From: an uncultured Elusimicrobia bacterium
Lineage (GTDB): Bacteria; Elusimicrobiota; Elusimicrobia; 2-01-FULL-59-12
Reading direction: 5' to 3'
NCBI GenBank assembly: GCA_963702895.1
Contig: OY969767.1
Coordinates: 2,432,001-2,496,000, forward strand
Length of the DNA stretch: 64,000 bases
The notes under the pieces are model-generated. The model ran no database searches. It worked only from the letters and a program-made list of their open reading frames with translations, and had not been told where the DNA came from. A program made the translations under genes and the position numbers. This document shows, one piece after another, positions 1 to 64,000 of the stretch. How positions within the stretch are numbered: the first letter of the stretch is position 1; each line of letters starts with the position of its first letter.

Positions 1-13
1 AAGATGGCCCATC

Positions 14-1420
14 GTGCTACTGTTGCTGCTGCTTCTTTTGGGATTTCTGTGGTGGCGCTTCTCTCGTCTTCAAAAGCCGGAGACTCTCCCGCCACCCCCC
101 GTCATGCCATCGAGCGTGACCACCGTGACGCCGCTTCCGGAGCCGCCCAAACCAACACCGGCCGTCCGCCCGAAACCGGCCCCGACCACGAGCACCGGGG
201 CCCCTGTGGCTCCAAAAGTCAAGCTCCACAAGGAACTGATCCCTAAGAATATCGAAATTGTGCGCTGCTATTATGCCGCTGAGGTGATCCCTCCGGGAGC
301 CACGCTTGGCTTTGATATCAATGGATCGGGCTTCACCAGTGAATTTGAGAAAATGATCCGGGTGGATGCGGGACATGAACATGTCTCCGTCAAGAATCTG
401 TTGCTGGTCACCGCCAATCAGATTCATGGAGAGATCGTCGCAGGCGAGCGCGCGAAAACAGGTTTTGTCTTTCCTCGCGTCCTTATTAAAGGGCTACCCG
501 TGTTTAGCGCTCCTGAGCCTTTCGCCATTGTGCGAAAAGGCGAGGTCCTGACTGTGTTTTTCACCAGCATGCAAGAGAATGGGCGCGGTGGGAAATTTCG
601 CGTGATTACCCATCTTGATGAGAAGATGGCCAAGACCTTTCGCATTGAACCCAGCACGCCCGGCATCGTTGTTTCCGAGATTGAGCCAGAACTTCCTTAT
701 TTAGTGCATGGTTCCATGCAGATCACGCCCGGTGTCCCTCCGGGCGATCATGGTCTGACCATGTCGATTCATGGGAAGGAGGTCTTCAAACGTATGGGGA
801 TGATCCGCATTGTGCGACCCAACGTTGGGCAGCTGGGCTTTATTCAGAATTTGTCGGCGGAGGAACGGTATCATCGCCCTGGTGACATGATTCAAATCTA
901 CGTTCAGGGAACTGGCCTCTCCGCGGAAGATGCGCCCAAACTCAGGGCCAAAGTCGAAGAATTTAATCTGGGCCAGGGCTCCTTCACTTATCTTTCCCCT
1001 TTTCAGATCAGGCTTGCTCTCCAAAGCCTGACCACGATGCCCCTGAAGTCCTACAGCGTGAAAATTCAGAATGAGTCCGGGACGGAGCTCTTTGAGAAAA
1101 AGAACCTGTTTGAACTTGTCCCTCCAAACTGGGTCAAGGGAGTGCAGGTATCCCCGCCTCTGAAAGCAGGAGGGAAAAGTCTCCTCAGAGTTATAGGGCG
1201 CGATTTGACCGAAGACTTTGCGACCGCGTTTCGCATCGAAGTCGATGAGTCTGGGATTACGCTGGGGCCCATCCAGCGCGAGAGCGCCACCACCCTTTCC
1301 GCCGACATTATGGCATCGGACGGGGTGGCGCCGGGCGACTATTGGCTGCATCTTTCAGCGCACCATGCCAAGATCAGTCCACCTTTTGGCAGTATCATTA
1401 AAGTCGAAGCGTCCCACTAA
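14..1420 (+). CDS. Membrane-anchored hypothetical protein with Pro-rich linker and repeated beta-rich (IPT/Ig-like) modules; true start may lie upstream of the window
   Basis: N-terminal hydrophobic helix, PPPP/PKP-rich stalk, repeated 'I.G.GF/L' beta-sandwich-like segments. Confidence 0.6.
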   Translation: MLLLLLLLLGFLWWRFSRLQKPETLPPPPVMPSSVTTVTPLPEPPKPTPAVRPKPAPTTSTGAPVAPKVKLHKELIPKNIEIVRCYYAAEVIPPGATLGFDINGSGFTSEFEKMIRVDAGHEHVSVKNLLLVTANQIHGEIVAGERAKTGFVFPRVLIKGLPVFSAPEPFAIVRKGEVLTVFFTSMQENGRGGKFRVITHLDEKMAKTFRIEPSTPGIVVSEIEPELPYLVHGSMQITPGVPPGDHGLTMSIHGKEVFKRMGMIRIVRPNVGQLGFIQNLSAEERYHRPGDMIQIYVQGTGLSAEDAPKLRAKVEEFNLGQGSFTYLSPFQIRLALQSLTTMPLKSYSVKIQNESGTELFEKKNLFELVPPNWVKGVQVSPPLKAGGKSLLRVIGRDLTEDFATAFRIEVDESGITLGPIQRESATTLSADIMASDGVAPGDYWLHLSAHHAKISPPFGSIIKVEASH

Positions 1421-1438
1421 CATTCCAGGGAGGTCTTT

Positions 1439-2035
1439 ATGTCACATCTTCGTATCGGGTTGGTTGCATCGCTGCTGTCGCTCTTCCTCATCCCTCAAGC
1501 CCCCGGTTGGTCAGCAGAATTCGAGATTGATCCAACCCACTCGAGTGTCGGATTCGTGGTCAAACATATCGTCTCCAAGGTCAAGGGGCAATTTAACGAA
1601 TTTACCGGGTCCTTCCGTTATGACCCCAAGGCCCCCGAGAAGTCTTCCGTCGAAGCCGTCCTCCAGGCCCACAGTATCAACACGAATATGGCCAAGCGTG
1701 ATGATCATCTGCGCTCACCGGACTTCTTTGACACCGCCAAGTATCCCACAGCGACCTTTAAGAGCACTTCCGCAAAGAGCGCAGGCGACCATCGGTTGGA
1801 AGTGCCCGGCGTTTTGACGCTGCATGGGGTCTCGAAGCCTGTTGTCCTGAGCGTCCAAGGAGGCGAGATGGCCAAGGATCCCTGGGGAGGGACCCGCACC
1901 GGCTTTACGGCAACGACCACCATCAACCGCAAAGACTTTGGCATCTCGTGGAATAAGACGCTCGATAACGGCGGGCTGCTGATTGGGGACGAAGTTCGGA
2001 TTGAGATTGAAATTGAGGGCGTACAGAAGAAGTAG
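1439..2035 (+). CDS. yceI: YceI family lipid/polyisoprenoid-binding protein
   Basis: Signal peptide; IDPTHSSVGF, RDDHLRSPDFFD..KYP, GVLTLHGVSKPV, INRKDFGI motifs; GGGAGG RBS. Confidence 0.93.
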   Translation: MSHLRIGLVASLLSLFLIPQAPGWSAEFEIDPTHSSVGFVVKHIVSKVKGQFNEFTGSFRYDPKAPEKSSVEAVLQAHSINTNMAKRDDHLRSPDFFDTAKYPTATFKSTSAKSAGDHRLEVPGVLTLHGVSKPVVLSVQGGEMAKDPWGGTRTGFTATTTINRKDFGISWNKTLDNGGLLIGDEVRIEIEIEGVQKK

Positions 2036-2110
2036 AACCGGATAGGCGCCCTGGCCCGGCACTCGTTCAAAGAGAGAGGGGGGCTTGTTCAGGCCGCAGG
2101 GCCTGTCTCC

Positions 2111-2518
2111 TCACCAATCCTCAGCGGAGATCTTTCGTAAGCCCTTCTTTTCGGCCTGGTGGTGCTTGGCGGCGAGCATCTTTTCTTTGGAGCGCCTGGA
2201 CCGTCGCCTTTTCTGGCGGCGGATCTTTTCGATTCGCCGCTGTTCCTCTGACTTTTTCCCGAGCCTCATCGCCTCGTAGCGTTCCAGCAGGCGCCGTCGA
2301 GCCAGGAACCGATTGACCGCCTGGGAACGGTCTTCTTGACATTTCACCAGGATCCCCGTTGGCCGATGGAAGATCTGCACGCAGGTGGAGGTTTTGTTGA
2401 CGTGTTGACCACCGGCGCCGCTGGAGCGGACAAAACTCTCTTCGATATCCTTCTCCTGAAGGCCAAGAGCGCGCATTTTGTCCCGAAGCGATTGCTCTTT
2501 TTGCGGGCTGATGCTCAC
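2111..2518 (-). CDS. Peptide chain release factor-like protein (ArfB/YaeJ-type ribosome rescue hydrolase)
   Basis: [12 protein letters not shown] with GGQ motif, RSQ..NR, long basic C-terminal tail, no codon-recognition domain. Confidence 0.85.
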
Positions 2519-2552
2519 GAGGGGCGAAGGGCGAGGGGCGAGGGGCGAAGAG
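2518..2552. repeat. Tandem heptamer tract, 5 x CGA(G/A)G(G/A)G
   Basis: cgagggg cgaaggg cgagggg cgagggg cgaagag read directly. Confidence 0.85.
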
Positions 2553-2561
2553 GCATCGTGA

Positions 2562-5057
2562 TCACTCTTCTCTCTTCGTTTTCCGCCCTGGGGTCGCGGC
2601 GGGAAATTCTTGTTCCATTCCTTTGCGGATCTTCCGGACCGTCTCTTCCGCGGCGCGCTTCATGCGCCCGTCATAATCACCCGTCGTGTATTTCATAAGA
2701 GCGTCGGTTGCGCGCTCATCGGCAAACGTCCCCAGCGCCCGGACCGCGGTCAGTTGAACAAGGAGGTGCTTGTCTTCCAGCAGCCCTACCAAATGGTTCT
2801 GGACGTCCTCGCGCCCGCCTCGCCCCAACGAGGCAAGCCTTCGGATCGCCGTCATGCGCACATGGGGATGGTACCCCGAGCGGCTGTATTGCTTAAGAAT
2901 CGCGCGAGATTCCGCTAACTGGAGTGAGCCGATGGCATCGAGGGCTGCGCACCGGAAAGTGTCATTCCAAGATTCTTTCTTCAAGTACTCCTTGAAGAGG
3001 CTGAGGAGGGAGGGATCTTTCATGCGGCCCAGAGAGCGGAGCGCTTCGCTTTGCGCAAAGTAGCTTTTTTCATGGGGCAGCCCAGAACGGATTTCTGCCT
3101 CCACTTTGGGAGTGGGGTAGGACCCGAGCGCTTCATAAATGGCCCGTCGCACTTTGGGATGCTGGATCTGGCGCAAAGCCTCGAGCAGCGCCTCCGCGGC
3201 CCCCGCCATGCCCGCATGGCCTAAAGCGCGGGCGATGTTCACCTGAACACCCCAAAATTGTTCCTTGAGAAGCGCCTGGCGAAGCGCCTGGACCGCGGAG
3301 GGGCTCGCAAGACGCCCCAGGGCGGCGGCCGCGTCCACCCTTCCCAGAAGATGAGGGTCCTCGGTGAGCTGGACAGCCCACATCTCTTCGGACTTGGCGA
3401 AATCAACTCGCTTGAGCAAACCATGATCGGGATCAAAGAGGATGAGCCGAGGCGGCGCGGACAACGTGTAGCAAAAGAGCTGGTCCTTCTTGTCGAGGGT
3501 TCCCTTAAATCGTCGAGAGACCCCCCCCACATCGACAGCCCATTCCACGGGGAGCGTGTAAAGCGGCGTTTCATCATTGACCGTCTGGGTTTGCAGGACC
3601 CTCAAGTTCAGCTTTCTTGATTTCGCGTCCCACCAGGACCGGATCTTGATCTCGGGATGGCCTCCCTTGTAGACCCATTGGTCAAAGAACGACCGCATGT
3701 TCCTGCCGGTGGCTTCCTGAATGGACTCAATGAGGTCGATCGTTTCCACGCCTTGAGCTTTGTGGCGCGCGAGGTAGGTATGAATAGAGCGCCACCAGTC
3801 CCGGTCCCCTAACAGGCGCCGGATCATGTGCAAAATGCATGCCCCCTTCTCGTAAAGGTGACGGTCAAAGAGATCGTTCGTGTTTTTATACAGTTTGGTC
3901 GAAAGCGGCCGACGGTAGCGGTCTTTGTCCTCGTCAAAATAGGTCTCGGCATTCGTGCGCATCTCGTACATAAACTCATCATGGCCGAGATCATGCTCAC
4001 GGAAAAGGGCCTCAAAATAGGTGGCAAAGCTTTCATTGAGCCAAGCATGCGACCAGTCCTTGCAAGTGACCAGATCGCCAAACCACTGATGGGCAAGCTC
4101 ATGCGCCACCAGAGGGTCGCTTGTGAAATCGAGATGGGCCCGCTCATCATGCAGGGTCAGCGCCGTTTGGGTGGTGCAGGAGGTGTTCTCCATTCCTCCA
4201 TAGATAAAATCGATTGCCGCGACCTGCGCGTATTTCGCGTAAGGGTAAGGAACTCCCAGTTTTTTGGAAAAGAAATCGATCATTCTGGGGGTGTTGCCAA
4301 AAGCGCGCTTGGCGTCTTCTTCCCGGCCCGCAGGACAGTAATAGAGCACAGGGACCCTGCCCCAACGGTCTTTGATTTCGCTGAACTCTCCCACGGCCAG
4401 CGAGACCAAATAAGGGGAATGGGGTACATTCTGTTTCCAGTGGAAGGTCCGGGTGGCACCCTTACGCTGGACGCCCAGCAAGGCCCCGTTGGAGATGGCC
4501 GTGAATCGGGAGGGCACGCTCACGATCATTTCTGTGGTCGTTTTCTCCTGCGGGGCATCATGGCAAGGAAACCAGTAACGGTTGTATTCGTCTTCGCCTT
4601 GGGTCCAGGCCTGAAGGGGCTTCTGGGGATAGTGCCGATCGGGACCGATGAAGTGGAGCCCGAGCTTAGGCCGAACGACCCGATAGTCAATCGTGACTTC
4701 CAGGGAAGCTCCGCGGCGCACTGGCGTCGGCCACTTGATCTTGAGCTCGCGGCCGGAATAGGTGAATGGAAGTCTCTTGCCCTTGGCGCTGACGCGTACC
4801 TCGATGAAGTTGACCGCGTCGAAGAGGATGTCGGTCGCACCATCCGCGATGGCCACCAAAGATGAGGTGCAGCGTCCACGCAGCGATTGCTTTGAGAAAT
4901 CGAGCGCTAACTCGAGCCGAATATGGCGGGTGTCAAAAAGACGGTCCGGGGCGTAATGCGGCGTGGCCCCCGGATAGGCAAAGCGGCCATCCGCTGCCCA
5001 GGCACCTGTATAGGCACGACATCGCATTTCTTCATTCACCTTCGTGTTCCTTTTCAA
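2562..5057 (-). CDS. pepN: M1 family aminopeptidase with C-terminal HEAT repeats
   Basis: GGMEN exopeptidase motif, HELAHQW...WLNESFA zinc motif, YEKG, HEAT-like C-terminus. Confidence 0.92.
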
Positions 5058-5168
5058 TCATGGTCGCAAGGCCATGGGCAAGGCGGTGCGCTATTCCATA
5101 ACACCGAGCCGATGGCAGGCGGTCATTTTATCAATTTCTCGCTTTTTCAAACCTCTTGCAAAAACAAT

Positions 5169-5948
5169 ATGAATCAGCTACATAAAACTATGCGTCCAGG
5201 GCCACGAAAGCATAAGAGCTGTGTCTTCATCTCCGTTCTGTGTCTCTTGCTTCAAACCACCCTGCTCCAATGTGCGGAAACGCCCTTCACGCGTGTCTAC
5301 GCGTTAAAGAATATTGAGGCTCCTATTGTTATCCAACTTCTCAATTTTTCCGTAGTGGATGCTTCAAAAAAACGAATCCTCTCCGGCCAGGGAAAGAGAT
5401 TGGTTGTGACAGACACTGAGGCAAATCAAAATGCCATCGCCGAACTCTTGCCGATCATTGACCAACCCACGACGGAATCAGAACCACGGAAAATACTCAT
5501 GGAAGCAGGTGTGCGGCTGACCAATTATCTCAACAGTCGTGCGAAGGAAAGAGAAGGATATGCTCCATCAGGGGCCTCTGCGATGACTGCCTTATCACCC
5601 TCAGGACCAGCTCAAACCTATGATGACAGGAAGAGAACAGTTGCCTACAAGAGCGTCTACTCCAATGAGGACGAAATACTAAATAAGAAGACTCGTGTGA
5701 TCACCAACGATCCGCCCCTTCCTTCAGTCGCCAATCTTACTCTCCAAGGAATATTTTTCATCAATCCTCGAACACCGATCGCACTTCTTTCCTTTCAGGG
5801 CACAAATTTTACAGCTCGCAACGGCGGTCTTTATTACAACAACAAGTCTCCCTTGAAGGGCATTTCCACGAAGGTTCTGAAAGACCGCGTTATTGTCACA
5901 GGTCCCGATAGAATTCCTAGAGAAATCACTTTCAAGACCAGCCTATGA
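5169..5948 (+). CDS. Exported hypothetical protein with a secretin N-domain (NolW-like) segment; start uncertain (5169 or 5190)
   Basis: Hydrophobic signal, TRVYALKN...LVVTDTEANQNAIAELLPIIDQP pattern typical of secretin N domains. Confidence 0.55.
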   Translation: MNQLHKTMRPGPRKHKSCVFISVLCLLLQTTLLQCAETPFTRVYALKNIEAPIVIQLLNFSVVDASKKRILSGQGKRLVVTDTEANQNAIAELLPIIDQPTTESEPRKILMEAGVRLTNYLNSRAKEREGYAPSGASAMTALSPSGPAQTYDDRKRTVAYKSVYSNEDEILNKKTRVITNDPPLPSVANLTLQGIFFINPRTPIALLSFQGTNFTARNGGLYYNNKSPLKGISTKVLKDRVIVTGPDRIPREITFKTSL

Positions 5949-6442
5949 GAGTCCGGCAAACCATGAGACAGGGTCGTGGTGGGTGGATGCTGACCGAGCT
6001 ACTCATTCTCCTTGTTATCGTGAGCATCATCTATTGCATTTTTCTAGCTTCCTACGATGCTTTACAGGCCAGACTCCGCTTTAACGTGGTCAAAGCCAAT
6101 ATGGACGCGATAAGCAAAGCTGCCTTTGTGGATTTCACTTCCAGCAAGGACCACGTATGGGCTCCTATGGTGGCTCCAGGCTCAGCTCCGAGTTTCACAG
6201 CATCGCACCTCTCCAAATGGCCGGAACCACCCTGCCCTGGGTGGATGTATGGTTGGGATAATTATTACGGGGTGGCGACGGTCAAGGCCGTGCGCGTCAC
6301 TGTTTATCAACGTAACGGGCATGCCCTTTGGAGCATTTGTTTAGAAAACTATGGCGGCGATTGTGAGGGAGCCGATATGTTTGGCGACAGCCCGACAGAA
6401 CTGTCCAAAGTGACCGATCGCTACGTCTATTGCAACGAGTAA
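5945..6442 (+). CDS. Type IV pilin/pseudopilin-like protein
   Basis: Basic leader then G|WMLTELLILLVIVSII (class III signal-like, Glu at +5); Cys residues in C-terminal head. Confidence 0.65.
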   Translation: MRVRQTMRQGRGGWMLTELLILLVIVSIIYCIFLASYDALQARLRFNVVKANMDAISKAAFVDFTSSKDHVWAPMVAPGSAPSFTASHLSKWPEPPCPGWMYGWDNYYGVATVKAVRVTVYQRNGHALWSICLENYGGDCEGADMFGDSPTELSKVTDRYVYCNE

Positions 6443-6473
6443 TAGCCTTCCTTTCCTTTTGTAGAATGCGGCG

Positions 6474-7553
6474 GTGTCCATACCGCCATTAAAAATCCCT
6501 TCCTTTCCCTCCAGCGCTTCCCAGGCTCTCGAACAATCTCCTTTCATGAGGGCCTGTCGCAAGGAAACCGTGCCGTATACGCCCATTTGGCTCATGCGCC
6601 AAGCGGGGCGCTACATGAAGGAATACCGCACGCTCCGGGAAAAACATGGATTTGTCGAGCTCTGCAAGAATTCGGATCTGGCCTGCGAAGTCACCGTGTA
6701 CGCGGCAGAGCGTCTCAAGGTCGATGCGGCCATCATCTTTTCTGATCTGCTCCTGATTCTCGAGCCTATGGGGATTCAGCTGGAATATTCCAAGGGGGAG
6801 GGTCCTGTCATTGGAAATCCCATTCGCTCCTCCAGCGACATCGAACGGCTGCGCGCTTTTTCCGATCCTGCCTCGCTTTCTTTTGTTTTCGACGGCCTCC
6901 GTAAGACACGTCAAGCGCTTCCCTCTGAAATTCCTCTGATCGGGTTTGCAGGCGCACCGTTTACGCTGGCGTCCTACATGATCGAAGGCGGCGGCTCGGA
7001 TCATTATCTCCACACGAAAACGCTCATGCGCGGCTCCCCCCGGGACTGGAACGCTCTGATGGTGAAACTGTCCCAGTCTCTGGTCGGCTATCTCAATGGC
7101 CAAATCGCGGCGGGGACTCAATGCGTCCAGCTCTTTGACAGCTGGGTGGGGTGCCTGAGTCCCGCGGATTACAAAACCTACGTTCTCCCCCACGCCCAAT
7201 ACGTCATTCGCCACATCACTCCAGGGGTCCCCGTCATCCATTTCGGGACGGGTACAGCGGCGCTCTTAGAACTCATGAAAGAGGCAGGAGGAGACGTGAT
7301 CGGCCTGGACTGGCGTGTGGAACTGGGGGAGGCTTGGAACCGGCTGGGATCCGTCGCCGTCCAGGGAAATATGGATCCTGTTTTTCTCTTAAATGATGTG
7401 GCCGCGATCCGGCGAGAAGCCAAGCGCATCCTCGATCAGGCCGCCGGCCGTCCGGGCCACATCTTTAACCTTGGGCATGGCGTTGTGCCGCAAACGCCCG
7501 TCGATCACGCCAAGGCCCTCGTCGACGCGGTCCATGAAATGAGCCAGAGGTGA
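6474..7553 (+). CDS. hemE: Uroporphyrinogen decarboxylase
   Basis: PIWLMRQAGRY, AAIIFSDLL, LIGFAGAPFTLASY, QLFDSW, HIFNLGHG. Confidence 0.98.
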   Translation: MSIPPLKIPSFPSSASQALEQSPFMRACRKETVPYTPIWLMRQAGRYMKEYRTLREKHGFVELCKNSDLACEVTVYAAERLKVDAAIIFSDLLLILEPMGIQLEYSKGEGPVIGNPIRSSSDIERLRAFSDPASLSFVFDGLRKTRQALPSEIPLIGFAGAPFTLASYMIEGGGSDHYLHTKTLMRGSPRDWNALMVKLSQSLVGYLNGQIAAGTQCVQLFDSWVGCLSPADYKTYVLPHAQYVIRHITPGVPVIHFGTGTAALLELMKEAGGDVIGLDWRVELGEAWNRLGSVAVQGNMDPVFLLNDVAAIRREAKRILDQAAGRPGHIFNLGHGVVPQTPVDHAKALVDAVHEMSQR

Positions 7554-7556
7554 TCC

Positions 7557-8696
7557 GTGCCGACGTATGACGCCGTTCTCTTTATCGGATTTGGCGGGCC
7601 CGAAAAACGGGAGGATATCCGCCCCTTTCTGGAGATCGTAACGAGAGGCCGCCCGATTCCTCCCGAGCGGATCGAGGAAGTCGCGCATCACTATGAGGCC
7701 ATCGGCGGCTCCTCTCCCATCAACGCCATCACCATAAGCCAAGCTGAAGGCCTGCGTAAGCTTCTGAACAGTCCCGAGTCCCGAGTCTCGAGTCTTGCGT
7801 CGAAAAGAGGAACGCGGGACAACATTCCCGTCTATGTCGGAAACCGGAACTGGCACCCCTTTATCGAAGATGCCCTCCGCCAGATGCAGTCGGGCGGCGT
7901 GAAGCGCGCCATCGGGTTTTACACCGCGGCACACCGCTCCGAAGCCAGTCTTGAACGATACCTGAATGCCGTGGAAAGCGCGAGAACGCGCATCGGGCCG
8001 GAAGCGCCGGTCGTGGATCTGGTCGGCCCCTGGTTCGACCATCCCCTCTTCATCGAGGCCATTACGCTCAGAGCGCAAGAGGCCCTACAGGCTGTTCCAG
8101 GCGAAGAACGTTCCTCTATCCCTTTGATCTTTACAGCCCACAGTATTCCTTGTGCCATGGCGAAGGATTCGACCTATGTTCTGGAGCTGCAAAAAACAGC
8201 GGAACTCATCGCTCACAAACTCGGGCGTAAAGAATGGAAGCTCGCCTACTCCAGCCGAAGCGGGAATCCCCGCGACCCGTGGCTCGAGCCGGACATTGGC
8301 GATGAGATCCGGACAAGAGCCCGACACGGCCAGAAGCAGCTTCTCATGATTCCGATCGGGTTCATCGCCGATCATGTGGAAATCCTTTTTGATCTGGATG
8401 TGGAAGCCCAACAAGTTGCTCGGGAGGTGGGGGTTACGATTTACCGCGCCAAAACCGTAGGCGATCACCCCGTCTTTTGCCGCATGATCGCGGACGTTGT
8501 GCAAAAGCGTGCCGCCCAGGAGGCGCTGCCCGAGATGATGTCTTCCCAGACCACGCGCGACCAAAGCGGCCAAATCTTCACGGCCCCCGGGCGCTCGTCC
8601 AAAGTCTGCTACTGCCAGCCCGTCTCGGCGAGCCCCCCTTGCCTGCAGACGCTGCCCACGGCGGGGTCGCCTGCGATGCACGCGCGCCGAAGTTAA
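7557..8696 (+). CDS. hemH: Ferrochelatase (likely coproporphyrin ferrochelatase)
   Basis: FGGPE, HY..IGG.SPIN, GNRNWHP, FTAHSIP, PWLEPD, PIGFIADHVEILFDLD. Confidence 0.96.
   Translation: MPTYDAVLFIGFGGPEKREDIRPFLEIVTRGRPIPPERIEEVAHHYEAIGGSSPINAITISQAEGLRKLLNSPESRVSSLASKRGTRDNIPVYVGNRNWHPFIEDALRQMQSGGVKRAIGFYTAAHRSEASLERYLNAVESARTRIGPEAPVVDLVGPWFDHPLFIEAITLRAQEALQAVPGEERSSIPLIFTAHSIPCAMAKDSTYVLELQKTAELIAHKLGRKEWKLAYSSRSGNPRDPWLEPDIGDEIRTRARHGQKQLLMIPIGFIADHVEILFDLDVEAQQVAREVGVTIYRAKTVGDHPVFCRMIADVVQKRAAQEALPEMMSSQTTRDQSGQIFTAPGRSSKVCYCQPVSASPPCLQTLPTAGSPAMHARRS
7770..7820. repeat. Heptamer tract inside hemH (in frame)
   Basis: agtcccg agtcccg agtctcg agtcttg followed by partial inverted copy cgcgggac; encodes SPESRVSSLASKRGTRD. 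Confidence 0.65.
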
Positions 8697-8711
8697 TTGA
8701 GGGTTGCCCAG

Positions 8712-10205
8712 ATGAAATCGACAGGAAAGAAAGTCACGGTTATTGGCGGAGGGATCACGGGCCTTGCCGCGGCTCTCCGGTTGACCCGGCGCGCCAAAGA
8801 AGAGGGCCGGGATCTCGAGGTCGAGCTTCTGGAAAGCTCTTCCCGTCTTGGGGGAAGCCTGCACTCCACCCGGCGTGATGGGTTTCTGCTGGAAGGTGGT
8901 CCCGACTGCTTCATTTCGAACAAAGCGCGGGGTGTGAAGCTCTGCGAAGAGCTTGGGCTTTTCGATCAATTGATCAATACGCGGCCCGAGTTTCGCCGCA
9001 GCTTTATCGTGAAAAATGGAAAGCTTCACCCGGTGCCGGAGGGTTTTTATCTTCTGGCCCCGGCCAAACTCCACCCTTTTCTCATGAGCCCGCTTCTTTC
9101 CTGGCCGGGGAAACTGCGGACGCTGCTGGAGCCCCTTGTGCCGGCCAAGCCTCAGGACGAGGAATCGCTCGCTTCTTTTGTCCGGCGCAGGCTCGGCCGT
9201 GAAGTGTTGGACTGGCTTGCGCAGCCGCTGGTGGCGGGGATCTACGCGGCCGACCCGGAAACGTTAAGCCTTCGGTCCACTTTTCCGCTCTTTATTGAAA
9301 TGGAAAAGAAATACGGAAGCATTTTGCTGGGACTCGCCAAGCGCGACAGCGCCGTTCAGAGCGCCAGCGGCGCGCGCTACAGCCTATTCGTCAGCTTCCG
9401 TAATGGAATGGAAACGTTCGTATCCAGGATTGCGGCGCTGCTCCCCCAAGAGTCGGTTCGACGGAACACGCCGGTCCAGCACATTCAGCGGAGCGAGCAA
9501 GGCTGGGACATTCATCTCAAAAATGGCGAGCGGTCCCACAGCGATGCGATTTGCTTGTGCACAGGCGCTCCTCAATCGGCGAGGCTCCTTGAGCTTCAGA
9601 ACCGCGCGCTCTCGGCGGAGCTCTCGAGCATCCCGTACACGCACTCCATGACGGTCAACCTGGCCTTTGATGCCGGCCTCATACGGCATCCCATGGACGG
9701 CGTCGGGTTTGTGACGCCGGAGCTCGAAGCGCATCGCCATTCCTTCGAAATGGAGGAAGAGACAGCCCCCCGTCGGGATGGCGGACGGCCGGCCATCGCC
9801 TGCACCTTTGTCCACCGGAAATTTGCCGGCCGCGCGCCGGAAGGGACCGCGCTTCTTCGCGCTTTTCTGGGCGGAGCGCATCAGGCCGATCTTCTTGCCA
9901 AGGACGACCAGGCACTCACGAACATTGTTCTTGATCAAGTGGGGCGGCTCTTGGGTATTTCCGGGCCTCCGAAGTTCACCTCGGTCGAGCGCTGGCCGGA
10001 CGCCATGCCGCAATACACGCTGGGACATCTTCCAAGAATGCTCAAGATCGAAGAAGCGGCGTTCGGTCTCCCCGGGCTGGCGCTCGCGGGAAACTGGCAA
10101 TACGGAGCGGGGGTACCGGACTGCATCGAAAGCGGCGAGCGCGCAGCGGATGCGCTCGTCGATCGTTTCTTAAGGCTTGAGCCGGCTGCCCACTCTCCGC
10201 GCTAG
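8712..10205 (+). CDS. hemY: Coproporphyrinogen/protoporphyrinogen oxidase (HemY family)
   Basis: VIGGGITGLAAA FAD motif, EGGPDCF, GIYAADP, RWPDAMPQY, GAGVPDCI; ATG 8712 follows GAGGG (ORF track start 8697). Confidence 0.96.
   Translation: MKSTGKKVTVIGGGITGLAAALRLTRRAKEEGRDLEVELLESSSRLGGSLHSTRRDGFLLEGGPDCFISNKARGVKLCEELGLFDQLINTRPEFRRSFIVKNGKLHPVPEGFYLLAPAKLHPFLMSPLLSWPGKLRTLLEPLVPAKPQDEESLASFVRRRLGREVLDWLAQPLVAGIYAADPETLSLRSTFPLFIEMEKKYGSILLGLAKRDSAVQSASGARYSLFVSFRNGMETFVSRIAALLPQESVRRNTPVQHIQRSEQGWDIHLKNGERSHSDAICLCTGAPQSARLLELQNRALSAELSSIPYTHSMTVNLAFDAGLIRHPMDGVGFVTPELEAHRHSFEMEEETAPRRDGGRPAIACTFVHRKFAGRAPEGTALLRAFLGGAHQADLLAKDDQALTNIVLDQVGRLLGISGPPKFTSVERWPDAMPQYTLGHLPRMLKIEEAAFGLPGLALAGNWQYGAGVPDCIESGERAADALVDRFLRLEPAAHSPR
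9735..9783. repeat. Degenerate CGTC-type palindromic element in frame within hemY
   Basis: Bounded by cgccattcc...gggatggcg, a variant of the cgtcatccc...gggatgacg ends seen elsewhere; coincides with extra peptide HRHSFEMEEETAPRRDGG. Confidence 0.5.
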
Positions 10206-10421
10206 GCCACTCCGTGCGGCGGGGAGGGAGGGTTGCTGACAAAAAAGATGTTTCTTCATCGCATCATGACTTGGTTTTTAAGGAGGAAGAATACCACCTA
10301 TGTTTTGGATGGGACTAAGCGGAAACCTCTGGGTCAAGGCTTCGCACTCGAGATAGCATGCCATTGGCTTCGACCCCATCGAGTTCCTCTGAAGCCTCCC
10401 AACAAGGCATAATATTGTCCG

Positions 10422-11762
10422 ATGCACCGCTATAAGACCCACCTGCATGAGACCGAGATGCCAACACGCTGGTACAACGTGGTGGCTGATCTTCCTTTCG
10501 CGCTGCCGCCGCCGCTCCATCCCGGGACCCGGCAGCCGCTCGACCCCAAAGAACTCGAAGCCATTTTCCCCAAGTCGTTGATCGAGCAGGAAGGCTCGCG
10601 CGAGCGCTGGATCGACATTCCCCAGGAAGTGCGCGATGTCCTGCGTCTGTGGCGGCCGACTCCCTTGCGGCGCGCCCATCGGCTCGAGCACGTTCTCAAG
10701 ACTTCATCCCGCATCTATTACAAGGATGAAAGCGTCTCACCCACGGGCAGCCACAAGACCAACACGGCTGTCGCGCAAGCTTTTTACAACAAGCAGGCCG
10801 GGATCAAGCGTCTCACCACGGAGACCGGCGCGGGTCAGTGGGGCTGCGCCCTCTCCTTTTCCTGCAACGTGTTCGGCCTCGCGTGCCGGGTTTACATGGT
10901 GAAAGTGACCTACAACCAGAAACCGATGCGCCAGTCGCTCATGCATCTCTGGGGCGGCGAGGTGATCGCTTCGCCTTCTGATCGGACGGAAGCCGGCCGA
11001 AAGATTCTGCAGGCCGATCCGCACTGTCCCGGCAGCCTCGGTATTGCCATCTCGGAGGCAGTGGAGGACGCCGCGGGCGACCCACAGGCCAACTACTCTT
11101 TAGGGAGCGTGCTCAATCATGTCCTTCTGCACCAGACTGTGATCGGCTTGGAGGCCAAGGAGCAATTGTCGCAGCTCGGTGAAACTCCGGATGCCGTGAT
11201 CGCCTGCGTTGGCGGCGGCAGCAACTTCGGCGGCATCGCCTTTCCCTTTGTCCCTGACAAGCTCACAAAGCACAAGGCCATGCGCATCATCGCCGTGGAA
11301 CCGACGTCCTGCCCGTCGCTCACACGCGGAAGCTACGCCTACGATTTCGGCGACACGGTGGGCCTTACGCCCCTTTTAAAAATGTTTACGCTCGGCCATA
11401 CCTTTATCCCCCCCAGCATTCATGCCGGCGGCTTGCGCTACCACGGGGCCTCGCCGATCGTGAGCGCCCTGGTCGATCAGAAGATTGTCGAGCCCATGGC
11501 CTACGAGCAGACCACCGTCTTTGAAGCCGCGGTTGCTTTTGCGCGCGCCGAAGGGATCGTGCCCGCACCGGAAACTTCCCATGCGGTCAAAGCCGCCATG
11601 GACCTGGCCACCCTGCCCGATCCGCCCAAGGTGATCCTTTTCAATCTAAGCGGTCACGGGTTCCTTGACCTGGCGTCTTATGACAAGTATTTGGCGGGTG
11701 AGCTCAAGGACTTCGCCGACCCCGCTCACGGGATCCAAAAAGCCCTCAAAGAACTGCCGTAA
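10422..11762 (+). CDS. trpB2: Tryptophan synthase beta chain 2 (TrpB2)
   Basis: [20 protein letters not shown] lysine, [34 protein letters not shown]. Confidence 0.96.
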
Positions 11763-11780
11763 CTGAATTTTCTTTTGTTC

Positions 11781-12188
11781 ATGAAACTCTCTCGTCACTC
11801 CTGGACCTTCTTTTTTCTTCTCCTCTGCTGCATCGTGAATTTTGTATTCCTCTTGCCGAATGGTTGGAAGGCCGCGCAGGCTTTCCGTGACGCCTCTGGC
11901 CTTTCGAACCCCGAACGCCGAATTCTGCAAGGCGGGCATTGGCATCGCGTGGTCACGCAGGTCGCCAGCCAAATTCCTCTCGAAGCTTCGGTCCGATTGG
12001 TCTCTGCTGCACCACCCTGGTATCTCTCTTATTATTTATATCCGCGGCTTCTGAAAAATGGTTCACGGGTCCTGAGTGAACGGGACGAAGTCCGAAAGAG
12101 GTACCCTTCCGCCTGGGTCTTGGTCTACGTGCTCCCCCCTCACGCGGAATTGACGGCTTATCCCCCGCTCGTTCCAATCCATGAGTGA
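11781..12188 (+). CDS. Hypothetical membrane-anchored protein
   Basis: N-terminal TM helix, YYLYPR motif, overlaps the next gene's start. Confidence 0.6.
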   Translation: MKLSRHSWTFFFLLLCCIVNFVFLLPNGWKAAQAFRDASGLSNPERRILQGGHWHRVVTQVASQIPLEASVRLVSAAPPWYLSYYLYPRLLKNGSRVLSERDEVRKRYPSAWVLVYVLPPHAELTAYPPLVPIHE

Positions 12189-13560
12189 ACTTGTCGTGCT
12201 TCTGTATTTAGCGTATGTGACCCTCTTGGGTCTGGCCTGGATGCGCTTATTGAAGAAAACCATCGGGTGGGAAGACCTGGCTTGGGGTTTTGGTGTTGGA
12301 ACGATCGTTTGGGCATACGCGCAGTTCTTGCTCAATGTTTTCCATATTCAGACGCGCGGTGCCCTGTTTTATGTATGGCAGGCGGGGTTGGTGGCGGTGC
12401 CCCTTCTCTTCTATCGGAGGCCCCAAGCCAGCATCTCTGATTTGAATGGCCGTCAGATTTCGGACTTCAGACTTTGGAAGCCACATTATTGGCTTTGCAT
12501 TCCTGTCGCGATCGCTCTCCTCACCTCCCTGCTTCAGGCCCTCACCTTCCCCATGCATATGTGGGACAGCATCGTAATTTATGGGTATAAGGCTAAAATA
12601 CTGTTTTACAAAGAGACGTTTAGAACGGAAGCTTTTCTCGATCCTTCTGTTCTGCATATCAACGCCGATTATCCGTTGCTCATCCCCTATCTGGAAGCGG
12701 GCTTCTACCGATGGCTGGGACACCCGGATGACCGGGCGGTCCGGCTCTTGTTTGTTGGGCACTGGACCGCGTGGCTCGGGATGATCTATGCCGCACTCTC
12801 TCGGAGAATCCACAAAGAGTATGCTTTGGTCGTTTGCGGGGTTGTCGCGACGCTCCCTCTTTTTTCTAGTACGTTTATGGGGCAGGCTGCTTCTGGATTT
12901 GCCGACATCCCCTTCGGATTTTATTGGACGGGTTTTTTGCTTTGTCTCGTCAAGACGTCTGGAGTCCGAGGCTCAAAGTCGGGGAGCTTGGGTGAGCCTG
13001 CTATGACCGCCTTGTTCGCTTTGGGGTGTGTCTTTACCAAAAATGAAGGTATTCCAGCCGTCATCATCGGACTCGTTTTATGTGCTTTTTCATTACGTCC
13101 TCGTTTCCAGGACTTTGGACTTCGGACGGTATTACCCACGGCGCTTCTGCTTGTTCCCTGGATATGGACAAGGTATTTCCTGCCGCATAACTCCGTCCAT
13201 ACAGTGCGGCTTCTGGCGCTTCCTTGGGACGAGGCATGGCAGCGAATGTATATCACAGCCTATGCTTTGGGTCGTGAGCTGTTCCATGTGCGGAACTGGG
13301 GCCTCTACTGGATTTTGGTGGCGGCGGGATTGCTGTGGCCAGCGACAAAGCGGCCCTTTCCAAGGGAATCCAAAATGCTCTTCGCGGCCGCGGGGCTGCA
13401 GATGTGTGCCTATGTCTACGCGTACTTAACGTACTCGCAGGATTTTGACTTTGTTTTGCCCATCACGCTCCTTCGGCTGATGGTTCACCTCATTGGCCCC
13501 CTCACGCTGGCGATCGGCTGGCGCCTTGCCGATGATGACCGAGCGGGTGGACCGCGGTAG
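12181..13560 (+). CDS. Polytopic membrane protein, GT-C/ArnT-PMT-like glycosyltransferase candidate
   Basis: Many TM helices; WDSIVIYGYKAK, DYPLLIP, ADIP, KNEG motifs. Confidence 0.6.
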   Translation: MSELVVLLYLAYVTLLGLAWMRLLKKTIGWEDLAWGFGVGTIVWAYAQFLLNVFHIQTRGALFYVWQAGLVAVPLLFYRRPQASISDLNGRQISDFRLWKPHYWLCIPVAIALLTSLLQALTFPMHMWDSIVIYGYKAKILFYKETFRTEAFLDPSVLHINADYPLLIPYLEAGFYRWLGHPDDRAVRLLFVGHWTAWLGMIYAALSRRIHKEYALVVCGVVATLPLFSSTFMGQAASGFADIPFGFYWTGFLLCLVKTSGVRGSKSGSLGEPAMTALFALGCVFTKNEGIPAVIIGLVLCAFSLRPRFQDFGLRTVLPTALLLVPWIWTRYFLPHNSVHTVRLLALPWDEAWQRMYITAYALGRELFHVRNWGLYWILVAAGLLWPATKRPFPRESKMLFAAAGLQMCAYVYAYLTYSQDFDFVLPITLLRLMVHLIGPLTLAIGWRLADDDRAGGPR

Positions 13561-13623
13561 GGAAAAGCGAAGAGATCTCTTTGCGGTGGATTGTTGATTC
13601 CGAGCCTCGAGAGGTGCAACCGC

Positions 13624-13782
13624 TCAGCGGCGAACCAACAACCATCCCAATAACGCTCCGTAGAGCGTGCTGATATAGGGATTCGCGGTGATCGGGCAAA
13701 CACCGCTACGACATCCGACGATGCGATGATAAGCATAGCCGGCTAAAGCGCCGAGTCCAATTCCTAAAGTGATTCGCAGCAC
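13624..13782 (-). CDS. Small membrane protein with GCxSGxCPIT motif (DUF6132-like)
   Basis: GALAGYAY..VGCRSGVCPITANPY; GTG at 13782 preceded by AAAGGAG. Confidence 0.75.
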   Translation of the reverse strand: MLRITLGIGLGALAGYAYHRIVGCRSGVCPITANPYISTLYGALLGWLLVRR

Positions 13783-14152
13783 GGACGTTCTCCTTTCAGA
13801 AGATGCTTTTGACAAAGGTGCTTGGATTTTGGGGCCTCCCTCGATCGCTCAAACCTCCGCCGCTTGAGGTTCGAAGGGTCGCTTTGGGGGAGCGCGTGTA
13901 AGACGATTGGGCGATCGGTAGCTGAGCGGAATGAGATGGCCCTCTTCGTCCGCAGCTTGGTCGCGCGCAGAATCATTCGTGTATTCATGGAATTCGGATT
14001 TCATTTGATCATAACAAGTCCAAAACCTGTAATTCCCAGAAAACAAAACGGCGGGTGCCGGGACCTCTGTCTTTCTCAAAGACCAGCAGGCTCCGAGGTC
14101 ACGAGCCCGTCAGCGGTTCGGGTTGTGACACCCAGATGGCTATAATCGGTTT

Positions 14153-15337
14153 ATGGTTCTTGAAGCAGGTGCGTTGAACGACAGCCAGAACGCTCAAAGT
14201 CTGGCCCCGATCAAGATTCTCCTGGTCACGGAGAGCTCTGGTTGGAGCGGCGGCGCGGCACAGACCCTCTTGCTCGCCCGCGGCCTGGCAGCACGAAAGC
14301 ATGGGGTCTGGATTGCCTGTCAGCGAGGAAGCGAGATTGCCCGTCGCGCGGAGTCTTTCGGCATACCGCTTTTGCTCACCAGGATCCGCGGTGATCTCGA
14401 TGTATTGGCCATCTGGGCCCTCCTTCGCTTCGTCCGGAAAAAAGGGATCCAGATTCTTCATGCCCAGCATCCCAAAGCTCACGGCGTGGGGCTCTTCGCC
14501 ACGGCGTTGGCTTCGCATTCCTGCTCGTTTCTCGTCACCCGCCGGGTTTCCTTCCCCGTTGGAGAACACCGCTTCAGTCGGTTGAAATACACCTCTTCTT
14601 ATGTGGATCGTTATCTCGCCGTCTCCGATGGGGTTAAACAGGTGTTGATTCAAGGGGGTCTTGAGCCCTCCCGCGTCCAAGTGGTCTATAGCGGCGTGGA
14701 AACGGAGGACTTCCGTCCCTCGTCGCCCCAGCAGGTGGAGTCTTTGCGCCACGCCTTGCAGTTGCATCCGAAGGTTCCAACGTTTATCAAAGTGGCCAAT
14801 TACTCCCAATGGAAAGGGCAAGAAGTGTTTCTCCGGGCGATCCAACGATACCTATCCTGGGGCCACCCCGGACAATTCATTTTTGCCGGCCGGGCAACAG
14901 ACGGACCTGAAATGACGGGCCTGGTCGATTCTTTGGGCATTCGATCCTCCGTGCGGCGGCTCGGGTTCCGAACGGATGTCGCGGATCTTCTGGCTGCCAG
15001 CGACGCGAGCGTCAATTCCGCCATTGCCGGCGAGGGTTTGTCGGGGGCACTGCGGGAATCTTTATTGCTCGGAATCCCCGTGGTGGCCAGCGACGTGGCC
15101 GGCAACCGGGAACTCGTGCAAGAAGGCGTCACGGGAAAACTCGTTCCCGTGGGGGACTCCGAATCTCTGGCGAAGGCGCTCGTCTGGATGATCCAGAACC
15201 GAGACGAGGCCCGGCGCCTGGCCGAGCAGGGCCGCCAGCGCGTTCTGACCGAGTTTTCAGCGGACCAAATGGTGCATAAAACCGAGCAAGCCTACCGTGA
15301 ACTCCTCACGCAAAAGGAGGGTTCCTCGAAGAGATGA
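14153..15337 (+). CDS. Glycosyltransferase family 4
   Basis: WSGGA, KGQEVFL, LGFRTDV, EGLSGALRE, PVVASDVAGNRELV. Confidence 0.92.
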   Translation: MVLEAGALNDSQNAQSLAPIKILLVTESSGWSGGAAQTLLLARGLAARKHGVWIACQRGSEIARRAESFGIPLLLTRIRGDLDVLAIWALLRFVRKKGIQILHAQHPKAHGVGLFATALASHSCSFLVTRRVSFPVGEHRFSRLKYTSSYVDRYLAVSDGVKQVLIQGGLEPSRVQVVYSGVETEDFRPSSPQQVESLRHALQLHPKVPTFIKVANYSQWKGQEVFLRAIQRYLSWGHPGQFIFAGRATDGPEMTGLVDSLGIRSSVRRLGFRTDVADLLAASDASVNSAIAGEGLSGALRESLLLGIPVVASDVAGNRELVQEGVTGKLVPVGDSESLAKALVWMIQNRDEARRLAEQGRQRVLTEFSADQMVHKTEQAYRELLTQKEGSSKR

Positions 15338-16491
15338 TATCGGCTGAACGCCTCTCAAGAGTACGCAATGCGATTGCTCTGCTTCTCACACCTTCCGGAC
15401 CCGCAAAGAAGCTAACACCAGCGGAAGTGCGCCGCCACATGGAGTCAGGGACGATTCGCAAAATCCTGTTTATCCGGCCACAACAGGGCATCGGCGACAT
15501 GCTCTTGACCACGCCTCTTTTTCGCTCACTGAAGGAGAGCTATTCTTCTTTGCGCCTTGATCTGTTGGCAAGCCGACACAACGCCACCGCCATCCGGGGG
15601 AACTCTCGGCTCACGAAGGTGTGGGTTTGGGATAAGAAGGCCATGTGGAACCCTCTCTGGATCTTTCGCTTTTTGAGTGGTTTGCGAAAAGAACAATACG
15701 ATCTGGTGATCGCTGTCTATAGCCACTCTCCTTCTTTGACGAATCTCCTTCTGGCGAAATGTTTAGGCGTCAAGATCATCTGGTGTTTAGACAGCGCTGC
15801 TTTAACATTAGGACTGAATTGGAGCCAGCGCCTGGCTCAGGTGGAGGTCCAACCCGCACCTGCTTCCGAGCCCGAGTGGAACCGTTACGCGCAGTTGATC
15901 CGTCCTCTCGTTGATCACGTAGCACCGGAACCCGAGTTTTTCCCAAGTGCCGAGGACCATGCTTGGGCGGAAAGATGGTGGAGCGAAATCCACTGGAACT
16001 CTAAACTACCGAAGGTGGGACTATTTTTGGCAGGGAACCCGACACGTCCCGACCGATTATGGCCTGTCGTTTCGTGGGTGAAATTAGCAGAACGTTTCTT
16101 GCAGAATCAAAACGCAGAGCTGATCGCCATCAATCCTCCGCCAGGTCATCGGACGGGAACGGGCAAGGTGGAGACAGGCATGTATGCCCCGTTCTGCGCC
16201 GCGCTCGGCCGAGAGATCCCTCTGTACAAAGAACGAGGTCTCGGGACTGTCGCGGCACTCTTCCAACGCCTCCAGCTCTTCCTCTGCCCCGACGGCGGCA
16301 TTTTTCATGTTGCGGTCGCTTGCCGCGTCCCCACACTGGGGCTTTTTTTCCAGACCGATCCCAAGCGGTGGTGTCCTTCCGTCCCCTGGGCCAACGCCAT
16401 CAAAATACCCGCGGGCGAGGCAACAGAGGAGACCCTCATGACGGTTTATCAAAAGGTGGAACATCTGCTGCGCCATCAAGATCGTTGTTAA
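15334..16491 (+). CDS. Glycosyltransferase family 9 (LPS heptosyltransferase-like)
   Basis: IGDMLLTTP, RLWP, DGGIFHVAVA..VPTLGLF..TDP.RW.P. Confidence 0.88.
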   Translation: MISAERLSRVRNAIALLLTPSGPAKKLTPAEVRRHMESGTIRKILFIRPQQGIGDMLLTTPLFRSLKESYSSLRLDLLASRHNATAIRGNSRLTKVWVWDKKAMWNPLWIFRFLSGLRKEQYDLVIAVYSHSPSLTNLLLAKCLGVKIIWCLDSAALTLGLNWSQRLAQVEVQPAPASEPEWNRYAQLIRPLVDHVAPEPEFFPSAEDHAWAERWWSEIHWNSKLPKVGLFLAGNPTRPDRLWPVVSWVKLAERFLQNQNAELIAINPPPGHRTGTGKVETGMYAPFCAALGREIPLYKERGLGTVAALFQRLQLFLCPDGGIFHVAVACRVPTLGLFFQTDPKRWCPSVPWANAIKIPAGEATEETLMTVYQKVEHLLRHQDRC

Positions 16492-16571
16492 GAGTCCTCC
16501 TCTGCGCTGGGGCAAGGCCACCCCGCATAGAAATTCAGATCTAAAAAAACTACATTCTGTCGCGTATAGCT

Positions 16572-18464
16572 ATGGATAAGCCTCTTTCACCGCCGCGTTT
16601 TCGAATCATTCTGCCTTTACTCGTTGCCGTGTTGACGTTCGTGGCCTTTTCCCCAGCGCTCAAGAATGGCTTCCTGGCCTGGGATGACCTGGACAATTAC
16701 GTCAAGAATCCCCACTTTAGAGGTTTTGGCCTGGAGCACCTCCGGTGGATGTTCACCACCTACCACATGGGGCCGTACCAGCCTTTGAGTTGGCTCACGA
16801 GCGCCTTGGATTACAAAATATGGGCGTTGGACCCAAAGGGTTATCACCTCACGAACCTTCTGATTCAGAGTCTCAATGGTGTTGTGTTCTTTTATTTCGT
16901 ACGGCGGGTCCTTCTGTTCGCTTGGGATCGACCGGATACACAGAGGAATATTCTAGGGGCATCGTTTCTTGCCGCTTTGTTTTTTTCCATCCATCCTCTC
17001 CGTGTGGAGTCGGTGGTCTGGGCGACGGAACGCCGCGACGTTCTTTCAGGGCTCTTCTTTCTGTTGGCAGGCTGGGCGTATCTGAAGCGCTGGCCAACCC
17101 TGACCGGAGGGCCGGAAGAAACGCGGTGGTACCCATGGTCCCTGGTGCTCTTTCTTCTCGGTCTCTTATCCAAAGCAACCACGGTTGGGCTCCTCTGGGT
17201 CTTGATAGCGCTGGATGTTTTCCCTCTGCGCCGCCTGGCGACGGATCCCCGCCGGTGGTTCAGGCGGGAGAGCTGGCCGATTTGGCGCGAGAAGATTCCG
17301 TTCTTCGTCCTGGGAGCTGCCGCCGTGATCAACGGCGCCCTGGGCCTCACCCAAGCGATGAGTCCTTACAGTCTTACGGAGCGCCTGTCGTTCTTCTTCT
17401 ATGGGACCATCTTCTACCTTCAAAAAACGATTTGGCCTGGCGAGTTGTCGCCTCTGTATGAAGTGCCGTACGTCTTTCAAAGCATGGCAGGCTCGTTTGC
17501 TGCCTGCGCCATTCTTTCGCTTGTGCTGACGGCCATCTTCCTTGGCCTCTATCGCCGTTCTCCGGCCTTCCTCCTCGCCTGGGGATGCTACCTCCTCATC
17601 TTCGCGCCGGTCTCGGGGCTCGCCCAAAACGGCCCGCAGCTGGTCGCCGCGCGCTACAGCTATTTATCCTGCATTCCGTGGCCTTTTCTCCTGGCGGGAT
17701 TTCTCCTCAAGCGCCGTTCCGCGTGGCTGCCGATGGCCGCGCTCTTGGGGGTGCTGGGATGGCAGACATGGGCGCAAACTCACCATTGGCGGGATGATCT
17801 GTCCCTGTGGGGACATGCCCTGGAGATGGATCCCAAGAACAGCCGGGCCCATAACAATTACGGCGCGGCGCTGATGAAGAAGGGCCGCCTGGAAGAAGCC
17901 GCGGCCCACTATGAACAATCCCTGGAGCTGAACCCGACCCTGGCGGAAGCTTACCGGGACATGGGGCTTGTGCTCATGGAACAAAAGAAGCCGCAAGAGG
18001 CCCTCGCCTATTACAAGAATGCTGAAGCGCTTCGCGCTTCAGTTCCTGAGCTGGCCGTCAACATGGCAGCGGCTTACTACGCGCTTGGCAAGATCGATGA
18101 AGCGATTACGTACTACCAAAAAGCGCTTGATCTGCACACGCCCCATGAGGCGGAAGTGTTCAGCAACCTGGCCCTGTCTTATATGCTCAAGGGCAACACC
18201 GAAATGGCGATCGCCTATTATGAGAAAGCAAGAAACCTCAGGCCCGATCTTCCGCAGGTCCGGCTGAACCTCGCGACGGCCTACGCGAAGCTCGGCCGAC
18301 GGGAAGAAGCCATCAAGGAAGCGCAAGCGGCGCTGGATATAAAACCGGACTATGCCAAGGCCCACTATCTGTTGGGGAAGCTTTTGACTGAATCCGGGAG
18401 AGCTGAGGAAGGCGCGGAACATCTTCGTCAAGCCGAACGCTTGGGCCTTCCTACGAAGAAGTAA
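16572..18464 (+). CDS. Polytopic membrane protein with C-terminal TPR repeats (TMTC-like O-glycosyltransferase candidate)
   Basis: WDD, YQPL, YHLTNL, HPLRVESVVWATERRDVL, ARYSY, then several TPR repeats. Confidence 0.85.
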   Translation: MDKPLSPPRFRIILPLLVAVLTFVAFSPALKNGFLAWDDLDNYVKNPHFRGFGLEHLRWMFTTYHMGPYQPLSWLTSALDYKIWALDPKGYHLTNLLIQSLNGVVFFYFVRRVLLFAWDRPDTQRNILGASFLAALFFSIHPLRVESVVWATERRDVLSGLFFLLAGWAYLKRWPTLTGGPEETRWYPWSLVLFLLGLLSKATTVGLLWVLIALDVFPLRRLATDPRRWFRRESWPIWREKIPFFVLGAAAVINGALGLTQAMSPYSLTERLSFFFYGTIFYLQKTIWPGELSPLYEVPYVFQSMAGSFAACAILSLVLTAIFLGLYRRSPAFLLAWGCYLLIFAPVSGLAQNGPQLVAARYSYLSCIPWPFLLAGFLLKRRSAWLPMAALLGVLGWQTWAQTHHWRDDLSLWGHALEMDPKNSRAHNNYGAALMKKGRLEEAAAHYEQSLELNPTLAEAYRDMGLVLMEQKKPQEALAYYKNAEALRASVPELAVNMAAAYYALGKIDEAITYYQKALDLHTPHEAEVFSNLALSYMLKGNTEMAIAYYEKARNLRPDLPQVRLNLATAYAKLGRREEAIKEAQAALDIKPDYAKAHYLLGKLLTESGRAEEGAEHLRQAERLGLPTKK

Positions 18465-18475
18465 ACCCAAATGTT

Positions 18476-18602
18476 CGTCACCCCGGCGGATTGTTAGCCG
18501 GCCCTCCAGACGCCCGGCGGGCCGTCCGCCCTGCCGTGTGGCGGACGGAGTCTATCATCGACGAAAAAGACATGATGGATCCCGGCTTTCGCCGGGATGA
18601 CG
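18476..18602. repeat. CGTC-type palindromic element (intergenic) carrying a nested 47-bp double-hairpin insert at 18502-18548
   Basis: cgtcaccccggc...gccgggatgacg ends; arms align with the copies at 24161 and 33407. Confidence 0.85.
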
Positions 18603-18697
18603 GCATAGTAGAGTTTGCTTATTACGGACGATAACACCGTTTCATTCGACAATTTTCGGGTTAATACGTCTATTAGGTTAGAGAGGCAAAGGAACGA

Positions 18698-19744
18698 TCA
18701 AGAGGTTTTCGCGGCGGGCTCGTAAGCGCAATAGGGTTCTTCCGACTGGACGTTCCCCGTCGCGTAATACCCTCGGGCACGACACCCGCCACAGACATCC
18801 TTAAAGTCGCACACCCCGCAGCGACCTTCCAACAGGTCTGAGTTTCGCAGCGAACGAAAGAGCGTGGCGCTCTCCCAAATCTTCTGGAAGGGCTCTTGGC
18901 GAATGTTGCCAGCCGCCTGGGGCAAGTAGCCGCAAGGGAACACGTCACCCTTGTGCGAGATAAAGCACATGTGAATGCCGGCCAGGCACCCTTTGCGGTC
19001 GCTCGAGATGGGGTTGGCCTGTGGTGCTTCAAGACTTTCATGCTCTATACGGTAGATGTGCGGCGCGCAAATGGCTTTGAGCGGAAGGGACCCTGGCTTG
19101 TCGTGCTCGCAAACCCACTTGAGCCATTCTTCCACTTCGGAGCTGCTCAGCATCTGGGAGTCGGCGATCTGGACCCCGCAACCCACGGGCACAAGGAGAA
19201 AGAGGTAGAGCGCCGCTGCCTTGGACTCTTTGGCGAGCGCATAGACCTGCTCGATCTGGTCCTTGTTTTGACGCGTGACGGTGAAATTGATCTGGACCTT
19301 CAAGCCAGCCTCACGCAGAAGACTCATGCCCTGGAGTGTTTTTTCAAAAGTGCCGGGGCCTCTAAATTTGTCATGGGTCTCCGCTGTTGCACCATCCAGG
19401 GAAACCGAGGCGTAATAAATCCCGACTTGCCGAATCTTTTCAGCCATGGGCTTGTCGACAAGGGTTCCGTTCGTCGAAAGCGCTATGGGCAGGCCGCAAT
19501 TCTTGGCGTAGGCCGCGAGCTCAAATAAGTCCTTACGGTATAAGGGTTCTCCGCCAGAAAAGATGAGCACAGGCCTTCCCATGGACTGCAGGTCCTTGAT
19601 GAGTGCCATGCCCTCTTCCGTCGTGAGTTCGTCCTTGGCGGGCTGATCCAAAATATCCAAGCGACGGCAATGGATGCAACGCAAGTTGCAGCCTGCGGTC
19701 GTTTCCCAATACACCCTTCGTAAGTGAGGATTCCAAACGGTCAT
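18698..19744 (-). CDS. Radical SAM/SPASM protein of the AhbD/NirJ2 (heme b synthase) type
   Basis: WETTAGCNLRCIHCR (CxxxCxxC), SGGEPL, FLLVPVGCG, CAPH, GCLAG..G.V.PCGY, CxxC...CGGCRAR SPASM. Confidence 0.8.
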   Translation of the reverse strand: MTVWNPHLRRVYWETTAGCNLRCIHCRRLDILDQPAKDELTTEEGMALIKDLQSMGRPVLIFSGGEPLYRKDLFELAAYAKNCGLPIALSTNGTLVDKPMAEKIRQVGIYYASVSLDGATAETHDKFRGPGTFEKTLQGMSLLREAGLKVQINFTVTRQNKDQIEQVYALAKESKAAALYLFLLVPVGCGVQIADSQMLSSSEVEEWLKWVCEHDKPGSLPLKAICAPHIYRIEHESLEAPQANPISSDRKGCLAGIHMCFISHKGDVFPCGYLPQAAGNIRQEPFQKIWESATLFRSLRNSDLLEGRCGVCDFKDVCGGCRARGYYATGNVQSEEPYCAYEPAAKTS

Positions 19745-19798
19745 TCGATTTACGCCTGCATTATACCAAGGCGGCTTCCAAGCCCTTAAGATTTCCGA

Positions 19799-21466
19799 TC
19801 AGAGCGCCCGAAGCGCCTCCAGAACCTGAGAGACGGTGAGAAACTCTGAAAGGAGGATGGGTTCTCCGCCGGGGCGGTACAAGGCGTAAAAAGGGATGCC
19901 GGCGCGGCCGTACTTCATCAGATAGCGGCCGATGGCAGGATCACGGTTAGTCCAGTCCGCTTTCATGAGGACCACGCGACGTTTCGCAAACTCTGACATG
20001 ACCCGCGCATCCGCCAGAACAAAGCGCTCGTTGTATTTGCAGGTCACACACCAGTCCGCTGTGACATCAACCAAGACAGGTCTTCCTTCGTTCAAATAGC
20101 GTGGAATGGCCGGTTCATCAAAGGCACCCCAAGTGGAACTGGCTTGGGCTTGCGCCGGGCGCTCCTTCTGCTGTTGATAGAGGACCCAGCCCAGCCAGGC
20201 CGCTGTGGCAAAAAGCAAGATGGCGAACCCTTTCTTGAGCGTGACCATCCAGGCCCCTGGCTTAGGGAGCCAACGGATGCTCTGGGGAAAGGCGGCAAGC
20301 GCGAGATACGGAAGTGCCATTCCCACCCCGACCGCCGTGAAGGTCATCAAGATGACGGAAGACGGCTGGGAAAGCGCGAAGCCCATAGCCGTTCCCAGGT
20401 AGGGAGCTGAGCAGGGTGTGGCGAGGAGCGTTGCCAAGAGTCCCGAAACAAAATGAGCGGGAAGCGTCTCGTGATAGCCATAGGACGTCGCGAAATGACC
20501 GAGGAAACGTGGCATTTGAATTTCAAAGACCCCCCACAGGTTCAACGCAAAAAAGAGAACGACCGCCATGAGAAAGGCGACAAAGACGGGGTTCTGGAAC
20601 TGGATTCCCCACCCAATCGCGTGTCCCGCCCGGCGGGCGAGGATCGCGACAAGGGCCAGGACCTCAAAGGAAACCAGGATCCCGGCAAAAGACGCCAGGG
20701 AACTTTTCACCACATCAGAGGAAGATTGCCCGGAGTGTTGGAGAAGTCCCGCGAGCTTGATGGAGAGCACGGGCAGCACGCAAGGCATCACATTGAGAAG
20801 CACGCCCCCCAAAAAAGCGAGGAGCAAGATGACGAGGAGCGATCCTTTCCTGTCCGTCCCTGGCTCCATGCCGACCCCTGGAAACTTCTCGAGGGTTGGC
20901 GCCCGCTTCATGATTTCCTCATCCGTCATGCTGCCGGCGGGGACTTTCCTGAGCGCTTCCTGGATCAGACGATCTGCTTCGGCGTCCGGGTGGGCGACGG
21001 GTCCCGCGGGCAAATCAAGGGTGAAGGTGTAGTCGTAGGCCACGCAAGAGGTATAACAGGTGAGATAGGACAGGTCCACGACGATGCGGACGCTGCCGCC
21101 AGTCAGTTTGGCCTTGATGGGATAGACCGTCTCGCCGTCGTAGCCAAATTCTTCGATGGGGCCTGGGAGGAGGATGCGCGTCGGGGCGGGCCAAAGAAGC
21201 CGGGCGTCGCGAAAGCCTCGGGACTCTTTCCACCGGAGGCGGGGAGGGTAACCGCTTTCTCCCGGCACCTTCCAGTAGAGATACCAGTCCGGGGCCGGCT
21301 TGAAATGCAGCCCCAGGAGGATCTCCCCAGAAGCCGGCACGGTATTCCAAGCGGAGACGAGCCTGACCGCTCCATGAGGATTGGATTGCCACTTTGTGGA
21401 AACAGCCTCGACGGTCCGAATGGCGGAGAGGGAGCACAGAAGAGCGAAGACGTAGCGTTTCGTCAC
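19799..21466 (-). CDS. dsbD: DsbD-family protein-disulfide reductase (N domain, TM domain, thioredoxin domain)
   Basis: LNVMPCVLPV, LATPCSAP, VTADWCVTCK, ADWT. Confidence 0.9.
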   Translation of the reverse strand: MTKRYVFALLCSLSAIRTVEAVSTKWQSNPHGAVRLVSAWNTVPASGEILLGLHFKPAPDWYLYWKVPGESGYPPRLRWKESRGFRDARLLWPAPTRILLPGPIEEFGYDGETVYPIKAKLTGGSVRIVVDLSYLTCYTSCVAYDYTFTLDLPAGPVAHPDAEADRLIQEALRKVPAGSMTDEEIMKRAPTLEKFPGVGMEPGTDRKGSLLVILLLAFLGGVLLNVMPCVLPVLSIKLAGLLQHSGQSSSDVVKSSLASFAGILVSFEVLALVAILARRAGHAIGWGIQFQNPVFVAFLMAVVLFFALNLWGVFEIQMPRFLGHFATSYGYHETLPAHFVSGLLATLLATPCSAPYLGTAMGFALSQPSSVILMTFTAVGVGMALPYLALAAFPQSIRWLPKPGAWMVTLKKGFAILLFATAAWLGWVLYQQQKERPAQAQASSTWGAFDEPAIPRYLNEGRPVLVDVTADWCVTCKYNERFVLADARVMSEFAKRRVVLMKADWTNRDPAIGRYLMKYGRAGIPFYALYRPGGEPILLSEFLTVSQVLEALRAL

Positions 21467-21810
21467 TGAAACAGGTGGTCTAATTTCTCTGGGGGGCGGG
21501 CGATGACGGCCCGATCCCCCAACACCACGACGGGGCGCTCGATCAGGATTGGGTTTTCATGGAGAACTTTGATCCACTCGGCACGTGAAAGGTCTTTATC
21601 CGCGAATTTCTCTTGGTAGAGCGGCTCTTTCTTCCTCAGAAGCATCTGAGGCTCAAGCTTGAGTTTCTTCAAGAGCGCGTCGAGTTCAGCAAGAGAAGGC
21701 GGCGTTTTGAGGTACTCAATGGCTGTGATGTCGGCGCCCTTCTTCTTGAGCGCCTTCATCACTTTCTGGCAGGTGCCGCATGTCGGCTTATGGTAGAGCG
21801 TGATTTTCAT
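21463..21810 (-). CDS. arsC: ArsC/Spx family arsenate reductase-like protein
   Basis: YHKPTCGTC, YLKTPP, LLRKKE, PILIERP, IARPPE. Confidence 0.85.
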   Translation of the reverse strand: MKITLYHKPTCGTCQKVMKALKKKGADITAIEYLKTPPSLAELDALLKKLKLEPQMLLRKKEPLYQEKFADKDLSRAEWIKVLHENPILIERPVVVLGDRAVIARPPEKLDHLFQ

Positions 21811-22028
21811 GGGTCTTATTGTGACAAATTTTATTGTAGGATCAACTCTGTGATTCATCGAATTCTGGCAACGACGGCGGTCTGGAGTATCGCCTCGGTT
21901 GTGACGATGCGGCTGCGCCACCCGATGGTGGGGCTCACGCTGGGAGCGCTGGCTGCTTATCTAACCTTCCTCATCTGGACCCCGCGGCATCCGAAATTAC
22001 CCTACGACTCCAATGGAGGATCAAACTA

Positions 22029-22946
22029 ATGTGGTTTACGCTGGCTGTCATTTTCGTTGTCATCATGATGGCGCTCGGATACAAGACTTGGTTTTCTCCA
22101 CGAGAACAACTCTTTCACACGGATGTTTTCATTCGCAGCCTCGCCAAATACTTCGCCATCGGGCTTTCGGTGGCTCTCTTGGCGACCTTCATCACAGATT
22201 CTGTTGTGATCGTCCCAGCCGGCAATCGAGGGGTGGTCTTTGACCGATTTAAAGGGGTGCGGCCCGTTTCGCTCAATGAAGGCCTCAATATGATCCTGCC
22301 TATTGTTCAAGATGCGACGCTTTTTGAGGTGCGTGTCCAAAAGGTGGAGTTTGACGCAACAGCCGCCTCCAAAGACCTCCAAAGCGTGCGCACCAAAATC
22401 GCGCTCAACTTCCACCCGATCCCGGAGCAGGTCCCGGAAATCTATCGTGCCTACGGGCTTGGCTACACAGAAAAGATTGTGCATCCCGCTGTTCAGGAAG
22501 CCGTGAAATCCGTCACCGCCCGCTACACCGCCGAGGAACTGATCACGCGGCGCGAAGAGGTCAAGGGCCATATTCACGACCAGCTGGTCAGGCATGTGGG
22601 GGCGGCGAACTTAAAACTCGTGGAAACCTACATTACGGATTTTGAATTCTCATCGGAATTCGCGCACGCGATTGAGGCCAAGCAAGTGGCCGAGCAGCAG
22701 GCCTTCAAGGCCAGGCGCGACTTAGACAGAATTAAGATTGAGGCGGAGCAGCGTATCGCCCAAGCACGCGCTGAGGCGGAGGGTCTCAAGATGCAACGGG
22801 AAGCGATCACCCCGCAGCTGATTGAACTTCGGAAAATCGACGCCCAGAAACTCGCCATTGAGAAGTGGGATGGCCGCATGCCCCAAGTCATCATGGGACA
22901 GGGTTCTACCCCCTTCATCGACGTTAATCGTTTTATCCAAAAATAG
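22029..22946 (+). CDS. SPFH/prohibitin family membrane protein
   Basis: AASKDLQ, YTAEELITRR, AIEAKQVAEQ, IEKWDG. Confidence 0.93.
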   Translation: MWFTLAVIFVVIMMALGYKTWFSPREQLFHTDVFIRSLAKYFAIGLSVALLATFITDSVVIVPAGNRGVVFDRFKGVRPVSLNEGLNMILPIVQDATLFEVRVQKVEFDATAASKDLQSVRTKIALNFHPIPEQVPEIYRAYGLGYTEKIVHPAVQEAVKSVTARYTAEELITRREEVKGHIHDQLVRHVGAANLKLVETYITDFEFSSEFAHAIEAKQVAEQQAFKARRDLDRIKIEAEQRIAQARAEAEGLKMQREAITPQLIELRKIDAQKLAIEKWDGRMPQVIMGQGSTPFIDVNRFIQK

Positions 22947-22986
22947 CGAAAACTTCGTTCACGAAACGGCCGTGGAAGGCGCTGAG

Positions 22987-23472
22987 CTCCCGGACCTGGG
23001 CGCCGCACGACCGGCGCTCGCCCGACTATAGTGTGTCGGGTGAACCTAGACGAAGTGCAAAACTCCCGGACTAGGATTCGAGCGCCACACTTCGGGCGCT
23101 CGCCCGACTGTTGTGTGTCGGGTGAACCTAGACGAAGTGCAAAACTCCCGGACTAGGATTCGAGCGCCACACTTCGGGCGCTCGCCCGACTGTTGTGTGT
23201 CGGGTGAACCTAGACGAAGTGCAAAACTCCCGGACTAGGATTCGAGCGCCACACTTCGGGCGCTCGCCCGACTGTTGTGTGTCGGGCGAACCTAGACGAA
23301 GTGCAAAACTCCCGGACTAGGATTCGAGCGCCACACTTCGGGCGCTCGCCCGACTGTTGTGTGTCGGGCGAACCTAGACGAAGTGCAAAACTCCCGGACT
23401 AGGATTCGAGCGCCACACTTCGGGCGCTCGCCCGACTGTTGTGTGTCGGGCGAACCTAGACGAAGTGCAAAA
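22987..23472 (-). repeat. tRNA-linked tandem array: five 82-bp units (23063-23472) plus one degenerate 76-bp unit, each containing the tRNA-Gln T-arm and 3' acceptor strand with a 44-bp T-loop insert
   Basis: ctcccggactaggattcga starts at 23063, 23145, 23227, 23309, 23391 and 23473 (the tRNA itself): period exactly 82. Confidence 0.95.
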
Positions 23473-23543
23473 CTCCCGGACTAGGATTCGAACCTAGACT
23501 AAGGGATTCAGAGTCCCTCGTGCTACCGTTACACAATCCGGGA
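23473..23543 (-). tRNA. tRNA-Gln(CTG), CCA not encoded
   Basis: TCCCGGA acceptor stem, GGTA D-loop, AGGGA-CT-CTG-AA-TCCCT anticodon arm, CTAGG-TTCGAAT-CCTAG T-arm, 71 nt. Confidence 0.96.
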
Positions 23544-23561
23544 GTTTTGCACTCCATATGC

Positions 23562-23580
23562 CAGAGTCCCTCGTGCTACC
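23562..23580 (-). repeat. 19-bp duplicate of the tRNA-Gln D-loop-to-anticodon segment, upstream of the tRNA
   Basis: cagagtccctcgtgctacc is identical to 23509-23527. Confidence 0.9.
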
Positions 23581-23589
23581 TAACCTTTA

Positions 23590-23706
23590 TCCTTCGACTC
23601 CGCACGCCCTGAGCGCAATCGAAGGACTCGTTCCGCTTAGGATGGTTCGGCTCGTATCACTGATGGTGAGCGAGGTCGCCAAACATCTGGCGACCGAGTC
23701 GAACCA
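23590..23706. repeat. Cluster of REP-like palindromes (TTCGA...TCGAA type)
   Basis: tccttcga...tcgaagga (23590-23626) and tggttcggctcg...cgagtcgaacca (23643-23706) with inner hairpin ggtcgccaaacatctggcgacc. Confidence 0.7.
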
Positions 23707-23727
23707 GACCCTCCGAAAGCATGACTC

Positions 23728-24144
23728 TTATGGTTTGATGATTTCCGGTCCTTTGCTCACGCCGGGCGGGATGATTATATCAGGGCCTTTTTTCTCCGTC
23801 GCCTTTTCGGCGGACGCCTCGGACTTGCGGACTTCGTCAGCAAAGTTGAGCTCCAGGTCGGACACCAGGTTGTCGAGCATCTCCTGTTCTTTGACGCTCA
23901 AGTTTCCTTCCGTCTTTTCCTGAAGCATGCGCAAGAACTCAATCGAGATGCGGGCCTGATCGATGTCCTTTTCGATCTTCTGGGTCACCGGATGGGGCAC
24001 TTTCCCCAGCTGCGCCCAGGCGGCAGACCCCAAGGACATCACCAGCGTCAAAAACCGGTAATCGTCCACAACGCTATCAGGCGGACGAGCGCCTGTTGTG
24101 TGGCGCTCGGCTTCTCCTGGCATTTCAATTTTTTCTTCTGACAC
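23728..24144 (-). CDS. DUF1844-like protein
   Basis: F..LVMSLGSAAWAQLGK..HP...DIDQAR..I..L.ML.EKTEGNL..E...L; GTG 24144 preceded by AAGGAGG. Confidence 0.85.
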   Translation of the reverse strand: MSEEKIEMPGEAERHTTGARPPDSVVDDYRFLTLVMSLGSAAWAQLGKVPHPVTQKIEKDIDQARISIEFLRMLQEKTEGNLSVKEQEMLDNLVSDLELNFADEVRKSEASAEKATEKKGPDIIIPPGVSKGPEIIKP

Positions 24145-24160
24145 AACCACCCTCCTTGCC

Positions 24161-24244
24161 GTCACCCCAGCGGATTGTGAGCCGGGGTCCATCGTTATTG
24201 GCGTAGGCATGATGGATCCCCCACTTACAGCCGTGGGGGATGAC
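24161..24244. repeat. CGTC-type palindromic element (intergenic, no nested insert)
   Basis: gtcaccccagc...gccggggtccatc...gatggatccccc...gggggatgac. Confidence 0.85.
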
Positions 24245-24246
24245 AC

Positions 24247-25731
24247 CTAGATTACTTTTGCCTGCAAAAGTTGTTGGGCCTTCTTAATACGCTCGAGCGT
24301 GCGTTTCTTTCCTAAAAATTCCACCATGTGCCAAAGGCTTGGCCCTTCCGTCCGCCCGGACACGCAAACGCGCAAGGGATGAAACACGGCACCGTTCTTG
24401 ACCCCTTTATCTTTGGCCAAGGTCTTGCATAGGTTCTCAATGCCCGGCACGTCAAAGGGCTCAAGCGCCGCCAGGCGCTTGACAAGTTCTTCGATGATCC
24501 CCGCAGCACCCTCGGCGCGAAGCACTTTGCCCACCGCCTCCTCTCGATACTCGTAATCATCCCAGAGAAGAAAATCCGTGAGCTTCGGAACATCCGAGAG
24601 CAGCTTGACTTTTTCGAGCTCGAGGGCGACCGCTGCCTCATAAGTGGACGCAGGCACAGCGGATATGTCTTTGCCCTTGTAGAAGGGTTCCGCCAGGGCA
24701 GCCAGTTCCCGAGCGGACGTTTTGCGGATGTATTCGCCGTTCATCCACAAAAGCTTCGTGGGATCAAAGGTCGCGGCGCTTTTGCCGCAGCGTTCAATCT
24801 GAAATTTTTCCACCATCTCTTGCTGCGTGAACAGCTGCTGGCTGTCTTCGGTCCCCCAGCCAAGAAGAGCGAGATAATTCAGCAGCGCGTTCGGGAGATA
24901 CCCCGCGTCCCGGTACTCCGTGACAGAGGTCGCGCCATGCCGCTTGGAGAGCCGGGCGCCATCGGAACCCAGGATCATCGCCAGATGCGCAAATTGTGGC
25001 ACCTGCCAGCCCAGCGCCTCGTAAACGAGCATCTGCCGCGGCGTGTTGGAGAGGTGGTCATCGCCGCGGATCACATGGCTGATCTTCATGAGATGGTCGT
25101 CCACCACGCAAGCGAAGTTGTAGGTCGGCACCCCCGTCGACTTGAGGACCACGAAATCTTCCATGAGAGCATTCTCAAAAACTTTGACGCCATGGATGAG
25201 ATCCGTAAAGCGCGTCTCGCCCACATGCGGGGTCTTAAAACGGATGGATTTCTTCCGCCCCTGGGCTTCCTTGGCTTTTCGCTCATCAGCGCTCAGGTTG
25301 CGGCACCTGCCGTCATACTTGGGAGGCCTTTTGGCAAGGAGCGCGAGCTCCCGCATTTTCTCCACTTCTTCTGGAGTGCAGTAACAGGGATAGGCAAACC
25401 CCTTCTTCAGCAGCTCGTCGCACGCGGCCCAATAGCCTGCCAGGCGTTGCATCTGATAGTAGGGACCATAGTCGCCCTTCACTCCTCTGCCATCGGCGGT
25501 TGGCCCTTCGTCCCAATCGAGGCCCAGCCACTTCATGGACTCGAGGATCCCGTTGACAGACTCATCTGTGGAGCGCACTTCATCGGTATCTTCAATCCGA
25601 AGAATGAACGTCCCCTGATGGTGACGGGCAAAGAGCCAGTTAAACAGGGCTGTACGCGCCCCGCCGATATGGAGGAAACCCGTGGGCGAAGGCGCAAACC
25701 GGACGCGGATAGACGGTTTATCCATAGACAT
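24247..25731 (-). CDS. gltX: Glutamate--tRNA ligase
   Basis: RFAPSPTG, HIGG, LRIEDTD, HVIRGDDH, RLSKR. Confidence 0.98.
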   Translation of the reverse strand: MSMDKPSIRVRFAPSPTGFLHIGGARTALFNWLFARHHQGTFILRIEDTDEVRSTDESVNGILESMKWLGLDWDEGPTADGRGVKGDYGPYYQMQRLAGYWAACDELLKKGFAYPCYCTPEEVEKMRELALLAKRPPKYDGRCRNLSADERKAKEAQGRKKSIRFKTPHVGETRFTDLIHGVKVFENALMEDFVVLKSTGVPTYNFACVVDDHLMKISHVIRGDDHLSNTPRQMLVYEALGWQVPQFAHLAMILGSDGARLSKRHGATSVTEYRDAGYLPNALLNYLALLGWGTEDSQQLFTQQEMVEKFQIERCGKSAATFDPTKLLWMNGEYIRKTSARELAALAEPFYKGKDISAVPASTYEAAVALELEKVKLLSDVPKLTDFLLWDDYEYREEAVGKVLRAEGAAGIIEELVKRLAALEPFDVPGIENLCKTLAKDKGVKNGAVFHPLRVCVSGRTEGPSLWHMVEFLGKKRTLERIKKAQQLLQAKVI

Positions 25732-25829
25732 AGGCGCTATTTTAACACACCCGCTAACTCGCCGGCGAAAGCGCGTTAGCTTGAACCTCTCTGACGCTTA
25801 ACATACGATATCGCATCCTGAGGAGCATC

Positions 25830-28217
25830 ATGACCATCACACCGCATTTTCGCCACTACCTGAGCCTCTTTTTGATGGCGATGAGCATCATTGTCTGGGA
25901 AATTTTGCTCACGCGCATCTACAGTGTGGTACTGTTCTACCATTTTGCGTTTATGGCTGTTTCGATTGCGATGTTTGGGCTCTCTATGGGCGCCGCTTGC
26001 GTCGCCCTGCAAAAAGTGGATCGTTCTTCAGAGTCTCCCCTGTCCGACCGTATGCTGGCAGCGCTCGGCCTGCTCACAGGGGTTCTCATGGTGCTGGCGA
26101 TCACGTTGCAGTTAAGCTTGCCCATCCCGCCCACACGCAATCCGTGGCAGCTCTTTGGGGTACTTTTCCGAACGTACGTGCTTTCATCGCTTCCGTTTTT
26201 CCCGGCAGGGGCTTTTATATGTCTATTGCTTACGCGCTCCAAGCAAGTGGGACGGCTCTATGCTGTGGATTTGATCGCCGCAGGGCTTGGATGCGCGCTG
26301 ATCCCCGTTCTTCTTTCAGTCTTCGGAGGCCCTGGGGCCACCCTGGTGGCAGCAGCGCTGGCCGGCGGTTCTGCTCTTTGTTTTCTCCCAAGGAAATCAC
26401 GCGCGTCCAGGGTGGCATGGCTTTTGGTCGTAGGGCTCTTGCTGGGGGCCTTGATCAACCGATCAGCCCAAGTCCTGCGCGTGCGTTGGCGGCACAACGG
26501 CCCGGTTCCTATCCCTTTATTTGAAAAATGGAACTCCTTTTCGCGCATTATGATCCAGCCGGGCGGGTCCAGCAATCTGAATTGGGGAGTTGAAGAGACC
26601 TGGAGACGTCAACTGACGCCGGCTCCTCAACTTCAGCTTGAAATTGACTCCGGGGCCGGGACCGCCATCACGCATTTTGACGGGAGACTGGAACCTCTTC
26701 GTTTTTTACAGTACGACATCACGTCGTTTGCTCATTACTTGCGGCCCCAATCCAAAGTGCTCATCATCGGGCCGGGCGGCGGCCGCGATGTGTTGGCGGC
26801 CTTAAGCTTCAAACAGGTCTCCGTGCATGCCGTTGAAGTCAACCCCTCTATTCTATACGCCGTCAATGACGTCTTCGGTGATTTCACGGGCCGCTTGAAC
26901 AAACGCCCCGACGTTCACTTCGTGGTTGATGAAGGCCGGAGCTACTTACATCACGAACAACAACCCTTTGACATCATCCAAGCCTCCCTTGTGGATACGG
27001 TGGCGGCCACGGCCTCTGGCGCCTATTCCTTTGTCGAAAACGGCCTCTACACCGTTGAAGCATGGCGGCTTTTTCTCCATCGGCTCACGCCGCGGGGCCT
27101 TCTGTCCTTTTCACGTTGGTATTTTGGGTCCACGACTTGGCCCGTGGAAGTGTGCCGCACGGTAGCGCTCGCCGCTGAAGCCCTCCGCCAGGAAAGCAAA
27201 AGACCTCAAGACCACATTCTGGTCATCCGCAACAGCAATTTGCGGCCGCCGAAAGAAGGCATCGCGACGGTCCTGGTCTCACGTGAACCCTTTTCATCTT
27301 CGGACTGGGCCAAAGCTTTTGAAACATGCCGGCGGCTCCATTGCGAAATCGCTCTGGCCAAGGGACAAGGGGAACCTCTGCTCGCGTCCATCGTCGGGAC
27401 CACCAACCCGCGCGCGCTGTACGCCGAACTTCCCTTGGACATCTCACCGCCCTCGGACAACAAACCTTATTTCTTTTTCCATGCAAGACTGCGGGATATT
27501 CTTCGGTTTCGTCAGAGCCCGCAATTCGGGGCCTCAGGCTTCAACTTGCCCGCCGTCCGCATTCTGGTCGAGTTAAGTTTGATTACGCTTGCTCTGTCCG
27601 CCCTCATGGTGGTTTGGCCCTACCGCATCCTAAGTCGCAGAACGTCTTGGGCGCCCGTGCCTGCTCGACGGTCTGTTGGGATGCCTTTCTATTTTGGACT
27701 GATCGGTCTTGCTTTTATGTTCCTTGAAATTGGGTGGATGCAGCGCTTCAGCCTTTTCCTTGGTCACCCAACCTATGGGTTCACTGTGATATTGCTGGGA
27801 CTTCTCGTCATGAGCGGTCTCGGGAGTTGGTGGGTCACTTCTACGAAGCTTTTGAGCGACCAATCGCGTCGGTGGATTCCATTGCTCCTCATTCCACTTC
27901 TGCTCATCTCCAATAGGGTGGTCCAGATATTTTTGCCACAGTGGATGGGATCTCCCCTGGAGGTCCGCATTCTAATTACGCTGCTTTCGATCAGTCCTCC
28001 GGCGATCGTGATGGGCATGTTTTTCCCCCTGGCCATGGCGCCTGCTCAGCGCTGGATGGCGGACCGGGTAGGATGGCTATGGGCCATCAACGGCGCCCTG
28101 TCGGTGACAGGCTCCGTGCTCGCGATGGTTTGTTCGTTGGCGTTCGGCATCAGCGGGACTCTAATGCTGGGAACGGGCGCTTATTTCTTGGCTGCGATCC
28201 TGCTTTTACTCCTCTAA
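25830..28217 (+). CDS. Membrane protein fused to a spermidine synthase-like SAM-binding domain
   Basis: TM blocks at both ends; VLIIGPGGGRDV, VEVNP, DEGRSY, DNKPYFF. Confidence 0.8.
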   Translation: MTITPHFRHYLSLFLMAMSIIVWEILLTRIYSVVLFYHFAFMAVSIAMFGLSMGAACVALQKVDRSSESPLSDRMLAALGLLTGVLMVLAITLQLSLPIPPTRNPWQLFGVLFRTYVLSSLPFFPAGAFICLLLTRSKQVGRLYAVDLIAAGLGCALIPVLLSVFGGPGATLVAAALAGGSALCFLPRKSRASRVAWLLVVGLLLGALINRSAQVLRVRWRHNGPVPIPLFEKWNSFSRIMIQPGGSSNLNWGVEETWRRQLTPAPQLQLEIDSGAGTAITHFDGRLEPLRFLQYDITSFAHYLRPQSKVLIIGPGGGRDVLAALSFKQVSVHAVEVNPSILYAVNDVFGDFTGRLNKRPDVHFVVDEGRSYLHHEQQPFDIIQASLVDTVAATASGAYSFVENGLYTVEAWRLFLHRLTPRGLLSFSRWYFGSTTWPVEVCRTVALAAEALRQESKRPQDHILVIRNSNLRPPKEGIATVLVSREPFSSSDWAKAFETCRRLHCEIALAKGQGEPLLASIVGTTNPRALYAELPLDISPPSDNKPYFFFHARLRDILRFRQSPQFGASGFNLPAVRILVELSLITLALSALMVVWPYRILSRRTSWAPVPARRSVGMPFYFGLIGLAFMFLEIGWMQRFSLFLGHPTYGFTVILLGLLVMSGLGSWWVTSTKLLSDQSRRWIPLLLIPLLLISNRVVQIFLPQWMGSPLEVRILITLLSISPPAIVMGMFFPLAMAPAQRWMADRVGWLWAINGALSVTGSVLAMVCSLAFGISGTLMLGTGAYFLAAILLLLL

Positions 28218-30544
28218 GCCAATAATCCCCACGTGTGAAGGAGGTCCCCTTCATGCCGCCACCGGAACCCGATGTCGGTGCGGTAGAACATGTTGGGGAT
28301 GATGATGGTTTTGACGCGGGAGTAGGCCTCGCGGTGGGCTTCTTCCATGGTGGACCCGGAACCGGTGATCACGAGCGCATACCCGTCGCGTCCCGTGATC
28401 TTCCAGTCGCCGTCTTCGAGTTTGACGTCGCCAAGATGGATCCCGTCCATCCCAGGCTTGGTGAATATCACGACCGCGTCCTCGGAAAACTTGCGGAACG
28501 TATCCAAGTCGGCAAAGGGCCAAGGAGGAAGCGCGATGACCACCCCCACCTGAAATCCTTTTTGTGTTTTGAGGTTATAGGGCTTTTTGTTAGCAAGCGC
28601 GTAGAGAAATTCTCCCCACGGGCTCTGGATGCCCTCCATTTGGATGCTGACCGTCGGGTAGCCAAAACGTGGGGTGATCTCCAAGGGGTAGACGTTGCGG
28701 GCCGTGGCGATGCAATTGATATCAAAATAACCCACGTAGCCTGCTTCTTTGAGGCGCGGCACCATTTTCTCGATCGTTTCGCGGTAGAGCCGGCTGGGTC
28801 CCGTCCAAAACATCGAGGTATTTCCACACCACAAAGGCTTTCCATTTCTCCTAACATAGAGCGTGTGATAAGGAACTGTGACACAGTAGACACGCCCTTT
28901 GTAATCAACCACGGTCGTATCTCTGCGGTCAAGCCACGCGTTTGTCTTTTGGATCCTTTCGATCACTTCGTAGCAGGGATGGACCTTTTGAAAGACTCTC
29001 GTTCCGATCTTGCCTCCACGACGTAAGCGCCGTTTGACGATTCCGACACGACCCATCTTGAGAAGCAGTTCTTGGACGTCGTCCGCTAATCGAGGAGAAG
29101 AGGTGTAGTAAATTCGAAAACCGGTGCGCTGTTTATTCCCGTCCCCTAAACACATATGGTCGAAGAGAATCGCTAATTGGCGAGGGGATTGCTCCTTGTA
29201 TTCCGAGGGAATATATTTCGTGAGCGCGTGACCGAAAGGCTTAAGATACGCCCACAAGCGCTTGTCGTAGCATTTCCAGCCTCCTTTCACCTTTCTAAAA
29301 CGGAATGGCAACCTTTCAATCGTCTCTTGAACGGCACGCGCCTTCCGGGCATTCACTTGAGAGATGCCGACCTGATAAGATTTCTCGGAAGTCCAGCCTT
29401 CCGCGAGCCAGAGCCCAAGGAATGCCAGCCAATGGTCCATCGCCATGAGCAAGGGCTGGAACTTGTCCCTGCTTAGGCCATGCCCAGAACGTCCTCTTAA
29501 TGCAGGCAACGAAAACACGGCTTCTTCCTTGCCTTTCCAACAACCCGAGCGCGGCACCACAAATTGGTGGGGAAGATTTTTCGCTTTCACAAAGGTCCAC
29601 TGTTTTTTCTTGCGATATCGCGTGGCTTCCTGGCCGAACATCTGGTGGTCGAGCGTCACAAGCAGATCGGTTGCTCGATTGCGAATACGGACCATTTTCT
29701 TGTGATGATCGAACTGAACAACAGCGGATGGTCTATGATATTCGATCTCATCGGACTCGGGGTTCACACTGGCAAAGCGATCCTCCAGAGAAACATCCCG
29801 AAATCTTTTCCAACCGCCCTGCGTAAGCACTTCCGTCTCCTCGTCATAACAGCCCATCTCTCCTGTAGAGGGGCCGATTTCACCGGCAAAGAGTTTCTTG
29901 TGCTCGAAGTTGATGCAGACGGGCATGATGAACTCTTGTCCATTGAAGAAACCACCGACCGCAACTTCAATACCTGAGACAAACTTTTGGATTTGCAGAC
30001 GGCGCACTTTGGATCCCCAGCCGACTTTGTACCGGTCTAAAATCGCGACGACGTCTTTCCCGTCTTCTTCATGACCCACGAAAGAAAGGACTTTGTCGTT
30101 TTGCGCTTTGCCGGAGGGTTTCACCACGTAGCGGGCAGGATTTTTTATAACAAACTTGGTCGCTTCATCGAAGGAATCGAATTCCCAGGAGTCCGGGATC
30201 GTGAGGCCCACGGCCTTCATCTCCTGAGCTCCGAAGTCGCGGTCAAGCTCCAAGCGATCTGAATAAGAAGATCCTCCGACCACGGGCTTGCCTTCTTTGC
30301 GCAGACGGTCCGCGATCGTCCCGAACGCGGCATCATCGATGATGATGAGGTCCGCCCAGTCTTTATGCGATTCCCATTCGTCCACTTTATCGAGAAATCC
30401 ATCATAGAGCACACGGTCGGCTTTGGACTGCACGAACCATTTGACGTTGTAGCCTTCGAGTTTGAGACGGTAAGCGAGGTCGCCCGCACAGGCCTCAAAG
30501 GAGAGGAAGAGAATATTTTTCGGTTTTCCGTTGCCGTTTGCCAT
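28214..30544 (-). CDS. Divergent phosphoribosylamine--glycine ligase-like (PurD-like) ATP-grasp enzyme interrupted by an intein (432 aa after splicing)
   Basis: YVVKPSG, EHKK...GPSTGEMG, LEITPRFGYP; lacks the canonical PurD GSGGREH N-terminal motif. Confidence 0.8.
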   Translation of the reverse strand: MANGNGKPKNILFLSFEACAGDLAYRLKLEGYNVKWFVQSKADRVLYDGFLDKVDEWESHKDWADLIIIDDAAFGTIADRLRKEGKPVVGGSSYSDRLELDRDFGAQEMKAVGLTIPDSWEFDSFDEATKFVIKNPARYVVKPSGKAQNDKVLSFVGHEEDGKDVVAILDRYKVGWGSKVRRLQIQKFVSGIEVAVGGFFNGQEFIMPVCINFEHKKLFAGEIGPSTGEMGCYDEETEVLTQGGWKRFRDVSLEDRFASVNPESDEIEYHRPSAVVQFDHHKKMVRIRNRATDLLVTLDHQMFGQEATRYRKKKQWTFVKAKNLPHQFVVPRSGCWKGKEEAVFSLPALRGRSGHGLSRDKFQPLLMAMDHWLAFLGLWLAEGWTSEKSYQVGISQVNARKARAVQETIERLPFRFRKVKGGWKCYDKRLWAYLKPFGHALTKYIPSEYKEQSPRQLAILFDHMCLGDGNKQRTGFRIYYTSSPRLADDVQELLLKMGRVGIVKRRLRRGGKIGTRVFQKVHPCYEVIERIQKTNAWLDRRDTTVVDYKGRVYCVTVPYHTLYVRRNGKPLWCGNTSMFWTGPSRLYRETIEKMVPRLKEAGYVGYFDINCIATARNVYPLEITPRFGYPTVSIQMEGIQSPWGEFLYALANKKPYNLKTQKGFQVGVVIALPPWPFADLDTFRKFSEDAVVIFTKPGMDGIHLGDVKLEDGDWKITGRDGYALVITGSGSTMEEAHREAYSRVKTIIIPNMFYRTDIGFRWRHEGDLLHTWGLLA
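28820..29851 (-). mobile_element. Intein with LAGLIDADG homing endonuclease domain, 344 aa (residues 232-575)
   Basis: Block A CYDEETEVLT, block B VTLDH, LAGLIDADG-like FLGLWLAEG and FDHMCLGDG, block F YKGRVYCVTV, C-terminal WCGN followed by Thr. Confidence 0.95.
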
Positions 30545-30781
30545 GTTCCTCTATATGTATGGAATAAAACTTAAGAAATTGCCACTTATTTTTCTGTCCG
30601 GAGTCCTTTTTCATAAGACACTCGAAGCGTGTCTCAAGGAACATGAGGCGCAGCGCGTCTTTCATCGGTGATGCATCGTGATCGATCTGACCGTTTTTTT
30701 AAGAATGATCCGTCGTGCTTGCTCGGCACCCAGACGAGACGTGGACATTATTCTATTCGATAGGATGCTAAAATACTGAAT

Positions 30782-31603
30782 ATGAGACGGCGAGCTTGGC
30801 TTTCCTTGCTTCTTTTGGGGTTCTGTGTGTTCAATTTGGCTCCGGGGTCAGAGGCCCGCGTGAAGATTTCGAAGCTTGCTGAGAAATTGGTTTACGGCGA
30901 CCAGCCCACGAGGCTCGCCGGGATTGAAGAGTTCAACAAGCTGCCCGCGGAAGCCCAGCAAAAACTGGTACCTGATTTTATGGTCGCCATGAGCGATGAA
31001 GATCCAGAGGCCCGCAAAATCGCCTCTCGCATCTTGAAAGCGATGGGTGTCCAAGCGGAAGCCCAGGTCCCAGACGCGAAAAAGGAGATCGCCTCAGAGA
31101 AGTCCAAGACCAAGCCCATCGACAAGTGGGAAGAAGAGAAACGCTTAAAACAGGAGGCGAGTCAGGATAAGTGGGCTGATTTAAGAAGCATGCGCTCGGA
31201 AGAGCAGGGGGGCTACGCCTCCATGAAGCAACAACTCGAAAGCGAAAAGAAGGGCCAGGTGTGGATCGATCCCTCCCAGCTCACCACCGAGGCCTTGGAC
31301 AAGACCTCGCCTCTCGGTTCTGTGACCGAGGCTTTGCGTGACTCGGATCCGTGGGTGAGAGCACAGGCCGCGCGGCGCCTCGGCACGATCCGGCCCGCGC
31401 CCGTGGAAGCCATCCCCGACCTCATCGCGATGCTGGGTGAGAACATCCCGGAGTCGCGCCGCGCGGCGGCCGCTGCGCTCGGTTCCTTTGGGCCCCTGGC
31501 GGAAAAAGCGCTTCCTGCCCTCACAACGGCCCTCTCCGACCCTGACCCCGCCACGCGGCAGATCGCGCAAGAGGCGATTAAGCAGATTCAAATGCACCCG
31601 TGA
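30782..31603 (+). CDS. Exported HEAT-repeat protein
   Basis: Signal peptide; L.D.DPWVRAQAA..LG and ALSDPDPATR repeats. Confidence 0.8.
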   Translation: MRRRAWLSLLLLGFCVFNLAPGSEARVKISKLAEKLVYGDQPTRLAGIEEFNKLPAEAQQKLVPDFMVAMSDEDPEARKIASRILKAMGVQAEAQVPDAKKEIASEKSKTKPIDKWEEEKRLKQEASQDKWADLRSMRSEEQGGYASMKQQLESEKKGQVWIDPSQLTTEALDKTSPLGSVTEALRDSDPWVRAQAARRLGTIRPAPVEAIPDLIAMLGENIPESRRAAAAALGSFGPLAEKALPALTTALSDPDPATRQIAQEAIKQIQMHP

Positions 31604-34600
31604 CCCGAGACGATTTCAACAAACTCCTTCGCGAACAGGTTCTCGTCTTCGACGGGGCTACAGGCACCAACCTTCAGCTCCACAATCCCACCCTGGACGA
31701 CTATGCCGGCATGGAAGGCTGCACCGAAATTCTTCTTGAAACACATCCGGAATGGATCGAGGAGCTTCACGCCTCCTTCTTTAAAGCGGGATGCCAGGTC
31801 GTGGAGACCAATTCTTTTGGGGCGAATCGTATCGTTTTCACCGAATACGGTCTTGAGGACCGGGTTCATGAGTTTAATGTCAAAGCGGCCCAGCTTGCTC
31901 GGAAAGTCGCCCATGCCTTCAGCGCCCAAGACAAACCCCGTTTTGTCGCGGGCTCCATGGGTCCTGGCACGAAGCTTCCTTCTCTTGGACACACCACTTT
32001 CGACACACTGCGCCATAACTACCAGGAACAAGCTGAAGGTCTGATCGACGGGGGCGTGGACATCCTCCTGATCGAAACCTGCCAGGATATCCTACAGGCC
32101 AAAGCCGCCACGGTGGGCGTTCTGGACGCTCTTTCCCGCAAGAAGAAGGACCTCCCGATCATGGTGCAGGTCACCGTGGAGTCCACGGGGACTTTGCTCT
32201 TGGGGACCGAAATGGCGGCGGTCATCTCCGCTTTGGAGCCCTATCCCATCGCTTCCCTCGGCATGAACTGTGCGACGGGCCCCCAGGAGATGTCGGAACA
32301 CGTGCGGATCCTGTCCCAGCAGTGGGCCCGGCCTATTTCTGTTCTTCCCAACGCGGGTTTACCCGAAAACGTGGGCGGACGAGCAGTCTATCGGCTCACT
32401 CCTCAGGAGCTGGCCGAGCATCTGAAAGATTTCGTCACCCGGTTCGGGATCAATATCGTAGGCGGCTGCTGTGGGACCACGCCCGCGCATCTGGCTGAAG
32501 TCGTGAAAGTCATGGAGAAGATCAAGCCTGTTCCGAGAAGCCTCTCAAGCACCCCGGCTTGTTCAAGCCTCTACCTTCAAGTGCCCTTCAAGCAGGAGCC
32601 GAGGCCTCTTATCATCGGTGAACGCACGAATGCCAACGGCTCCAAGAAATTTCGTGAGCTGCTCGCCAAGGATGACTTTGATGCGATCGCCGCCATGGGA
32701 AAAGAAGAGGTGAACGAGGGCGCTCACATGATCGACCTCTGCACAGCTTTTGTGGGCCGGGACGAGGTCCGTGACATGAAGGAATGTGTGAGCCGCATGG
32801 CGCTCCAGGTGCGCCTGCCGCTCATGATTGACTCCACCGAGGCCCCCGTGATTGAAGAAGCTCTTAAACGTGCGGGCGGACGCTGTGTCATCAATTCCAT
32901 CAACCTGGAAGATGGCGAAGAAAGAATGAAGGCGGTCTGCCCTCTGGCCAAGACTTATGGCGCAGCCCTGGTGGCGCTCACAATCGACGAGCAAGGCATG
33001 GCCAAAACCCGGCAAAAGAAGCTCGCCATCGCCAAGCGCATTCACGATCTGGCCATCAAGCGCTTCGGTCTGCGACCGGAAGATTTGCTGTTCGACGCTT
33101 TGACGTTTACGCTCGGTTCGGGTGACGAGGATTTTCGCAAGGCAGGTCTCGAGACCATCGAGGCCATCCGCCTGATCAAAAAGGAGCTCCCCGGAGTCTT
33201 CACCGTACTGGGCGTTTCCAATATCTCGTTTGGTCTGGCACCCCAGATCCGCCAGGTGTTGAACTCGGTGTTTCTCCATTACGCCATTGAAGCCGGTCTC
33301 GACGCTGCCATTGTCCACGCACGCAAGATCCTGCCCCTCTACAAAATCGATGAGAAAGGACGGGAGCTCGCTCGTAAATTGATTTTTGATGATCGCACAC
33401 CCCTCTCGTCATCCCCCGCGGGTGTCAGCGGGGGATCCATCATGATGGACCCCGGGTCTCCAAACAACAGGCGACCCGGCCCGCCGGACGTGTGGAGGGC
33501 CGGCTTACAATCCGCCGGGGTGACGGCTTCTTTTGATCCTCTGACCGCGCTCATGGCGCACTATGCCGAAACCTCAGAGATCTCTGCGAAAGCGAATAAG
33601 GAAGAACCCAAGACCATCGAAGAGCATCTCAAGGTCCGTATCATCGACGGGAATAAACAGGGCCTGGAGGGACTGCTCGATGAGGCGATGAAGAAGTGGG
33701 GTCCGCTCGAGATCATCAACACCATACTGCTTGACGGGATGCGGGTGGTGGGCGATTTGTTTGGTTCGGGCCAGATGCAGCTCCCCTTCGTTCTTCAGTC
33801 CGCGGAAACCATGAAAGTGGCGGTGCGTCATCTGGAGCCCTTCATGCCTAAGGCGGACGCTGGTGTTCATAAAGGGAAGCTCGTCCTTGCGACCGTCAAA
33901 GGGGACGTTCACGACATCGGGAAGAACCTCGTCGATATCATCCTCACGAACAACGGCTACAAGGTTTTCAATTTGGGCATCAAGATGTCGATCGATGAGA
34001 TCCTCAAGGCTGCCGCGGAAAAGAAGGCCGATGCGATCGGGATGTCAGGCTTGCTCGTCAAATCGACGGCGGTCATGAAGGAAAACTTAGAGGAGATGAA
34101 TAAACGAGGCGTGCAAACGCCGGTCCTTTTGGGTGGGGCGGCTCTCACGCGCCGATTTGTGGAAGAAGATCTCCGGCAGCTCTACAAGGGCTATGTCTAT
34201 TATGGGGTGGACGCTTTTGCGGGGCTTCGCATCATGGACGAGCTGACCAACCCTTCCAGAGAAAAGAAGTTGACCCTCTATGAGACGCGTGGCGGTTCGG
34301 GCCAAACCTTGAAAGCGGGAGACTTGCCCTCACCCCACCCCTCTCCCGCCTTCGGCGGGAGAGGGCGGTCGCCAGACGCCTGGCGACCGGGTGAGGGCAC
34401 GCTCTATATCCCTCTATCCCCCTCTCCTTCTATTCCTCATCCGCCGTTCTGGGGCAGCCGGGTCGCGCGAGGAATCGCTTTAAAGGATGTCTTCCCCTAT
34501 ATCAACGAAACGGCCCTCCTCAAAGTGCGCTGGGGCTTTTCCAGGGGGCAAACAAGCGCCGAAGATTACGCGCAACTCCTTAAGGAAACCGTTGGGCCGC

Positions 34601-35301
34601 TCTTTCAGAAGTGGAAAAACTACTGCCTTAAGGAGCAGATACTGGTCCCGCAAGTGGTTTACGGTTATTTCCCTTGCCTGTCTGAAGGAGATGATGTGGT
34701 GGTGTATAGGCCGGAAGATTTGAAAAAGGAATGGGTGCGCTTTAAATTCCCGCGACAAAACACGACTCCGATGCGATGTATCAGTGACTTCTTTCTCCAA
34801 AAGCCGTCATCCCGGCATGCTGTAAGCCGGGATCCATCAGACGTGATGGATCCCCCGCTAAAGTCCGCGGGGGATGACAGAAAGAATTTTGACGTATTAG
34901 GTTGCTTTGTCGTGACGGTCGGAACCCAGGCAAGCAACAAAGCGCATGCCCTCTTCAAGGAGAACTCCTACAGCGATTATCTCTACCTGCACGGGCTAAG
35001 CGTGGAAACGGCCGAAGCCTTAGCCGAGCACTGGCACCGCCGCATGCGTGAGGAGCTGAACATCCACCAGGAAGATCACCCGGAGGTGCGTGAATGGTTT
35101 CACCAGAAGTACCATGGCGGTCGCTACTCTTTTGGGTATCCCGCCTGCCCCAACCTGGAAGATCAAGCAAAGCTTTTTGAACTGCTGGATCCCCAACGCA
35201 TTGGCGTAGCGCTCTCCGAAGCGTTTCAGTTAGACCCTGAGCAAAGCACCTCCGCCATCGTCCTGCACCACCCCGAAGCCAAATACTTTAACGTCCAGTA
35301 A
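31600..35301 (+). CDS. metH: Cobalamin-dependent methionine synthase, with three in-frame repeat-derived insertions
   Basis: DGATGT, GMNCATGP, GGCCGTTP, IGERTNANGS, GDVHDIGKN B12 motif, RYSFGYPACP. Confidence 0.98.
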   Translation: MTRDDFNKLLREQVLVFDGATGTNLQLHNPTLDDYAGMEGCTEILLETHPEWIEELHASFFKAGCQVVETNSFGANRIVFTEYGLEDRVHEFNVKAAQLARKVAHAFSAQDKPRFVAGSMGPGTKLPSLGHTTFDTLRHNYQEQAEGLIDGGVDILLIETCQDILQAKAATVGVLDALSRKKKDLPIMVQVTVESTGTLLLGTEMAAVISALEPYPIASLGMNCATGPQEMSEHVRILSQQWARPISVLPNAGLPENVGGRAVYRLTPQELAEHLKDFVTRFGINIVGGCCGTTPAHLAEVVKVMEKIKPVPRSLSSTPACSSLYLQVPFKQEPRPLIIGERTNANGSKKFRELLAKDDFDAIAAMGKEEVNEGAHMIDLCTAFVGRDEVRDMKECVSRMALQVRLPLMIDSTEAPVIEEALKRAGGRCVINSINLEDGEERMKAVCPLAKTYGAALVALTIDEQGMAKTRQKKLAIAKRIHDLAIKRFGLRPEDLLFDALTFTLGSGDEDFRKAGLETIEAIRLIKKELPGVFTVLGVSNISFGLAPQIRQVLNSVFLHYAIEAGLDAAIVHARKILPLYKIDEKGRELARKLIFDDRTPLSSSPAGVSGGSIMMDPGSPNNRRPGPPDVWRAGLQSAGVTASFDPLTALMAHYAETSEISAKANKEEPKTIEEHLKVRIIDGNKQGLEGLLDEAMKKWGPLEIINTILLDGMRVVGDLFGSGQMQLPFVLQSAETMKVAVRHLEPFMPKADAGVHKGKLVLATVKGDVHDIGKNLVDIILTNNGYKVFNLGIKMSIDEILKAAAEKKADAIGMSGLLVKSTAVMKENLEEMNKRGVQTPVLLGGAALTRRFVEEDLRQLYKGYVYYGVDAFAGLRIMDELTNPSREKKLTLYETRGGSGQTLKAGDLPSPHPSPAFGGRGRSPDAWRPGEGTLYIPLSPSPSIPHPPFWGSRVARGIALKDVFPYINETALLKVRWGFSRGQTSAEDYAQLLKETVGPLFQKWKNYCLKEQILVPQVVYGYFPCLSEGDDVVVYRPEDLKKEWVRFKFPRQNTTPMRCISDFFLQKPSSRHAVSRDPSDVMDPPLKSAGDDRKNFDVLGCFVVTVGTQASNKAHALFKENSYSDYLYLHGLSVETAEALAEHWHRRMREELNIHQEDHPEVREWFHQKYHGGRYSFGYPACPNLEDQAKLFELLDPQRIGVALSEAFQLDPEQSTSAIVLHHPEAKYFNVQ
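33407..33525. repeat. CGTC-type palindromic element in frame in metH, with nested 48-bp double-hairpin insert (33456-33503)
   Basis: cgtcatcccccgc...gccggggtgacg; closely matches the reverse complement of 24161-24244 apart from the insert and a shorter central loop. Confidence 0.9.
34326..34398. repeat. CCCTCACCC-type palindromic element in frame in metH
   Basis: gccctcaccc...ccctctcccgccttcggcgggagaggg...gggtgagggc; encodes PSPHPSPAFGGRGRSPDAWRPGEG. Confidence 0.88.
34806..34878. repeat. CGTC-type palindromic element in frame in metH
   Basis: gtcatcccggc...gccgggatccatca gacg tgatggatccccc...gggggatgac; encodes SSRHAVSRDPSDVMDPPLKSAGDD. Confidence 0.9.
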
Positions 35302-35304
35302 CGT

Positions 35305-35337
35305 CGTCATCCCGGCTTACGTCCTGCCGGGGTGACG
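35305..35337. repeat. Single CGTC-type hairpin between convergent genes (may also act as terminator)
   Basis: cgtcatcccggc ttacgtcct gccggggtgacg. Confidence 0.75.
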
Positions 35338-35346
35338 TTAAAAAAT

Positions 35347-36861
35347 CTATTTCTGGGTGGAGGCCCTGAGGAACTGGAGTCGAGCGGCCGCCGGGAGTTT
35401 GGACGCAGGGATCGCCCGCAGCGACCATTCTTTCCAGCCTCCCTGTAAGCGGCCAAAGGCGGGCTGTGACTGATATTTCGTAGGGATGAGTGCTTTGAGG
35501 GGTGCGTCCTTTTCTCGAAAATCGATGCGCGTATAGACGTCGATGCCTTTGCGCTCAAGATCCACCCGGCCAAAACCGCTGGCCCGGACGCTCGACATGA
35601 CCAGAAGCCCCTCTTGCGCCGTGACGATGCCGTTTTTCGCCTGCCAACGGACGCTGAGCTTGCTAAAAGGGATACCCGTCGACGAGTCGAGATATTTTTT
35701 CTTCAAGTAGGGCATCGATTTGGCTTTGGCCAGTCGTTTAAGGGAACTCGCCGGGAACTCGTAGCGCCCTTCTTGAAGTTCCAGAGAACCCCGCCCTTCG
35801 ATCGTGCTCGAGGTGCGACTGGAGAAGACCATTCCGAAGTCTTGGGTGATGCCGGTGAGCTTCCCGGACAATGAGAGATTTTCCCCCGTCACCAGAAGCA
35901 ACGCTTCGACCGGCACGGCGCTCACAGCGCCCTCCAAACGCAGTCGCGGCCCCGCGGTCTCAGGCGTGAGAGTCCCCTTGAGCTCACTCTGTCCTCCAGA
36001 GATTTGGGCCGAATGCTCAAAGGCCATCCCAGATCCACTCTCTTTGATGGACAACTGCCATAGGTCCAAGCTCAGCGCTGTGTCGAGGGATGGACTGATC
36101 GGGAGCCGCGCCAGAAATTGAAGGACAGTGCTCGCCCGGCTCAGGCGCCACGTCGAGGCCTGAGATTTGAGCTCAAAGCCTTGAGGGGTCCTCGTGAGGC
36201 GTGCGGTGAGCGCGTGGGCCTGGTCGGCCACCTCGAGGTCTCCCGTCCACTGGGGATTTGCGAAAAACTGTCCATTGGCGGCAAACGCAAGGCTCACCCC
36301 CGAAAGAGGCCCCGTGAAGGCGCCACGAACTTCCAGCGTCTCAGGTCTTGGGTTCCAGCTCCCTTCGACAAGGGACAGAACAAGCTCCTGTGGCGCACTC
36401 GCGTAGGAGTCCACCCAGTGGATCTCCCCTTGCTTCCAATTCACGCGCCGGAGGGTTGACATCTTAGCGCCAGGAAGGCTTGCATCACGCGGCCACCAGT
36501 CGCGGTCGTCCCATTGGCCATTGGGCTTTCGATTGATGACCGCGGACCATCCTTTGATCTCAGCCTCTTCCGGCAAGATTTTTAAGCGAAGGAGGCCTGA
36601 GAAGCTCAAGGGCGCGGAAAGGGTCTCGATTTGGAGAAAAGGCTCCTTTTGGTCGTTCAGGACGGCGATCTGTCCGAGACGAAGGGTTGGCGGCCAGTAT
36701 CCGAAGGAGCATTGACCGATCACGACGGGCCGATGGAGGAGGGTGGCGAGGACTTCTTCTATTTTGGCCCGCTGCTGTTCCGGGCGAATCAGGAGTGGAA
36801 GGGTCGCGACCGCCGCCACCAGGACAACGATCAAGAGAACAAAAAACGCTAATCGTTTCAC
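35347..36861 (-). CDS. AsmA-like protein
   Basis: N-terminal TM anchor, beta-rich body, AsmA-like C-terminus (PFSKL...NGIV...G.GRVDL). Confidence 0.65.
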   Translation of the reverse strand: MKRLAFFVLLIVVLVAAVATLPLLIRPEQQRAKIEEVLATLLHRPVVIGQCSFGYWPPTLRLGQIAVLNDQKEPFLQIETLSAPLSFSGLLRLKILPEEAEIKGWSAVINRKPNGQWDDRDWWPRDASLPGAKMSTLRRVNWKQGEIHWVDSYASAPQELVLSLVEGSWNPRPETLEVRGAFTGPLSGVSLAFAANGQFFANPQWTGDLEVADQAHALTARLTRTPQGFELKSQASTWRLSRASTVLQFLARLPISPSLDTALSLDLWQLSIKESGSGMAFEHSAQISGGQSELKGTLTPETAGPRLRLEGAVSAVPVEALLLVTGENLSLSGKLTGITQDFGMVFSSRTSSTIEGRGSLELQEGRYEFPASSLKRLAKAKSMPYLKKKYLDSSTGIPFSKLSVRWQAKNGIVTAQEGLLVMSSVRASGFGRVDLERKGIDVYTRIDFREKDAPLKALIPTKYQSQPAFGRLQGGWKEWSLRAIPASKLPAAARLQFLRASTQK

Positions 36862-36891
36862 TTTTCCCTCCCCTGGGTCCCGGCGCGGGCC

Positions 36892-37773
36892 TTACGGTAT
36901 GACTTTATTGAGCGGGTACTCGATGATCCCCTCAGCACCCGCGCGCTTGAGCTGAGGGAGCAGCTTCTTGACCGTTTTTTCTTCGATGATCACTTCCAGT
37001 GCCGACCAGCCGGGTTCACTCAAGCTGGCGATGGTAGGACGTTTGAGCGCTGGCAAAAGTTTCATCACTTCCTTCAAATCCTTCTGAGCGACATTCATCT
37101 TGAGACCCACAAGACCTTCAGCGGCAAGAGCGCCTTGGAGCAGCATCGCGAGATTTTCCATTTTCTCGCGTTTCCACGAGTCTTTCCAGGCCTGCGGATT
37201 CGCGATAAAACGCGTACTGGAGGTCAGAATCTCCTCCACCACACGCAGTTTATTGGCGCGCAGCGAGCTTCCGGTCTCAGTGAGCTCCACAATGGCATCG
37301 ACCAAGACCCCGGCTTTGGCTTCCGTGGCGCCCCAAGAGAACTCGACTTCGGCATTCACCTTGTGCTTCGCCAAGTATTTCTTGACCACCCCGACCAGCT
37401 CCGTCGCAATCCTTTTGCCTTCCAAATCTTTGACAGACTTAATCGCTGAATCCTGAGGAACCGCCAGCACCCAGCGGACCGGGCGGAAACCGGACTTTGC
37501 ATAAAGAAGTTCACAGACTTCATGGACCTTGGCCCCCGACTCCATCACCCAGTCATGACCGGTGAGGCCGGCATCAAAGACACCCTCCGCCACGTAACGG
37601 GCCATTTCCTGGGAACGGACGAGCATGATTTCAAGCTCATCGTCATCCGTGCCGGGAAAATAGGAGCGCTCCGAAGCGTGCACGCGGATACCGGCACGCT
37701 TAAAGATTTCAATCGTTGATTCCTGGAGACTCCCCTTGGGAAGCCCGAGTTTGAGTTTTTTGTCTTCAGCCAT
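36892..37773 (-). CDS. hisG: ATP phosphoribosyltransferase, long form
   Basis: [35 protein letters not shown]-terminal regulatory domain. Confidence 0.97.
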
Positions 37774-37849
37774 AAAGAGTCCTTTTATTGAGAAATGGTA
37801 GTGAATTATAGCAAGCAGAGCCAGTGTGGTGATTCCAACGTCGCTTTAT

Positions 37850-38782
37850 TTATGCGGAAGCGATTTTGGCCAGCGTCAAGGTGCGACGAGAGGGCCATGG
37901 TGAAGCTTTGTAAGCGTGGTGCACATAATCCTGAAAAAGCTGTTGCAAGCGCCGGGTTATGGGCTTGGACAAACCTCGGCCAAGAGGATGCGCCCGGGAA
38001 GATCCCGCGCTCTTGAGCAGGACGACCGGAACAACTTCGAGCGTTGTGCTGGTGAGGAAGACCTCCTCCGCTTTCAGCAGATCAAGCGGCCTGTAGCGGC
38101 CTTCATGAGCTGGAATCTCATGAAGCTTGGCAAGTTTCAAGACCACGCCGCGCGTAATGCCCGGGAGGAGTCCGCAGGCCAGAGACGGCGTGTAGAGCTG
38201 GCCTTGCTTGACGAAAAAGATATTGGAAGTCGTTCCTTCCGTGAGCTCACCCTTCAGGTTCAAGAGGATGGCCTCAAAAACGCCCATCGCGTTGGCTTCC
38301 ATCTTCGCCTGAATGGTATTAAGCGAGCTGATGGATTTGATCTGGGGATCGAGCGCCTCGGGCGGGTTACGGCGGACTTGGGTGATCCCAATGGACACGC
38401 CCTCGCGCTGATAGCGCTCCACGTCTCGATGGGGGTGCAGCATCATCACCAGGGTAGGCGTCTTGCAAACCGATGGATCAAGCCCCAAAGGGCCCGGGCC
38501 GCGCGCCAGGGTGATGCGAACGCTCGCGTTGGGCTGCCGATTGGCTTTGAGCAGTTTCACCACGGCTCTTTCGAGCGCCCGGCCCGCCCATGGGCATCTC
38601 AAAGCGATGCGGCTGGCAGAATTCAGAAACCTGCGGTAATGGTCAGGCCAATGAAAGATCTGGTAGCCATAGGCATGGACGGTCTCATAAACCCCGTCGC
38701 CGTAGAGAAAGCCATGGTCGAAGGCGGAGACCCTGGCCGAACGCGCGTCGACGAGGCGGTCATTGATCCAGATCATCGCCAA
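37850..38782 (-). CDS. Class IV PLP enzyme (4-amino-4-deoxychorismate lyase/branched-chain aminotransferase-like)
   Basis: DHGFLYGDGVYET, IKS, EGTTSNIF, LLPGITR, EVFLTST. Confidence 0.9.
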   Translation of the reverse strand: MAMIWINDRLVDARSARVSAFDHGFLYGDGVYETVHAYGYQIFHWPDHYRRFLNSASRIALRCPWAGRALERAVVKLLKANRQPNASVRITLARGPGPLGLDPSVCKTPTLVMMLHPHRDVERYQREGVSIGITQVRRNPPEALDPQIKSISSLNTIQAKMEANAMGVFEAILLNLKGELTEGTTSNIFFVKQGQLYTPSLACGLLPGITRGVVLKLAKLHEIPAHEGRYRPLDLLKAEEVFLTSTTLEVVPVVLLKSAGSSRAHPLGRGLSKPITRRLQQLFQDYVHHAYKASPWPSRRTLTLAKIASA

Positions 38783-38787
38783 GAGCG

Positions 38788-40077
38788 TTATCGATCCTTC
38801 GGGGCGAAGTACCCTCGACGCTTATCGAAGGTGAGACTCTCGGCGTTTTCTTTCCACCAGGCTTTGGCTTCTTTGAAGGCTTTCTTCTTGTCTTTGGAGG
38901 TATAGGCGGAGGAGAAATCAAAATTCCTGTGGCAGAGGAGCTCAAAAGCCTGTTCTGCCGGAATCACACCTACGGTCCGAAGGACGCTGAGTTGGTTGCG
39001 CGTCTCATCATCCATAATTTTGTAACTGAGAGGCTGTGTTTGATGGCGTTCGATAAGGGTCATCAGATCCACCAGGGCCGTCCGGTCCCCCAGTGAGCCG
39101 CGCGCCACAAGGCGCCCTCCTGTAGGCCAAGAGCGGGATGCCACCTGGAGGATTGGCAAAGAAGCCCGGCTGTTCCGCCAAGCGAGCAGTACGCTCGCGT
39201 AATCGCCGTAGCCCACGTCATTGACCAGTTTTTCAAGGTACGCGCCCACGCGCGGGTCTGGCTGATGGGCCACCCGGTCCAGGATGTCCTTGGCTTCGGA
39301 CCAGTCGGCAACGTGTTGCCTGGCTCCGGCGGCAGGGCCATTGCTCCAAGCGATGATTTTCTCCTGCTCCTGCTCCGGCCTTTTTTCAAAGGCGACTTGG
39401 GCGTCCTTGATCCCTTCTGGCACGTACCAGAACTGCTCTTGCGCAAAGGGATGGACGCGTATCTGCTGGAGCCTGGATCTTGTGTCCTTTAAAAGGTGCC
39501 CCACGAGGTCCGCCTTACCCCCCTGGCTTTTCCACCATTTCTGCCAGACCTTGACGGATGGATCGAGACGCTTGCCGGTCACCTCCTGAAGAATCTCATA
39601 AGCGAGCACATTCGGTCCGGGGACCTTGAGGAGATTGATCAGCTCAGGAACATGCGCGGGTTGGATGAAGAGCACGAGTTTTTTTCGTGCCTTGTTTCGC
39701 AAATCCGGGTTCTTGCTACGAAGTCCCGCCAAATAGAGATTGCCTGAGAGGGAGAAGCTGTCCCATCTTTGGGACACGATGCCCGCCAGAACACATCGCG
39801 CGGAGGGGTTGAGCTTTGAGCGGACCTCCGCTTTGCCCAGCAAGGTTCGCACGTTGAGAAAATCGGGGCCATCCTGATCGTAGATTGAGCGCAGGATGGA
39901 GAATCCAGGGTCGGTCATGTCGCTGAGCTGCTCTTCGGGGATCTGGTTGAGCCGCTGGATAAGCTGAAGGACCGAAGTCTCCTCCGCAGCAGGGGCGGAT
40001 CCCGACAACATCGCAAGCGCTAAGATCAAAGAGACAAGAGATGAGAGACGGATGGTGGGGTGTCGTGACGGGTTCAT
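38788..40077 (-). CDS. Exported hypothetical protein, helical-repeat-like
   Basis: Signal peptide; two 'W..WW' capped helical segments; lies within the operon. Confidence 0.65.
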   Translation of the reverse strand: MNPSRHPTIRLSSLVSLILALAMLSGSAPAAEETSVLQLIQRLNQIPEEQLSDMTDPGFSILRSIYDQDGPDFLNVRTLLGKAEVRSKLNPSARCVLAGIVSQRWDSFSLSGNLYLAGLRSKNPDLRNKARKKLVLFIQPAHVPELINLLKVPGPNVLAYEILQEVTGKRLDPSVKVWQKWWKSQGGKADLVGHLLKDTRSRLQQIRVHPFAQEQFWYVPEGIKDAQVAFEKRPEQEQEKIIAWSNGPAAGARQHVADWSEAKDILDRVAHQPDPRVGAYLEKLVNDVGYGDYASVLLAWRNSRASLPILQVASRSWPTGGRLVARGSLGDRTALVDLMTLIERHQTQPLSYKIMDDETRNQLSVLRTVGVIPAEQAFELLCHRNFDFSSAYTSKDKKKAFKEAKAWWKENAESLTFDKRRGYFAPKDR

Positions 40078-41624
40078 GGAAGCCTCCTGTCTTTCGTGGG
40101 TGCCGGGACGCTCGCCCCCAATGCCTCGAGCATCGCCGCAGCTTTATAGAGTGTTTCCTGATATTCCCGAAGAGGAACGGAATCCGCGACAATGCCGGCG
40201 CCCACGGGAAAGGACAACTGGTTCTGATCGAGAAAGAGGGTCCTGATCAGGATATTCAGGGTGGCATCTCCCGTAAACCCGATCCATCCGAGAGACCCGG
40301 TATAGGGCCCGCGCTTGTGCGGCTCGAGTTTATGAATGATTTCCATCGACCGGATCTTCGGACAGCCTGTGATGGTACCTCCGGGAAAGGCGGCGCGCAG
40401 AAGATCCAGCCAGGAACATTCAGGTTTGAGCGTTCCGCGCACGTCGGAGACCAGGTGAATCACATGCGAATAAATCTCCCGGACCAGAGCTTCGGCCACA
40501 CGAACGGTCTTCGGCAAGCACACGCGCCCTAAATCATTGCGCTCAAGGTCCACGAGCATGATATGTTCCGCGCGCTCCTTCGCATCTTGCGCGAGGGCCT
40601 TCGCGAGCCAGACGTCATTGGAGAGCGGCACTCTTCTCGGATAAGTGCCCGCGATCGGTCGCGTCTCCACGCGCCCAGCTTCCAGACGCAGGAGAAGTTC
40701 CGGGGATTGACTGACCATCCAGCGTGTGCCGGATTTATAAAGCGCCGCGTAGGGAGAGGGATTAATCCGGGTCAGCTCCCGGTAGAGTGCCCAGGGATGA
40801 CCGCTCCATCGCGAGGTAAAGGCCTGGCTCAGATTACATTGGTAGATCTCTCCTGCCGCAATGAGGCCCTTGGCGCGCCGTACCATCAGTTGATAAGCGG
40901 CCTCCGAACGGTTGGACCGCACGTCCGTCGCATGGAACTCTCCCCAAGACCTATGACGATGAATGGCCTTCTGGAGAACCACCGCTGATCGACGCAAACG
41001 GTCCTGCCCCTGGCGGTAAAGGCGTTCCAGTTGAATCGGGGAGAGCGCACGGCCTTCAGGAATGAAAACAGAATGCACAAGCCACAAACGCTTCCTGGCG
41101 TGATCGATCGCGGCCACCGCGTCATAGATGCCAAACTCGAAATCCGGAAATCTTTCTACGGAGAGCATCGCGGGTTTAGGCCGTTTGCTTTGGAACAGAG
41201 ACTGAAGGCGCGGCTCGAGCGATGCCGCGCTTTCATAGCCAAAATACCCTACCGCCCCACCCCAAAAGGGAGGAAGCCCGTCCACGCGGGGTCCTGTCAT
41301 AGGACTAAACCAACCATGGAAGCGTTCAAAGGTGTTCCCGATTTTGATGGCTTCTTGCTTGGTCCCGGAGGAGGTGCGATGACGGAGCGTTAACGTGTCC
41401 TGGGCGGCCTCGACATGATACCGAGGAGCGTCGAGCGATAAATAAGAATATCGGGCCTGGGAGCCACCCGCAGCGCTGTGGAGAAAAAACGAATCCTTGT
41501 CCTGGGACTGGAGGTTATACACCCACTCCAGCAAATCGCTGGAAGGGAGGTGCGGCTCGATCCAAAGAGGGACCACCCGGTACTGGGTGGCCCAGCGGGC
41601 GAACTGATTAAAGGTCGGAAACAT
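40074..41624 (-). CDS. Chorismate-binding enzyme component I (PabB/TrpE family)
   Basis: GGAVGYFGYE, GEIYQ, SPELL, TRPIAGT, KERAEHIMLVDLERNDLG, FPGGTITGCPK. Confidence 0.93.
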   Translation of the reverse strand: MFPTFNQFARWATQYRVVPLWIEPHLPSSDLLEWVYNLQSQDKDSFFLHSAAGGSQARYSYLSLDAPRYHVEAAQDTLTLRHRTSSGTKQEAIKIGNTFERFHGWFSPMTGPRVDGLPPFWGGAVGYFGYESAASLEPRLQSLFQSKRPKPAMLSVERFPDFEFGIYDAVAAIDHARKRLWLVHSVFIPEGRALSPIQLERLYRQGQDRLRRSAVVLQKAIHRHRSWGEFHATDVRSNRSEAAYQLMVRRAKGLIAAGEIYQCNLSQAFTSRWSGHPWALYRELTRINPSPYAALYKSGTRWMVSQSPELLLRLEAGRVETRPIAGTYPRRVPLSNDVWLAKALAQDAKERAEHIMLVDLERNDLGRVCLPKTVRVAEALVREIYSHVIHLVSDVRGTLKPECSWLDLLRAAFPGGTITGCPKIRSMEIIHKLEPHKRGPYTGSLGWIGFTGDATLNILIRTLFLDQNQLSFPVGAGIVADSVPLREYQETLYKAAAMLEALGASVPAPTKDRRLP

Positions 41625-42843
41625 CGCCGTCTAAGGTCCGCATGACAAGGCCCGTGGTGACCTTGGGATAGAAATAAGTCGATTTTTGGGGCAGGGGCCT
41701 GCCCGCTTTACAAATGCGGGCAAACACCTCTTTGTCAGGGGGCGGCAGCAGGAACACCGCATCGTATTCCCCGCGCATGAGGTGTTCCGCCATCTCGCGC
41801 GGATTTTGCCCATAGGAGATCTGCTCCAGCGGAATATCTTTGAGGACGCCCTCATGCAGCGCGACCACAGGCATGGGAGAGACTTTGTCCTTGGGCGAGA
41901 GCCAGTAGGCCGGACCACTTTTTAAAAGAAGCCCCATGCCGGAATGCTCATTCTTTCGTCTCAAGCGGCTCATGACAACGCTCAAGCCCGGGACCTTTCG
42001 AAGGATGAAATAGGGCGTGATGCGATTTTCCCATTCCGCTTGTGAGGCTTGATAGCGCACGGCTCGATGCGTCGGTTGAATGACAAGCCCCGGGTCCGTC
42101 AGGGAGCACAAAAAGGTCATCACGTAATGGTAAGCCTTTGTCTTTTTGGACGAGTGCTGGCTTGCTTGAGAGCGCTCCTGTGCATAATCCCAAGACGTTT
42201 CATACCGGTGATGGCCGTCTGCGATCAAAATATCCCCTGAAGAAACGATTTTTCTTAAGGCCTTGATCGTTGGAGGATCTGACCATTTCCATAAGCGGTG
42301 TGTGACGCCTTTGTCGTCCCGGCAAACGAGAAGCGGTTTTGCCTGCATGCGCTCGCCGATGATCTTACAGGCCTGGCTTTGGGGGTCGAAATAGATGCCA
42401 AAGATAGGGCTGATGTTGGCGCGCGTCGCGCGCATGAGCATCAGACGGTCCGCCTTATGCTTGGGGAAGGTCCGCTCATGAGGACGGATGCGGCCTCTCC
42501 CCGGTTTTTCCACACGCAGCGCCGCGAAGAACCCCTGACGCACAAAAGGCGCGCCGCTCACATTAAATCGTTGTTCATACCCGTAGAAGCATGGTTCTTT
42601 TTCTCGGATGAGCGTCTTGTTGTTCTGCCACTTCTTCCAGAAAAGCGCGGCGACCTCATATTTGTCTTTGCTGCCCTGGGTCATCGGAAGCTCCACGCGG
42701 ACCATGTTCCAGGGACTCCTGCCCATCAAGCGGTGATAGTCCGTGATGCTGATCACGTCATAGGGAGGGCAAATGATCTGGGAAAGGCTGGGGTGGCGCT
42801 TGAGGTTATAGCGAAGTGCCTTGAAAGGCGCGATCTCGACCAT
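41608..42843 (-). CDS. DUF1015 family protein
   Basis: PPYDVI, PHERT, IADGHHRYET, PTHR, PQKSTYFYPK. Confidence 0.92.
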   Translation of the reverse strand: MVEIAPFKALRYNLKRHPSLSQIICPPYDVISITDYHRLMGRSPWNMVRVELPMTQGSKDKYEVAALFWKKWQNNKTLIREKEPCFYGYEQRFNVSGAPFVRQGFFAALRVEKPGRGRIRPHERTFPKHKADRLMLMRATRANISPIFGIYFDPQSQACKIIGERMQAKPLLVCRDDKGVTHRLWKWSDPPTIKALRKIVSSGDILIADGHHRYETSWDYAQERSQASQHSSKKTKAYHYVMTFLCSLTDPGLVIQPTHRAVRYQASQAEWENRITPYFILRKVPGLSVVMSRLRRKNEHSGMGLLLKSGPAYWLSPKDKVSPMPVVALHEGVLKDIPLEQISYGQNPREMAEHLMRGEYDAVFLLPPPDKEVFARICKAGRPLPQKSTYFYPKVTTGLVMRTLDGDVSDL

Positions 42844-42880
42844 GCTGCTATTTTAGCTTAGAAGGGCTTTCGAAACGAGT

Positions 42881-44173
42881 CTAGCTGACAGGAAGCTTGG
42901 AAAAAGTTTTTTCGATGGCGGCAAGGGCCTTCTTCAGCACAGCCTTGGAGTGGGTGGTCGTGATAAAAGCGGCCTCAAAGGCGGAAGGAGGAAGGTAGAC
43001 GCCGCGTTCCAGAAGCTCATGGAAGAACGTCGCGTAGAGCGCTGTGTTGGACCTTTGAACACTGACAAGGTCGACCACAGGAGCGTTGTTGAAGAAGAGT
43101 GTCCACATGGAACCGATGCGATTGATACGGACAGGCAGGCCCGCTTCCCTTGCGATCTCTTCAATTTCACCGGTGAACCAGGTTGTTACTTTTTCAAGGG
43201 CTTTATAAGGTGATCGTGCTTTCAGGATGGTGAGCGTGGCAATGCCGGCAGCGACCGCCACGGGGTTGCCCGCCAGGGTGCCAGCCTGGTAAACAGGGCC
43301 TAGGGGAGCGACCCATTCCATGATGTCGCGCCGACCGCCATAGGCGGCCAGGGGCATTCCCCCCCCTACGATCTTGCCAAGACAGGTGAGATCTGGCGTG
43401 ACTTTATAAACGGTTTGAGCGCCGCCGTAGTTGACGCGGAAACCGCTGATCACTTCGTCAAAAATAAGAAGAGCATTATGCGCCGACGTAAGGGTTCGGA
43501 GTTCTTCCAAAAAACCCTCGCGCGGAGGGACCACGCCCATATTGGCGGCGATAGGCTCCACAATGACAGCGGCGATCGACTCGCCTTCCCTCCGAAAGAG
43601 GTCCCGAGCGGCTTCAAGATCGTTGTAGGGCAAAACGCGGGTTTTCTGGGCCAAGGAAGCCGGAATCCCGGCAGAATCGGGCGAGGAGAGCGTCAGCGCC
43701 CCGGAACCGGCCTTGACGAGGAGCGAATCGACATGCCCATGGTAACATCCGGAAAATTTCACAATCACTTCGCGCTGGGTGGCCGCTCTTGCGACACGCA
43801 AGGCGGACATCACAGCTTCCGTGCCTGAGCTGACCAAGCGCATGCGCGCCATGGACGGAACAGCCTTTTGAATAAGCTGTCCCAACTCCAGTTCCAGCTC
43901 CGTAGGAGCCCCAAAGGAGAGACCCCGCTTGGCTGTGCGGGCAATCGTTGCCGCAAGCACATTCGGTATATGCCCCAAGACAGAGGCGCCCCAAGAGCCA
44001 CAGAAGTCGATCAGCCGGTGGCCATCGGCGTCCCACACATAGGGGCCCTGGCCGCGCGTGATAAAGCGCGGCGTCCCTCCCACGCCCTTAAACGAGCGGA
44101 CCGGGGAATTCACACCACCTACAAAAACGTCCTGGGACTTCCTAAATAAGAGATCGGATTTCTTCGTTTTCAT
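42881..44173 (-). CDS. hemL: Glutamate-1-semialdehyde 2,1-aminomutase
   Basis: GGVNSPVR, SGTEAVM, YHGHVD, FDEVISGFR, GKIVGGGMP, QAGTLAGNP. Confidence 0.98.
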   Translation of the reverse strand: MKTKKSDLLFRKSQDVFVGGVNSPVRSFKGVGGTPRFITRGQGPYVWDADGHRLIDFCGSWGASVLGHIPNVLAATIARTAKRGLSFGAPTELELELGQLIQKAVPSMARMRLVSSGTEAVMSALRVARAATQREVIVKFSGCYHGHVDSLLVKAGSGALTLSSPDSAGIPASLAQKTRVLPYNDLEAARDLFRREGESIAAVIVEPIAANMGVVPPREGFLEELRTLTSAHNALLIFDEVISGFRVNYGGAQTVYKVTPDLTCLGKIVGGGMPLAAYGGRRDIMEWVAPLGPVYQAGTLAGNPVAVAAGIATLTILKARSPYKALEKVTTWFTGEIEEIAREAGLPVRINRIGSMWTLFFNNAPVVDLVSVQRSNTALYATFFHELLERGVYLPPSAFEAAFITTTHSKAVLKKALAAIEKTFSKLPVS

Positions 44174-44212
44174 GGGTTCATTCGGGCAAAATACTACCAT
44201 TTGAACCCGTCG

Positions 44213-44241
44213 TTGACAATATCGACGGAAAATTTTACAAT
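44213..44241 (+). promoter_or_regulatory. Sigma70-type promoter for the HAD-NTP transferase operon
   Basis: TTGACA-17 nt-TACAAT; imperfect palindrome ccgtcg...cgacgg overlaps the -35 box. Confidence 0.7.
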
Positions 44242-44298
44242 CCGCATCGGACCCACAGCAACGACACCGTAAATATCAATCCATATCTAAAAATAAAC

Positions 44299-45003
44299 AT
44301 GATTTCGGCATTATTATTTGATTTTGGGGGCACCCTGGACTCCGATGGCGAGCATTGGCTTAACCGGTTCTATGCCATTTATCCCGATATAGGCTTACCC
44401 GAAGTGCCTAAACCAAAGATTAAAGAGGCCTTTTACTGGGCTGATGAGCAGGCGAGTATCGACCCTGCCATGCGTCAGGCCGGTCTCAGACAAATGACCG
44501 AGCTTCACGTCCGCTGGCAATTTCATAAACTGGGGCTCCATGACCGTCAGCTTGAAGTCGAAGCCGCGGCGGCCTTCTACAAACCGGCCAACCGAATTCT
44601 TCGTCGTAATCGACACGTTCTAGAGAAATTAAAACACGCTGGTTTGAAACTCGGGATCCTCTCGAATTTTTATGGCAACATCGACACACTCTGCAGGGAA
44701 TATTCCTTCTCCCCCCATTTGGACATCATCTTGGACTCGGCCGTGATCGGAATAAAAAAGCCTGACCCGAGGCTCTTTGCGCTTGCCTGCGAGCGGCTGA
44801 AGCTACCGGCCCATGAAATCGCTTTTGTCGGCGACTCCTTTGAGCGTGATATCGTCCCAGCGAAAATCCTTGGAATGAAGACGTTTTGGCTTGTTGGAGA
44901 TCGCAAGCTCACACCCCCTGAGCCCGCCAAAGTGGACTGCATCCTTCGAAGCCTGGCGGACCTCCCCCATGATCTTGTCCCTCACCACAAAGATCCCAAA
45001 TGA
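44299..45003 (+). CDS. HAD family hydrolase
   Basis: FDFGGTLD, LSNFYGN, KPDP, VGDS..RDI. Confidence 0.92.
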   Translation: MISALLFDFGGTLDSDGEHWLNRFYAIYPDIGLPEVPKPKIKEAFYWADEQASIDPAMRQAGLRQMTELHVRWQFHKLGLHDRQLEVEAAAAFYKPANRILRRNRHVLEKLKHAGLKLGILSNFYGNIDTLCREYSFSPHLDIILDSAVIGIKKPDPRLFALACERLKLPAHEIAFVGDSFERDIVPAKILGMKTFWLVGDRKLTPPEPAKVDCILRSLADLPHDLVPHHKDPK

Positions 45004-45869
45004 AGGCAGGCATCATCGCGGCGGGATGGGGCCAGAGACTAGCTCAGAACATCCCCAAAGCCCTGACGCCCATAGGACGGAGAGCTCTGATCGATTACGC
45101 CCTCGACGGCTTGCAAGCCGCGGGGGCGAGCGAAGTGACCTGTATTGTCAACGAAGCCGCAAGGTCGGTCCCCGACTATGTGGCAAAAGCCAGTCGAAGA
45201 ATCAAAATGGACTGGGTGATTCAAACGACACCTTCGTCGATGCACAGTTTTTTAATCGTGCTGGAGCATCTCGCGAATCAGCCCTCACCCCCAACCCTCT
45301 CCCGCGTGCACGCGGGAGAGGGCGAGGTCCGCAGGGCCGCGGGTGAGGGGAGCGAAGCCTTTTTGATTACCACGGTGGACTCGGTTGGTCCGCTTTCGAT
45401 CTACAAGGATTTTGTCGAATCTTGCCAGCACTTCCCGGACGCGGATCTCTGCCTGGGGCTGACCCCCCATACCGACGACGAAAAACCCCTACGCGTGGCG
45501 ATGCGCGGCAAGGAAGGAACAGGCCTGCTCCCGGAGCGCGTGGCGCAAGATCCCCCGGCCTTTGAGATCACGGCGATGAGCAGCAACGGATTCGAAAGCG
45601 AGTTCGTGACCGCCGGCCTCTACTGGGCTCATCCGCGCATTCTCCAAGAGAAGGAGAAGGTTCTCTCCGGCGGGCTCTCAGCGCTGCGGCAGTACTTCGG
45701 CTACCTGTTAAAATATGGTTATCGTTTCTACGGTGTGCCCCTGCCGCCAGTTCTGGACGTGGACCGGCCTCAGGACATCGCAAAGGCTGCAGAATGGGAA
45801 CGCTCCGGGCTCGTGGCGCAAGCCACGGGCAGCGCCCAAGCGCCTCCAGCCGAAAGACGAGAGGGATGA
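45000..45869 (+). CDS. Nucleotidyltransferase (NTP transferase family) with in-frame repeat insertion
   Basis: IIAAGWGQRL...PKAL, TTPSSMHSF, ITTVD, DVDRPQDI. Confidence 0.88.
   Translation: MKAGIIAAGWGQRLAQNIPKALTPIGRRALIDYALDGLQAAGASEVTCIVNEAARSVPDYVAKASRRIKMDWVIQTTPSSMHSFLIVLEHLANQPSPPTLSRVHAGEGEVRRAAGEGSEAFLITTVDSVGPLSIYKDFVESCQHFPDADLCLGLTPHTDDEKPLRVAMRGKEGTGLLPERVAQDPPAFEITAMSSNGFESEFVTAGLYWAHPRILQEKEKVLSGGLSALRQYFGYLLKYGYRFYGVPLPPVLDVDRPQDIAKAAEWERSGLVAQATGSAQAPPAERREG
45282..45349. repeat. CCCTCACCC-type palindromic element in frame in the nucleotidyltransferase
   Basis: ccctcacccccaaccctctcccgcgtgcacgcgggagaggg...gggtgaggg; encodes PSPPTLSRVHAGEGEVRRAAGEG. Confidence 0.88.
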
Positions 45870-46717
45870 TGCGTTTCTTGGGTATTTATCGTGAGCCAGA
45901 GTTTTCTCCTGGCCGACACCTGTCCAATGACGCCAAAATCCTGCGCTTGGTCGCACAGGCCTTAGCGTGCCAGGACATCTCGGTGCGCCTGGCCACGCTG
46001 GAAGAGGCTCGAGGCGAGTGGCAGGACGCGGACCTCATTTTCTCCATGTGTCAGGGGCCACAAGCTCTCCACGAGCTCACGCGGTGGAAGAGGCAGGGCG
46101 CTTGGATCCTCAATGACCCCGAAGCCTCTCGCCGGACCTATCGCGACAGCCTCTGTTCAGCCCTGCGCGAAGAGGATCTGAGATTTCCGCACAGCGAATT
46201 TATTTCCACGAGCGCCCACCTCCGGGACCTGGAAAGTTTTCAGCCCTGGTTCTTGAACGAAGGCGCCTGGCTTAAACGCGCGGATGTCCACGCGACCACC
46301 CCGTCCGACGTGGTGAAACTCGAACGGTGGTCAGACTTGAACTCGGTACTCGGAAGATTTCGCGCGCGCGGCCTCGAGAAAGCGGTTTTGCAGCATCATT
46401 GCCCGGGCGATGAAGTGAAGTTCTATGCCGTCAAAGGGGATCGCCTGTTTTGGCCTTACTACCCTAAAGAATCCGAAGGGCACCCTTTTGATGAAAAAGC
46501 GCTCAAAGCCCTCGCGGAGCATGCGGCCAAAACGTTGGATCTCGCCATTTATGGCGGAGACGCGATTATTTCCCCGGAAGGCAGGATCACTCTGATCGAT
46601 TTAAACGACTGGCCATCTTTCGCCCCCTGCCGGGGTGCCGCGGCCAGCGCCATCGCCAAATTCTTAAAGGATGCCTATCGTGCCCGCCAAAACAAAAGAG
46701 AAACAGCCAAAGTCTAA
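45866..46717 (+). CDS. ATP-grasp-like protein
   Basis: RE.EFSP..H.SND..I, WLKR.DVH, QHH..GDEVKFY, IYGGD, IDLNDWPSF. Confidence 0.7.
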   Translation: MMRFLGIYREPEFSPGRHLSNDAKILRLVAQALACQDISVRLATLEEARGEWQDADLIFSMCQGPQALHELTRWKRQGAWILNDPEASRRTYRDSLCSALREEDLRFPHSEFISTSAHLRDLESFQPWFLNEGAWLKRADVHATTPSDVVKLERWSDLNSVLGRFRARGLEKAVLQHHCPGDEVKFYAVKGDRLFWPYYPKESEGHPFDEKALKALAEHAAKTLDLAIYGGDAIISPEGRITLIDLNDWPSFAPCRGAAASAIAKFLKDAYRARQNKRETAKV

Positions 46718-48152
46718 GTTCGTCCGACGTACGACGTCCGACGCCCGCACATCTCACCCGAAACGGCCTCTGCGGGTCGCCCCTGGCCCCGAAGGACTTC
46801 AGGACGTCGGACCTCGGACGTCGGACGCCCTCACAGGCTGGCCCGGCCCAAAATCCGTCGCCCTCTTCGAAGAGGAGCAAGCTTTCCTCTCCCCAGGCAA
46901 TCAGTCGATCGCGCTCCTCTCGAAATTAACGATCGAGCGTGGCAGCGGCTGTCGCCTCACGGATGCTGACGGCAACTCCTATCTCGACTTGAATGGAGGT
47001 GTTTCGAGCGCAAGCCTTGGCCACTGCCATCCAAAGTTCGTTCAGGCGATGACGGACCAGCTCTCCAAAGTGACCCTGGGCAGTTATACCAGCCGTTCCC
47101 GTCTGGCTTTGGTCAAGTTGCTCGCGAAGATTGCCCCCAAAGGCCTGCGGCGGACTCAGTTTTTTTCCAGCGGCGCCGAAGCCGTCGAGGCCGCTTTTCG
47201 GCTCGCGAAGTCGATCACGAAGAAAAACCAGATCTTTGGGTTCTGGGGTGGCTATCATGGCAAAACACAAGGGACCCTGCCGCTTTCTCTGGTTGATTGG
47301 AAGTTCGAGCTCGGCCCCTTGATGGCCGGCTACCAACAGACGCCTTATGCGGACTGCTACCGTTGCCCCTTCCGTGCGCGCTATCCGGAATGTGGTCTGG
47401 CCTGCGCTGAATATTTCCGTGATCAGATCCGTGCGACCGCCAGAGGCGACGTCGCCGCCGTTATCGCCGAGCCTGTTCAGGGCACGGCGGGCAATATCGT
47501 TCCTCCCGATGGATTCATTCGAGCGGTATGCGAAATCGCCAAAGAGGAAGGTGCTGTCTTTATCTCGGACGAAATGATTACGGGCTTTGGCCGCACCGGT
47601 CACATGTTCGGCGTGGACCACGACAACGTCTTGCCGGACGTGATGAGCGTGGGCAAAGGCATGGGCAACGGTTTCCCCGTATCGGGCGTCATCACCACGG
47701 ACGCGCATGCCCAGGCCAGGCCCTGGTCGCTCCCCAGCGCATCCTCTTCGAGCTACGGGGGCAATCCTTTCGCGAGCGAAGCGGTGCGCGTCACGACGCA
47801 AACGATCCTCGAAGAGGACCTCGTGAACAACAGCGCCCGCGTGGGACGCGTGCTCTTGGATGGCATTCGAAAGCTCCAAGGCCACTATCCTTTTATCGGG
47901 GACGTGCGCGGGCGTGGGCTGCTGATCGGCATGGACCTGGTCAAAGACCGCAAGACAAAGGAGTTCCTGCCTGCGGTCCTTTGCGAGAAGTTCTTTTTTG
48001 AATGTTTAAAGCGCGGTCTCCTCATGATGAGTTACACGCCGCGCGTCCGCATTCATCCGCCCTTGGTCCTGAGCGAATCCGAAGCCCAGGAAGCTCTCGC
48101 CAAAATGGATGAAGCGTTGGCGACCCTTGTCTCCGACTTCGAGAAGCTATGA
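46680..48152 (+). CDS. Class III aminotransferase; start at GTG 46680 or ATG 46671
   Basis: PGPKS, SGAEAVE, YHGKT, EPVQG, DEMITGFGRTG, GKGMGNG, DVRGRGL. Confidence 0.93.
   Translation: MPAKTKEKQPKSKFVRRTTSDARTSHPKRPLRVAPGPEGLQDVGPRTSDALTGWPGPKSVALFEEEQAFLSPGNQSIALLSKLTIERGSGCRLTDADGNSYLDLNGGVSSASLGHCHPKFVQAMTDQLSKVTLGSYTSRSRLALVKLLAKIAPKGLRRTQFFSSGAEAVEAAFRLAKSITKKNQIFGFWGGYHGKTQGTLPLSLVDWKFELGPLMAGYQQTPYADCYRCPFRARYPECGLACAEYFRDQIRATARGDVAAVIAEPVQGTAGNIVPPDGFIRAVCEIAKEEGAVFISDEMITGFGRTGHMFGVDHDNVLPDVMSVGKGMGNGFPVSGVITTDAHAQARPWSLPSASSSSYGGNPFASEAVRVTTQTILEEDLVNNSARVGRVLLDGIRKLQGHYPFIGDVRGRGLLIGMDLVKDRKTKEFLPAVLCEKFFFECLKRGLLMMSYTPRVRIHPPLVLSESEAQEALAKMDEALATLVSDFEKL
46721..46827. mobile_element. 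107-bp MITE-like element with heptameric (CGTCCGA) inverted ends, copy 1
   Basis: cgtccgacgtacgacgtccgacg ... ggacgtcggacctcggacgtcggacg; ungapped homology to 59436-59542. Confidence 0.8.
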
Positions 48153-49219
48153 CGAAACTGCAGGGGGCTTTCATCGGCTTTGGCAAGACCGCGGAACTGG
48201 GGCACTGGCCTTCTTACACCCGCTCCTCGGACGCGGAAATTGTGGCCGTCATGGACCCCGCGCCGGCCCGCCAGCAGGCAGCACGCGTTCTTGATCCTCG
48301 CTTGCGTGTGTACGGCTCGGTGGAGGAGCTTTTCCGGACCGTGGAGCTCGATTTTGTCGATATCTGCGCGCCTCCTTCCTTTCACGCGCCCCTCGCACTC
48401 GAGGCCCTGGAGCATCGGTGTCATGTCTTGTGCGAAAAACCCTTGACCTTGAAACCTTCGGAGTATGGGGCGCTCTCCCAGGCCATGAATCGTCATGGCC
48501 GGACGGTCTTTACCGTACACAACTGGAAGTTCGCGCCCATCTTTCAAAAGGCGCTCTCGCTCATCCAGGAAGGTCGGATTGGACCGGTGTGGCATGTGGA
48601 GATCTTCACCCTGCGCGACAACGCATGCAAAGGATCAGAATCGGCGGCGCAAAGAGCGGATTGGCGAAAAAGTATGGCGGTGGCGGGCGGCGGGATTTTG
48701 GTGGACCATGGATGGCATTCGTTCTACCTTCTCTTAAACCTGGTCAACGCCGAGCCGCAGAAAATCCTCGCCAAGATGCTCAAAGATCGGGAGGATCCGG
48801 AGAGCCTGGAGGAAGCAGTCCAAGCGCTGGTGCAATTCCCGGAAGCCCATGGCTACCTCCACCTGACTTGGTGTGCCCCCACGCGTCGGAACCATGTCCT
48901 GGTTCAGGGACAAAAGGGAATACTCCTGATCGACGATGACCGACTTCTCCTCACGACGCGTGACGGCCAGCGAGAGGAAGCCCACTTTGACGCCCCGCTC
49001 TCCGCCGGATCGCATCATGCGGATTGGTTTCAAGCGCTTTTACCGGAGTTTGTCGCTGAAATCAACATTCCCTCCAAACGCGGCACCAACTTCAAGGAGG
49101 CGGGCTGGTGCCTGGCACTGACGTCGGCCGCCTATCAATCGAACCTCCAAGGTTTTAAAGAGGTCTCGGTCGACTTTCCTGGCACCTTCAACGCGCCAGT
49201 CGCTCAAGAAAGCGGCTGA
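48149..49219 (+). CDS. Gfo/Idh/MocA family oxidoreductase
   Basis: IGFGK, HVLCEKPL, GGGILVDHGWH. Confidence 0.92.
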   Translation: MTKLQGAFIGFGKTAELGHWPSYTRSSDAEIVAVMDPAPARQQAARVLDPRLRVYGSVEELFRTVELDFVDICAPPSFHAPLALEALEHRCHVLCEKPLTLKPSEYGALSQAMNRHGRTVFTVHNWKFAPIFQKALSLIQEGRIGPVWHVEIFTLRDNACKGSESAAQRADWRKSMAVAGGGILVDHGWHSFYLLLNLVNAEPQKILAKMLKDREDPESLEEAVQALVQFPEAHGYLHLTWCAPTRRNHVLVQGQKGILLIDDDRLLLTTRDGQREEAHFDAPLSAGSHHADWFQALLPEFVAEINIPSKRGTNFKEAGWCLALTSAAYQSNLQGFKEVSVDFPGTFNAPVAQESG

Positions 49220-50302
49220 TCAGTTCGGAGGCGGGGAGGTGGGTTTGAATTTGGACAGACGCCAGAAGATCCAGAGGCCAGCGCAGTTCCAGAAGATTTC
49301 ACGAACACGTCGTATGAGAGCCACCGACACACCCAACGCAGGAGGAAGCCCCAGAGCGGCCGCCGCGAGATAGTGCCCTCCTTCATAAAGACCGATCCCC
49401 GCGGGGGCAAAAAGTCCGACGACGGCAGCCAGTTGTGCCATGGCCCCCACATACCAAGCTTCACGCCAATTGACCGCGTGACCGATTAGGCGGAAGATGA
49501 TCGCCACTTCGAGGGCCCCGGCCACCCAACCCGCACTGTGCCACAACGTGCTTCCCAAGAACCGGAGTTTGCCTTCTCGGTAGAAGGCCCCGATGGAATC
49601 ATCCAGAGCGTTGAGCTTTCCTTCCTGTTTCTTCAGCCAGGGGTGCCCGGTGAGATTGTGAAGCCACGCCCCTATCCGACTCAACGACCGGCTGGCCAAA
49701 AGAAAAGTAAAGATCATAATGCCCAGACACAAGGCCATGAGCGCGATGAGCGTTTTAGGGTGATGGGCGAGTCCCGGTTGTCCGCGTTGCGTGCCGAGCG
49801 TTAGTCCGACGCCTACAAAAAGCACCAGTCCTATGCTTTGCGCGGCTTTTGCGATCAGGACAGAAGACGCCGCTTCGCGCAAGGGGACCCACCGGGATAA
49901 GAGCTGCGCTTTTAAGGGCTCGCCACCGACATAACCAGAGGGCAAAAGAGAATTAAAAGTTTCGCCGGAGAGGCGGATCTGCAATAACCGCAAGAGAGGC
50001 TGATTGGCATATTCCTGATGCAGCGCCATGCGCCACCCTTGAGTGTTGAGCAGATTCCAGCTCACAGCATAAACAATCACCAGGAGGTAGCCCCAGCCGA
50101 TCATGCCAAGGGAATGTTGGATCTGCTGCCATCCCACTTCGTGGATGAGAAAAACGACGATCGCCACTCCGATCAGAACACCCAAAGCGCGGAGGAGGGT
50201 CATGAAGCGACTTTTCCGAGGATCAGGCTCGCCCAGAAGTTGATGGTAGATAGCCCTCAGCGACACTAAAAACGCGATACCTAGGGGCGCGTGAACAGGC
50301 AT
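49220..50302 (-). CDS. Lysylphosphatidylglycerol synthase TM region/flippase-like protein (start may be 50203)
   Basis: Multi-TM; GETFNSLLP..VGGEPLKA, PAGIGLYEG, RRVRE. Confidence 0.85.
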   Translation of the reverse strand: MPVHAPLGIAFLVSLRAIYHQLLGEPDPRKSRFMTLLRALGVLIGVAIVVFLIHEVGWQQIQHSLGMIGWGYLLVIVYAVSWNLLNTQGWRMALHQEYANQPLLRLLQIRLSGETFNSLLPSGYVGGEPLKAQLLSRWVPLREAASSVLIAKAAQSIGLVLFVGVGLTLGTQRGQPGLAHHPKTLIALMALCLGIMIFTFLLASRSLSRIGAWLHNLTGHPWLKKQEGKLNALDDSIGAFYREGKLRFLGSTLWHSAGWVAGALEVAIIFRLIGHAVNWREAWYVGAMAQLAAVVGLFAPAGIGLYEGGHYLAAAALGLPPALGVSVALIRRVREIFWNCAGLWIFWRLSKFKPTSPPPN

Positions 50303-50346
50303 GGGGAGATTCTACGGCATCCGTCAAATTTAATAAACGGCAAACT

Positions 50347-50416
50347 TCGTAAATCGTGAATCGTAAATAGTTTGTGGGGACGGCCTCGTAAACCATTCAC
50401 TATTCACCATTCACGA
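50347..50416. repeat. Inverted heptamer-array element (TCGTRAA type), intergenic
   Basis: tcgtaaa tcgtgaa tcgtaaa tagt ... accattc actattc accattc acga. Confidence 0.75.
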
Positions 50417-50509
50417 TGTATGCCGTTCCCACAGCAGAAACCCCTTTCCGCAGCCCGTATACTTCAGACTGGGGAAAGGGGCTCTGGGTGTGACGTGGTA
50501 TGGAATGGA

Positions 50510-50731
50510 TTACCTTCTCTTCATCTTGGCGCGAGACACATCGCCCGCCTTGTCCAAGAAGTAGAGATAGCCCGCAGCTTTCTTTACTCCGACTTTCGCG
50601 ACTTTCTCTGGCTTGCCGCCCTTTTTACCACCACGTGCCATCTTCGCACGGGAGACATCCCCTTGCTTGTCGATGAAATAAAGGTAGCCGTCCTGTCGCT
50701 TCACGCCTGCTTTCGCCACTTTTTCTGCCAT
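50510..50731 (-). CDS. Small basic protein made of two tandem copies of one motif; candidate nucleoid-associated protein
   Basis: EKVAK.GVK...GYLYF.DK.GDVSRAKM twice; GGGAGG RBS; TTGACA-18-TAGAAT upstream; GC-rich hairpin downstream. Confidence 0.8.
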   Translation of the reverse strand: MAEKVAKAGVKRQDGYLYFIDKQGDVSRAKMARGGKKGGKPEKVAKVGVKKAAGYLYFLDKAGDVSRAKMKRR

Positions 50732-50782
50732 GTTGTTGTCACCTCCCTCGTCAGTAAGATGGGAATATTTTAAAGCGGATTC

Positions 50783-50812
50783 ATTCTATACCGTCGACAA
50801 AGAATCTGTCAA
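50783..50812 (-). promoter_or_regulatory. Sigma70-type promoter for the small basic protein
   Basis: TTGACA-18 nt-TAGAAT on the minus strand. Confidence 0.55.
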
Positions 50813-50901
50813 CACTAATTTTCCGACGAAAGAGAATAGAGGCGTTACGGGAGAGTTTTTGGGCTCCTCTTTTGCCGCGGGGAGGGCTCTGAGCGCCTCT
50901 C

Positions 50902-51315
50902 TTATGATGAAAGCAACTCCTTGAGAGTCTTCCATTGGTTCGCGGTCACAGGCTGAACGGAGAGCCGGCTGTTTTTGAGAAGGACCATCTCAGAGAGCGC
51001 AGGGAGCTGCTTGATCTGATCGAGACTCAGCGGCCTGGCAAAGGTTTTCTTATAGCGCACATCCACTTGATCCCAACACGACCCCTCGGCTGTCGTGTCG
51101 GGATAGGCTTCACGGGTGATTTCCATGAGACCGACGATGGCGGGGGGCCTGGCGCTGGAGTGATAAAAGAAGGCGAGGTCTCCCCGACGCATGGCACGCA
51201 AGAATTTGCGCGCCTGATAGTTGCGAACGCCCTCCCAGCCCGCGACACGGCTGCGGCGCAGGTCTTCAATCGAGAAGACATTCGGCTCCGACTTCATCAA
51301 CCAATAGGCCATCAA
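50902..51315 (-). CDS. EVE domain protein
   Basis: YWLMKSEP..FS, WEGVRNYQAR, FFYHS, RLSVQPV. Confidence 0.95.
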   Translation of the reverse strand: MMAYWLMKSEPNVFSIEDLRRSRVAGWEGVRNYQARKFLRAMRRGDLAFFYHSSARPPAIVGLMEITREAYPDTTAEGSCWDQVDVRYKKTFARPLSLDQIKQLPALSEMVLLKNSRLSVQPVTANQWKTLKELLSS

Positions 51316-51366
51316 AAACGAGGGGAGAAAGGAATTCGCCTTCCCGTCTCCCCTCGTGATACTCCT

Positions 51367-51528
51367 TTAGCTCCGGTGTTTCTCAACAAACTTCCTTATG
51401 TCTTCCACGTGCTCCAAAATCAGCCGGGCTTTTTTAAGGCCAAACTGAAACGGGAACTTATCTTCCGGGGCATGGCGAATAATAAGCATCGCATTGCCCC
51501 GGTAGTCACCTTCCATGATTTCAGACAT
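51367..51528 (-). CDS. Small hypothetical protein, 53 aa (absent from the ORF track)
   Basis: MSEIMEGDYRGNAMLIIRHAPEDKFPFQFGLKKARLILEHVEDIRKFVEKHRS; AAAGGAGG RBS upstream. Confidence 0.8.
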   Translation of the reverse strand: MSEIMEGDYRGNAMLIIRHAPEDKFPFQFGLKKARLILEHVEDIRKFVEKHRS

Positions 51529-51608
51529 GTCCGCATCCTCCTTTATGAGATGTGCCTCATAAGCTTAGATGCAGAATTTCAAAAAATATTCACGCCTCCG
51601 ACGACAAT

Positions 51609-51872
51609 CTAGTGCAGGAGCTCCCTGGCGGCCGACCAGACCAGGACGAGAGCGACTGCGATGGCCATGGCGTAGCCCACCCAGAGAAGGCCTGTCAAGG
51701 CGGCCTTCCAAGGCGAAGCGGCGGACAATGGCTCCGCCCCAATCCCTTCACTGGCGATGGTATCAAACAGAAATTCCCGCCCTGGTGATGTGCTCTCCGA
51801 TGGAGCTTGCGCGATGTCTGGAGTGTGTACTTCTTGTTCCGGTGCGAGAGTCGACGTCCCTTGGTCTCCCAT
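51609..51872 (-). CDS. Hypothetical protein with C-terminal TM helix
   Basis: GGGAGG RBS before ATG 51872; hydrophobic C-terminus. Confidence 0.55.
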   Translation of the reverse strand: MGDQGTSTLAPEQEVHTPDIAQAPSESTSPGREFLFDTIASEGIGAEPLSAASPWKAALTGLLWVGYAMAIAVALVLVWSAARELLH

Positions 51873-52143
51873 GTGGTCTACCTCCCGACGTATATTAAAG
51901 CGCTCTTCGAAGAGGAATGCAACTCGAAGCTGGCCGTTTTTAAGGCCCCCCTGACCACCCTGAGGCGCGAAGCGAACGCACCGCCAATAAGGCTTTTTAA
52001 GCGCCGTTGCGGCAACCGTGAACTTGCCAATATGCATCTATTTCTAGATGTCTTTTTGAATTTTATGTTTCTGACTGTTAAGGCATTTGCAGGGCGAAAC
52101 CAGATCTTGCGCCTCTTTTGATCTGCTCCTACATTGGAGCGTT

Positions 52144-52965
52144 ATGAAAAAAATATTCTGGGTCGCAGGGGTCTTCGCGCTGAGCTTGCCGATCGCGCGA
52201 GCGGAGTATAAACCCGCCTTCCAAGAAGGCGAGGACCTGACCTTTGCGATCCGCTGGGGTGTGATCACCGGCGGCTACGCGACACTGAGCGTTCCATCCA
52301 TCGATCTCATCGGCGAGCAGAAAGCTTTTCATATCCTTTCGAAAGCCCAGTCCACGGGTTTCGTGGACACCTTCTATAAGGTCAGAGATATCAACGAAGC
52401 GTGGATGGACACGGAGCGCCCGCGTTCTCTGCGCTACTCAAAAAATATAAACGAGGGCAGCTACCGTGTCGATCAGAGTGTCGAGCTTGACCACGAAAAC
52501 CTTACGTTTCGCATGACCGAGGTCCGACACGACAAAAACGGCGAGAAGGTGGAAAAGACGGGGGACATCTCGCCGGATGTGCTGGACGTTCTCTCAAGCC
52601 TCTACTATATCCGGTCCCTTCCTTTAGAGGTCGGAAAATCCTTCACGATGGATGTCCATTCTGGGAAAAAAACCTGGCCGCTTGTCGTCAAAGTGAAGAA
52701 GATGGAGAAAGTCCGGGTCAAGGCGGGCAAATTCTTATGTTACCGGGTTGAGCCCGTGCTTCGAGGGCCCGGTATTTTTGTCAGCAAAGCTAAAAAGATG
52801 GAAGTTTGGCTCACGGCCGATGGCCCCCATATGCCGGTGCTCATGCGTTCCGAGATCTTCATCGGACATGTCTCGGCGGAGCTCGTCAAGCATAAGATTC
52901 CGCCAGCCCCCGAAACGCCGCCCGACCTCGCCACCGCTCTTGTGTCACCCCCTCATCACCTCTAA
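52144..52965 (+). CDS. DUF3108-like exported protein
   Basis: Signal peptide; GEDLTF.IRWG, FYKVRD, DVLSSLYYIR, VKAGKF.C, VWLTAD..HMPV. Confidence 0.85.
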   Translation: MKKIFWVAGVFALSLPIARAEYKPAFQEGEDLTFAIRWGVITGGYATLSVPSIDLIGEQKAFHILSKAQSTGFVDTFYKVRDINEAWMDTERPRSLRYSKNINEGSYRVDQSVELDHENLTFRMTEVRHDKNGEKVEKTGDISPDVLDVLSSLYYIRSLPLEVGKSFTMDVHSGKKTWPLVVKVKKMEKVRVKAGKFLCYRVEPVLRGPGIFVSKAKKMEVWLTADGPHMPVLMRSEIFIGHVSAELVKHKIPPAPETPPDLATALVSPPHHL

Positions 52966-53046
52966 TCAGTCATTGCCAACCCCGGTCAATTAGAAGTAGT
53001 ATTTAGGCGAGGGGTCAGTTCCTTATCATTCGAGACTGGATGAGCC

Positions 53047-54042
53047 ATGAGCGAAGCGTTATCGGACACCCCCATTGACCCTACCCAGGATGACCTAGCT
53101 ACCAAGCTTCAACAAGTCCCTATCCGTCTCATCAGGCCGTCCCCTCACCAGGCGCGCAAACACTTTGAGGAAGAAAGTCTTTGGAAGCTGGCAGAGTCTC
53201 TCCGGCAGGAAGGGCTGATTCAGCCGATCACCGTGAGGCGTCTTCTGCCGATGGCTGGCGATCGGGAAGACCCTGGGTATGAGCTCGTCTCCGGAGAAAG
53301 ACGCCTGAGGGCTGCCAAACTTTTGAAGTGGGAATCGATCGAGGCCCGTGTGATCTCCGTGATCAGCGAAGGAGAGGTCGCCGCCAAAGGGCTCATCGAG
53401 AATCTTCAGAGGGAGGATTTAAACCCCCTTGAAGAGTCCGAAGGCTTCGCGCAGCTCAATACGGTCGATCCCACTTACTGGACCCATGAGCGAATCGCTC
53501 AAGTCACAGGGAAAAGCAGGGTCTACATTACTCAATCCCTGTCGCTTTTGCGTCTACCCGAAGCCATTCGGGAGGATGTTCGCCGGCGAACATACAGTCG
53601 CGCACACGCGCTCGAAATCGCAAGACTCCCAGGATCGACGCTTCAGCTCGCCGTTTCCAAAATGATCCGGGACCGACTGACCCGAGAGCAAACCCGGAAG
53701 CTCGTCGATTCAATTCTGTGCGGCAAGTGCCAGCCCCTGCTGGGGCCATCCGGGACATCAGGGACACCCAACGTCTTGAAGCAGATGCGTGACCCGCTGG
53801 CAGATTTATGGCCGGAATTCACGACCAATCCCTGGATCACAGAACCCGGCTCCATTAAGGTCAAATATTTAGGCAACTGGAAATGGTCCTTTGAAATTCC
53901 AGGGCCGGAAGTGAGTTCGGACAAGCTCTCTGAGCTTGAACTCAAGGTTTCTCTACGGAGTTGGCTTTCGAAACTCCTCACGCGCATGGGACGCTCCCTG
54001 GCTTTTAGTCAAGAGACCCCAACCACCACGACCCCAAAGTAA
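53047..54042 (+). CDS. ParB/RepB/Spo0J family protein (no adjacent parA)
   Basis: PSPHQARKHF, GLIQPI.VR, LVSGERRLRAA, ENLQREDLNPLEE, HTH. Confidence 0.88.
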   Translation: MSEALSDTPIDPTQDDLATKLQQVPIRLIRPSPHQARKHFEEESLWKLAESLRQEGLIQPITVRRLLPMAGDREDPGYELVSGERRLRAAKLLKWESIEARVISVISEGEVAAKGLIENLQREDLNPLEESEGFAQLNTVDPTYWTHERIAQVTGKSRVYITQSLSLLRLPEAIREDVRRRTYSRAHALEIARLPGSTLQLAVSKMIRDRLTREQTRKLVDSILCGKCQPLLGPSGTSGTPNVLKQMRDPLADLWPEFTTNPWITEPGSIKVKYLGNWKWSFEIPGPEVSSDKLSELELKVSLRSWLSKLLTRMGRSLAFSQETPTTTTPK

Positions 54043-54176
54043 CGTACGGTTCTTCCTCCAGCGGGATATGCACACAAGACACACCGCCCATCACACCCTG
54101 AAGTGCGCGGGCTCAAGAATCAACTTTTCTCTAGAATTAGAAGGAAAATTGCTTGATTTCTCGGTGATGGCCTGCT

Positions 54177-55358
54177 ATGGAACATGAGGTAGCTCTCATG
54201 ACTGTCGCATACTCACAATTCAAGGTGCAAAACAGACTGGCCCAAATGGGTGTCCTCTTGGCCAGCGAACAGCATCTGCCCAAACTCTATGATCTGATCG
54301 TCCGCGAGAGTATGGCCCTGACCAATGCTCAGGTCGGTTCCATTCTGATTCGAGAAGGAGACTTTCTTTTGCCTGCTGCCACGCGCTCGGAGCTTCCTCT
54401 GGATGGCCAGGAGCTGAAATCCTATTCCTTGTCTCGCTTCGCCCGCAAGGAGGAAGGCCTCTTTCATACGATTTTAGACAACAGCATGAGTCTCAACTTT
54501 TCAGATCTTCACATGCAGCCGGAAGGGCGGCCGGCCGCCCTTTGGCCGGAATTATCTCTCTTCACGGCCCGAGCGTTTCAGTCTCTTCTTGCCTTGCCGC
54601 TCCATACCCCCCAGAGCGGTCAAATGGGGATCCTTTTGCTGTTGAACGCGAGGTCCTATGACGGAGAAGTGGGGCCTTTCGATCCGCAAATCGAAGAACT
54701 GATGATGGCTGTTTCCGCCCAGGCGTCGCTCGCCATTCAAAATGTCCGCTGGAGCAAGCAACTTCATCAGGCCTATCAAGACACGCTCTACCGCCTGTCC
54801 CTGGTCGCCAAATACCGTGAAGACCCCAGCGGCGCCCAGATCCGCAGGATCAGCCAGTACTCCGCGATTCTTTCTGAAGCCCTGGGATTTCCCGAAGAGC
54901 GCGTGGACAAAATCAGGGTGGCAAGCGCCCTCTACGATATTGGCAAGCTGGGCATCCCGGAGGCGATTCTCCTGAAGCCCGGCCGTCTCACGCCGGAGGA
55001 GTTTGATCGCATGAAGCAGCACACGACGCTGGGCGCCGTCATCCTCGGAGGGTCGCAAACAGAAATCCTCCAGATCGCAGAGAAAATCGCGCTCACGCAT
55101 CATGAGAAATTTGATGGTTCCGGATACCCCAACGGGCAGGCCGGTCTTGAAATTCCTCTGGAAGGACGGATCGTCGCCCTGGCTGAAGTCTTCGACGCGT
55201 TGACCAGCGCCCGCCCTTACAAAAACCCCATGACCTTTGAGCAAGCGGTGGAAACCATCCGATCAGAATCCGGCAAACACTTTGATCCCACCCTCGTGGA
55301 CGTCTTTCTCAAGTCGGCGGAAGGGTTTAAAGCGGTCTTGCCAACACCCAAAGAATAA
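54177..55358 (+). CDS. GAF + HD-GYP domain protein with degenerate metal ligands
   Basis: GAF-like N-terminus; LYDIGK, HHEKFDGSGYP, AEVFDAL..RPYK, GKHFDP. Confidence 0.88.
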   Translation: MEHEVALMTVAYSQFKVQNRLAQMGVLLASEQHLPKLYDLIVRESMALTNAQVGSILIREGDFLLPAATRSELPLDGQELKSYSLSRFARKEEGLFHTILDNSMSLNFSDLHMQPEGRPAALWPELSLFTARAFQSLLALPLHTPQSGQMGILLLLNARSYDGEVGPFDPQIEELMMAVSAQASLAIQNVRWSKQLHQAYQDTLYRLSLVAKYREDPSGAQIRRISQYSAILSEALGFPEERVDKIRVASALYDIGKLGIPEAILLKPGRLTPEEFDRMKQHTTLGAVILGGSQTEILQIAEKIALTHHEKFDGSGYPNGQAGLEIPLEGRIVALAEVFDALTSARPYKNPMTFEQAVETIRSESGKHFDPTLVDVFLKSAEGFKAVLPTPKE

Positions 55359-55415
55359 CCGGAAATCTTCGGTTCATTCTGCCTCATCGTCTGAACTCGA
55401 TGCACTTTTTTGTGC

Positions 55416-55486
55416 CGTCACCCCGGCGAAAGCCGGGGTCCAGTTCAACGACGATGGACTGGATCCCGGTTTTCACCGGGATGACG
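55416..55486. repeat. CGTC-type palindromic element (intergenic)
   Basis: cgtcaccccggcgaaagccggggtccagt...actggatcccggttttcaccgggatgacg. Confidence 0.9.
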
Positions 55487-55546
55487 ACAACTGCAGATTC
55501 CCGGATAACGTCCTTCCGAAGCCAGCTTGATAGAATAGTGTTGTCC

Positions 55547-56149
55547 GTGAAAAATGCGCTTGCAGCGTGTTGTGCTATTTTCCTCTTTGGAGCATTGACC
55601 ATGATCGACGCCAAAACGAAAAAAGATTTCATGACGGCCACTTTTGCAGGCGGATGTTTTTGGTGCATGCAGCCGCCCTTTGAGCAGCTCCAGGGGGTCG
55701 TCTCTGTGAAGGTCGGCTATACAGGAGGCCTTCGGGACAATCCCACTTACGAGGAAGTCTCCTCAGGCGCGACAGGGCATACAGAGGCCGTCCAAGTCGT
55801 CTATGACCCTGCGAAAATTGCGTACGAAAAGATGTTGGACGTGTTCTGGCGCAATATTGACCCGACCACGGAAGACGCACAGTTTTCTGACCAGGGCACA
55901 CAGTACCGTACCGCGATCTTCTATCACACGCAGGAGCAAAAGCGCTTGGCGGAGGCATCCAAAGAAAAGCTGGCGCGCTCGGGCAAATTTCGGGACCCCC
56001 TTGTCACCCGCATTGAGCCCGCTTCAAAGTTTTACGCCGCAGAGGATTACCATCAGGACTACTACAAAAAGAACCCGCTACGCTATAACGCTTACAAGGC
56101 GGGTTCCGGCCGTCAGACGTTTATCGAGAAAAACTGGGAGAAAAAGTAA
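55547..56149 (+). CDS. msrA: Peptide methionine sulfoxide reductase A, exported; start approximate
   Basis: FAGGCFWC, PTYEEV..G.TGH.E, QYRTAIFY, AEDYHQDYY. Confidence 0.96.
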   Translation: MKNALAACCAIFLFGALTMIDAKTKKDFMTATFAGGCFWCMQPPFEQLQGVVSVKVGYTGGLRDNPTYEEVSSGATGHTEAVQVVYDPAKIAYEKMLDVFWRNIDPTTEDAQFSDQGTQYRTAIFYHTQEQKRLAEASKEKLARSGKFRDPLVTRIEPASKFYAAEDYHQDYYKKNPLRYNAYKAGSGRQTFIEKNWEKK

Positions 56150-56163
56150 GGGGCAGGTAAAAA

Positions 56164-56577
56164 TTACTGTTCGAGTTTTCGGTACTCCGCGACTTTCTTG
56201 TTGTATTCCTCCGCCATCTTGGTAAATTTCTCGCGCTCCGCGCGTTGTTCCGCCGCAAGCTTATTAAATTCCGCGACCGCCGCTTTGCCGCTCTTGTACT
56301 CCCCCATCTCAATGGCCGCGCGCCTTGCCTCGACGCGCTGGGTGAGCTCGCCCAGCTTTTCACGCTGGGCCTTGAGGGCTTCTTCGTCCGCGGTGAGTTC
56401 CTTGTCCAAGGCGCTGAGGACCTGCTCGCGCACTTGATCGCTCTTCTTCTGCTGGGTAATCCAATAGCCAAGCGCGATGAACACAATAAAAGTGACGATG
56501 GCCGCGATGATCCCTAACGGCCTCTGCCGGGAGGGTTGTTCATCGCTGATGCCTGGAATGTCGTCTTGGTCCGCCAT
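56164..56577 (-). CDS. Hypothetical single-TM coiled-coil protein
   Basis: TM helix followed by heptad-rich helix. Confidence 0.7.
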   Translation of the reverse strand: MADQDDIPGISDEQPSRQRPLGIIAAIVTFIVFIALGYWITQQKKSDQVREQVLSALDKELTADEEALKAQREKLGELTQRVEARRAAIEMGEYKSGKAAVAEFNKLAAEQRAEREKFTKMAEEYNKKVAEYRKLEQ

Positions 56578-56610
56578 AGCCCTGGCATTTATGTTACAAA
56601 TTCTTTTGCC

Positions 56611-57258
56611 ATGGCCATAGAGGTCCTTTATGAAGACGAGTCCCTCGTCGCTCTCGCCAAGCCTTCTGGGCAGCTCGTCATCCCGGGACGCGGCGTCGAG
56701 AACTCCGTGCCTCTGGTCCACGAGTTGGAACAACACCTGGGCAGGAAGGTGTATGTGGTGCATCGTCTTGATCGCGGCGCCAGCGGCCTTGTCCTTTTCG
56801 CCAAGGACGCGAAGACCCACCGCTGGCTGAGTCAGAAATTTGAGCACCGCGAAGTACGGAAGATTTATCTTGTCCTGGTGCAAGGAGAGATCCTCCAAGA
56901 CGGGCAGGTCGCGGCCTCTTTACGTTCCTTTGGGTCGGGGAGAATGGGCGTCGATGCGCGGGGCAAGCCTTCTGTGACCGACTACCGCGTCCAAGAAAGA
57001 CTTAAGACTTCGACGCTCCTCGAGGCGTCCCCCCATTCCGGGAGACGACATCAGATTCGCGTTCATCTCTATTCCATGGGACATCCCGTGATGGGGGATC
57101 CTCTCTACGGAAGGCCACGCCCGGTGGGCAACGCCGCCAGGCTGATGCTGCACGCTTGGAAAATCGAACTGGAGCGACCGGATGGCCGTTGGTTTAAAGC
57201 GGAAGCGGCGCTACCCGAAGATTTCGTTTCGATTTTAGAAGCGTCGCGAAATGCCTGA
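56611..57258 (+). CDS. RluA family RNA pseudouridine synthase
   Basis: KPSG, VHRLDRGASG, GRRHQIRVH, GDPLYG, LMLHA. Confidence 0.95.
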   Translation: MAIEVLYEDESLVALAKPSGQLVIPGRGVENSVPLVHELEQHLGRKVYVVHRLDRGASGLVLFAKDAKTHRWLSQKFEHREVRKIYLVLVQGEILQDGQVAASLRSFGSGRMGVDARGKPSVTDYRVQERLKTSTLLEASPHSGRRHQIRVHLYSMGHPVMGDPLYGRPRPVGNAARLMLHAWKIELERPDGRWFKAEAALPEDFVSILEASRNA

Positions 57259-57681
57259 TTATTTCTTACGCCAGCCGAAGAGCCCGGAGGATTTTTTAGC
57301 GTCGAACGACGCCGGCTCTTTTCCCAGAATCGTCAGAAGTTTCTTCTGCAGGGCGTGAATATCAAAGGGTTTCACAAGATAGTCCGTCGCGCCCGCGCTG
57401 AGAGCCTGCCGAATGACGACGGGGTCGGAGACCGCGCTCAGCATCAGCAGCGGCGTCCGATTGCCGCCAGCGCGCAGGCGTTTCGCGTAGTGGATGCCGT
57501 CTTCTTCCGGCAGCATGACATCCAGGATGATGACGTCCACGATCTGACGCGCCAGCACTTGTTCCGCTTCGCTGGTGCGCTTGGCGGAAAACACTTCGAA
57601 GAGCCCGGAATTCATCATCGCCACCGCCAAAAGCTGAAGCGATTCGTCGTCGTCAATAAAAAGGACTCGGGTTCTGGCCAT
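57259..57681 (-). CDS. Single-domain response regulator
   Basis: IDDD, LDVMLP, LSA, GATDYLVKPF. Confidence 0.9.
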   Translation of the reverse strand: MARTRVLFIDDDESLQLLAVAMMNSGLFEVFSAKRTSEAEQVLARQIVDVIILDVMLPEEDGIHYAKRLRAGGNRTPLLMLSAVSDPVVIRQALSAGATDYLVKPFDIHALQKKLLTILGKEPASFDAKKSSGLFGWRKK

Positions 57682-57839
57682 GATCAACTCTTCCGTCCTT
57701 TTATACTGAACAAGAAGAAGCCCTGCAAGCGTTATTTCGGTTCCGGCCCTTCGGCACCCGCCCTGCCGGCGCGGCCGCAGGCTCCTTGGCAGGCGCGGAT
57801 AGACAACCGAGCTGAAGAACTTATAAATTGATTCTTCTG

Positions 57840-58682
57840 ATGAAGATCCTGTGGGCCTCTTCGCTGGTGAGTCTGTTGATGTGGCCGTGCTTCTCGGCCG
57901 CCGCCGAATCCCTTTCTTCGGAGGCCGGCTTTTTTGCCAGCGGCAAGGAAGTCTTCCGTCCTCTGATGGCCGATCCACGCGAGGTTTCGCTGGCATTGCG
58001 GGTGGTGACGCCCGTCGGCCACCGCGCCCTCGGAGAAGTCTCCGCAGGAGATTATTTTGGCCTCTACCGCTGGGTCCTCCCCTGGAAAGATGCCTATCTC
58101 CAGTGGAGCGTGGCCGGCGGCTTTTTCGCCCGGTTTGACCTGGTCGCCGTCGAAAAGGACCTGCAGGTCCTGGACTTTACGGCCAGCATGCCCTTCGACC
58201 TGCGGGTCGGAAAATGGTGCATCAGGCTTCTTCCTTACCACCAGAGCTCCCATCTCGGCGATGATTACCTCGAGCGCACGGGCGAGAGTTTGACCAAGTA
58301 TTCCATGGACAGCTTCAAGACACTCGCCGCCTGGGAGCCCTCGGCGGCCTGGCGTCTTTATACGGGATACAACTTCACGATCCGCCACAACGAAGACATC
58401 TCCGGCGGCCAGATGCTCCAGGCGGGGTTCGAGTGGTCCTCCGCCTGGTGGTCCCATGAGCATGCTCAGCTCTATTGGGCCAACGACTTTCAGTCCTGGG
58501 AGAGAATCGGATGGAACCCCATCTTGAACACACAAGGGGGGGTGCGCTTCGCCCGCAGCCCCCAGGCACGGCAGCGCTTGGCCGTTTTTTTGGAATACGG
58601 CACTGGCCACCAAAGCTTTGGCCAATTCTACGAGAAAGAGGAATCGCACTGGGTCCTGGGCCTTCGCTTTGAATTCCTTTAA
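57840..58682 (+). CDS. DUF1207-like outer-membrane protein
   Basis: Signal peptide; FRPLMADPRE, HQSSHLGDD; C-terminal aromatic beta-strand. Confidence 0.75.
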   Translation: MKILWASSLVSLLMWPCFSAAAESLSSEAGFFASGKEVFRPLMADPREVSLALRVVTPVGHRALGEVSAGDYFGLYRWVLPWKDAYLQWSVAGGFFARFDLVAVEKDLQVLDFTASMPFDLRVGKWCIRLLPYHQSSHLGDDYLERTGESLTKYSMDSFKTLAAWEPSAAWRLYTGYNFTIRHNEDISGGQMLQAGFEWSSAWWSHEHAQLYWANDFQSWERIGWNPILNTQGGVRFARSPQARQRLAVFLEYGTGHQSFGQFYEKEESHWVLGLRFEFL

Positions 58683-58767
58683 GACGTTTTCGCCAAGAGC
58701 TTTTGCGGCCTCCTCGTCAGGGCGGGTCGTACGCGCAAGCCGGAAAATCTCGTAGAATGAAAGCCGC

Positions 58768-60102
58768 ATGAACAGCACCGCCACTTTTGGAGACAGCGTC
58801 ATCGCGGAAGCCGAAAAGCTCCGCGCTTCGGGTCTTGACGTCAACCAGATCGCGGGTGCCCTGTGCAAAAAGGACCCTTTGGGCCAGAACTATGGCATTG
58901 GCATTCTTCTCGGCCGCGACGGCAAGCCGTTGCCGAGTTCCCTCACGCTTCTCGAATACATCGAAAAAGAGCTGCGCGAAAGCGGCGCCGGCAACTATTT
59001 GAATTCGGCCGCTCTCCAGAATGAAGTGCTGGAGGCCGTGCTCCAGTGGCAGGGCGTGCCCGAAGCGCACTGGCCGCACTTCCAGATTCTTTTGCCTTCC
59101 GATGCCGGGACCGGCGCGGTCCAAACGGGAATTCAAGCGGCGTTGCTCGTGAGCGACAAGATCTCCACCTTGGCCATCGAAGAGCTGGGATGGCCCGCTT
59201 ACAAGGCGATCGCCGCCTCGCTGCGCCTGCGCGTCCAGGAATACAAGACGGATGGCATCGCTCAGGGCGAAGGGATCCTCCCCCTCTATCAGGCCGGACC
59301 CATGAACACGACGGGCCGCGTGCCGTCGCTGGAGATCGTCAAGGCGCGCGCCGCCTCGGCCCAATCAGCCGGCGTTCCGGTGGTGCTCGACCGCGCCTAT
59401 TCAGGGTTTGAGTACGCCCGCCGGATGCTAACAGACGTCCGACGTGCGACGTCCGACGCCTGGACAGATCACCCTCAGCAATCAGTGCCAGTAGGCTCTG
59501 CTTCCGAAGGGTGTGGGGACGTCGGACGTAGGACCTCGGACGGCCTCTACGCTGAAATTATGAAGGAGAGTTTCCGCACGCAAATTCTGCCGTTCATGGA
59601 AGCGGGGGTCCCTTTCGCAGCCGCGATCAGCCCGACCAAAGCTTTCGTGACCTTCTCGCTGCGCCCTTGCGGGATCCTGCTCATCTTCCACCCCGACAAG
59701 GCCAAGGCGCAAGCGCTCTCCCCCAAGCTCTCAGGTCTCATCCGCGCGCGCGGGTCTTCCTTTGAACACCCCGTCACACGCGCCTTCGTGAAAGCCCTCG
59801 TCAAGGACCGCGCGCGCCTGGAACATGAACATGTCGGAGCGCTCCAGCGCTGCGCCGAAGCCGAACTCGCCTGGCAAACTCATGTGAAGGGAACTGCAAT
59901 CGAGCCCTTGTTCACCGATGCCTACGCGGGTCTTTTCCGTAATCCTCTGGCGCGCCCGGACGCGGCGAAGGAACTCTATGGCGCGCACCTCTATCCCGTC
60001 TTCGCCGAAGGCCGGTGCCGTCTCAATGTCACCGGGTTGCCTGCGGATCCCAAACAGGCCTCTTCTCATGCAACCTATTTCGCGAAGTATTGTTATCTTT
60101 AG
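58768..60102 (+). CDS. Class I/II PLP-dependent aminotransferase-like protein with in-frame insertion
   Basis: NYGIG, AGTGA, WPAY, NTTG, LDRAYSGF, SPTKAF. Confidence 0.78.
   Translation: MNSTATFGDSVIAEAEKLRASGLDVNQIAGALCKKDPLGQNYGIGILLGRDGKPLPSSLTLLEYIEKELRESGAGNYLNSAALQNEVLEAVLQWQGVPEAHWPHFQILLPSDAGTGAVQTGIQAALLVSDKISTLAIEELGWPAYKAIAASLRLRVQEYKTDGIAQGEGILPLYQAGPMNTTGRVPSLEIVKARAASAQSAGVPVVLDRAYSGFEYARRMLTDVRRATSDAWTDHPQQSVPVGSASEGCGDVGRRTSDGLYAEIMKESFRTQILPFMEAGVPFAAAISPTKAFVTFSLRPCGILLIFHPDKAKAQALSPKLSGLIRARGSSFEHPVTRAFVKALVKDRARLEHEHVGALQRCAEAELAWQTHVKGTAIEPLFTDAYAGLFRNPLARPDAAKELYGAHLYPVFAEGRCRLNVTGLPADPKQASSHATYFAKYCYL
59436..59542. mobile_element. 107-bp MITE-like element with heptameric inverted ends, copy 2
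   Basis: cgtccgacgtgcgacgtccgacg ... ggacgtcggacgtaggacctcggacg. Confidence 0.8.
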
Positions 60103-60592
60103 CTTCTGTGGAGGGTTGACGCTCATGGGCATCTCGAAAGCCAAGGCGGCAGACTTAAAGGTCGGGGACGCGGCACCGCTTTTTACGGCTGCCTCCAGCG
60201 ATGGCACGCAAGTGACTCTCAAGTCTCTCATCGGCCAAGGACCCATCGTGCTCTATTTCTATCCCAAAGACGACACACCCGGCTGCACCAAGGAAGCCTG
60301 CGGCCTGCGGGACGATTTCGCGGCTTTTCGGAAGCTTTCGGTCACCGTCTTTGGCATCAGCTACGACACCATCGAATCACACAAAAAGTTCATCGAGAAA
60401 TATCATCTGCCGTTCGCGCTCCTGTCGGACCGGGATCGCTCCATCGCCAAAGCCTATGGCGCGGACGGCCTGCTCTTCCCCAAAAGGATGACCTTTGTGA
60501 TCGACAAGGCCGGCAAGATCGCCTGGATCAACCCGAAGGTCAGCCCCGCCACGCACAGCGCCGAACTGCAGAGCGCCCTCCGAAGTTTATAG
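60068..60592 (+). CDS. bcp: BCP/PrxQ-type peroxiredoxin with putative signal peptide
   Basis: YFYPKDDTPGCTKEAC, GIS.D, LLSD, RMTFVID. Confidence 0.92.
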   Translation: MQPISRSIVIFSFCGGLTLMGISKAKAADLKVGDAAPLFTAASSDGTQVTLKSLIGQGPIVLYFYPKDDTPGCTKEACGLRDDFAAFRKLSVTVFGISYDTIESHKKFIEKYHLPFALLSDRDRSIAKAYGADGLLFPKRMTFVIDKAGKIAWINPKVSPATHSAELQSALRSL

Positions 60593-60686
60593 CAAGCTGT
60601 TCCCCAAGCTGGATTGATTGAGGGCCGGGGCCTTGACTGCCTGCGGCGCCACCGGACAGAAGCCCTTGAGCTACAATAGCCTCGCT

Positions 60687-61244
60687 ATGGCGGAACAAGT
60701 CTGTCCCTATTGGGTTGGTTATCTTCTCATTAGCCCGCTCAGGCGCTGGGTGCATGATCCGGCGCGGCTTCTTGAGCGCTATGTCCAAGAAGGGATGACC
60801 GTTCTTGAGCCCGGGCCGGGGATGGGATTTTTTACGCTGGAGATGGCCCGGAGGGTCGGGCCTTCAGGACGTGTGATCGCCGTGGATCTCCAGCCGAAAA
60901 TGCTTGAGCGCTTGAAGTCGCGGGCCGCCACCGCAGGACTCCTTGGCCGCATCGATCTGCGGCTCTCTTCCGGCGTCAGCCTGGGCTTGAGGGACCTCCG
61001 GGACAAGGTCGATTTTACGCTCGCTTTTGCGGTCGTTCATGAACTTCCTGATGAAGGAAGCTTCTTCCGAGAAGTGGCGGAGGTCTCGAAATCCGGCGCG
61101 CGGCTCCTGGTCGCCGAGCCCCGCTGGCACGTCCGAAAGGCGAACTTTGATGCAGAGGAAGCATTTGCCGCACAAGCTGGATTTCAGGTGCTGGAGCGTC
61201 CGTCCATTCGGGGATCTCATTCGACCCTCTTTCAAAAGGAATGA
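60687..61244 (+). CDS. Class I SAM-dependent methyltransferase
   Basis: VLEPGPGMGFF, AVDLQPKML, VVHE, AEP. Confidence 0.9.
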   Translation: MAEQVCPYWVGYLLISPLRRWVHDPARLLERYVQEGMTVLEPGPGMGFFTLEMARRVGPSGRVIAVDLQPKMLERLKSRAATAGLLGRIDLRLSSGVSLGLRDLRDKVDFTLAFAVVHELPDEGSFFREVAEVSKSGARLLVAEPRWHVRKANFDAEEAFAAQAGFQVLERPSIRGSHSTLFQKE

Positions 61245-61266
61245 CCCTCGCGCAAGAGACACGCTT

Positions 61267-61827
61267 CTAGAAGAGCGGCGCTTCGTATTCTGGACTGTAG
61301 ATCGGACCTGCCGGGGTGAGTTCGCTACGAATAAGCAGAAGACGTTTCACAACCGTTTCCGGGCAGGGATCTTGGGGTGCCGGGAGGTTCTCAAGCATTT
61401 TAGGGGTCATCGGCGCTCGAGCGCGGGCGAGCGTCACATGGCCGTGAAAGGGGCGCTTTTCCGGCACAAATCCCAAACTGGCGAGTCTCGTTTGTAAATC
61501 CTTCGACAGGGCATGAAGCTCCTGCTGCCCGCTCTCAACTCCAAGCCATAACACACCGCCTCGCGGCCCGCCAAAAGTGCCCAGTGGCCCGAGGGACAGC
61601 CGAAAGGACTTCGCAGAGGCTGCCGTGTCCTTGATCGCAGAGGTAAGCCCAGGGATTTTTGCCTCGGAACATTCCCCCAGGAATTGAAGCGTGATGTGCC
61701 ACTGATCGGGAGAGGTCCAGCGCAAGGAGATGCCTTTTCTGGCGCAGACGGCCTGAAGCGGAGACCGGAAGGTCTTGATCCAGTCCACCACGAGCTCCGA
61801 AAGTTCGACCGCAATGAAGAGCCTCAT
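61267..61827 (-). CDS. thpR: RNA 2',3'-cyclic phosphodiesterase (2H phosphoesterase)
   Basis: MRLFIAV, HITLQFLG, HVTLAR, S.L...GPIY. Confidence 0.93.
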   Translation of the reverse strand: MRLFIAVELSELVVDWIKTFRSPLQAVCARKGISLRWTSPDQWHITLQFLGECSEAKIPGLTSAIKDTAASAKSFRLSLGPLGTFGGPRGGVLWLGVESGQQELHALSKDLQTRLASLGFVPEKRPFHGHVTLARARAPMTPKMLENLPAPQDPCPETVVKRLLLIRSELTPAGPIYSPEYEAPLF

Positions 61828-63239
61828 CGGCTGCCTTTGAGACGACTGAAATGGTCCAAAGCTCGCGCGCGGGCAAATCCATGGTCAATCACTGGCGCTG
61901 GGTAGGTGGTGCCGATCCGCACGCCCGCGCGCTCAAGGATGGCGGCGGGCGCTTGCCAGGGCTTGTGGATCCACGCATCAGGCAGTGCTTGGAGCTCCGG
62001 CACCCAGCGTCGGACGTAAGCGCCCGCCGCGTCAAAGCGTTCGCCTTGCATGATGGGGTTGAAGACGCGGAAGTAGGGCGCGGCGTCCGCCCCGCAGCCG
62101 CCGGCCCACTGCCAGTTGAAACTGTTGCTGGCCAGGTCCGCGTCGACGAGCGTCTCCCAGAACCAGAGCGCGCCTTCTTTCCAGGATGCGAGAAGGTCTT
62201 TCACAAGAAAAGACGCCACCACCATCCTCACGCGGTTGTGCATCCAGCCCGTGCTCCAAAGCTCGCGCATGCCGGCATCCACAATCGGGTAACCCGTTCG
62301 ACCCTCCTTCCATGCCTGGAGGTGCGGGCTCTCGAGCCATCGGAAGCGGCGAAACTCGGGCCGGAGCGGCTCGTCTTGGGTTTCCGGAAAATGAAAAAGA
62401 ATGGTGCGGGCAAAATCCCGCCAGCCGATTTCTTTGCGGTAGATAAAACCGGGCGCTTCATGCCACACCTCGCGCGCGGAGATCTCCCCAAAGTGCAGAT
62501 GCGCGGACAACCGCGAGGTCCCATCCCGATCCGGGAGATCACGTCCCCGGGGATAATCCTCAAGAGCCTTCGCCACAAACCGCTTCAGTTGCCGACGTGC
62601 GCTTGCTTCACCCGGAGTCCAATAACGCGTGAACGCTTGCGCCCAATCACTCTTGGGAAGGAGCCCCAAAGAGGCGAGAGCATCGCCGCAAGGCGCTCTC
62701 GCGCTCGCTTGGAGATGCTTGGGAGCCGGGAGCGGCTTGGGGGGCGGTGGAAGCTCGAGGCAATGGTTCCAATAGGGCGTAAACACCTGAAAGGGCTTCT
62801 GGGCTTGGTTCAACACATCAGACGGCTCAAAGAGAACGTCTCCCGGGAAGGTTTGGACGGCAATCCCCTTAGCCTGAAGGAGCCGTTCGAGTTCGGCATC
62901 GCGCCGGCGCAAGGCGGGCTCGTAGCGACGGTTCCAGTAAACGCTCGTGGCGCCCGCGGCCTGTGCGATGCTGAGGAGCGCCGCAGCCGAATTCCGCGCC
63001 TTACGCAGCACGAGCGGCAGGCCGCGGGCGGAAAGATCCTGCTTGAGCGCCACAAGCGAGTGGTGCAGCCACCAACGGCTTGCCGCTCCGGGCGCCCAGG
63101 GGGCCTCTTCCCCGGGGCACCAAAGAAAGACCGGAAGCACCGCGCCCCGTGCTGCGGCAGCGCGCAGCGCCGGGTGATCGCGCAGGCGCAAGTCCCGGTG
63201 GAACCAGACGATGGTCGTGGGTGTCTGACGTGTTGGCAT
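61824..63239 (-). CDS. phrB: Deoxyribodipyrimidine photolyase (class I/III CPD type)
   Basis: WFHRDLRL.D, TSRLS.HLHFGEIS, GRTGYPIVDAGMREL..TGWMHNRVRM, WQW.GG.G.DAAPYFRVFNP. Confidence 0.96.
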   Translation of the reverse strand: MPTRQTPTTIVWFHRDLRLRDHPALRAAAARGAVLPVFLWCPGEEAPWAPGAASRWWLHHSLVALKQDLSARGLPLVLRKARNSAAALLSIAQAAGATSVYWNRRYEPALRRRDAELERLLQAKGIAVQTFPGDVLFEPSDVLNQAQKPFQVFTPYWNHCLELPPPPKPLPAPKHLQASARAPCGDALASLGLLPKSDWAQAFTRYWTPGEASARRQLKRFVAKALEDYPRGRDLPDRDGTSRLSAHLHFGEISAREVWHEAPGFIYRKEIGWRDFARTILFHFPETQDEPLRPEFRRFRWLESPHLQAWKEGRTGYPIVDAGMRELWSTGWMHNRVRMVVASFLVKDLLASWKEGALWFWETLVDADLASNSFNWQWAGGCGADAAPYFRVFNPIMQGERFDAAGAYVRRWVPELQALPDAWIHKPWQAPAAILERAGVRIGTTYPAPVIDHGFARARALDHFSRLKGSR

Positions 63240-63270
63240 GCGCTATTTTACTCTGCTTAGTGGCGAGGAT

Positions 63271-64000
63271 CACTCGTGTCCGGTTAAAAATGCGAAATCC
63301 CCCTGGTTCGGTAGAATGATTGCGACCAAGCAAACCATTCTGTCCGAGGGAGGATTTCGCTCATGCATTCTAACACCATAATGAACCAACTGCTTCTCCT
63401 TTTACCACGACATCAGTTCGACCAAGCCGTTTCTGGCTTCGGCGGCGACGCCTACGTTAAAAAATTCTCGACTTGGAACCAGCTCACGACACTCCTCTAT
63501 GCTCAGGCCAGCGGTAAAACAAGCCTGCGTGACATCCAGACGGCTTTAGGCACGCAACAACCCAAGCTCTATCACTTGGGGCTGCCGCCAGTGAAACGTT
63601 CTACCCTGGCTGACGCTAACGCTGGGCGCGACTGGCGCATCATGGAAAAGCTCTTCTATCACCTGCTGGATCGGTGCCAAGCCATCGCGCCTAAGCATCA
63701 GTTCCGTTTTAAACACAAAGTGACCTGCTTCGATTCCACGAACATGGAACTGTGCCTGAACCTTTTCCCTTGGGCCACCTTTAAACAGGCCAAAGGAGCG
63801 ATCAAACTGCATTGCCAACTGGACTTGCGTGGCCAAATCCCTTCCTTTGCCGTCATCACCGATGGAAAGTGCTTCGACCATGCCGCCAAACGTCTTTTTC
63901 CCTTAGAACCGGACAGCATCTATGTCTTCGACCGCGGCTACATGGATTACGGCTGGTACCGTCAGATCGACGATCTCGGCTCTTTCTTCGTCACCCGTGC
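63271..64000 (+). mobile_element. IS4-family insertion sequence, truncated by the window edge
   Basis: Candidate left end CACTCGTGTCCGGTTAA at 63271 followed by the transposase ORF. Confidence 0.8.
63363..64000 (+). CDS. IS4 family transposase (DUF4372-type N-terminus), partial
   Basis: Manual translation: MHSNTIMNQLL..., AQ...SLRDI, LYHLG, RSTLADAN, FDST, FPWA, KLH, FDRGY, FFVTR; GGAGG RBS. Confidence 0.93.
   Translation, partial: MHSNTIMNQLLLLLPRHQFDQAVSGFGGDAYVKKFSTWNQLTTLLYAQASGKTSLRDIQTALGTQQPKLYHLGLPPVKRSTLADANAGRDWRIMEKLFYHLLDRCQAIAPKHQFRFKHKVTCFDSTNMELCLNLFPWATFKQAKGAIKLHCQLDLRGQIPSFAVITDGKCFDHAAKRLFPLEPDSIYVFDRGYMDYGWYRQIDDLGSFFVTR

Follow-up and report, generated by a model that had tools for sequence, protein, structure and literature searches.

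Tiny GIY-YIG nuclease genes nested in tRNA genes probably recognise or spread a family of double hairpins in Elusimicrobia

What inserts a pair of hairpins among repeated copies of one short word, and which enzyme could have put it there? The question is raised at 18502..18548 of the window (the whole stretch of 64,000 nucleotides that was analysed), where a doublet of the 15-nt-spacing subfamily, with no strand assigned, reads CCCTCC-agacgccc-GGCGGG, CCG, TCCGCC-ctgccgtgt-GGCGGA, CGG (net insert 47 nt). Its layout is CGG (18499-18501), hairpin 1 (18502-18521), CCG (18522-18524), hairpin 2 (18525-18545) and CGG (18546-18548), i.e. X / hairpin / reverse X / hairpin / X. The initial annotation had claimed this one grammar for three unrelated loci, and reading the sequence at all three, here, in metH and in a tRNA array, confirmed the grammar. 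The first two loci are not unrelated, however, because both occupy the identical position in the same family of CGTC-tagged host repeats. At locus 1 the host hairpin repeat lies on the plus strand at 18479..18565 (CGTCACCCCGGC-ggattgtta-GCCGG|..), and its 3' stem is split by the doublet (genome coordinate 2450508), which is one of 18 genome copies, every one at the identical host position. Locus 2 (33456..33503, no strand assigned, 16-nt-spacing subfamily) is 48 nt long, is in frame in metH and reads CCGG GTCTCC-aaacaaca-GGCGAC CCGG CCCGCC-ggacgtgt-GGAGGG CCGG. The metH reading frame (31600-35301, 1233 codons) here contains an in-frame composite host repeat of two CGTC-tagged hairpins at 33398..33527 (plus strand), and this entire insert is missing from the relatives G001, G003, G004, G008 and G010.

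The third locus is a tandem array of about six 82-nt units on the minus strand (22918..23491), 3' of the tRNA-Gln gene. Each unit consists of the 5' half of the tRNA-Gln T-stem, TTCG, a 44-nt doublet, AATCC..acceptor 3' strand and a 12-nt spacer. The doublets lie at 23079-23122, 23161-23204, 23243-23289, 23325-23371 and 23407-23453 (all minus strand), and a decayed copy is found near 23000-23040. The intact tRNA-Gln(CTG) gene itself is at 23472..23544 on the minus strand, and its T-loop TTCGAAT is the target in its empty form. The RtT repeats behind E. coli tyrT (Rfam RF00391) likewise follow a tRNA gene in tandem and duplicate its 3' end, but here the unit measures 82 nt and has a hairpin pair in the T-loop as its core. 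In the Rfam search of the window the tRNA was the sole match, and the RtT RNA model (RF00391) was not matched.

The initial annotation had also seen empty sites in the window, and these are present: besides the intact T-loop, a paralogous CGTC-tagged host repeat without doublet lies at 24161..24195 (plus strand; GCCGG|GGTCCATC). When filled and empty alleles were compared across relatives, the alignment of metH orthologues added the empty site CCCCGG|CTTAC in G005, G006 and G007, which have the host repeat without the doublet. The net insertion size from the comparison with empty sites is 44-48 nt, and the gain consists of both hairpins and a further copy of X. The X / reverse X / X grammar arises because the two stems of a pair have 1-5 central bases in common. 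The triplicated X is therefore these bases of the two overlapping stems (usually CG) plus one extra X that flanks the insert. An identical doublet lies in the same host repeat at genome 2692013, so the metH doublet could derive from gene conversion and not from a fresh insertion. Doublets in the CGTC-tagged repeat then travel with that repeat, the one in metH included. In public read runs the best share of sampled window words was 0.18, and the contigs of four runs over 24000-35500 were fragments only, none of which spanned a filled or empty joint.

The module of the family is about 20 nt long and consists of a stem NNCG(C/A)C, an 8-nt loop A-N-A-C-N-N-C-N (position 2 is written C/G in the module description) and the matching 3' stem. 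In the whole genome, this loop closed by CGCC/GGCG occurs about 40 times above chance. A genome-wide search against permuted controls, the check proposed in the initial annotation, returned 163 perfect hairpins (strand-counted; stem of at least 6 bp, 8-nt loop) with the loop ANACNNCN, versus 5-23 for six permuted loop patterns. The loop motif is found in 126 of 408 CGCC-N8-GGCG sites, where about 3 are expected. Among 489 CGMC-N8-GKCG sites, all four fixed loop positions are present in 157 and three of the four in only 51; random loops would match four of four in 0.8% and three of four in 9%. A chance origin was rejected, since the motif counts in hairpins lie far above those of permuted or random loops. 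In the position table of 126 distinct hairpins, conservation is confined to the loop and four inner stem pairs, and one-off loop variants are few, whereas variation at the N positions is unrestricted. The fixed part, four loop bases and the inner stem, is kept by selection, which points to a protein reading it. These results support a sequence-specific inserted hairpin family with a single grammar, as had been proposed. A general process acting on CG-ended hairpins was considered separately and rejected: in 2851 hairpins the dinucleotide CG makes up 11.2% of outermost stem positions and 12.1% of positions inside stems, so it is not enriched at the stem ends, and there is no "CG-flanked palindrome" process acting across the genome.

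A module stands alone or is joined to a second one in an inverted pair of strict order. The pair order is forward-then-reverse in 68 cases and reverse-then-forward in one, and an unbiased pattern search found 47 forward-reverse pairs, none reversed and none in the same sense. Of 49 doublets, 45 have a linker that pairs with both of its flanks, and the commonest overlap is 2 nt. The bases shared or duplicated at doublets number 0-5 nt, unlike the fixed-length target-site duplication of a MITE with terminal inverted repeats. The pairs adjoin T-loop-like pentamers GG(A/T)(C/T)C, most commonly between T-loop positions 57 and 58 of duplicated tRNA 3' fragments, and also at a single site of this type in the CGTC-tagged (Ssn-type) repeat. 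GGWYC abuts the insertion point in 37 of 56 distinct reconstructed target sites versus 4.25% of random sites, a rule that was noticed after the fact and whose sites form only about three independent classes. Modules have also spread to non-tRNA sites, and some are nested in one another.

The family has a narrow distribution. Motif sites number 135 in G000, 2-89 in the ten other genomes of its family and 0-6 in 30 genomes of other families; a control pattern gives 0-5 per genome, and the lone outside genome with 6 motif sites has a control count of 5. In 185,579 species genomes, 34 of 37 matches to the doublet pattern belong to Elusimicrobia, and the other three were rejected as plain long palindromes. 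The doublets are restricted almost only to one Elusimicrobiota family.

The initial annotation had found no candidate enzyme in the window, and this holds: tblastn revealed no remnant of a GIY-YIG nuclease there. The hairpins themselves, once translated, account for the matches at about 23.2-23.5 kb, and a weak match at 23630-23707 (E 0.16) was not counted. A candidate is found elsewhere in the genome. G000 has nine small GIY-YIG frames, seven of which are of a tRNA-linked type, and family hairpins lie within about 300 nt of five of these seven. Near the small GIY-YIG genes at genome 205881 and 1803812 no family hairpin was found within 260 nt on either side. One mini GIY-YIG protein gene lies at genome 1813386-1813693, and behind each of two tandem genes that follow tRNA-Asn lies a T-arm interrupted by a doublet. 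PF01541 is the sole Pfam family in all seven proteins (75-102 aa), and the frames consist of the 70-86-residue domain only, with no separate DNA-binding domain. NCBIfam searches gave only sub-threshold matches to group I intron endonucleases. In the PDB search the tRNA-linked type had no match, and the Ssn-like GIY-YIG type of the genome had a weak match to UPF0213.

The tRNA-Asn locus is empty in G004, G006 and G009, and in G007 and G000 it reads tRNA, gene, GGTTGCAGGTTCG[doublet]AGTCCTGCC, original trailer and the same downstream gene. Such presence and absence of a GIY-YIG gene among tRNA genes is reminiscent of the free-standing homing endonuclease SegB, a larger, multi-domain enzyme of phage T4. 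SegB recognises the T-arm motif GGTTCRANTCC and leaves 2-nt 3' overhangs, and its gene likewise lies among tRNA genes and is present or absent between related genomes, as far as the cited account describes it (PMC2330249). Unlike SegB, the proteins here are a 70-100-residue domain alone and are chromosomal, and the gene is accompanied by hairpin modules and a duplicated piece of the tRNA, whereas SegB has no hairpin repeats.

Homologues reach 51% identity or more only in G000, G001, G005 and G007, which have the most hairpins of the 41 genomes searched; these 41 are related and not an independent sample. G006 has 37 motif sites, yet its nuclease homologues reach only 41-45% identity. In relatives, a family hairpin lies near the nuclease gene in four of seven loci, and the remaining three have none within 1.5 kb. 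Family hairpins also cluster at tRNA genes regardless of a nuclease gene. Since tRNA genes are where the hairpins, the tRNA fragments and the nuclease genes are all concentrated, the link among the three cannot be taken apart.

Eighty metagenomic relatives of the nuclease, out of 427 reported, were sampled, and 55 of them have a tRNA gene within 300 nt, on the same strand in 54 of the 55. A second copy of the tRNA tail is found at 20 of the 80 loci. In 11 of these 20 the tail comes after the tRNA and the gene, and GC hairpins lie in its T-loop or in the anticodon arm. Where the reading frame precedes the tRNA, a copy of the tRNA 5' head lies upstream of the gene for 23 of 37 downstream tRNAs; one of these 23 is an intact second tRNA, and most of the 23 carry a D-loop hairpin. 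The loop motif is absent in 77 of the 80 relatives, which have other hairpins instead. At one metagenomic locus (L089) the order is tRNA-Gln, gene, TCTAGGTTCG[doublet]AATCCTAG, which is the gene-bearing form of the array unit in the window. Most gene-less units have no remnant of a nuclease gene. Since 55 of the 80 relatives adjoin a tRNA gene, and a tRNA piece split by a hairpin is often present too, this design appears to be widespread. It also appears undescribed, as literature searches returned no published account of tRNA-nested mini GIY-YIG genes with hairpin-split tRNA pieces.

These observations suggest that the tiny nuclease genes probably recognise or spread the double hairpins. The best explanation of the whole, which is held with about even confidence, is that the hairpins serve as the cis elements of cassettes which encode a small single-domain GIY-YIG nuclease and are nested in tRNA genes. 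The mechanism that we infer is as follows. A cassette would enter a tRNA gene at the T-loop or D-loop and supply a replacement tRNA end, and the displaced piece of the tRNA would be left with hairpins in its loop. The nuclease may recognise the hairpin and/or a T-arm-like site and cut with a short stagger, and repair would then copy one hairpin from other copies onto each end. Both strands would begin with a forward hairpin because repair puts one hairpin on each end. The array in the window would descend from such a cassette, amplified in tandem and without its gene. As a counterpoint, X varies in length from 1 to 5 nt, so one fixed stagger does not fit.

A more specific version is possible although rather doubtful. 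According to it, the hairpin pair is the gene-less "homing" unit of widespread, undescribed mini GIY-YIG cassettes inside tRNA genes, in which a nuclease of about 70 residues reads the ACAC loop on single-stranded DNA and/or a T-arm-like GGWYC site and makes a short-stagger cut, and each 3' end is extended by copying one hairpin from a different copy. If so, the whole X / hairpin / reverse X / hairpin / X structure would be made in one event, DNA would move without a transposase and without long homology, and the hairpin-split tRNA remnants across many phyla would be accounted for. In its general form, the cassette explanation names a concrete candidate enzyme for tiny hairpin insertions, a class that would otherwise appear orphaned, and it would account for translated inserts in essential genes such as metH. 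It would also bring together three subjects that are mostly handled separately: REP-like repeats, remnants of tRNA genes located behind tRNA genes, and very small GIY-YIG proteins with a hypothetical annotation. Should the nuclease read a DNA hairpin defined by its loop, this would be a second recognition mode for the newly found single-stranded-DNA nucleases, which is of interest for tools.

The same tRNA loci might instead carry scars or protective edits, with a nuclease cutting D- or T-loop DNA, end-joining or template-switch repair leaving palindromic fillers, and the fillers persisting because they destroy the target in a spare tRNA copy. The hairpins are indeed confined to the loop of the broken tRNA copy, with none in the working copy, X differs in length as microhomology joins do, and quite different hairpins are found at the same places in other lineages. 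However, scars would not stay constant at four loop bases and the inner stem in 157 copies whose neighbouring bases vary, and they are expected neither to reach non-tRNA sites nor to nest. This origin is therefore considered unlikely.

No dedicated enzyme would be needed if the hairpins were RNA or DNA elements selected by the host, for tRNA-operon termination, processing or stability, and spread by gene conversion and slippage. A C-loop-G match to the motif (stem not required) occurs within 420 nt downstream of 27 of 48 tRNA genes, the loop is strongly constrained, tandem amplification is observed, and conversion is plausible given the identical doublet in a paralogous host repeat. On the other hand, family hairpins are found in either orientation and also within coding frames, orthologous sites do not retain them, no U-tracts follow them and no known RNA family was found for them in Rfam. 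An RNA role also needs no strict forward-then-reverse order, and host selection without an enzyme is regarded as improbable.

Other known systems come close to the cassettes proposed here. The Ssn nucleases are small single-domain GIY-YIG proteins that bind hairpin repeats flanking their own genes and cut nearby single-stranded DNA; the repeat (NTS/dRS3 of Neisseria) is genome-wide and oriented, and is constrained in sequence as well as in structure, according to the part of the report concerned with it (Chenal et al. 2025, PMC11893778). The tRNA-linked proteins share with Ssn, a single-domain protein of about 90-100 residues, the lone GIY-YIG domain. Family hairpins flank five of the seven tRNA-linked genes of G000 and four of the seven loci in relatives, at a place where these hairpins gather with or without a nuclease gene. 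The Ssn motif, as that part of the report gives it, is a 5' CGTC tag plus a stem (PMC11893778), whereas the conserved part here is the loop and inner stem. Moreover, the genes here nest in tRNA genes and the repeats form overlapping inverted pairs.

G000 also has two Ssn-like GIY-YIG genes, at genome 543327 and 554270, and the modules could belong to this resident system and be recognised or moved by its proteins. Both genes are flanked by the CGTC-tagged repeat type that hosts loci 1 and 2, the genome contains about 374 CGTCAYCCC tags, and 34 of the 68 forward-reverse doublets lie inside such repeats at one position (11 of 16 with 10-nt spacing, 18 with 15-nt and 5 with 16-nt spacing). The modules themselves, however, have no CGTC tag, do not flank the two Ssn-like genes and, outside the host repeat, have their home in the tRNA T-loop. 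Ssn is described in the published account, as far as it covers cleavage, as cutting upstream of the tag (PMC11893778), but the doublets sit in the 3' stem, so this assignment is judged highly unlikely. The genuine Ssn-type pair belongs to a different family, which does no more than host some of the doublets.

The least credible reading, that these are REP/REPIN-type elements moved by a RAYT (HUH Y1) transposase possibly since lost, agrees with the inverted doublets of short palindromes and with intact Y1 genes in nine of ten family relatives, but the Y1 gene of the hairpin-richest genome, G000, is reduced to a truncated fragment of 84 aa (PF01797), none of six Y1 loci in relatives has an adjacent family hairpin (the nearest is about 1.4 kb off), Y1 presence does not follow hairpin counts, and neither a GTAG or CGTC tag nor a replichore bias of single hairpins is seen. 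RAYT/HUH was rejected as the present driver on the lack of a working transposase in G000, of a hairpin-flanked gene among the six Y1 loci of relatives and of replichore bias. Of the interpretation in the initial annotation, the sequence-specific hairpin insertion, the empty sites and the lack of an enzyme in the window stand; the independence of the loci does not, and a HUH/REP-type enzyme is unlikely. In form, the family does resemble REP, BIME and REPIN elements, which in the portion of the paper describing them are short GC-rich palindromes, mostly in inverted pairs, between or inside genes and in mosaics (Di Nocera et al. 2013, PMC3733652). It differs from REP/BIME/REPIN-RAYT systems in the missing tag (in those systems an unpaired GTAG or CGTC at one palindrome end) and associated Y1 gene, the variable stem with a fixed loop, the overlapping stems and the preference for the tRNA T-loop.

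Fungal mitochondria offer a further likeness in their double-hairpin elements and GC clusters (Paquin et al. 2000, cited in PMC10085805; PMC4478555), which are tiny gene-less insertions of two adjacent GC-rich hairpins. These lie between genes or inside rRNA or protein genes, with short target bases repeated at their ends; they differ in being organellar, and the descriptions in these papers that bear on them report no enzyme, loop motif or tRNA T-loop target (PMC10085805; PMC4478555).

At both locus 1 and locus 2 of the window, hairpin 1 contains a T.C mismatch, and at minimum energy the single-stranded DNA folds into one long, imperfect hairpin instead of two (z-scores -1.2 and -1.5). Single family hairpins are also present in the window. 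GGTCGCC-aaacatct-GGCGACC lies upstream of tRNA-Gln at 23674..23695 (plus strand), CGAGCGCC-acacaaca-GGCGCTCG at 24086..24109 on the minus strand has a DNA fold z-score of -3.15, and CGGTCGCC-agacgcct-GGCGACCG at 34366..34389 (plus strand) sits at the CG centre of a GGGAGAGGG..GGTGAGGG repeat.

The doublets, each a forward hairpin followed by a reverse hairpin, belong to an inserted, lineage-specific, loop-constrained hairpin family with strict pair order. Its copies cluster in split tRNA fragments and share their locations with mini GIY-YIG genes, small single-domain nuclease genes nested in tRNA genes. The source genome (G000) is a single contig of 2.72 Mb with 57% G+C, and the window covers its positions 2432001–2496000. 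The first doublet, with its flanks and ending at 18548, reads CGG / CCCTCC-agacgccc-GGCGGG / CCG / TCCGCC-ctgccgtgt-GGCGGA / CGG. The second (33456–33503, 48 nt) lies within the 1233-codon metH frame, and the third is a 44-nt insert found once per 82-nt unit in the tandem array after tRNA-Gln on the minus strand (22918–23491). The reading at all three loci matches exactly the order claimed in the initial annotation, X / hairpin / reverse X / hairpin / X, where X is a few target bases. Its description of the loci as unrelated has to be given up, since the first two share one position of one CGTC-tagged host repeat. Hairpin 1 of these two loci contains a T.C mismatch, and the minimum-energy DNA fold of each locus is a single long imperfect hairpin (z-scores -1.2 and -1.5). 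The T-loop hairpins and the single hairpins fold in DNA as drawn (z-scores -2.5 and -3.15). At 33466, where the hairpin-1 loop of the metH doublet is free to vary, G replaces A in public run X1 (2 contigs, depth 5.4), a variant that may equally derive from a paralogous copy.

Under relaxed criteria, G000 contains 442 hairpins in 357 clusters. Two-hairpin clusters number 69; the order is forward-then-reverse in 68 of them and reverse-then-forward in 1, and larger clusters are nested without exception (+--, ++--, ++-); a doublet may nest at the centre of another doublet. An independent pair pattern, requiring nothing but two 4-bp mini-stems, returned 47 forward-reverse, 0 reverse-forward and 0 same-sense pairs. 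The linker is complementary to both outer flanks in 45 of 49 such pairs. It usually has the form N'N'-CG-NN, and the two stems of a pair overlap by 0–5 nt (commonest 2). Wherever the shared bases are non-palindromic (TC/GA, CC/GG, CA/TG, CTC/GAG), the copy between the hairpins is their reverse complement, as had been proposed. X / reverse X / X is therefore nothing other than two hairpins whose stems share a foot. Subfamilies differ in loop spacing: 14 nt (25 copies, in T-loops), 15 nt (18 copies), 10 nt (16 copies), 16 nt (5 copies) and 12 nt (4 copies).

The 8-nt loop ANACNNCN occurs 163 times (strand-counted) in perfect G000 hairpins with stems of at least 6 bp, compared with 5–23 times for each of six permuted loop patterns in the same search, so the motif is enriched in hairpins genome-wide. 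When the loop was not presupposed, 126 of 408 CGCC-N8-GGCG sites carried it (about 3 expected). The looser pattern CGMC-N8-GKCG has 489 sites, of which 157 agree with the loop motif at its four fixed positions and only 51 at three of them. Positions 2, 5, 6 and 8 are free to vary, although C is almost never found at position 5. Such a pattern marks a constraint on specific bases and is not that of shared recent ancestry alone. CG(C/A)C + A(C/G)ACNNCN + G(G/T)CG makes up the conserved core, and the two outer stem pairs are drawn from a small repertoire (TCCGCC, GTCGCC, CCCGCC, AGCGCC, CCCGAC, GGCGCC and a few others). The 16-nt core pattern was found 135 times in G000, 2–89 times in ten other genomes of the family and 0–6 times in 30 genomes of the class from outside this family, where a control pattern gave 0–5 per genome; the sole outside-family genome with 6 core sites had a control count of 5. 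A doublet-pattern scan of 185,579 species, one genome per species, returned 37 stretches, 34 of them in Elusimicrobia-labelled MAGs. The 3 stretches elsewhere are simple long palindromes and were rejected.

Comparison with related sites shows that the doublets are insertions. The metH site is bare in five relatives (G001, G003, G004, G008 and G010) and holds a short remnant in G002. In G005, G006 and G007 it carries the host repeat without a doublet (..GGACC/CCGG/CTTAC..), and G000 reads CCGG-H1-CCGG-H2-CCGG. Within the window, the intact tRNA-Gln T-loop and the host repeat at 24161 are both paralogous empty forms, in agreement with the initial annotation. The net gain per doublet is both hairpins plus one extra X, amounting to 44 nt in T-loops, 38 nt at GGATCC/C and 47–48 nt at CCGG. 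The metH doublet could have arrived by gene conversion between repeat copies, because an identical doublet lies in the same host repeat at genome position 2692013. Insertion into a target was analysed by removing each doublet, which gave 56 distinct reconstructed sites. GG(A/T)(C/T)C abuts the insertion point in 37 of the 56, against 4.25% of random positions, a rule that was noticed post hoc and whose sites form only about three independent classes. The target forms are GGTTC/R (T-loops), GGAYC/C (host repeat) and GGACC/T (a third repeat). This target resembles the T-arm core GGTTCRANTCC read by SegB, a GIY-YIG homing enzyme that leaves 2-nt 3' overhangs (PMC2330249). The first two window loci and the 10-nt-spacing subfamily all lie at one host-repeat position, GATGGAYC/C in the 3' stem. 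The host repeat, with about 374 CGTC tags in G000, fits the Ssn-related motifs and the CGTC-tagged REPs as published (PMC11893778 and PMC3733652, respectively), and repeats of this type flank two Ssn-like GIY-YIG genes (genome 543327 and 554270).

A C-loop-G motif match (stem not required) lies within 420 nt downstream of 27 of the 48 tRNA genes of G000, and by reading at least 16 tRNA genes have behind them a partial duplicate of their own 3' region (T-arm plus acceptor strand). The doublet splits the T-loop of these copies between positions 57 and 58, and X tracks the T-loop sequence (CG in TTCGA, CA/TG in TTCAA). Several copies (Thr, Pro, Ala) have a single GTCGCC-loop-GGCGAC hairpin in place of the anticodon arm. 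The 3' side of the split T-stem matches the resident tRNA. Because the 5' side often does not, and because a fragment adjoining tRNA-Gly(TCC) bears a tRNA-Gly(CCC) tail, the units must move from one tRNA locus to another.

Other arrangements were seen near tRNA genes. Behind tRNA-Tyr at genome 2268700–2269026 lies a second copy of its region from the anticodon stem to the 3' end, in which another 26-nt palindrome, CGTGAGCTCG..CGAGCTCACG, takes the place of the T-loop; T-loop splitting is thus not confined to the ACAC-loop family. At genome 1171300–1171696, tRNA-Val(GAC) precedes at least 3 tandem units of about 122 nt without family hairpins, which end in the last ~17 nt of the tRNA and are made up of runs of the word 'ctcagag'. 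Past the acceptor stem, about 8 nt of the tRNA 5' leader are complementary to the 3' trailer (gtgcaaaa / ttttgcac) at window 23545–23560 and 23460–23472 and at tRNA-Asn loci of G005, G007 and G009; the trailer half is repeated in each array unit. At genome 1700780–1700840, tRNA-Ala(GGC) runs directly into a long (ATCT)n microsatellite.

The HUH/REP-type enzyme suggested earlier is disfavoured: the only trace of Y1, the HUH/RAYT-type transposase, in G000 is a truncated 84-aa fragment (84 codons, genome 390674–390928; locus L001 1456–1710), and although Y1 genes are present in 9 of 10 family relatives, none of 6 Y1 loci examined there has a family hairpin beside it and Y1 presence does not track hairpin counts. 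The remnant is of IS200/RAYT type and lies in an AT-rich stretch. No replichore bias of the single hairpins was found. G000 has nine small GIY-YIG frames with PF01541 as sole domain, the two Ssn-like ones and seven of another kind (YxYILRC..LYxG..RRLxEH..YLKxGxGR). Behind tRNA-Asn, two of these mini genes follow in tandem, and both lead into GGTTGCAGGTTCG[doublet]AGTCCTGCC. Another is flanked by a hairpin-bearing pseudo-tRNA-Ala on one side and tRNA-Ala(GGC) on the other, one lies before tRNA-Gln(TTG) and one away from tRNA genes; a stop-containing copy lies in the rRNA operon between tRNA-Ile and tRNA-Ala, and a fragment between tRNA-Arg and tRNA-Lys. The tRNA-Asn locus is empty in G004, G006 and G009. 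In G007 and G000 it reads tRNA, gene, split T-arm, original tail and trailer, and the gene downstream of this cassette is the one directly after the tRNA in G009 and G005. The order of parts is that of a cassette that enters at the T-loop and supplies a replacement tRNA end. Homologues of at least 51% identity occur only in G000, G001, G005 and G007, the four hairpin-richest of 41 searched genomes, and weaker ones in genomes with few or no hairpins. Family hairpins lie no more than 150 nt from 4 of 7 mini GIY-YIG loci in the relatives.

In metagenome contigs, a profile built from four close proteins recovered 427 relatives, and all counts below refer to the best 80 of these 427. A tRNA gene lies within 300 nt in 55, on the same strand in 54. 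Counting same-strand tRNAs within 150 nt, 14 loci have them only upstream, 31 only downstream and 6 on either side of the gene. At 20 loci the tRNA tail is present a second time, 11 of them ordered tRNA-gene-tail. In the tail copies, GC hairpins interrupt the T-loop or stand in for the anticodon arm, frequently on the family stems GTCGCC, TCCGCC or CCCGCC but with short loops. In the ORF-before-tRNA type, 23 of 37 downstream tRNAs have their 5' head duplicated ahead of the gene, the duplicate being in one case an intact second tRNA; among metagenomic loci L088–L167, examples with the gene between the head copy and an intact tRNA directly after it are L094, L102, L113, L145 and L153. By count, the D-loop of the head copy carries a perfect palindrome of the CCTGCCTGCC/GGCAGGCAGG type at about 15 loci, which share it despite differing tRNA identities. 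ACAC-loop doublets were found only at L088 and L089, the two closest relatives (52–56% identity), and at L099. L089 is arranged as tRNA-Gln, gene and TCTAGGTTCG[doublet]AATCCTAG, and is the gene-bearing form of the tandem, gene-less array unit of the window. The tRNA / mini GIY-YIG / split-fragment design appears to be widespread; a literature search for tRNA-nested mini GIY-YIG genes with hairpin-split tRNA pieces found no description.

By analogy with Ssn enzymes and their hairpins, the candidate nuclease may recognise the family hairpin and/or a T-arm-like site. A short staggered cut would leave X on both 3' ends, each end would gain one hairpin templated by another copy, and rejoining would take place via X. 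Such a scheme would explain why the forward hairpin leads on each strand, why hairpin types mix freely in the pairs, why the middle copy of X is a reverse complement and why nesting occurs at the centre of existing pairs. With forward-then-reverse order, a cut upstream of the hairpin would fall outside the pair on both strands, as at transposon ends. Two observations speak against a simple version of this mechanism: X varies in length, and some nuclease loci have no hairpins. The family works most like Ssn/hairpin-motif systems, REP/BIME systems and free-standing GIY-YIG homing genes, and the doublet form resembles mitochondrial double-hairpin elements. Unlike Ssn motifs and tagged REPs, the family modules have no tag; unlike in REP/BIME systems, no Y1 enzyme accompanies the family hairpins; unlike GIY-YIG homing enzymes, the mini GIY-YIG has no extra DNA-binding domain; and unlike for the mitochondrial elements, no organelle is involved.

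Repeats of the form GGGAGAGGG..GGTGAGGG occur at window 34358–34392 and genome-wide (74 pattern matches, some overlapping). The centre is 3–5 nt, often CGGG, in 34 of the 74, and the other matches have at least 4 different hairpin families inserted at the centre, each with CG at both ends.

Follow-up and report, generated by a model that had tools for sequence, protein, structure and literature searches.

The origin and spread of REP-like palindromes are a long-open question. IS630-type MITEs duplicate a TA target, have fixed terminal repeats and depend on an IS630 helper, and the E. coli tyrT repeats (rtT RNA) are tandem repeats with the tRNA 3′ end downstream of the gene. Integrase islands at tRNA genes, including those with the T-loop as sublocation, are described as leaving an intact gene plus a duplicated 3′ part, with the oldest end farthest away (bioRxiv 10.1101/2020.11.02.365908). 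REP, BIME and REPIN sequences are described as inverted doublets of short palindromes with compensatory stem changes, which can amplify in tandem and occasionally insert in frame into genes (PMC3733652; bioRxiv 10.1101/2024.07.17.603846). For the Ssn enzymes, which have a single domain, binding to an oriented hairpin of single-stranded DNA is described, with cleavage a few bases upstream; the activity described in the main text is nicking of single-stranded DNA, and insertion is not part of that description (Chenal et al. 2025, PMC11893778). Ssn-type nucleases have so far merely been suspected of making their own repeats.

Here, we analyze an array of 82-bp units next to an intact tRNA-Gln(CTG) gene in a stretch of 64,000 nucleotides of an Elusimicrobia genome (hereafter the window; its genome is G000). 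We consider it probable that the array arose when a spare tRNA-Gln 3′ end with an insert in the T-loop was amplified in tandem, and that it is likely a gene-less remnant of a selfish cassette of GIY-YIG nuclease and hairpin that lives on tRNA genes. The array itself is most likely a by-product.

Like Ssn/NTS, where the nuclease measures about 80-100 aa, the system pairs a small GIY-YIG gene of one domain with an oriented DNA hairpin of its own. The insert has the stem and loop lengths of the dRS3 palindrome (6-bp stem, 8-nt loop), and in both systems many gene-less hairpin copies are present genome-wide (PMC11893778). However, the hairpin sequence described there is unlike that of the insert, and the partner nuclease lies across a 98/99 branch from the SRM-flanked genes. 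NTS/SRM hairpins flank the gene on both sides, whereas here a different hairpin lies inside tRNA copies. The main text of the Ssn/NTS paper has 0 occurrences of “tRNA”, and tRNA targeting, end duplication and a target-copying rule are not described in it (PMC11893778). G000 also carries two Ssn-like GIY-YIG genes with SRM-type arms (G000:C1:543339-543560 and 554279-554500), and sequences related to these arms are found inside metH as well as in the window (e.g., 24155-24245).

The likeness to REP, BIME and REPIN sequences extends to all four traits listed above. As in REPIN-RAYT systems, the doublets are inverted and dispersed, and those of G000 have one arrangement only (54 doublets; 54/54 core pairs sense-then-antisense, 0 reversed); however, a linked RAYT (Y1 HUH) would be expected, and no intact RAYT was found in G000. 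A REPIN has a GTAG/CGTC tag before the stem, whereas the flank of the insert consists of the target dinucleotide and T-loop bases, with no tag, and the 2-bp target duplication, the inverted middle copy and the T-loop preference are the insert's own. The available text of a survey of GTAG/CGTC REPs does not mention GIY (PMC3733652). An IS630-type MITE is not matched either: the insert targets CG or CA/TG, its ends vary, and G000, G001, G005 and G007 have no match to PF13358. Integrase islands share the intact gene, the duplicated 3′ part and the distal position of the oldest end as far as they are described, but the array has only a trailer and the hairpin pair between repeats, the copied T-loop is interrupted, and non-tRNA sites are hit too. 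The suggestion in an earlier note on this DNA that the units are integration decoys is therefore unsupported, as neither cargo nor integrase lies between the repeats. That note had also likened the array to the tyrT repeats; the architecture, with a tRNA 3′ end in downstream tandem repeats, is indeed common to both, but the likeness goes no further, as the array is not kept in relatives (0/7), is interrupted by a dispersed element and has counterparts at many tRNA genes. A search of the open-access literature, supplements aside, gave no account of T-loop hairpin pairs or of small GIY-YIG cassettes lodged at tRNA genes. Thus, this appears to be a nuclease-hairpin system akin to Ssn/NTS and REP/RAYT yet outside both, and apparently an undescribed variant.

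The array downstream of tRNA-Gln(CTG)

The intact tRNA-Gln(CTG) gene lies on the minus strand at 23472-23544 (ARAGORN and Rfam), with gltX and a DUF1844 gene upstream; nucleotide 1 is at 23543, the discriminator G73 at 23473, and CCA is not encoded. The 5′ leader arm (23544-23555, minus strand) is complementary to G73 and the 11-nt trailer (23462-23472, minus strand), giving an acceptor stem of 21 bp. Upstream, at 23562-23580 on the same strand, 19 nt of the tRNA (nt 18-36, from the D loop to the anticodon) are present a second time. Along this strand, the end of the tRNA itself and its trailer take up 38 nt (23499-23462); five 82-nt units come next, spanning 23461-23052, and then a decayed sixth that ends at 22987. 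TRF reports a tandem repeat at 23013-23491 with a period of 82, 5.8 copies and 99% matches. Each unit contains tRNA nt 46-73 (27 nt), interrupted within the T-loop by a 44-nt insert and followed by the 11-nt trailer, which recurs at the end of units 1-5. Unit 1 (23380-23461) comprises tRNA nt 46-57 with G at position 57, the hairpin pair (23407-23450), nt 58-73 and the trailer; within the pair, hairpin H1 occupies 23450-23431, the inverted middle dinucleotide 23430-23429, hairpin H2 23428-23409 and the duplicated target dinucleotide 23408-23407. The insert folds into two hairpins, each with a 6-bp stem and an 8-nt loop (z −5.5 for a 50-nt piece).

Units 2 (23298-23379) and 3 (23216-23297) have the same sequence as unit 1, and units 4 (23134-23215) and 5 (23052-23133) have A at position 57 (plus-strand T at 23205 and 23123, respectively), which is the sole difference among units 1-5. 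Unit 6 (22987-23051) has unchanged stems and a short deletion in the 3′ strand of the T-stem. It differs from unit 5 at 8 of 55 nt, with five of the differences at variable loop positions, and its loops likewise depart from those of units 1-5 mainly at such positions. All of these units are on the minus strand. The earlier note had the anatomy right, namely an 82-bp array built from the tRNA-Gln 3′ end with an interrupted T-loop, a 44-nt double hairpin per unit, plus-strand C at 23287, 23369 and 23451 and T at 23041, 23123 and 23205, and a decayed distal unit; the pairing of trailer with leader, the 19-nt upstream copy and the different trailer of the distal unit are additions to it.

The array was read from an assembly in which the genome is one gap-free contig of 2.72 Mb. 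In the independent short-read run X1, a contig of 112 nt (82+30) corresponds to 23059-23170 with zero differences; it extends 30 nt beyond one full period and so shows the head-to-tail junction independently of the assembly. A second X1 contig runs through tRNA-Gln into unit 1, of which it covers the initial 12 nt, and shows two differences. Public runs gave low-depth contigs only, none of them spanning the whole array, so that the copy number rests on the assembly. Altogether, the array after the intact tRNA-Gln(CTG) gene is confirmed as real, with five 82-bp units and a decayed sixth in the assembly.

The array is absent from the orthologous tRNA-Gln locus in 7/7 readable loci of the family; among them, G003, of the same genus, has an identical tRNA-Gln and arsC 25 nt downstream. 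The trailer of the distal unit (22979-22986, minus strand) differs from that of units 1-5 and is of the type found in the family, likely ancestral, with 9 nt identical to the trailer of the intact tRNA-Gln of the metagenome relative L064 and a 7/8 match with G003. The simplest history, as we infer it, is that an old 3′ end with the insert would have been pushed away, a new end with a trailer fitting the present leader installed, and one insert-bearing unit then amplified beside tRNA-Gln. Growth from the tRNA end, as proposed in the earlier note, gains indirect support from the family-type distal trailer, but the C/T block gives no direction and a test for displaced copies that keep CCA was null (2 versus 2 discordant among 35 pairs). 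Amplification does not need the hairpin pair, because the array at tRNA-Val(GAC) (G000:C1 about 1171000-1171700) has five 120-bp 3′-end units with mirrored 7-mer repeats and no hairpin pair. The units are identical at tRNA-Phe, and tRNA-Gly(CCC) has two 82-bp units with different inserts. An SPFH/Band 7 gene and ~200 nt (window 21922-22978) separate tRNA-Gln from arsC, to which it is adjacent in G003; this segment is a separate gain or loss.

Insertion rule and distribution of the hairpin pair

The halves of the insert are 20-nt hairpins, the second in inverse orientation, and they follow the rule xy - H1 - rc(xy) - H2 - xy, in which xy is a dinucleotide of the target. In G000, 23/29 pairs with a 2-nt gap obey this rule, with 0 in 3 shuffles. 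In metagenomes, where the search pattern left the flanks free and two of 74 distinct sites were dropped for poor stems, it is obeyed at 65/72 well-paired sites, including 46/46 in T-loops. The dinucleotide is the one found at nt 56-57 of the neighboring intact tRNA in 51/54 sites (38 CG, 13 CA), although these sites are not independent; the array's own A57 units are among the three mismatches. It takes nearly two values only (CG 71, CA/TG 25, CC/GG 1). Spacers of pairs in G000 measure 2, 4, 5 or 6 nt; pairs with a 2-nt spacer also follow the rule when they lie within REP-like arms, of which empty forms are common. A second, decayed hairpin pair in the DUF1844 gene (24063-24107, minus strand) is a 45-nt in-frame insertion near the gene start with duplication of a CG target. 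Three relatives without the insert have a single CG there, and the 2-bp target duplication is thus seen directly. Together, these observations show that the hairpin pair was inserted with duplication of a 2-bp target and that its middle dinucleotide is the reverse complement of that target.

The inserts vary in sequence. The outer two base pairs of the stems are variable, yet complementary in 191/194 monomers; loop position 7 is C in 152/156 monomers, though the search did not specify it; and of 43 monomers at CA sites, 21 are also found in identical form at CG sites. Because 95 of the 97 rule-following pairs are distinct, the inserts look assembled in place. A fixed element copied between sites would fit these data poorly, and assembly at the target would fit better. 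At the array, the end of the trailer matches the H2 loop at 7/8 positions, from which the idea arose that loop bases are copied from flanking DNA; this idea was rejected, as 14/78 compares with a shuffled mean of 10.3 and 18/200 shuffles scored as high. We also discarded the insert as a removable intron because no whole tRNA with the insert was present among the loci inspected. Within tRNA genes, the pair was seen solely in partial copies adjoining an intact gene.

A profile search found the insert family behind many other tRNA genes. G000 has 30 T-loop sites, all 30 within 900 nt of a tRNA on the same strand; their nearest neighbors are 17/47 tRNA genes, and two of the sites are tRNA-Pro copies nearer tRNA-Arg. 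Monomers in G000 number 167 matches in 85 clusters. With free flanks, the exact pattern matched 16 loci in species genomes, 15 of them in Elusimicrobiota and the last one poorly paired, 83 stretches in metagenomes and 2/301 genomes of a phylum sample; viral contigs had 0 hairpin-pair matches and 0 confirmed nuclease loci. The earlier note's reading of the array as an amplification scar of a double-hairpin process is thus supported, and is extended by the insertion rule, the census and the full and empty sites.

Several related sequences were also observed. A gene-less inverted-repeat remnant in the window (23644-23705) resembles the ends of a GIY-YIG cassette before tRNA-Gln(TTG) and contains a single hairpin of the family (23675-23694). 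In dead copies of tRNA-Ala, -Thr, -Arg and -Pro in G000 and in loci L175-L183, a single hairpin replaces the anticodon arm, and tRNA-Ala cassettes of other families carry a related short-loop hairpin. A second family of hairpin pairs, with 10-12-nt loops, is found in tRNA-Met and tRNA-Pro copies of G000 and in L075, L078 and L099; such a pair either separates T-loop positions 56 and 57, with no duplication of the target, or lies in the anticodon loop.

A candidate GIY-YIG nuclease and rival explanations

Several lines of evidence connect the inserts to a GIY-YIG subclade. First, the partner genes encode single-domain proteins of 71-86 aa that score over the cut-off for PF01541 and have invariant Y, G, R, EH and RE residues, and 5/8 small GIY-YIG genes in G000 lie within 350 nt of a tRNA (22, 31, 50, 133 and 343 nt), the second gene at the Asn locus among them. 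Behind tRNA-Asn in G000 there are two units of the form trailer, GIY-YIG gene, T arm with hairpin pair and acceptor end, and the unit with the gene is present in both G000 and G007. At the orthologous tRNA-Gln of L064, the same gene-bearing anatomy is found, the copy begins at nt 46 as in the array, and the stop codon of the nuclease gene lies inside the copied nt 46-51. The window's unit is therefore best read as an L064-type cassette that would have lost its gene. Second, in a tree of 47 rows the partner proteins form a short subclade (97/94) within a K[ST]GxG group, which is split (98/99) from a clade (100/100) whose genes have SRM flanks; the latter genes, taken from the genomes under study, serve as proxies for the Ssn (cd10448) clade. 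In an independent search of 251 genomes of the class, the six best matches of the L064 protein all lie beside tRNA pieces with these hairpins, and the next eight are tRNA-Ala cassettes with a different hairpin, one of which has a pair (1/8). Third, pattern matches, counted on both strands, number 5-49 in the four family genomes that have the subclade and 0-1 in the seven that lack it (Fisher 0.003), in a sample of 11 related, partly incomplete genomes (73-98%) and with a subclade profile built in part from loci located via the hairpin.

The association has clear bounds. In 401 phylum genomes the profile found no additional close subclade member; in the wider clade, 16/23 loci abut a same-strand tRNA and 0/23 have the hairpin core; and outside G000, 64/76 rule-following pairs have no GIY-YIG gene within 700 nt, whereas in the other 12 the neighbors are all K[ST]GxG-group members or fragments. 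A protein homolog search returned 2 sequences only, and a PDB sequence search returned UPF0213 proteins (E 9e-7) and a weak match to SLX1. Searches for RAYT, IS630 and resolvase genes gave no better partner. Altogether, co-location and co-occurrence make the GIY-YIG subclade (~73 aa) the likely enzyme of the inserts.

We tentatively suggest a way in which such an enzyme could work. GIY-YIG homing endonucleases are described as leaving 2-nt 3′ overhangs (PMC3664794). The ~73-residue nuclease would bind its 20-nt hairpin in single-stranded DNA and then cut, making a staggered break with 2-nt 3′ overhangs at the CG or CA of the T-loop. Each 3′ end would receive one hairpin, fold back and copy two target bases, and the two ends would anneal via the copied bases. 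Survivors would be chromosomes that keep or regain an intact tRNA end, and the resulting 38-bp direct repeat would expand by unequal recombination or slippage, with the newest units nearest the tRNA. In a bolder reading, possible though less likely than not, insertion would proceed without a transposase, each insert would be built anew, duplication of the end would save the tRNA genes, and fold-back copying of this kind may also have produced the 10-bp leader-trailer stems on a third of the tRNA genes of G000. Because the target is written into the insert three times and the candidate enzyme has 73 residues, oligonucleotides suffice to test the mechanism. If correct, it would bring to two the classes of small nucleases specific for hairpins and would account for the pseudo-tRNA clutter and tandem arrays in these genomes.

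An explanation that we regard as unlikely is that the hairpin pair is a miniature element moved by a RAYT/Y1 HUH enzyme, an IS630-type transposase or a serine recombinase, with the GIY-YIG genes merely sharing tRNA loci. IS630-type elements typically duplicate 2 bp, and strand exchange by serine recombinases spans 2 nt, so that the 2-bp duplication of the insert suits either; inverted hairpin doublets look like REPINs, most pairs have no GIY-YIG gene nearby (the 64/76 outside G000), and Y1 and resolvase matches occur in 10/11 family genomes. However, the presence of Y1 and resolvase genes does not track the pairs across these genomes: G000, the richest in pairs, has one weak partial Y1 match (PF01797, 55 positions), and the four genomes searched for IS630 DDE_3 (PF13358) lack it. 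Moreover, in a copied element the middle would not vary with the target, nor would the sequence be nearly unique to each site. Still less plausible is an assembly artefact, with only one or two real units; this we consider extremely unlikely. No public run covers the full array, but against it stand the single gap-free contig, the block-wise distribution of a single difference, the distinct distal unit, the junction in run X1 and the tandem units with different inserts at other tRNAs.

It is also very unlikely, although less so than an artefact, that the units are transcribed together with the tRNA and maintained because they serve as small RNAs, protein-binding sponges or spare integration sites. 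The tRNA strand has no terminator-like site from the tRNA to the end of the array, and read-through is therefore plausible and the units may be transcribed; the five terminator-like matches all fall on the other strand, where they correspond to the insert, and a promoter scan found none. The units fold stably, and in the predicted fold of tRNA-Gln with three units the 5′ strand pairs with the last copy, each unit being a second potential partner for the leader and 5′ strand. The C at loop position 7 is conserved, but recognition of a DNA hairpin explains this equally well. Because the units have neither a D arm nor a 5′ acceptor strand, they do not mimic a tRNA, and the tRNA-like small RNAs envisaged in the earlier note are unlikely for this reason and because of the absence of the array at 7/7 family loci, G003 with its identical tRNA included. 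Furthermore, the same insert is found in frame in a protein gene and within REP arms. We therefore favor a remnant of a nuclease-hairpin cassette over a functional array.

Leader-trailer stems and other features

In 15/47 tRNA genes of G000, leader and trailer lengthen the acceptor stem by 8-17 perfect pairs, nine of them by exactly 10, with none in 2000 shuffles; the example in the window is at 23462-23555. Such stems are also present in L002, L007, L008, L064, L108 and L112. The leader and trailer arms of tRNA-Gln differ in sequence between relatives and keep their complementarity. Leader-trailer pairing is described as slowing E. coli RNase P (PMC9433436). Just downstream of tRNA-Ala(GGC) (G000:C1 1700842) lies an extended 4-nt repeat. 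Elsewhere in the window, a purD-like ORF of 776 aa (28214-30544) appears to contain what we take to be an intein-like insert.
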